Positions 1-24,526 of a DNA stretch of 24,526 bases are shown piece after piece. This stretch comes from Rhizaria sp. SCN 62-66 (taxonomy: Eukaryota): positions 310,001-334,526 of the forward strand of contig MEDY01000004.1 in the NCBI GenBank assembly GCA_001724265.1, read 5' to 3'. A program made the position numbers and the translations under genes. The notes under the pieces are model-generated. The model made no database searches and was not told where the DNA came from. It was given only the letters and a program-made list of their open reading frames with translations. Positions within the stretch are counted from its first letter, which is position 1. Every line of letters starts with the position of its first letter.

Positions 1-1353
1 CCCGCCCCGGCCCCTGCCAACGCCCCCGCGACCGCCAGTGCTGGCGCGAGTGCGGCGCGGCCGCAGGTGCAGTATCCCCACGCAGCCACGCTCTACATCG
101 CGCGTCAAGATCCTGCGTATCCTTCCTCTTCCTCATCATCCTCGTCGTCGTCGTCTTCATCGTCTTCTGCGGCCACCGGCGCTGTTAACGCGGGTTCCGG
201 TGTGACCGCCGCCGGCGCCGGCGCCGCCGTTGTCGCCCCGTGGCTGTACCTGGCTGTGCGCGCGCACGGCCCCGCGCCCGCCGCGGCGCGCCTCACCGCG
301 CGCGGGCTCGCCGCGGGCTCCGCTGACCACAACAGCGCGCTCGAGGCAGTTAAACTCTCGCGCGGGCTCGCCCACAGCGACGGTGCCAGCAGCCCCGTCG
401 CCGTCGCGGCGCCCGCCCCGGGGCCCGGTGACTGCGCCAACTGCGGTGCCGCTGTGCCTGCGGCCGCGATGACGATGCACCGGCTGCAGTGCGCGCGGCT
501 CAACTTCCGCTGCCCCGACCCACGGTGCGGCGTGGTGCTCGAGGCCCGGCTCAAGGCCGACCACGGCCACTGCCCGCACTGCGCGCTGCCCGTCCCGCCG
601 CGCCTGCTGCAGAAGCACGTCGCGCTGCTGCACGAGCCCGCGCGCTGCGGCGCGTGCGACGCGGCCGTGGCGCCGCCGCGCGCGCTCGCGGAACACCTGC
701 GGCACGCGTGCCCGCTGCGACTGCGCGCGTGCGGGTCGTGCGGCGCCGACTTCCCCAGCCGGGACCTCGCGGCGCACGAGCAGGCGTGCAGCGCCAAGAC
801 GCGCCCATGCCGTGTGTGCGGCGCGCGAGTAACGGGGTTGGCGATGCCTACACACCTCGCGCTCGAGCACGGCGTGCTGGCCGACGGCAGCGCGGACCTG
901 CACGGCGCGCCGGCCGCGGGCGCCAACGGCAGCGCTGGCGTCGGCGCTGGTGCGGGCGAGAGCGGGATCGACGACCTGCTAAGCGACCCGAGGTACGTGG
1001 AGTTCCTCTCGAGCTCGGTGCAGAGCCCCACTGCTCAGAGCTCCACTGCAGCAAACGGCAGTGCGAACGGCGCTCCGAGCTCCAGTTCTATCTCGAGTGC
1101 TAAGTTGGCGGCCGGCATCAGCGGTGTCTCTTTGGCGTCCCCTACGCCCGCCGCCGCTGCCGCTGCTGCTGCGGCTGCTGCAGTCGTGACGAGTCCCTTC
1201 GCGGCCGCGGGCGGCGACGACGACAGCTGGGGCGACGGCGCCGCGGCCGCCGCGGAGGGCGTGTGCACGTACTGCGGACTCGCGGGGCTCGGCTACGATG
1301 CGCTCGTGGACCACATGGAGGTCTGCGCCGCCGCTGGGGACGACGGGTTTTGA
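1..1353 (+). CDS. 3' part of a multi-zinc-finger protein (TRAF-type/XAF1/TRAFD1-like fingers; resembles the C-terminal half of UFD1-domain + Zn-finger proteins); 5'-truncated by the window edge
   Basis: Frame 1 is open from base 1 to TGA at 1351-1353; the ORF-track start at 67 is only a GTG. It has tandem Cys/His motifs: CANC..MH..QCAR.N..C...CG, HCPHC..KH...H, CGAC..H...ACP.R...CGSC..HE..C...T..C..CG..H...EH, and a final CTYC..H...C. Poly-Ser and poly-Ala low-complexity linkers are present. Confidence 0.75.
   Translation, partial: PAPAPANAPATASAGASAARPQVQYPHAATLYIARQDPAYPSSSSSSSSSSSSSSSAATGAVNAGSGVTAAGAGAAVVAPWLYLAVRAHGPAPAAARLTARGLAAGSADHNSALEAVKLSRGLAHSDGASSPVAVAAPAPGPGDCANCGAAVPAAAMTMHRLQCARLNFRCPDPRCGVVLEARLKADHGHCPHCALPVPPRLLQKHVALLHEPARCGACDAAVAPPRALAEHLRHACPLRLRACGSCGADFPSRDLAAHEQACSAKTRPCRVCGARVTGLAMPTHLALEHGVLADGSADLHGAPAAGANGSAGVGAGAGESGIDDLLSDPRYVEFLSSSVQSPTAQSSTAANGSANGAPSSSSISSAKLAAGISGVSLASPTPAAAAAAAAAAAVVTSPFAAAGGDDDSWGDGAAAAAEGVCTYCGLAGLGYDALVDHMEVCAAAGDDGF
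124..168 (+). repeat. Poly-serine tract (15 TCN codons) inside the Zn-finger gene
   Basis: tcc tct tcc tca tca tcc tcg tcg tcg tcg tct tca tcg tct tct, in frame. Confidence 0.9.
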
Positions 1354-1751
1354 CGGCAGTGAAAGTACGGTTATTGTGCTTTTGTGATGCCATATTGGAA
1401 GTGGTCGTCCGGATGACTTGTGAAATCATATGTTCGCTTTGATGACTAAGAGCCCTGGACTTCGGCACTGTGTAATACATGTGCATCTGTATTTAGTCGC
1501 ATGGAAGGGAGTGACCTCGTGCATATCGTGGATAAATCGTCGAGTGTATGAAGCGTGCACTGGCCGCAAATCGTATCATTCTGGCGATATCTGGGATAAG
1601 TCGAAGTTTATTGATCTGCGTTTCAGTAGGAGCATGGTTGGACGTGCTTTTCCCAACCTCGACGGCTTCTCTCGAAAGGTGGAAACTGCACTGACGTGTA
1701 TCCAAAACTGCGTACACTACGTCGTGTAAAGTAAACTGACACTGGTGAAAC

Positions 1752-1775
1752 TAGCCTACAAGTTAGCCTACAAGT
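1752..1775. repeat. Perfect 12-bp tandem duplication (tagcctacaagt x2) in intergenic DNA
   Basis: Read directly at 1752-1763 and 1764-1775. Confidence 0.9.
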
Positions 1776-2455
1776 CTCACCAAATGATGACACAAGCTCC
1801 GCACATACCGATGACAAAAAACATCTCAGCGATGCTGACAAGCACGTGATCTTCGACTCGGCGACGAGCGAATAACTGAAACAGCGACAAATAAAATGTA
1901 GGTCTTCCAAATTTCCTGTTCGAAACACTATCGTCACAAATGCGACACTTGCAGCTTCAATAAAGATCGATGTTCGTCCCGTTTCACGGGCAAAGAGCAA
2001 GACAACAACAAGCATAGAACATTGCACGCGTAGCACTCATCCTCAACGATGATGCCGTTTGTGAAGAAGGTGCTTGTACACGTGCGATGCAAAGTCGTGT
2101 CCGTGTCGTCTGCTATCTTGGTCGCCCTCATGGTAATGTCGCTGGCAACTCAATAAAAGACTCTCAATCGCAGGTGATGTGTGATCCTTCATTCAAACTA
2201 TTTTGAACCCCGCAGCTTGACAAAACAAGACAGCACGACGCGGGCACAGCAAATATGGAGCTGGTGACTACGTCTGAACAGTTGAACCTTCAGCAGGCAC
2301 GTCCGGCACTAACAGTAGAAAGTGTCCATAGAGACACATACACATATTTTGATCATATTATTTTACATTAAAAGACAAACGTGTGCAATTTGTTTTGAAG
2401 TGTATATCATATTCTCAGTGACGATTTAAATCTTGCGAACACACTCACCGTAGAA

Positions 2456-4861
2456 ATGCTGCACCGCCTCGGTGCTGGTGTCGCCCGCACCGTCGCCGCT
2501 CGCAGCAGCTGTAGCCTGGCGATACGCTCTGCACGCCTGGCTCCTGTCCTGCCTCAGTCCTCTACACTTCTTGCCGGTGTCCCTTTCAGCACCCCGTCTG
2601 GCATCCTCTGCGGCCCCTCCGTACCACCCATCGCTGCGCAGACCGCTATGTCTCCCGCCCACGGTCACCCGCACAGCACCTCAAGTGCGCGCTTCAGCGT
2701 CTTTGCTGGCGCCACCACCTTTGCCGACGACCCAAACGCGCCCGCCGCGACTGCGCGCGTGTACTCTCCCCGCGAAAACGCCGTTCTCTCTGTGTTGTGC
2801 AGCGTCAAGCACCCCGAGGACGGCGTGGACATCGTGCTGCGGTCGATGGTGCGCGACGTCGTCGTCCGGGATGGCGTCGTCTCGATCGCGCTCGTGCTCG
2901 ACCAGCACTACCGCGCGCTCAAGAAGGCCATTGACGCCGCGCTCATGGCGTCCCCGCTCAGCGCCACCGTCGCGGCTGCGCCAAACACGGACACATCATC
3001 TTCATCGTCATCATCGCCTTCGAGTTCAACGGCATCTGGCTCAGCCTCTGTGTCGTCGTTTGCCGCCCGCTCTGCCGCTATCCCTTTCATGTCTTCGAAG
3101 CTCTCCGCTGCAACCCCGCCGACTGCCACCGCTCTTGCAACTGCAACTGCGACTGCGAATGCGAGCCGCCCCGCTACACACGGCTGGCTGCACACGGTGC
3201 GCGTGTCGATCGCGCCCGCGTCTGACGCGGAGCTGGCCGCGCTCTCCCCCTCGGCCGCCCGCCGTGTCGGCACCACCGTCGCCGCGGCCTCCGCCGGCGG
3301 CGGCGGGCACCGACAGGGCGCCATCACATCCCCTGGCGCGGTGGGGCCGCGTGGACTGGCCAAGGTCAAAAACGTCATCGCCGTGTCCAGCGGCAAGGGC
3401 GGCGTCGGAAAGTCCACCGTCGCAGTCAACCTTGCGTACGCGCTTGCGGCGCTTAGCAGCGGGAGCGCGAACAGCACGAGCATGGGCAGCGACAGCGGTG
3501 ACGGCGCTGCGGCCGAGTCGGCTGGCGCTGAGTCGACAGCGCTGCCCGTGCGCGTCGGCATCCTGGACGCCGACATCCACGGGCCCTCGCTGCCAGTCAT
3601 GACGTCCCCGGCCTTGCGCCGCCTGCGCGAGTTTAAGACCGAAGCCAACGATTCGCTAATCGAGCCCCTGGTGTACGAGGGCGTCAAGCTTATGTCCTAC
3701 GGCTTCGTCCCGCCCTCGCGCGTGATCCTCGCCGGCGACGCCGCGCCCTCGGCCGCGGCTGACGGACTCGACTCGCCCGCGGCAGCCGGATCCGCGGCCA
3801 TTATGCGCGGGCCCATGGTCGCGCAGCTGGTGAATGAACTAGCCACGCGCACGCACTGGGGCGAACTCGACTACTTGGTCATCGACATGCCGCCGGGCAC
3901 GGGCGACATCGCGCTCACACTCACGCAGAACGTCAAGATCACCGGCGCCGTTGTCGTTACTACGCCGCAGAAGCTTGCCTTTGTCGACGTCGCCAAGGGC
4001 GTCGAGCTCTTCGACAAGACGCGTGTACCTGTATTAGCCGTGGTAGAGAACATGGCCTACTACGCGCCCCCCGCGGCCCCGCGTGAGCGCCACTTCCTCT
4101 TCGGCTCCTCGCAGCGATTTGTGAGCAAGCTGCGCGCCGAGTGGGGGCTGAGCGACGTGTTCCAGCTCCCCGTGGTGCCGCAGGTGGCCGCGCAGGGCGA
4201 CGCGGGGGAGCCGTTCGTGCTTGCTGCGCAGGCCTTGCTCGACAAAACCGCCTCCGAAACCACGAACAGCACTGGCGTCAATGGCAGCACAAATGCAGGT
4301 GATCAGCAGAGCAAGAGTGCCGGTGCGAGCTCGAGTGTGAGCGACGACGGCGGGTTTATCGACGTCTTCACCGCGGCCCCCGCGCAGGTGGCGCAGGCGC
4401 GTGATGTGTACGCGGATCTCGCTGCACTCGTGGCCGCGAGCTGCGCGCCCGAGGCCAAGGCGCGTCGCGCGCGGCTGGACTACAACATCGCGTACTCGCG
4501 GCAGAGCAACGAGGTGGTGCTCATTCCGCAGCAGCACCAGCAGCTGCAGCAGGCGCTCTCCTCGGGCACCGCCTCCGAGTCTGCCGCTGACGCAGCCGTC
4601 GATGCGGACACCGCGGGTGAGCTTGTGATCGACCCGCGCGAGCTGCGGCTGGCGTGCAAGTGCGCGGCGTGCGTGCACGAGTGGACGGGGCAGCCGCTGC
4701 TCAAGCCGCGCAACGTGCCGCAAGACGTCTCGCCCAAGACCTTCACGCCACGCGGCCAGTACGCGGTCGCCGTGACGTGGAGCGACGGGCACCAGGCCAG
4801 CATGTACCCATGGACACAGCTGCTAGGGCTCGCGAAGAAGCGTGGACATCAGCAGGGTTGA
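2456..4861 (+). CDS. HCF101: HCF101-type Fe-S cluster scaffold (DUF59/MIP18-like + Mrp/NBP35 P-loop NTPase + DUF971/GBBH-like), probably mitochondrion-targeted
   Basis: 801-aa ORF from ATG to TGA. Mrp/NBP35 motifs: IAVSSGKGGVGKSTVAVNLA (GKGGVGKST at 3392-3418), DADIHGPS, MSYGF, RGPMV, LDYLVIDMPPGTGD, VTTPQ, ENM. The N-terminal segment VLSVLCSVKHPEDGVDIV...VRDV is DUF59-like. The C-terminal segment LRLACKCAACVHEWTG...GQYAVAVTWSDGH.SMY is DUF971-like. The N-terminus is Arg/Ser/Ala/Leu-rich and lacks acidic residues. Confidence 0.9.
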   Translation: MLHRLGAGVARTVAARSSCSLAIRSARLAPVLPQSSTLLAGVPFSTPSGILCGPSVPPIAAQTAMSPAHGHPHSTSSARFSVFAGATTFADDPNAPAATARVYSPRENAVLSVLCSVKHPEDGVDIVLRSMVRDVVVRDGVVSIALVLDQHYRALKKAIDAALMASPLSATVAAAPNTDTSSSSSSSPSSSTASGSASVSSFAARSAAIPFMSSKLSAATPPTATALATATATANASRPATHGWLHTVRVSIAPASDAELAALSPSAARRVGTTVAAASAGGGGHRQGAITSPGAVGPRGLAKVKNVIAVSSGKGGVGKSTVAVNLAYALAALSSGSANSTSMGSDSGDGAAAESAGAESTALPVRVGILDADIHGPSLPVMTSPALRRLREFKTEANDSLIEPLVYEGVKLMSYGFVPPSRVILAGDAAPSAAADGLDSPAAAGSAAIMRGPMVAQLVNELATRTHWGELDYLVIDMPPGTGDIALTLTQNVKITGAVVVTTPQKLAFVDVAKGVELFDKTRVPVLAVVENMAYYAPPAAPRERHFLFGSSQRFVSKLRAEWGLSDVFQLPVVPQVAAQGDAGEPFVLAAQALLDKTASETTNSTGVNGSTNAGDQQSKSAGASSSVSDDGGFIDVFTAAPAQVAQARDVYADLAALVAASCAPEAKARRARLDYNIAYSRQSNEVVLIPQQHQQLQQALSSGTASESAADAAVDADTAGELVIDPRELRLACKCAACVHEWTGQPLLKPRNVPQDVSPKTFTPRGQYAVAVTWSDGHQASMYPWTQLLGLAKKRGHQQG

Positions 4862-5323
4862 AAAACGAAAGCTTGTCGCTTGTTCTCCGTGAGGGACTGC
4901 GTCGCTAAACGTTCGAAACACCGAAAGTGACATATCGATGGATATGCTGGCTATACGGTGGGCCATGTGACGAAATGCGATGGTTTTGTATTTATAAAAA
5001 TTATTTAAAATGTGATCCAATACAAATTTGCAATTATAATCACGTCAGACTGTGGGAGCGCTTGAAATTGGTCTCTCTTCAAGTCGGGAAATGATTGGCT
5101 GACGCGGTGGGTCTGGCCCGTCGAACAAAGTTAGGCCGCCATCTCGCCGCCTCAAGCGAAACAAAGATCAGAAAAGTGCGCTTGTAGCCCTGGACATGGC
5201 AATGTAGAGACTTTAATATTTAATTATGGGAAAATCGCATTGCGAAGCATGCTCGGGATAATCCGCTGCATTGCTGTCGGTTATATTCCCTGACCTAGAA
5301 GCACCTTTTGTGCTGTGCTCACC

Positions 5324-5482
5324 GTGAGCTCTCACGTCCTCTGGACTTTCACTCCGGGCGCGGTTTCTGACATCTGCCAAACTATTCGTTCATTCTAGCA
5401 AATCTCCCACTATTTTACGGCCACTAATCTCACATCTCTTATCACTCCGGGCTGTATCCACGCGTTTCTTCCTTTGCTGTAG
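5324..5482 (+). other. Putative 5'-UTR spliceosomal intron of the DLD gene (159 nt)
   Basis: Donor GTGAGC at 5324, CTAAT at 5424, pyrimidine tract tttcttcctttgctgtAG ending at 5482, 9 nt before the ATG. Its size resembles the SEC22 introns. There is no reading-frame constraint to confirm it. Confidence 0.5.
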
Positions 5483-5491
5483 AGTCTCACA

Positions 5492-6967
5492 ATGTTCGCC
5501 AAGAACGTGTCCACTCGCATCTCCCCCGTCTCGCGCTTCGCCCGCAAGTTCTCCGCCGGCGCGGCCAAGAAGTACGACGTCGTCGTCATCGGCGGTGGCC
5601 CCGGTGGCTACGTCGCCGCCATCAAGGGCGCGCAGCTCGGCCTCAAGGTCGCGTGCGTCGAGATGGACGCCGTCGGCGGCACCTGCCTGAACCGCGGCTG
5701 CATCCCCTCCAAGGCTCTGCTCAACGCCACTCACCACTACATCGATGCCAAGACCCACTACAAGGATTTCGGCATCATGGGCGGCGAGAACCTCACCATG
5801 GACTACACCAAGCTGCACGCGCAGAAGGCCACCACGGTCACGGGCCTCGTCAAGGGCATCGAGGGCCTGTTCAAGAAGAACAAGGTCGACCACGTCAAGG
5901 GCCTCGGCAAGCTCTCCGGCAAGAACGCCGTCTCCGTCACCCGCGCCGACGGCACCACCGAGGTGCTCAACACCGAGAACATCCTCATCGCCACCGGCTC
6001 CGTGCCCTTCGTGCCCCCGCAGATCCAGGTCGACGAGAAGATCGTCGTCACCTCGACCGGCGCGCTCCAGCTCGAGAAGATCCCGCAGACCATGATCGTC
6101 GTTGGCGGCGGCGTCATCGGCCTCGAGCTCGGCTCCGTGTACCAGCGCCTCGGCACCCAGGTCACCGTCGTCGATCACAACGACCGCTGCACGCCCTCGC
6201 TCGACTCTGACATCGGCAAGGCCTTCCAGAAGTCGCTCGAGAAGCAGAGTTTCAAGTTCGAGTTCGGCCAGAAGGTCGACAAGGTTGTCAACAACGGCAA
6301 TGGCGCGTCCGTGACCATCACCGCCCACAAGGACGGCACCACCAAGACCCTCAACGCCGACGTCGTGCTCGTGTCTACAGGCCGCCGCCCGTACTCTGAC
6401 GGCCTCGGCCTCGACGTGCTCGGCATCCAGGCCGACGAGCGCGCGCGCATCAAGATCGACTCGCACTTCCGCACTAACGTGCCCAACGTGTATGCCATCG
6501 GCGACGTTGTTGCGGGCCCCATGCTCGCGCACAAGGCCGAGGAGGAGGGCATCGCGGCCGTCGAGATCATGGCCGGCAAGCACGGCCACGTCAACTACGA
6601 CGCCATCCCCGGCGTCATCTACACCCACCCCGAGGTCGCCTCTGTGGGCAAGACCGAGGAGGAGCTTAAGGCCGCGGGCGTCGACTTTAAGGCCGGCAAG
6701 TTCCCCTTCATGGCCAACTCGCGCGCGCGCGCCAACCAGGACGCCGACGGCCTCGTCAAGATCCTTGTCGATGCTAAGACGGACCGCGTGCTGGGCGCGC
6801 ACATCATCGGCCCCAACGCCGGCGAGCTCATCGCGGAGCTGGTGCTGGCTATGGAGTACGGCGCCTCGTCCGAGGACGTCGCGCGCACGTGCCATGCCCA
6901 CCCCACGCTCTCCGAGGCCGTCAAGGAGGCCTGCCTCGCCGCCCACGGCAAGCCCATCCACTTCTAA
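5492..6967 (+). CDS. DLD: Dihydrolipoamide dehydrogenase (E3 / glycine cleavage L protein), mitochondrial precursor
   Basis: 491-aa ORF from ATG to TAA. FAD motif DVVVIGGGPGGYVAAIK, redox disulfide GGTCLNRGCIPSK, NAD motif GGGVIGLELG, IGDVVAGPMLAHKA, catalytic HPTLSE. The N-terminus MFAKNVSTRISPVSRFARKFS is a basic presequence. Codons end overwhelmingly in C or G. Confidence 0.97.
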   Translation: MFAKNVSTRISPVSRFARKFSAGAAKKYDVVVIGGGPGGYVAAIKGAQLGLKVACVEMDAVGGTCLNRGCIPSKALLNATHHYIDAKTHYKDFGIMGGENLTMDYTKLHAQKATTVTGLVKGIEGLFKKNKVDHVKGLGKLSGKNAVSVTRADGTTEVLNTENILIATGSVPFVPPQIQVDEKIVVTSTGALQLEKIPQTMIVVGGGVIGLELGSVYQRLGTQVTVVDHNDRCTPSLDSDIGKAFQKSLEKQSFKFEFGQKVDKVVNNGNGASVTITAHKDGTTKTLNADVVLVSTGRRPYSDGLGLDVLGIQADERARIKIDSHFRTNVPNVYAIGDVVAGPMLAHKAEEEGIAAVEIMAGKHGHVNYDAIPGVIYTHPEVASVGKTEEELKAAGVDFKAGKFPFMANSRARANQDADGLVKILVDAKTDRVLGAHIIGPNAGELIAELVLAMEYGASSEDVARTCHAHPTLSEAVKEACLAAHGKPIHF

Positions 6968-7348
6968 GTCCAATGCGCGAGGCTGCAGACTGGCTGGAGT
7001 GTGGTAAGAGTGAGCGAATGAGCGCGTATGTTATAGAGAAAGATAAACAAGTGTGAAACTGTGAGTTGGGCGAGCGAGCTCCGGCTCTCGTGTGCGGGCA
7101 GTGTTCTGCAGCAGCAACAACGAGAGGAAGTGAGTGAGCTTGGAAGTGTGGGAAGGCGTGGATTGATGATGATATTCCGGCAACGCAGCGGCGACGATTA
7201 AAAAAACAACGATGGCACTGCACTGCGCAAGCATGAATGCAATGGTGTCTTTGACTCATGTTGTCGTGTGAGTTGACCTCCTTTGTCTGTGTGTCCCCAC
7301 TATTTATTTCATTAGATCATCAATACACATCATGATCATTATTGCTTT

Positions 7349-7370
7349 AAAAAAAAAAAAAAAAAAAAAA
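7349..7370 (+). repeat. A22 homopolymer between DLD and SEC22
   Basis: 22 consecutive A. Confidence 0.9.
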
Positions 7371-7781
7371 TAACACCCTCTTCAATCAACGATGTTTGTA
7401 CTAACGATATTGCTCATGAAATTGCGTTTGTGGTAGTTGGCTGCGTGACGACGCTCCGCCCAATCGCCGGCGAGTGTGTGGCTGCTGACTCGGCCGACTT
7501 TTCGGATGGTTGATCTAGACATCTTGGTCGTAAAACTTGAATGTGGCTTGACTTTATATTAGACCCGTTTGTTTTAATTTTAATTCTCTTTTTACACGCC
7601 TTCTTGAAATTGTTGAAGCAGTCTAAATTGTCGCTCCCTCTCGCTGACATTCTTCTCGACTCTCTCCCTCGCCACAGAGCCTTCTTCGCAGTCCTTTCCA
7701 GCTGACCTAAACGCACTTCCCTACCAGTCGTGTGTTTTATCTTTCTTGCGTAAGCCGTTTAACTACCCCGAGCCCCGTCAG

Positions 7782-8697
7782 ATGGCCAGTCGCAACCTGA
7801 CGACATTCATCGCCCGCGCGAGCGACGCGCTCATGGTTGTTGCCACCATGGACAACAACTTTGAGTCCGAAGGTTCGTTCTCACACCTCACCACAACTGG
7901 ACCCAAACGAACTTTACTTTCTGATAGAGTATTTCACTGGATGATCTTCTAAATTATCCTCTTACATTCACCTAACACTCTGTTTCTGCTCTCCTATTTC
8001 ACCCGCAGACATCAAGTCCCACGCCAAGAAGATCATCAAGTCGCTCTCGCCCGACTCCCCCGCCAAGTGCATCATGGAGGGCGGCGACGTGCTTTACGCC
8101 TACCTGCTCGACCAGGGCGTGATGTACTTGACCGTGACAGACCGTTCGTTCCCGCGCTTCGTGATCTTTGAGTACTTGCGTGAGCTCGCATCGGCCTTCT
8201 CGCTCGAGTTCGGCACGTCGGTCCCGCTCTTCAACCGCCCGTTCGCAGCCGTGTCGTTCGACACCACGCTCGAACAGATTCGCCGTCGCTTTATGGACCC
8301 GCAGTCGCAGGGTGGGCACGGCATGCAACGTCTCAACAACAACCTGGCCGAGATTCATGACATTATGAGCCGCAACATCAATGACATCGTCAACCGTGGC
8401 GACAGGCTCTCAGGTACGCCGCCAAACAATGAGCTCTCCAAGTTTCATGTAGTGATAAAACAGCATATTATGTCTTTTGCAAGACACTGGGATCTTACTT
8501 TCTTTGTGCCTTGTTTTCCTCTGTTTTGTTTTGTTTCCTTAGACATCGAGAACCGGTCGAACCAGATCCTGGCCGACTCGCGCGCCATCAAGAAGCACGC
8601 TAAGTACGCCAACTTCCTCTCCATGATCAAGGCTTGGGGGCCCGCCATTGCGGCCGTGGTTGTCATCATGTTTGTGCTCTATTTCCGGTTTAAGTAA
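7782..8697 (+). CDS. SEC22: SEC22 longin R-SNARE; exons 7782..7872, 8009..8413, 8543..8697 (216 aa)
   Basis: The spliced product starts MASRNLTTFIARASDALMVVATMD. The longin domain includes YLLDQGVMYLTVTDRSFPR..FEYLREL...F and RPFAAVSFDT. The SNARE motif LNNNLAEIHDIMSRNINDIVNRGDRLSDIENRS has the zero-layer Arg, and the C-terminal TM is AIAAVVVIMFVLYF. Joining the exons at GT-AG sites preserves the frame (651 nt including TAA). Confidence 0.93.
7873..8008 (+). other. SEC22 intron 1 (136 nt, phase 1)
   Basis: GTTCGT donor, CTAAC branch point at 7972, pyrimidine tract and CAG acceptor. It is needed to join the two coding frames. Confidence 0.92.
8414..8542 (+). other. SEC22 intron 2 (129 nt, phase 1, in-frame and stop-free)
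   Basis: GTACGC donor, T-rich tract and TAG acceptor. Removing it restores a contiguous SNARE helix (RGDRLS-DIENRS). Confidence 0.9.
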
Positions 8698-9165
8698 GCG
8701 AACGTTCTCGTTCTTGTGCGCGGAAAGAGGAAGATGATAACAATGTGTAACTTGAAGTAGCGTTGCGCTGGCTTTGTGGGAGACCGTGTTGTGCCGTATA
8801 ATTGACTCTGTTAGGTATTATATTTTGTATCGGATTGAATTGTTTGTATATGAACTTTTAAATACACCTCATTTGCTTAATGAAAGTAGCTCCGTGGCGA
8901 TGTCCTTCCATTTGTGCGTTTTGACGGATCGCATAGAGTCACCAGCGAGGCAAGGATCTTTTGATTATGATAGCCGTTGGCTCTCAAACTTTCATCTCGG
9001 ACATCTCCGTGGTTGTATCGTCATTTGTGCTGCGAGTTTCTGAACATGTGCCTAAATGTTATTTTCTCTTCAGTTTTTAAACCACATTTTGAAACACACT
9101 TTGTACCTCCCTCCATTGACACACCAGTTTTACCTTAGTCACATCACAAAGCTCGTCTCATCGAG

Positions 9166-12100
9166 ATGGAAGCGGACGCGTTTCTACGCGCCGGGCCCTC
9201 CTCCCCCGAGCTGTCGCCGATTATGGGGCCGCAACAACCACCGCGCTCCGTGATGGCGCCCTATGTTGACGCATCATCCTCGTCTAGCACCCCTGCATCC
9301 CATCCCATGCACGCGGTTGTCTCCCACACCCAAGCAGCTCCCTCTTTTGCCTATTCCGCTCCCGCTGCAGCAGGGGCTCCTGTGAGCCCACAACGCACCT
9401 TCGCCGCCACATGCAAAGATTTAGGTCTCACTGACGACGAGTTTGAAGTCCTGGCGTCGATTTTGACTTCTGCAGAGCGCGAACGCGACCGCACAGTTGC
9501 CCTCCTATCCAGCCATCTCTTGTCCAACAATGCAGACAGTAGCCGGCCCAGTAAGCCCTCATAGCTGCCGCTCACGCTTGCCGGGCTTGCCGCGAGCCAC
9601 GCGCGCGTGGTGACAGCGCCCGACGGTTTATGGGCCGGCAAAGACGCTGCGCGTGAGAGCTTCTATCTCCCCTTGCTATTGCACATGTGTTCAGCCGCTG
9701 ACGCGTTCGCGACGCCGACCCCGGCGCAGCAGCGGCGCCTGCGGCAGCACCAGCACCAGCACGGGCTGCCCGCTGAACCCGGGCTGGCTGCGCACGCGCT
9801 GTGGACGACGCTGGAGCTGGCTTGGACCGCCTGCCACCCCGCGCGGGCGCTCGCGTGCTCGCTGCACGCCTCGCGCATGCTCACGCACACCTTCGCGGGC
9901 TGGCAGGAGGCGTTCGCGGACGTCACGCCGCCGCACGTGCTCGCTGCGCTTAGGGCCGCGCCCGCCGTTGCCGCGCTCGCGCGCACCGCCGGGGCGCTGC
10001 GACAGTGGCAGGGCTGGCTGCAGGCCCGGCGCGCGCGCGCCGCCGCTAAAGCAGCTGCCGTCGCCGACAACGTCGTGGCCGACGCGCTCGCCCACGAGCG
10101 CCGGCTGCGCCGCGTCGTTACCGCGCTGAAGCAGGAGGCCGCGGACGGCGCCGCGAGGGACGCCCGCGCCGCCGCGGCCGCGCGCGTGGGGCTGCTGCGC
10201 CGCGCCGTACGGGGCTGGGCCGAGCGCGCGCGCGACGGATACGAGCGCGCCGCCTGCAAGGACGCCGCCCGGGCATTTGCGCGGCGCAGTGCGCTGGCCC
10301 GGGCCGTGTCGCGCCTTCGCGCAGGCCGTAGCGCCGTCCTGCACGCCGGCACTGCGACTGGCGCAGCTGGTGATCACGGCAAGGACTCCGCGCCGCTCTC
10401 GCAGTCAACTGTAGCCCGTGCGAGACGCCGCGCTTTACCCCGCGCGCGCGCCGCTGCGGCAGCTGAAGCCGCTGGTGTTCTTGCCGATCGACGCCGGGCC
10501 CGCGCAGTAGCGCAGTGGCGTGCTCAGGCGCAGCAGGATGCGGCTGCTCGCACGGTACGCGCGCGCCACACAGCATTAACCGACAAACAGCTCGCTTCGG
10601 ACGCGCTGGCGCGGTGGCGACATAAAGCTGCTGTGGCACGCGCAGCACGGGCGCTGGCGCGGCGTGCGGCGGCAAGGCGCGCGCTGTTGCGGTGGCACGG
10701 TGCTGCGGGCCCCATGTCCCCCGAGAACGTCGCGACAGCAGCGGCGCGTGCAGTCCGCTGCGGCCGCGAGCGCGCGATGGCCGTGTGGCGTCAGGTTGTC
10801 GCGCAGCGCAAGTGCTTTCGTGACGCGACAGCGCGGGCAACGGCTGTTGTTGACGCGGTAAAGGCCAGGACCGCGGTCCGCCGGTGGGCGCGCGTCGCAG
10901 TCGGAAGAGCGCTGCTCAAGGCGCCGCTCGGCGCGTTTTCGCGCCTGTCGCCCGCACACACCGCGCTCGCCACTTTGCCACAGCTGCCAGGCGCAGCAAT
11001 CGCGAACGAGAGCGCGGCATGCGCGTTTGCGGGCCTGCGTGCGGCGCGTGCTCGTGCGAGCGCGAGTGGCGACTCGGCCGCGCGGCGTGCGGTGAAGCAC
11101 TGGCGGGCGCACGTGCGCGAACGGCAGTCTTTGCGGGCCGCCACGGTGGGTTTGCGCTACGTCCATGCGCTGCGTCGGCTGCGGCTTGCGGTCGAACTCA
11201 AGCGCGCGCGCAAAGCCGACGCTGAAAAGCTGCGCCAGCGTACTGCGCATGCCGCGAAGCAGCGTGCGATGGCGAGGCTGCTTGGAAACGCGGTTGCGCG
11301 GGCTGACGCGCGTGCACTCGAAGCTGAGGCCGCTGCTGCTGAGCCCGCGTTGCGGCGGCGCAGTGTCTTGGCGAAATGGCGCACCGCGGCTGCAGAGTTG
11401 CGTGCCCAGGGTCGCGGTGCTGCGCGGATTGCTGCACGCGTTCACTACAACAGCTCTCTTGCACGTGATGCCCTCGACACGTGGCGCAACGGCTACACTG
11501 CGCGCATTGCCCGGCTGCAGCAGTGTGAGGCCGCTGTGGGTGAGGCGCGGCGACGTCGTGTTGTGCGATGGGTGTTGCAGTGGTGGCAGCGCGCACTACG
11601 GGCGAAGCCGCTACTGCAAGCGCTTGCGCGCGCTGCTCCGCGCTGGGCGCTAAAGGTGCGCGCATGGCCCACTTGGGTTGCGGCGACGCAAGAGCGGATG
11701 CGGCTGTTGCAACTGGGCCGCCGCTGGCGCGCGCGACAGGCGCTGCAAAGCTGGCGCCGCCGCGCGGCTGCGGGAGTTGCGAAGGACGCTACACTCACAC
11801 CTGTGGCTGATGCGCATCGCAGCAGGACTCTGATGCACAAAGCGCTGACTGCGATGCGTGTGCGCACAGAGCAGGCCGCACGTGCAGCGGCGCTGGCAGA
11901 CGCGCACTATCGCGGTGGCGCGCGCTTTGGTGACTCATGGCGTGCGCTGTTTGCATGGCTGGCGGCCGTGTGGGCGACCCGTCACCGTCGCCGCACCGCG
12001 CAACGCGCAGCAGTCACTGCGCTTGTGACCTCCGCAGTGGGTGCCCAGCACCGACGCGCGCGCGTAGCCGCTGCAGGGGCGTTCTGGGCTGCCACTGCGC

Positions 12101-15100
12101 AACGCCACGCTGTCCGCGCACTTGCGACGTTTGCAACTGAGCGCGCCGCAGCGCGCAAGGTTGATAACACTGTTGATCAGTGCGTGATCAGGCCCTTTTT
12201 GCTCCGGCGAGCAGTTGCTGCTCTTAAGGACGCTGCTGTCGCGCGCGGATTTGTGCGCGTACGTAACGCTCGTATTGTGTTAGCTGCTCTGGCACTGTGG
12301 CGCGCGCGGACTGCGCTGCGACGCGCTGCGCGGGGTCGGCTGGCGCTGTTGGTGGCTGCGCGCGCGGAGGCGCCCGCTCGAACTGCGCTCGCTGTGTGGC
12401 GTGCGTTCACTGCACGTCGGTGTGCGGAGCGCGCTGCAGAAGACGCGTGGACCGTGCCGGTGCTTGCACTAGATGCCGCGCGCCGTAGCACGCTTCTGCA
12501 CTCTGTGTGGCGTGTGTGGCGCATGCACACTGTTGCTGCTGCGGCATGCAAAGCGCAGGCGCTGGCACGGGGCGTTGCTGGACTTGCTGCGAATGCCCAG
12601 CGCCGCCGTGCGCTGAGGGCTCGCATTGATGGGGCGCACTCTGCGGCTGCAGCCAGGCGGATGAAATTTGCAATCACCACGATTCGTGCGCGCAATATGG
12701 CGAAGAAGCAAGAGTTGAAGCACATCAATAACTGCAAAGACAAGAACAGGTTGCGCCAATGCGCGCGCGCAGTTTCTAAGTGGCGGCAGCGCTTGGTCTC
12801 GCGTGCTGACGCAGTTGATCTTACCGCTGCTGCACTTGCGTTGAACCGTAAGTTGAAGACTCGCCGGGCTGTGCGGGCATTGCGTACTTCTGCGGCGGCT
12901 CGGCTGCTGCGTTGTGCCGACGATGATGCAGTAAACTCAGTCCGCGACCTGTCTCGCGCACGCAGAGCCGTCTCGCAATGGCACGCCTGGGTGGCGACTC
13001 GCGCGCGCACTGCAACCAGCGCTGCTGCCGTCACACGTGTGCGTGTAACCGTTACTGCAGGTGCTGCTGTTGCGCACTGGCGTCGTTGGGTCGCCTCCAA
13101 CACGGCCGCACGCGCTCGCCTGAAACTCGCCTCTGCAGCGCATATGCGTGCGCAGAAACAACTTGTTGTTGAAAAGTGGTGCGGCCTGGCAGTGCGCTGC
13201 GCGGGTGAGGCATCTCTGCAGAAAGAGGCTGTTGCACATGAGAAGCGGCGTGCATTGGCATGGATCCGTGCTCGCGTGGCTTCATACAGCGTCTTTGCAA
13301 GCAAGGCTGACGCTGCGAAGCGTGCGAGCGTTGCTGCAAGGCGTCGTACTGCGGTGCGCAAGATTTCTGAGCACGCGGTCGCGCATTCCGCGCATCGTAC
13401 TGTCAGTCTTGCCGCAAGCATTTGCTTAAGAAATCTGCGCGTGCAGCGTGTGGTGGCTCACTTGCGCGATTTGTCGCACTCTAAGGCGCATTGCGACACT
13501 GCTACAGCTGCCGTTCATCGCGTGTCGCGCGTTCACAGGCTTTGTGCCGCAGTGCGCACGTGGACCCGCTGGCTGCGGCCGCGCCGCACAGCGGCTGCCT
13601 TGGCGGCTGATTCCAACTCAAAGGCTGTGCGTGAGGCCCTGGAGGTCTGGCGCGCACTTGCAACCCGTCAGCGTTGCGCAGCTGCTCTTGCAGCGCTCTT
13701 ACGCCGTCGCTCACTTGAGAGATCTATTGTTGCGCTGCAACGCAACGTTGCCGTTAAGCGCGACACAGCAACATCAATTGATCTTCATAGCCTGACAGTT
13801 TTGTCAGAGGTATTAACCTACTGGCGTGCCTCGGCTGCGCGCCGCCGCAGCGCCAAAACGGCCGCGACGGCACTTCTCGCGCAGACTACGCGGGACACGC
13901 TTGCATCTGCGTTTTCTGAGTGGCGACGTGTACGTGTTCGCGCCCAGGTGCTTCGCGGCGCACTCGCCGTTGGCCGGCGCCTAGCGCTGGGCAACATCAT
14001 GGCCCGGTGGCGCGCATGGACCAGGGCTTTGGCTGACGATGACCATGCAGTTGCGCAGTGGGCCGTAGCGACAGGCGCTGCACTGCCGCTCTCGGTACGC
14101 CTGCGCCGCAGAACTACAATGCGCTTCCATAACAGTGTCAGTAACGATTTTAATTATGAATACGCCAACGATCAAAACACCTCTCCCGCTTTGTCGCCGT
14201 TGCGGCCACTGCGCTCACTCTCGGGTGACTTTAACGACGCTGAGAGAGTGAGAGTTGCTGAGGATGGAAGCCCGCTGCATGTGTTACCGCTGCTGCGGAC
14301 ACCGTCGCCCACGGTGCTGCACACTCAGTACATTCCTTCGTATGGCAATACTCGCATGTCACATCAGCGTCGCTTTTCGTTTGAGCGCGTTATGGCGCGG
14401 CTTCATGAACACCCAGGTGGTCCACCCCCGCGTGCGCTGCTTGCAGCTAACGTGTTGCGCCGCATCTGTCATCCGGAAGCCACGGTTGCGTTTGCTGCAT
14501 GGCGCGAATGGACCCGTGCACAGCGAGGACGCGGAGCCATGATGCATGTCGCCGTGCTCCGTGACCGCACAAACGTGCGTGCTGAGGTGCTCGCGCACTG
14601 GCGATACGCTGCACGTGAGCAGCGCGACAATACGCGCGCTGGTAGTCTGTTTGTCCGCAACGCACAACATCGCGGACTTGCCGCGCTGCGTGACAGGGTG
14701 TTTGCGACAAGTGTAACCGAGCGCGCAGCAAGCTTCAATGGAACGCTTGCCCTGATCCGCGCGACCAACGCTATTGCCACACTGCACAAGCTTGTGGTGC
14801 GGAGAAAGACGCGCGATACAGCGACTGCAGCTGCGCGCGCAAGCGCACTGCGCCGTGGCCTGAACGCGTTGCGTGTGGCCAGACTCGAAAGGCAGCGCCG
14901 TCGTGTTGAGCGTGCTCTGGCAGTGCAGTGTGTCCGCACGCGTGCGTTGCGGCTCTGGTATCAGCATGTTGCGATTGTGCGTGCTGTGCGTGAGCGTCGC
15001 GCTGCCGTTGGTGGCGCGCTGCGTATTACGACCATTCAGAGGTTGCGCTTGTTGGTGCGTGCACGTAAAGACAAATCTGCTGCGCATAAACTTGCTAAGA

Positions 15101-18100
15101 CTGTGGTCCGTGCGCGCGTCATCACGACGCTCATGCGTCATGTGCATGGCCGTCACGAGGCCCGTGCGCGCATTGCCACCGCAGTTGCGCGGTGGCGCCG
15201 TATTTCTGCTAAGCGCGCTGTTAACGCGCTTTGTGAAAACTTGAGTGTGCGCAACGGACGTGAAGCCGCTTGTGCCACTGCGGTGGCTCATACTCGGCGT
15301 AACTGCGAGCGTGATGCTCTGCGCACATGGCTCGCTGCCTTGCGTGATCGCAGCAACGAACGGGCGCTCGATACTGCCGCAGCTGTCCATGCGGCGCGCT
15401 CTGCATGCCGCCGTGTTGTGCAGGCGCTCCAGCTGAACGTTGAGAGGCGGCGTGAGAAGGCGCTTGCCCGCAAAGTTGCTGCCCAGAACGCGTGCGTGCG
15501 GGCTGTAACCGCCCTGGCACGCGCTGCCCGTCGCGGCGCCGGGCTCAGCGCTGCTGCACGCGCGGGCGCGGTGCTGTGGGCACGCTGGGCGCTGCGACGC
15601 GGCATGAGCGCTTTGATGGCAGTGCGTGTGGCTGCGCACACGGAGAGGCTTGTAGTCGCTGCGCGCAGGCACAGTGCGCTGCAGCGTCGCTGGGAAGACA
15701 ACACAGCGAATAGTACGCGTACGGTTCATGCGGTCAGCGGAAATACGCATCACAACACTGCAGATCATACTTTCACGCGCTCTACTCGCTTTGCGCCAGG
15801 TGCTAGTCTCGCCCGCACGCATCATCAAAACAGTGGAAGTTTGACTGACAATCAGGATGATGACTTAGAAGACGCTCTTTTTGGCCTGCCGCCTCTGCCT
15901 CTGCCACGTGTTGATGGAGGACTGCTTGCGGTTTCCGCTGTGCGTGGCACACGCTCGTTGGCTGCCGCGCAGCTCGATCCGCTGATTGCGTCTCTTCGTG
16001 TGCGCGCAGCAGTGAACCGGTGGCGTGCTTTTGTGGCCCGCCGCGCGCCTCGCCGCGCCGCGCGTGTTGCTGCGTCTGCATCTTCCGCAATCGCTACCCT
16101 ACGTGCGCACCGCGCCGTATTGGCTTTGCGTTGCCATGCCCAAACTCTCATTGCGGCCCGTGCCTTCCGCTCGCGCGCTGACGCCCGCACTGGTGTCGCT
16201 GCACTGCAAGAACATGCGTTGGAGCGCCGCCGTGAGCGTGCCGCCGTCACGCTTACACACGCGCGCGGGGCGCTGCGGCTGTGCCGCACTGTGCTGCTGT
16301 TGTGGGCACGCCAAGCTCTGGCATCGCGCGTTCTACGTGTTGCAGCAGGCGCTGTTATTGGCGCACGCGAGGGTGCGCACACCCGGCGCGCCGCTGCACT
16401 CTCTGTGCTGTTGCAACGCGCGGCTGCTGGTCGGCTGCTTTCTCCTGCGGTTGCCGCTGAAGACGCCACTGACGCGCGGCCGCAGCTGCACTTGCCCCCG
16501 CATGGCCGCGCACTTACGCTGACTCAAGAGGCCCGCGCGCGCCGCGCCGCACGCGCAGTTGACTCCGCGCTTGTCGCTGCCGGGTGCGCTGTAAGCAGCC
16601 CAATCACTGAAGACACTCCTGTTCTGACCTGGGAAGACGCCTTTAGTGGAGACGCGGGGGCTACTGGTGCTGACACTGACACGACAGTGTTGTTGCGTAC
16701 CCCCGCACACAGTGCGATTACGGGCGCTGCAGCTGCAGCAGCTGAGGCGCGTGTGCGCTGGCACCTCCGTCGCGACGTGCGTTCCACAGCCATCTCCGCA
16801 TGCGCGCGCATTGGTGCTGCAAATGAGCGCGGTGTGTGGGTCTCTGTGCCCGCGCATGCTACAACCGTATTCCAAACCGCAAGCGATGTTGTTGAAGAGA
16901 ACTCAGACGCAGGAAGTAACTCCGGTGCTGGTGCTGTTGTTGTCTTTGACGCGACCGCATTAGCCCGCATTGCGTGGGACGCCTGGCGCGCTGCGCTCGT
17001 ACGCGCGTGTTTGCTTTCGGGCGAGGCTGATGTGCACCGCCGCAACCGTAGTACGGTGCATGCTGTTGCTGCGCTACGTGCAAACATGGTTGCCACTGCG
17101 CGTGGACCCGGTACAACCACTGCTGCCCGTCGCGTGCGTCGACACAGTTTAGCTACAGGAGCTGCGATGCACAACGCGAAGGCATTTCAGGCACGGGGAC
17201 GCGCGGCCGGGTTTGTTCGCGCACTTCAAATCAACCGCGGCGAGTCCCAGCGCATTAAGGCTTTGTGCCGCGCAGCTGTTGCGTTTGCACGTCAAGCGGC
17301 TGGTCGACGTGTGTTATCAGCGCTTCGAGTAAGTGCTACCGCGAAGCGTCGCGAAGCTGCAACCGTTTCCGCGGTGCAATCGTCGATTGTAGTGGCCTCG
17401 TCCTTGCGTGATGCTTGGTGCAGCTGGCGTGGGGCTCTTGCCGCACGACGCAAGCATGTAGCCGCAGCTGATGCATTTGCTGCGGCAGTAGGCTGTAACA
17501 CTATTCGTGTGTGCTTCAGTCACTGGCGCACTGTGCTCGCAGGGCAACGCGAGTGTGAGGCAAAAGAGCGTGCTGCGGCGGTGCGTGGTGACCGCTTAGT
17601 CTCAGTCGACGCGCTTCGGTCGTGGCGCAACCAGGCCCGTGAGCGCACGCTAGATCGCGCTCAGCGTGCGACAGCGCTTTCACGTGACAGGCTTAGCGCG
17701 CTGCGTCGCGGCGTTCGCGCATTGCGAGGCGCAGTAGTCCGCAGCTGCACCAATAATGAGCGTTCTACCGCGCACTTTACTGCGGTCACCGCGCCCCGCG
17801 CTGCTGCTCGTGCAGTGCAGCGTTGGCGCGTGTTGGCCACAATCGCAGTCCGCGACAGGTTGGCGACGCTTGCAGTGAACGCACAGCAGCGTCGCCGGGC
17901 CACAGCCTCCGCACGCACAGTTTTGTTTGCTTGGTACCGTGCGATGCGTATTCAACGCGCGCTGTGCACTATCAGCAACGCAACAGAGCGAGTTGTGGCT
18001 CGGCGCGCGTTGACGCATTGGCGTTGCTTTACCGAGCGCTCCTGCACTGACTTAGCTGTCAAGCTGCATTAGTCGCACCTTGCACGGCGTGGAATCCGTG

Positions 18101-20910
18101 CGCTTGTGGCTCGACTAGCCCGCGCGCGCGCCGACCGCAATCTACACGCGCGCGCACTCGCCTTTGCTGCTGTGACCGGTCGCCACCTCCAACTTGCGCA
18201 GGCAGTGCGCTGCATTCAATCGAACGCCGCGCGCCGCAAGGTGCATTCTGTAGCCGTGGTCGTTGCGGGGATTCACTATCACACAAAGCTCGCGCGTGAT
18301 GCAGCCGCGGTATGGCTTGCGCGCACGCGGGAGCGTATGCACGCGGCCCACGTTGACGCCGCGCTTAATGCGCATGCAGAACAGCGGATGACGCTGCGAC
18401 GTGCATTTGGCGCGTGGAAGCTCGCACGCGCCGCGCGGGCTCGCGCCCGGGAGACAACTTTGCGGCCCGTGCTCTACCAGTGGGTGCAATTGACTGCGGC
18501 CGCGTGCCATCACCGTGCCCGCGTCCCTGGCGCCGCGCAAACTGCGATGAAAGAAGTTATTGCGGCCGTCAAGCGCTCGCTGCAGGCCAAGGCGTTATGC
18601 GCCGTCGCGCGGAAGCGCATGATAGGACTGCGGCTATTTCAATGGAGGGTCAGCGCTGGGCTGCAGCGCCGCCAGCGCGCGGAGGCTGAGGCGAAGGCGC
18701 TTGTGCTACAAACGCGGCGCGCGTGGGGCGTCTGGCGCGCGGTCTTTGCTCGGGTGCGTGACTTGACGTCCGCGTCTAGCACTATTGCGACAGGCTTCCG
18801 CAGGGCGCGCGCACGGGCGGCGCTGCGTGCGTGGACTGAAATGGCGCAACGCAAGCGTTTATTGTCGCTTCTTGAGCGTGCATTTACCCAGCAGCGGCTT
18901 GCCGCGCGCGCGTTATTTGTATGGCGCGGCGCGACGCTCACCGTGCAGGCCGAAGACGGTGCGCGCGCGGAGGCTGCAATGGCACTACGTGAGAGGCTCG
19001 ATGGTAAGCGGGCCGCGCGGGCCGTGGCTATGCTGCAGCGCAACGCGCGTGAGCGTCATAACGGACGCGCGCGTGAGGCCGCAGCGGATGCGATGCGCGC
19101 TGCAGCATTACGGCATCGGCATCTTTCGCAATGGCGCAAGCGCACGCTGCGTGCGCTGGCGGAGCGCGACGGTGACAGTGATAGCGATTATGGCGCGGCT
19201 GTGAGGACGCATCCTGGTGTCCTGGCGATGCGCACTGCGGCACTGCTGACAGCGGGGCGACCTCGTGCGCGGGCGTTAGCTCGGCTTGAAGCCACAGTGA
19301 CTGAAGACGATAACTCTAGCACTGTGGAGAACTATGAGAACGGCGTTGACTCGAATGAGAGTGTGATGATGGCGCAATCTCGCCTCGGCAACACGAATGG
19401 CTACATCGCACCGGCTCATAGTCAGTACGGTGGTGCGAACAACCGCAGTGTTGCCGGCCGCGGACCTTTGGGTCTCAGCATGCTTCGCTCGCCCTCCCAC
19501 GCCCTCAACAACAGCACGCCTCATAACAATGGAAACTCTAGTGTTGCCAATGGGCGCAGTAATTTCAACCCTGCTCTTAGTGCTCTACCCGACCCCGCCT
19601 TTGCGTCATCTGCCTACAATACGCACAATACCACGAACGCACACGTTAAACCTAGCAGTAACGAAAACGTCCTCAGTTTCAGTCACTCTGCCCACGGCCA
19701 TTTACTGAACGGGTCACAGGGCATCGCCCCGCATTCGGGCGCCCTCGCTCGTGAGCTTGGCGCTGCTCTGCCGGAGCCAGCAGTGCGCCGCGAGTCGCGC
19801 GACCGTTTCCCGCTGTCTTCCGCAAACATCAGCAGCAGCAATGCGATGGCGACGAGCTCAGCTGGGCTGAATGGCGGAGGCGCTAACAGCGAGTTTGGAC
19901 TCGGGCTGGGTTCGCTGCGCAGGCTCGCGTTGGCAGGCGCCCGTGCTGCTACAGAGGCTGCGCCTGCTGCATTCGTTGCGCGCTCGCTTTCTCCCCACAG
20001 CACCAGCAGCCACGGCCGCAGCGGTACGCACAGTGGCCCGGCTGTGGCTGCAGTGCTTTCGAGTCATCCTGTGGCCGGCTCCGCGGCGGCTGCTCTCGCG
20101 GCCGACCGCAACCGTGGCGTAGCGGCGCGTGCAGACGCGATAATTTTGCGCGATTACAACAGCTATGGCGGCAACATCAGCAACGGTGACACAGATAGTG
20201 CCGTTGTGAGCATTATTGCCGCTGCCGACAACAACACTGTGAACGTGAACGCGGGCCCTGTGAGTAGTTCCTATCGTGTGAAGGAACGTGTGCGCGAGAA
20301 TGACCGTGAACGCAAAGATGCGGCGCTGGGCTTTGTGTGGCCGAGTCCTGTCGCCAAGGGCGGCTCTGCAGCAGCGTTAGCTCGGATCACCGCTGGCGAC
20401 GCTGCTGCGGGTGGTAGCGCGATTATGACGACGCCTGTGCGCGCTGTGCGTGGCTCCGTGTTCGCAGGGCATCTACACGGACAAGTGTCACCTGTGTTTG
20501 CGCCCGTTGGTGCTCATGCGCATGCGCATAATGCGCTCGCCTGGGCCGTCCAACGGCAGCGGGGTCATGGCACGAACGCCAGCGTTGACGACGATGTTGA
20601 GGACGCGAACGATCCTATTTACAACGACCACCCCTATCAGGTTGACGGCCACCACGGCCACGAGGTTGGCGACAAACACATCAGCGTTGGCCCGAGCGGG
20701 CATGAGGAGTGTGAGCACGACCGTGACCGTGATCGCGACCGTGAAGGTGAAGGTGAGCAGACGCTGCTGCCGATCGTCGCGGAGACGCACACTCAACGTT
20801 CACACACACAAACGCCACCACGAGGCCCCGGGCGCGCAGGGAACTCGGCCAACGGCGCACCCGTGGACCGCACGTTGATGTTGGAAGATCTGACGATGGG
20901 TCAATTGTAA
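9166..20910 (+). CDS. SFI1: Giant Sfi1-like (centrin-binding repeat) protein, about 3914 aa, read as one frame containing two in-frame TAG codons (9562-9564 and 18070-18072)
   Basis: ORFs 9166..9564, 9607..18072 and 18106..20910 are all in frame 1, and the gaps 9565-9606 and 18073-18105 are open in that frame. The 9607 and 18106 starts are GTG rather than ATG. Dozens of Ala/Arg-rich helical repeats end in Trp, e.g. ARVHYNSSLARDALDTWR, TLASAFSEWRR, TIRVCFSHWRT, TLRRAFGAWKL, matching the Sfi1 pattern A-x7-L-x4-F/W-x2-W-K/R. The C-terminal tail is disordered, and the frame ends at TAA 20908-20910. Confidence 0.75.
20719..20757 (+). repeat. Hexamer-based microsatellite encoding DRDRDRDREGEGE in the Sfi1-like tail
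   Basis: gaccgt gaccgt gatcgc gaccgt gaaggt gaaggt gag. Confidence 0.7.
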
Positions 20911-21291
20911 CTATATGCGCGAGATAGGGCTTATAAGACTTCTTTCGGAGAGCGTGAAATAGCATGAAAAGAAGGGCTTGAGTGTGGTGGCGGAAAAATG
21001 AATCAGAAGCACACTGAAAAGAGATTGCTAGGACCGTTATCTTAGAACTTGAAATTAAACAAAATACATACTGATATAATACATTATCGTGAGAATATCT
21101 TCTTTTAGTGACATTGTGACGCGCAAAGTGAGAGAAATATCAAAATGGTGGCTACTGTCAAAAGTTAAGCCGCGCTGACAGAAGGAGAGGGCCAAGTTGG
21201 CTTCGATTTCAACACGTCTTGCAGAGCCTATTAACCGCCAAAATCGACAAAGAGTCTATAGAAGCTGTTGTTACAATTTAATCTATAAACC

Positions 21292-21447
21292 GTAATTTTT
21301 CGTCGAGTCGATTGGCCTTATATGGGTCGAATCACGGGGTTAAAGTAGCCGGAACCAAGCCTTGTTGTTCGCGCTGGTCTGGCGTTTCTTTTCTTCCTGC
21401 AGCTTATCTAACCTCCATGGATTCGTGGTTGTTTCCCACTTCTGTAG
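21292..21447 (+). other. Putative 5'-UTR intron of the Pro-rich/CYSTM-like gene (156 nt; alternative acceptor at 21402)
   Basis: GTAATT at 21292, CTAAC at 21408 and tttcccacttctgtAG ending at 21447, 15 nt before the ATG. The branch-to-AG spacing resembles SEC22 intron 1. A second strong acceptor, tttcttttcttcctgcAG, ends at 21402. Confidence 0.4.
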
Positions 21448-21462
21448 TGTTTCATTTGCCCG

Positions 21463-22245
21463 ATGAGCGATCACACGCGCTCTCAGGCCGTCAGTAGTCG
21501 TCAAAAGACGGCCAGCAGCCCGCGCAGCCCACAGCAACCCCTCCCTCCACTGCCACCTTCGGAGTCTCCCGCCGTGGTTCCCATCACTGCCCCCACCGCG
21601 AGTTATGCGTCATCTTCCTCTTTGTCGCCTGTCAGGACCACTCCTGTGCCCTATATTGCCCCGTTGACGCTTCCGCCTTCGCCCGCGCAGCTCCCCTACT
21701 CGTACACCGCCCCGAACAACCCTCGCTCTAACGGGCCTGCCGTCTCCTCCTACTCCCCTGCGCCCGCGCCCGCGGCTGCGCCCACGCCTGTCGCTGGCCC
21801 GTCAGGCGTCGTGGGCACGTCCTACATTGAGGCGCCTGTGCGCAACCCCCCGATGGGTGCTGGCTACGGTCACGGTGGCAACGGCTACGGTGGCGGCTCC
21901 AACGACCCATACGCCTTGTCCTACACACAGCCCGCCACGCGCAGCAGCTTCGGCCAGGTCGCCACAGGGCAGCAAATGACGCTGATCCAGGCCCGCTCGC
22001 CGCATACGCCCAGCGGTAACTCCATGGGCAGCGCGAGCGGCTCTGGCAAATACGCGAGTGGGCACTACAACGGCGGCAACGGGGGCGACAAGTACTGTGA
22101 CCCTAAAGACGCGGGCGCGGTCAAGACCAGCAAGGAGAACGAGCAGACCGAGGCTGACCTCAACAGGGGGCTATGCGGTGCGTGTTGCTGCGTCGCGTTT
22201 TGCGCCATTCTTGGTTGCTTCTGCTGCAGCAAGGGTGGCGACTAA
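21463..22245 (+). CDS. Pro/Ser/Tyr/Gly-rich protein with a C-terminal cysteine-rich hydrophobic tail (CYSTM-like, tail-anchored or palmitoylated)
   Basis: 260-aa ORF from ATG to TAA, GC-rich relative to its flanks. A low-complexity P/S/Y/G body is followed by GLCGACCCVAFCAILGCFCCS. Confidence 0.7.
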   Translation: MSDHTRSQAVSSRQKTASSPRSPQQPLPPLPPSESPAVVPITAPTASYASSSSLSPVRTTPVPYIAPLTLPPSPAQLPYSYTAPNNPRSNGPAVSSYSPAPAPAAAPTPVAGPSGVVGTSYIEAPVRNPPMGAGYGHGGNGYGGGSNDPYALSYTQPATRSSFGQVATGQQMTLIQARSPHTPSGNSMGSASGSGKYASGHYNGGNGGDKYCDPKDAGAVKTSKENEQTEADLNRGLCGACCCVAFCAILGCFCCSKGGD

Positions 22246-24526
22246 GCGATGCGAATTACGAGTGGCACTCGTAGCGATTCGAAGCGACGCTTAACGCACT
22301 CAACCTACAAAAACCTCTTGAGTTGCAGGCAATTCGTGCTGCTAAGTCACGGATGCATTATAGCCTTGCTTTGCTTTGTGAGCGCAACCCTGCGTCATGG
22401 AATCGCTTGGTAGAATGTACTTTGTTTATCCGTATCTCTAATTATTGTCTGTATATTGCTGTTCCTCCGATTTTAATTGGTTTTGTTTCCGTTCTTTTTT
22501 CTTTTTCTTGTCAAACAAAGACTCCGGATAGGGCTGGCTTGTACTGGACTTCAGTTGCCGCCCGCGCCCATGCCTTTGCTATCGCGCTCACGACCGATCT
22601 CTCTCGCTCTCTCTTTGTGCTACCCCTTATGTCTTGGTGTGTCAATCTGTCTACCTGCCTTTTTTGACTCGACTATTTGTGCCCTCTTTTCCGCGCGCGC
22701 GTTAGGCAGCACAACGATGTCTGCTAATGTGGCTGAGAAATGCAACGATATCTGAAACATCTGTCAGTTAGGTGTAAGACGCGCGCACTTGATTGTGTAA
22801 CTGTCTTGTGTATTTGCTGAGCATGGTGCCTTTTCTTGTTAAGCTGTCTTGTCGCTGCATTGCTCTACCTGTGAAGATGTCGCTACTTTGTTGATATGTG
22901 TAATTTTTTTTGCATGCTTATGTTGTCTCGTGTGTTACTTATGAACAGCTTCCTTGCATCACAATCGCTCATGTTGCCCTGTTGCTTTATCAAGGGTGAC
23001 AACAGCTAGTGCGCTGAGTTTTTTGCGGTGTCAGTACCATCTAGTTTGGCGTCATGGAAATCGAATAATTTGTTGGGCTAATTTGTTCCCGCTTGGCGGG
23101 AACGACCGTGTGCTCTTTCACTTCGACTTATCTTCGCTATAGATGACCGTGGCAAGCTCTTGATAGCTGGTACGACTTGTATTTATGATCGTGCTGCTGT
23201 CCACTGCAACTGCGAAATGAACCTCCAGTTGCAAGTCGGCACGACAGCTCGCACATGAGTCAGATAGCTCGGCTAGTAACTCTAACGATTATAAGAATGC
23301 ACAGTGCTCTTTGTGTGGTATTGTTGTTGTGCGGTGAATGATGTCGGATAGCAGTGGCACTGAGCCCGAATCCGACAAACAACTCATCGTCGCAGGATCG
23401 CGCGCATGAGCCCCAGTGATATTCGAATGAGACAACAAACATCACCTCAGTTTAACGCGTCCGTAACCACTGCTATCTTCTCTCCCTTCTCTACAGTTGC
23501 ACATATTGTCATGCTCAGAATCACACTTCTTAACCGCGCTGACGATCACGGTCACTGGCAGCAGAAATGCTGTTCTCTGTGTCCCAGTTTTACGACACAA
23601 TCTGGTTTCCCGTGACCTACATCACTATTCATCTATCTTTTCACCATATCTCAATAGGTCGTTATCCTTTTTCAGTTTGTTTTTTTATGTTTTGTTTAAT
23701 TTTGCCCCCATTCTGTACGCTATCAATGTTACTTCAAACATCATTGCACTGTTTCTTAAGTTTCCGTCTTAACAAATTTGGTTTGTTTTGCCACTCTCGA
23801 CAAACAGTGTCTCTTGTATGTTGTATTTGCTGCTGTTTTTGTTCTGCTACTGTTGTTTCTTTTTGTCTTATTGAATCTGTTCCGCTGTGTCAACTCTGTT
23901 GTATATGCTATGTTGTGTGTGACTGCTCTGTTTCTGTGTCTTTATCACCGTCACACAATGCTATCTTTGTTGGTACGTTTGTCTGACACTCACTCCTGCT
24001 CCGCTTGCTTATGTTGTATCGCACTGCATTTTGTCATGCGACAAGAATGTACAATGTGTTAATGCTCGCTGCTCCATCTTTGTGATGTTGTTTCTTCACT
24101 TCAATCGCTGCGCTGACCGTTGTACGTATTTACCTTTACGTGGAACAATGTTACGACCCATCATTCTCGTAACAACGACACTCACGAATCTCCATTAGCT
24201 TGCGCCTAAGTTAAGTTTAGTTGGTTTTACGTATTAAGTTTGAACGATCGAAGATGTCGGGGATTATTCTATTTATACCCCCCTATTTTACTATCTGCTA
24301 TTATTTTTTTATGCACACACCGGTTACACTCTGTTTTAAACATTCGTTCTTTTTGTTTTCTCTTGCCCTGTTGGAGCTTGCCCATAAAATATGTTGCTTA
24401 TTTTACAAACTGTGGCTGAATGTTGTCACGTACCCCCGATGTAGAGGTTTATGAAAAAACGTGTTTTCCGCGATTTTCGCGCCTTGGTGCGCACTTTTCT
24501 ATTTCACTACGAGCGAAATAGTCCAT

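Follow-up and report, generated by a model that had tools for sequence, protein, structure and literature searches.

Is an in-frame TAG a stop or an amino acid in this organism? The question is raised by an 11.7-kb reading frame in the 24.5-kb stretch of DNA analysed here (the window). Either TAG codes for an amino acid here, or the gene that carries the two TAGs has been freshly broken. The organism is an uncultured, intron-poor, GC-rich protist from wastewater or bioreactor samples, and its HCF101-type gene suggests a possible place in the SAR/Haptista/Cryptista assemblage.

A reading frame with two internal TAG codons

Frame 1 runs from the ATG at 9166 to the TAA at 20908–20910 and contains three stops in 3915 codons (TAG at 9562, TAG at 18070 and the final TAA). 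The remaining five frames over 9166–20910 contain 90, 169, 63, 71 and 103 stops. The scarcity of stops in the giant frame far exceeds chance, and the single frame broken by TAGs alone that the first-pass annotation had described is confirmed (3 stops against 63–169). With TAG read as X, 3914 residues precede the TAA, and the sole breaks are X133 (CCC TCA TAG CTG CCG; TAG1) and X2969 (CTG CAT TAG TCG CAC; TAG2). No frameshift, TGA or TAA was found inside the frame before its terminator. The leader before TAG1 is itself open, with no stop in 132 codons, whereas the remaining forward frames have 4 and 6.

Base composition was followed along the frame. GC content rises from 0.41 to 0.68 at ATG 9166, a step that recurs at the start codons of the other genes examined. 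In the 100 nt past both TAGs it stays at 0.69–0.70, compared with 0.44–0.51 past all six true terminators (6/6); past the TAA of the giant frame it falls to 0.45 and then to 0.29. The AT-rich spacer reported as lacking at both TAG junctions is indeed absent, which also speaks against adjacent genes. Features of the frame are collected in Table 1.

Table 1. Coordinates of the giant reading frame and its parts within the window.
Feature	Position	Strand	Description
Segment 1	9166..9561	+	ATG and 131 codons; Ser/Pro/Ala-rich; open frame, GC jump
TAG1, codon 133	9562..9564	+	C next; GC 0.70 over following 100 nt
Segment 2	9565..18069	+	2835 codons; Ala/Arg-rich repeat region
Trp-anchored ~33-residue repeat array	9829..19155	+	Self-built HMM and W[RKHQ] windows; spans TAG2
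TAG2, codon 2969	18070..18072	+	T next; opposite Asp696 of P0013
Segment 3	18073..20907	+	945 codons; repeats go on, then low-complexity tail
C-terminal motif PVDRTLMLEDLT.G	20860..20901	+	Conserved; in last P0013 alignment block (14/18 identical)
TAA terminator of giant frame	20908..20910	+	GC drop beyond

The giant protein contains 81 Trp residues. In 40 W[RKHQ] windows, A occupies position −4 in 27/40, L, V or F position −3 in 30/40 and R position +1 in 33/40. The self-built HMM matches residues 222–3330, including residues 3032–3330 beyond TAG2. No Pfam match was obtained at E ≤10 with four pieces of the giant protein and P0013, nor did the repeat profile match the PDB. Sfi1 proteins are centrin-binding repeat proteins, with giant examples in ciliates. 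Dozens of ~33-residue, helical-looking repeats that finish with a hydrophobic residue, two further residues and W-R/K are reminiscent of the Sfi1 consensus, and a feature-space comparison gave a hint of Sfi1 (rank 29, score 0.77) that was below the level of a lead. The Sfi1 family model (Pfam PF08457) gave no match even at E ≤10. By its sequence, the giant protein is a repeat protein assigned to none of the known families.

Splicing, adjacent genes and sequencing error

The two TAGs could arise from sequencing or assembly error, be removed with short introns, or separate three adjacent genes. These explanations taken as one are extremely improbable on the evidence that follows. The organism does splice, as the SNARE gene, which the first-pass annotation had wrongly given as a single ORF at 8074–8697, has three exons (7782–7872, 8009–8413 and 8543–8697). 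The two proven introns of the window are 129 and 136 nt long, with GC of 0.39–0.42 and pyrimidine tracts. A 15-nt in-frame GT..AG (18058–18072) can be drawn at TAG2, and GTAAGC occurs 14 nt upstream of TAG1. However, the GT..AG candidates do not resemble the proven introns in GC; all in-frame candidates of at least 40 nt over the TAGs (97 and 140) have GC of at least 0.55. Among the splice joints listed, no GT..AG joint lies within the giant ORF.

The homologue search covered all 1.84 billion representatives and returned three matches, two of which are the window's own pieces. The sole relative found, P0013, is 41% identical and is a single ORF across TAG2. Alignment columns 542–1041 (500 columns) are gap-free, and conservation reaches TAG2 from both sides: identity is 233/588 (39.6%) before TAG2 and 174/392 (44.4%) after it. 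In the last C-terminal block conservation is well above the ~40% seen overall (Table 1). An in-frame UAG aligned with a sense codon of an orthologue is a feature of UAG stop-to-sense codes. The column itself is unconserved (LH-X-SH vs LA-D-TH; one aligned site in one relative). P0013 has Asp there, which bears out the earlier remark that the amino acid cannot be assigned. Orthologue evidence concerns TAG2 alone, TAG1 being covered by no relative.

Removal of the TAGs by splicing is unlikely, since no intron-like stretch covers a TAG and the P0013 alignment is gap-free at TAG2. Separate genes are also unlikely, because P0013 continues as one ORF through the position of TAG2. Base-call error is unlikely as well, as independent contigs of two further studies hold the same TAGs. 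TAG2 lies within a contig of run X3 from another study (record 7, 16513–18121) that shows no differences. Run X4 from yet another study, whose contigs are of a variant haplotype, carries both codons. TAG1 is unchanged in its record 10 (7806–9675), whose 10 differences all fall at 8100–9005, and TAG2 is unchanged in its record 15 (16756–19017), whose 7 differences all fall at 16900–17929. No sense allele was found at the TAG sites in X3 (TAG2) or X4 (both TAGs), the comparison covering 4 of the 12 runs listed. The TAGs sit in stretches where X4 is identical to the window (9006–9675 and 17930–19017), so the evidence from the two haplotypes may not be independent. The 132-aa ORF of segment 1 is also called on two contigs of other assemblies, and four gene calls on other assemblies' contigs stop at the same ...LAVKLH. 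With error, splicing and separate genes all unlikely, UAG must be decoded if a full-length protein is to be made.

Nonsense mutation, editing and readthrough

The six genes of the window terminate with TAA (4/6) or TGA (2/6) and never with TAG (0/6), as described at the outset, in what is a small sample. In-frame TAG is confined to one gene of the six, with 2 in ~6130 codons (2 in the 3914 of the giant gene); the five other genes have none in 2218 sense codons when the SNARE gene is read spliced. Widespread in-frame UAG across genes was not seen within the window (1/6). That both interruptions are TAG while no gene terminates with it argues for translation, as do RNA-run contigs that flank TAG2. 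The giant gene accounts for 64% of the window's codons and has a GC3 of 0.62 as compared to 0.76–0.94 in its neighbours. Because it tolerates A/T-rich codons (CAA 43 vs CAG 78; TTA 22 vs TTG 66), many more UAGs would be expected in it were the codon freely usable; as a sense codon, UAG would thus be under strong counterselection. No tRNA was found in the 24.5-kb window, hence no tRNA(CUA) there, and no Rfam match was obtained.

Under the standard code, the two TAGs would be fixed nonsense mutations in a very young pseudogene or in a gene used in truncated form. This explanation is a real possibility, although short of probable. In its truncated-use version, initiation would take place at ATG 9685, downstream of the 132-codon leader ORF, and termination at TAG2 would cost the protein its last 945 residues; this ATG lies 40 codons past TAG1, and one public gene call (P0005) begins there. 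As a target for mutation, the giant gene is the largest in the window and under the least constraint. Compared with it, X4 has 10 synonymous and 18 nonsynonymous changes among the differences listed (30 further exist), and the dN/dS of ~0.68 from these 28 is indistinguishable from neutrality. TAG is also the commonest one-step nonsense product of the giant ORF, reached by ~52% (0.515) of paths, and the chance that two nonsense hits are both TAG is ~0.27. No other gene of the window has a TAG, UAG usage is far below that of the published reassignments compared, and a recent mutation would leave conservation beyond TAG2 intact.

Several observations are against nonsense mutation. Two such hits would have been fixed with no frameshift or further stop in 11.7 kb (3915 codons). 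The X4 ORF records listed have no gaps in ~7.2 kb, and two indel events occur in the 470-nt upstream spacer. The TAGs are present in runs dated 2015–2025 from three studies, one of them possibly the source of this DNA. If translation ended at TAG2, the protein would lose repeats as well as a C-terminal motif conserved despite an overall identity of 41%. TAG1, at codon 133, would leave hardly any translation beyond it unless ribosomes reinitiated efficiently, and TAG terminates none of the six genes. In a neutral-decay estimate with 28 substitutions, no new stop would arise with a probability of 0.49 and no frameshift with one of 0.01–0.33, according to the indel rate assumed; for two disabling hits, the probability that nonsense accounts for both is 0.02–0.16. 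The window was chosen for its TAG pattern, which weakens the arguments from both breaks being TAG with 0/6 terminators and from the lack of other lesions.

RNA editing, gene-specific readthrough and artefact are improbable even when taken together. A-to-I editing of UAG to UIG, read as UGG (Trp), would restore the frame. In filamentous ascomycetes such 'restorative' editing acts on premature UAG, the triplet preferred in fungal editing (U at −1, hairpin loops), according to PMC11156358 and PMC10776026. Both breaks here are UAG, the UAG of TAG2 falls in a 7-nt hairpin loop of the local minimum-energy fold, and the gene shares with the ascomycete examples described there a pseudogene look caused by in-frame UAG in an otherwise intact frame. 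However, the folds around the TAGs are no more stable than those of shuffled sequences (z −0.84 and −1.01), so that the hairpin preference is not significantly matched, and at TAG1 the A is base-paired. In the literature examined, such editing is known from ascomycete sexual stages only, whereas the lineage here has a non-ascomycete look, with the HCF101-type gene and a DLD nearer to the trypanosome or plant chain than to that of yeast. Among the RNA records listed (458 further exist) none spans either TAG, and the RNA differences listed for X6 and X7 include no A>G at 9563 or 18071, sites that no listed RNA record covers. Editing is accordingly very improbable.

That the two UAGs of this gene alone are leaky and undergo programmed readthrough, the code being otherwise standard, is even less probable. 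The frame and the orthologue go on, and both TAGs are followed by a pyrimidine (C, T), with a purine after 4/6 true stops. A pyrimidine after the stop is a weaker termination context in eukaryotes, a point that also favours translation of UAG organism-wide. Against gene-specific readthrough, the fold of the 120 nt downstream of the TAGs is no more stable than that of shuffled sequence (z +0.26 and +0.77) and is surpassed by two control stretches from the same gene (z −1.49 and −0.61). UAG-CARYYA is a readthrough motif; it is absent, CUGCCG and UCGCAC being found after the TAGs. Two successive low-efficiency events would yield very little full-length protein.

A possible role of UAG as a rare translated codon

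Comparison was made with systems in which stop codons are translated. For the rhizarian exLh, where UAG is Leu, PMC5304391 counts 384 in-frame UAGs over 71 genes, most of them where Leu is conserved, and 56 UAA and 15 UGA terminators. Iotanema spirale reads UAG as Gln and keeps UAA and UGA as stops (PMC5304391). As described there for both, the present case is a non-ciliate protist with only UAG in frame and only UAA or UGA as terminators (here 4 TAA, 2 TGA), and the codon is scarce in highly expressed genes. Unlike exLh, it has 2 UAGs, confined to a single gene of the 6, and the column aligned (TAG2) is unconserved. In phyllopharyngean ciliates, UAG is Leu or Gln, UAA is the preferred stop, internal UAG occurs in 78–91% of genes and suppressor tRNAs are found (PMC11687900). 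UAG is likewise uncoupled from UAA here, and UAA is preferred (4/6) despite GC-rich genes, but UAG occurs in 1/6 genes with no tRNA in the window; the GC-rich genome and introns of ~130 nt also differ from ciliates. Ambiguous or context-dependent stop codes operate in Blastocrithidia, Condylostoma and Amoebophrya ex Karlodinium (PMC5304391, PMC12153298 and PMC6394959). As in these, a stop codon would be read as sense within genes without loss of termination at gene ends. Their codes involve two or three stops with frequent in-frame use, whereas only UAG is concerned here, and very rarely. UAG usage here is far below that of the published UAG reassignments compared.

The proposal that the organism reads UAG as sense stands in part: the TAGs are real and in one frame, while the organism-wide step is drawn from two codons in one gene. 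The observed basis is one frame, real TAGs, no intron over the TAGs and orthologue continuity across TAG2. Our tentative preference, at a likelihood approaching an even chance, is that 9166–20910 is one gene for a repeat protein of ~3914 residues and, jointly, that UAG is translated as a rare, disfavoured codon. Both UAGs would need to be translated to give the full-length protein. Organism-wide, UAG would most likely be a poor or unused terminator, with UAA and UGA terminating. Decoding would fall to a suppressor or near-cognate tRNA and would probably be inefficient, on a presumed tRNA and eRF1 basis, so that UAG would persist only at very low frequency, in a long gene with weak codon bias and weak constraint. 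This would amount to a stop-to-sense state of UAG with low usage, which may be early-stage or ambiguous, rather than an established reassignment.

The more specific proposal is of a GC-rich non-ciliate protist at an early or 'ambiguous intermediate' step of UAG reassignment, with UAA and UGA terminating and UAG no longer a terminator but translated so inefficiently that it is tolerated only about once per 2000 codons, in genes of weak expression; this is rather unlikely in itself. A low-usage stage of reassignment is predicted by theory. No nuclear example of it was found in the literature examined.

Gene content of the window and the interrupted frame

The window is gene-dense, with coding blocks of GC 0.60-0.76 set among AT-rich, T-skewed spacers (0.40-0.50), and its six genes all lie on the + strand. 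The spacers are T-rich, with an A run of ~21 nt near 7350-7372, and the 2.3 kb past 22245 is of low GC (0.40-0.50) with no convincing ORF. Searches of the whole 24.5-kb window for tRNA and Rfam families gave no match.

Genes of the window, with coordinates counted from its start
Feature	Position	Strand	Remarks
Zinc-finger-like ORF, 5'-open	1-1353	+	
DUF59 (FeS_assembly_P) + Mrp/ParA NTPase + DUF971 (GBBH-like_N) protein, 801 residues	2456-4861	+	HCF101 architecture
Dihydrolipoyl dehydrogenase	5492-6967	+	
Longin SNARE, 3 exons (7782-7872, 8009-8413, 8543-8697)	7782-8697	+	spliced contigs of cDNA run X7
Giant frame	9166-20910	+	3914 residues with TAG=X, then TAA
Pro/Ser-rich protein with Cys-rich tail	21463-22245	+	

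The product of the last gene (260 residues, rich in Pro, Ser, Gly and Tyr) has no Pfam match at E <=0.01; its hydrophobic Cys-rich tail, CGACCCVAFCAILGCFCCSKGG, presumably resembles CYSTM-type modules. Dihydrolipoyl dehydrogenase shows extreme codon bias (GC3 0.94), yet terminates with TAA. Among solved structures its closest match is 2qae (571 bits), with plant and human chains scoring just below it, and no clear taxonomic signal follows from this enzyme. A kinetoplastid polycistron, suggested by the GC-rich one-strand gene array, was rejected, as the SNARE gene has two proven GT..AG introns and the dehydrogenase is only modestly nearer the trypanosome chain than the plant and human chains. 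The HCF101-type gene may provide a lead to the lineage of the window's eukaryote: in excerpts of PMC7980591, a mitochondrial HCF101 paralogue is a marker of SAR, Haptista and Cryptista.

When TAG is read as X, the giant frame is interrupted only at codon 133 (TAG1, 9562-9564) and codon 2969 (TAG2, 18070-18072), giving 3 stops in 3915 codons against 63-169 in the other five frames. The first-pass annotation had described one frame with two TAG interruptions, and all the details checked hold, as does its tally of stop codons at the six gene ends (4 TAA, 2 TGA, no TAG). GC rises at ATG 9166 as it does at the ATGs of the other genes; past each TAG it is still 0.69-0.70, and past all six true terminators it falls to 0.44-0.51. 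On the TAG1 side the evidence is internal to the window: the 132-codon frame is open and GC-rich, begins at the GC boundary and is in phase with the remainder, and no relative covering TAG1 was found. If TAG is treated as sense, the frame can be extended upstream to ATG 9046, crossing a third in-frame TAG near 9136. The stretch 9046-9165 has the AT-rich composition of the spacers (GC 0.41) and is therefore taken as leader and not as coding. Since the window was picked for its TAG pattern, there is some circularity in arguing from both interruptions being TAG and from the lack of frameshifts; neither the strain comparison nor the orthologue alignment is affected by how the window was chosen.

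TAG codons in other sequencing runs, and splicing

Window sequence is present in public runs from bioreactor, wastewater and activated sludge samples: of 12 runs listed, 10 contain all or part of it and 4 contain at least half of its words, and the runs belong to 6 studies. Contigs of 4 of the 12 were compared with the window, and one run may be the source of the window DNA. Run X3, from another study, yielded identical contigs, of which record 7 (16513-18121, 0 differences) spans TAG2. In run X4, a variant haplotype from a third study, record 10 (7806-9675) spans TAG1 with 10 differences, all at 8100-9005, and record 15 (16756-19017) spans TAG2 with 7 differences, none of them outside 16900-17929. 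The C-terminal sequence ...LAVKLH is common to four gene calls of the middle ORF, made on contigs of 8988, 17210, 8986 and 206822 nt; one of the four differs by a residue elsewhere. Because TAG2 is bridged in both runs and TAG1 in X4, and the four gene calls end alike, base-call error at the TAGs, an alternative named in the first-pass annotation, is very unlikely.

Around both TAGs X4 does not differ from the window (9006-9675 and 17930-19017); given how unevenly the differences are spread, these blocks may be common to the two haplotypes through recent descent. Between 4482 and 21326 there are no differences at 4482-5901, 17930-19017 and 20469-21326, ~0.46% in 11353-17929 and 10 in 8100-9005. 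This uneven pattern suggests either that the haplotypes recombine or that the run was assembled from a mixed population.

The organism does splice, as contigs of X7 leave out 7873-8008 (136 nt) and 8414-8542 (129 nt), both GT..AG, and the joined exons encode a clean 216-residue longin SNARE. These introns have pyrimidine tracts and GC of 0.42 and 0.39, respectively. The plain ORF 8074-8697 reads through the second intron in frame, as do two public gene calls, P0007 and P0008. Splicing out of the TAGs was considered and rejected: GC surrounding them is 0.53-0.77, and the in-frame GT..AG candidates of at least 40 nt (97 at TAG1, 140 at TAG2) all have GC of at least 0.55, compared with 0.39-0.42 in the proven introns. 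None of the RNA records listed for X7 and a second RNA run, X6, bridges 9562 or 18070; 458 further records lie outside the listing, and gaps in cover prove nothing.

Continuity of the giant frame across TAG2

A 1200-residue query with TAG2 at its centre, run with HMMER over all 1.84 billion representatives, returned three proteins, the window's own two pieces and P0013, a 1479-aa metagenomic protein with 41% identity, encoded on a 26,164-nt contig. P0013 is a single ORF through the TAG2 site, where ...ADALA-D-THCARRGVRAL... stands opposite ...AVKLH-X-SHLARRGIRAL...; the alignment is gap-free in columns 542-1041, with 233/588 identities before the X and 174/392 after it. The two proteins share the C-terminal motif PVDRTLMLEDLT.G, and the repeat array of the giant protein goes on at both sides of TAG2. 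In view of this continuity, the parts between the TAGs and after TAG2 are taken to be one gene, the 3' third of which has been under long-term protein-level constraint. Three adjacent genes were rejected on this ground and on the absence of a GC drop after either TAG, and the alignment with P0013 is the strongest evidence against both introns and separate genes. Sequencing error, introns and separate genes are thus set aside as explanations of the TAGs.

A near-length protein search around TAG2 found the window's own ORF only. For the DNA of P0013, the metagenome contig scan matched a single contig, L001, a 100% identical copy of window 18190-23261; genome contigs (protein patterns and a 50-nt exact pattern) and viral contigs gave no match. 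No upstream pieces of its gene were seen among the listed candidates (proteins of 784-2496 and 30-783 residues), a weak blank for a low-complexity query.

The giant protein is Ala/Arg-rich and has 81 Trp residues, typically spaced by 26-36 residues or multiples of ~33. When 40 segments anchored on W[RKHQ] are compared, position -4 is A in 27/40, -3 is L/V/F in 30/40 and +1 is R in 33/40. We take this repeat to recall the Sfi1-type centrin-binding repeat. Membership of the Sfi1 family found no support: neither Sfi1 nor any other Pfam family matched at E <=10, the repeat profile had no match in PDB, phmmer against PDB gave only weak MIC60 matches (E 0.018), and the Atlas gave for P0013 only leads below its own threshold. 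Tandem Repeats Finder returned a single 46-nt row, and no recent DNA-level repeat expansion is seen. A strong repeat (residues 2930-2959) precedes TAG2 and a weak one (2978-2999) follows it; the residue at TAG2 could not be read off the internal repeats, as an impression of an 'HY' register failed on counting.

Translation of UAG or loss of the gene

The whole gene product needs UAG decoding. That UAG is translated organism-wide as a rare codon is our tentative reading, rated a little short of an even chance. Both interruptions are TAG, with a pyrimidine directly after each and without other lesions; none of the six terminators is TAG, and TAA predominates despite GC3 up to 0.94. The X4 frame is intact, with 0 gaps in the ~7.2 kb of ORF records listed, and the 470-nt upstream spacer has 2 indel events. 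Under a simple neutral model, in which the indel-to-substitution ratios (0.05-0.2) are assumptions, 28 substitutions would introduce no new stop with P 0.49, the absence of a frameshift has P 0.01-0.33, and two disabling hits would both be nonsense with P 0.02-0.16.

Fixation of two nonsense mutations is a somewhat more doubtful, still serious, explanation. Of the one-step nonsense paths in the ORF, 51.5% yield TAG, so both would be TAG with P ~0.27. No other gene of the window offers as large or as weakly constrained a target as the giant gene, whose dN/dS is ~0.68 (10 synonymous and 18 nonsynonymous among the differences listed; 30 more exist). ATG 9685 could act as a start after TAG1. Such mutations would, however, have been fixed without any frameshift and at the cost of the conserved C-terminus, and the TAGs persist in runs dated 2015 to 2025. 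Editing, gene-specific readthrough and artefact are unlikely, even jointly, and take what remains. A-to-I editing, turning UAG into UGG, has an ascomycete precedent in excerpts of PMC11156358 and PMC10776026, and the UAG of TAG2 lies inside a 7-nt loop when folded locally, but neither fold outdoes those of shuffled sequences, and at TAG1 the A is base-paired. Readthrough of both UAGs would proceed without downstream structure (z +0.26 and +0.77).

If UAG is translated, it is a rare, disfavoured codon. TAG is absent from the 2218 codons of the other five genes and occurs twice in the 3914 of the giant gene, which freely uses CAA, TTA, GAA and AAA. In the published reassignments, as far as portions of the papers tell, UAG is common across genes, being internal in 78-91% of genes (PMC11687900) or numbering 384 in 71 genes (PMC5304391), whereas in the window it occurs in one of six. 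The window thus contradicts an established, widely used reassignment of the published kind. The UAG-to-sense recoding with UAA kept as stop, proposed in the first-pass annotation, finds partial support in that the TAGs are real and the orthologue is continuous over TAG2, and is weakened by the lack of TAG in the other five genes. Decoding might be of low efficiency and suppression-like, or the reassignment might be at an early stage.

Several studies have captured this organism in wastewater and bioreactor data sets, so the DNA and polyA-RNA reads that a decisive genome-wide test requires are already public, and follow-up is therefore deserved. Plain nonsense mutations would be an ordinary finding, a giant fast-evolving repeat gene being lost or shortened. 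According to portions of PMC5304391, PMC11687900 and PMC10553269, a change of meaning in UAG is almost always accompanied by one in UAA, and few nuclear codes uncouple the two. If UAG is translated here, this uncoupling would have one more independent origin, in a GC-rich organism that is not a ciliate; if UAG usage is truly so low, the case would represent a transitional state of code change, bearing on codon capture versus ambiguous intermediate as routes of stop-codon reassignment.
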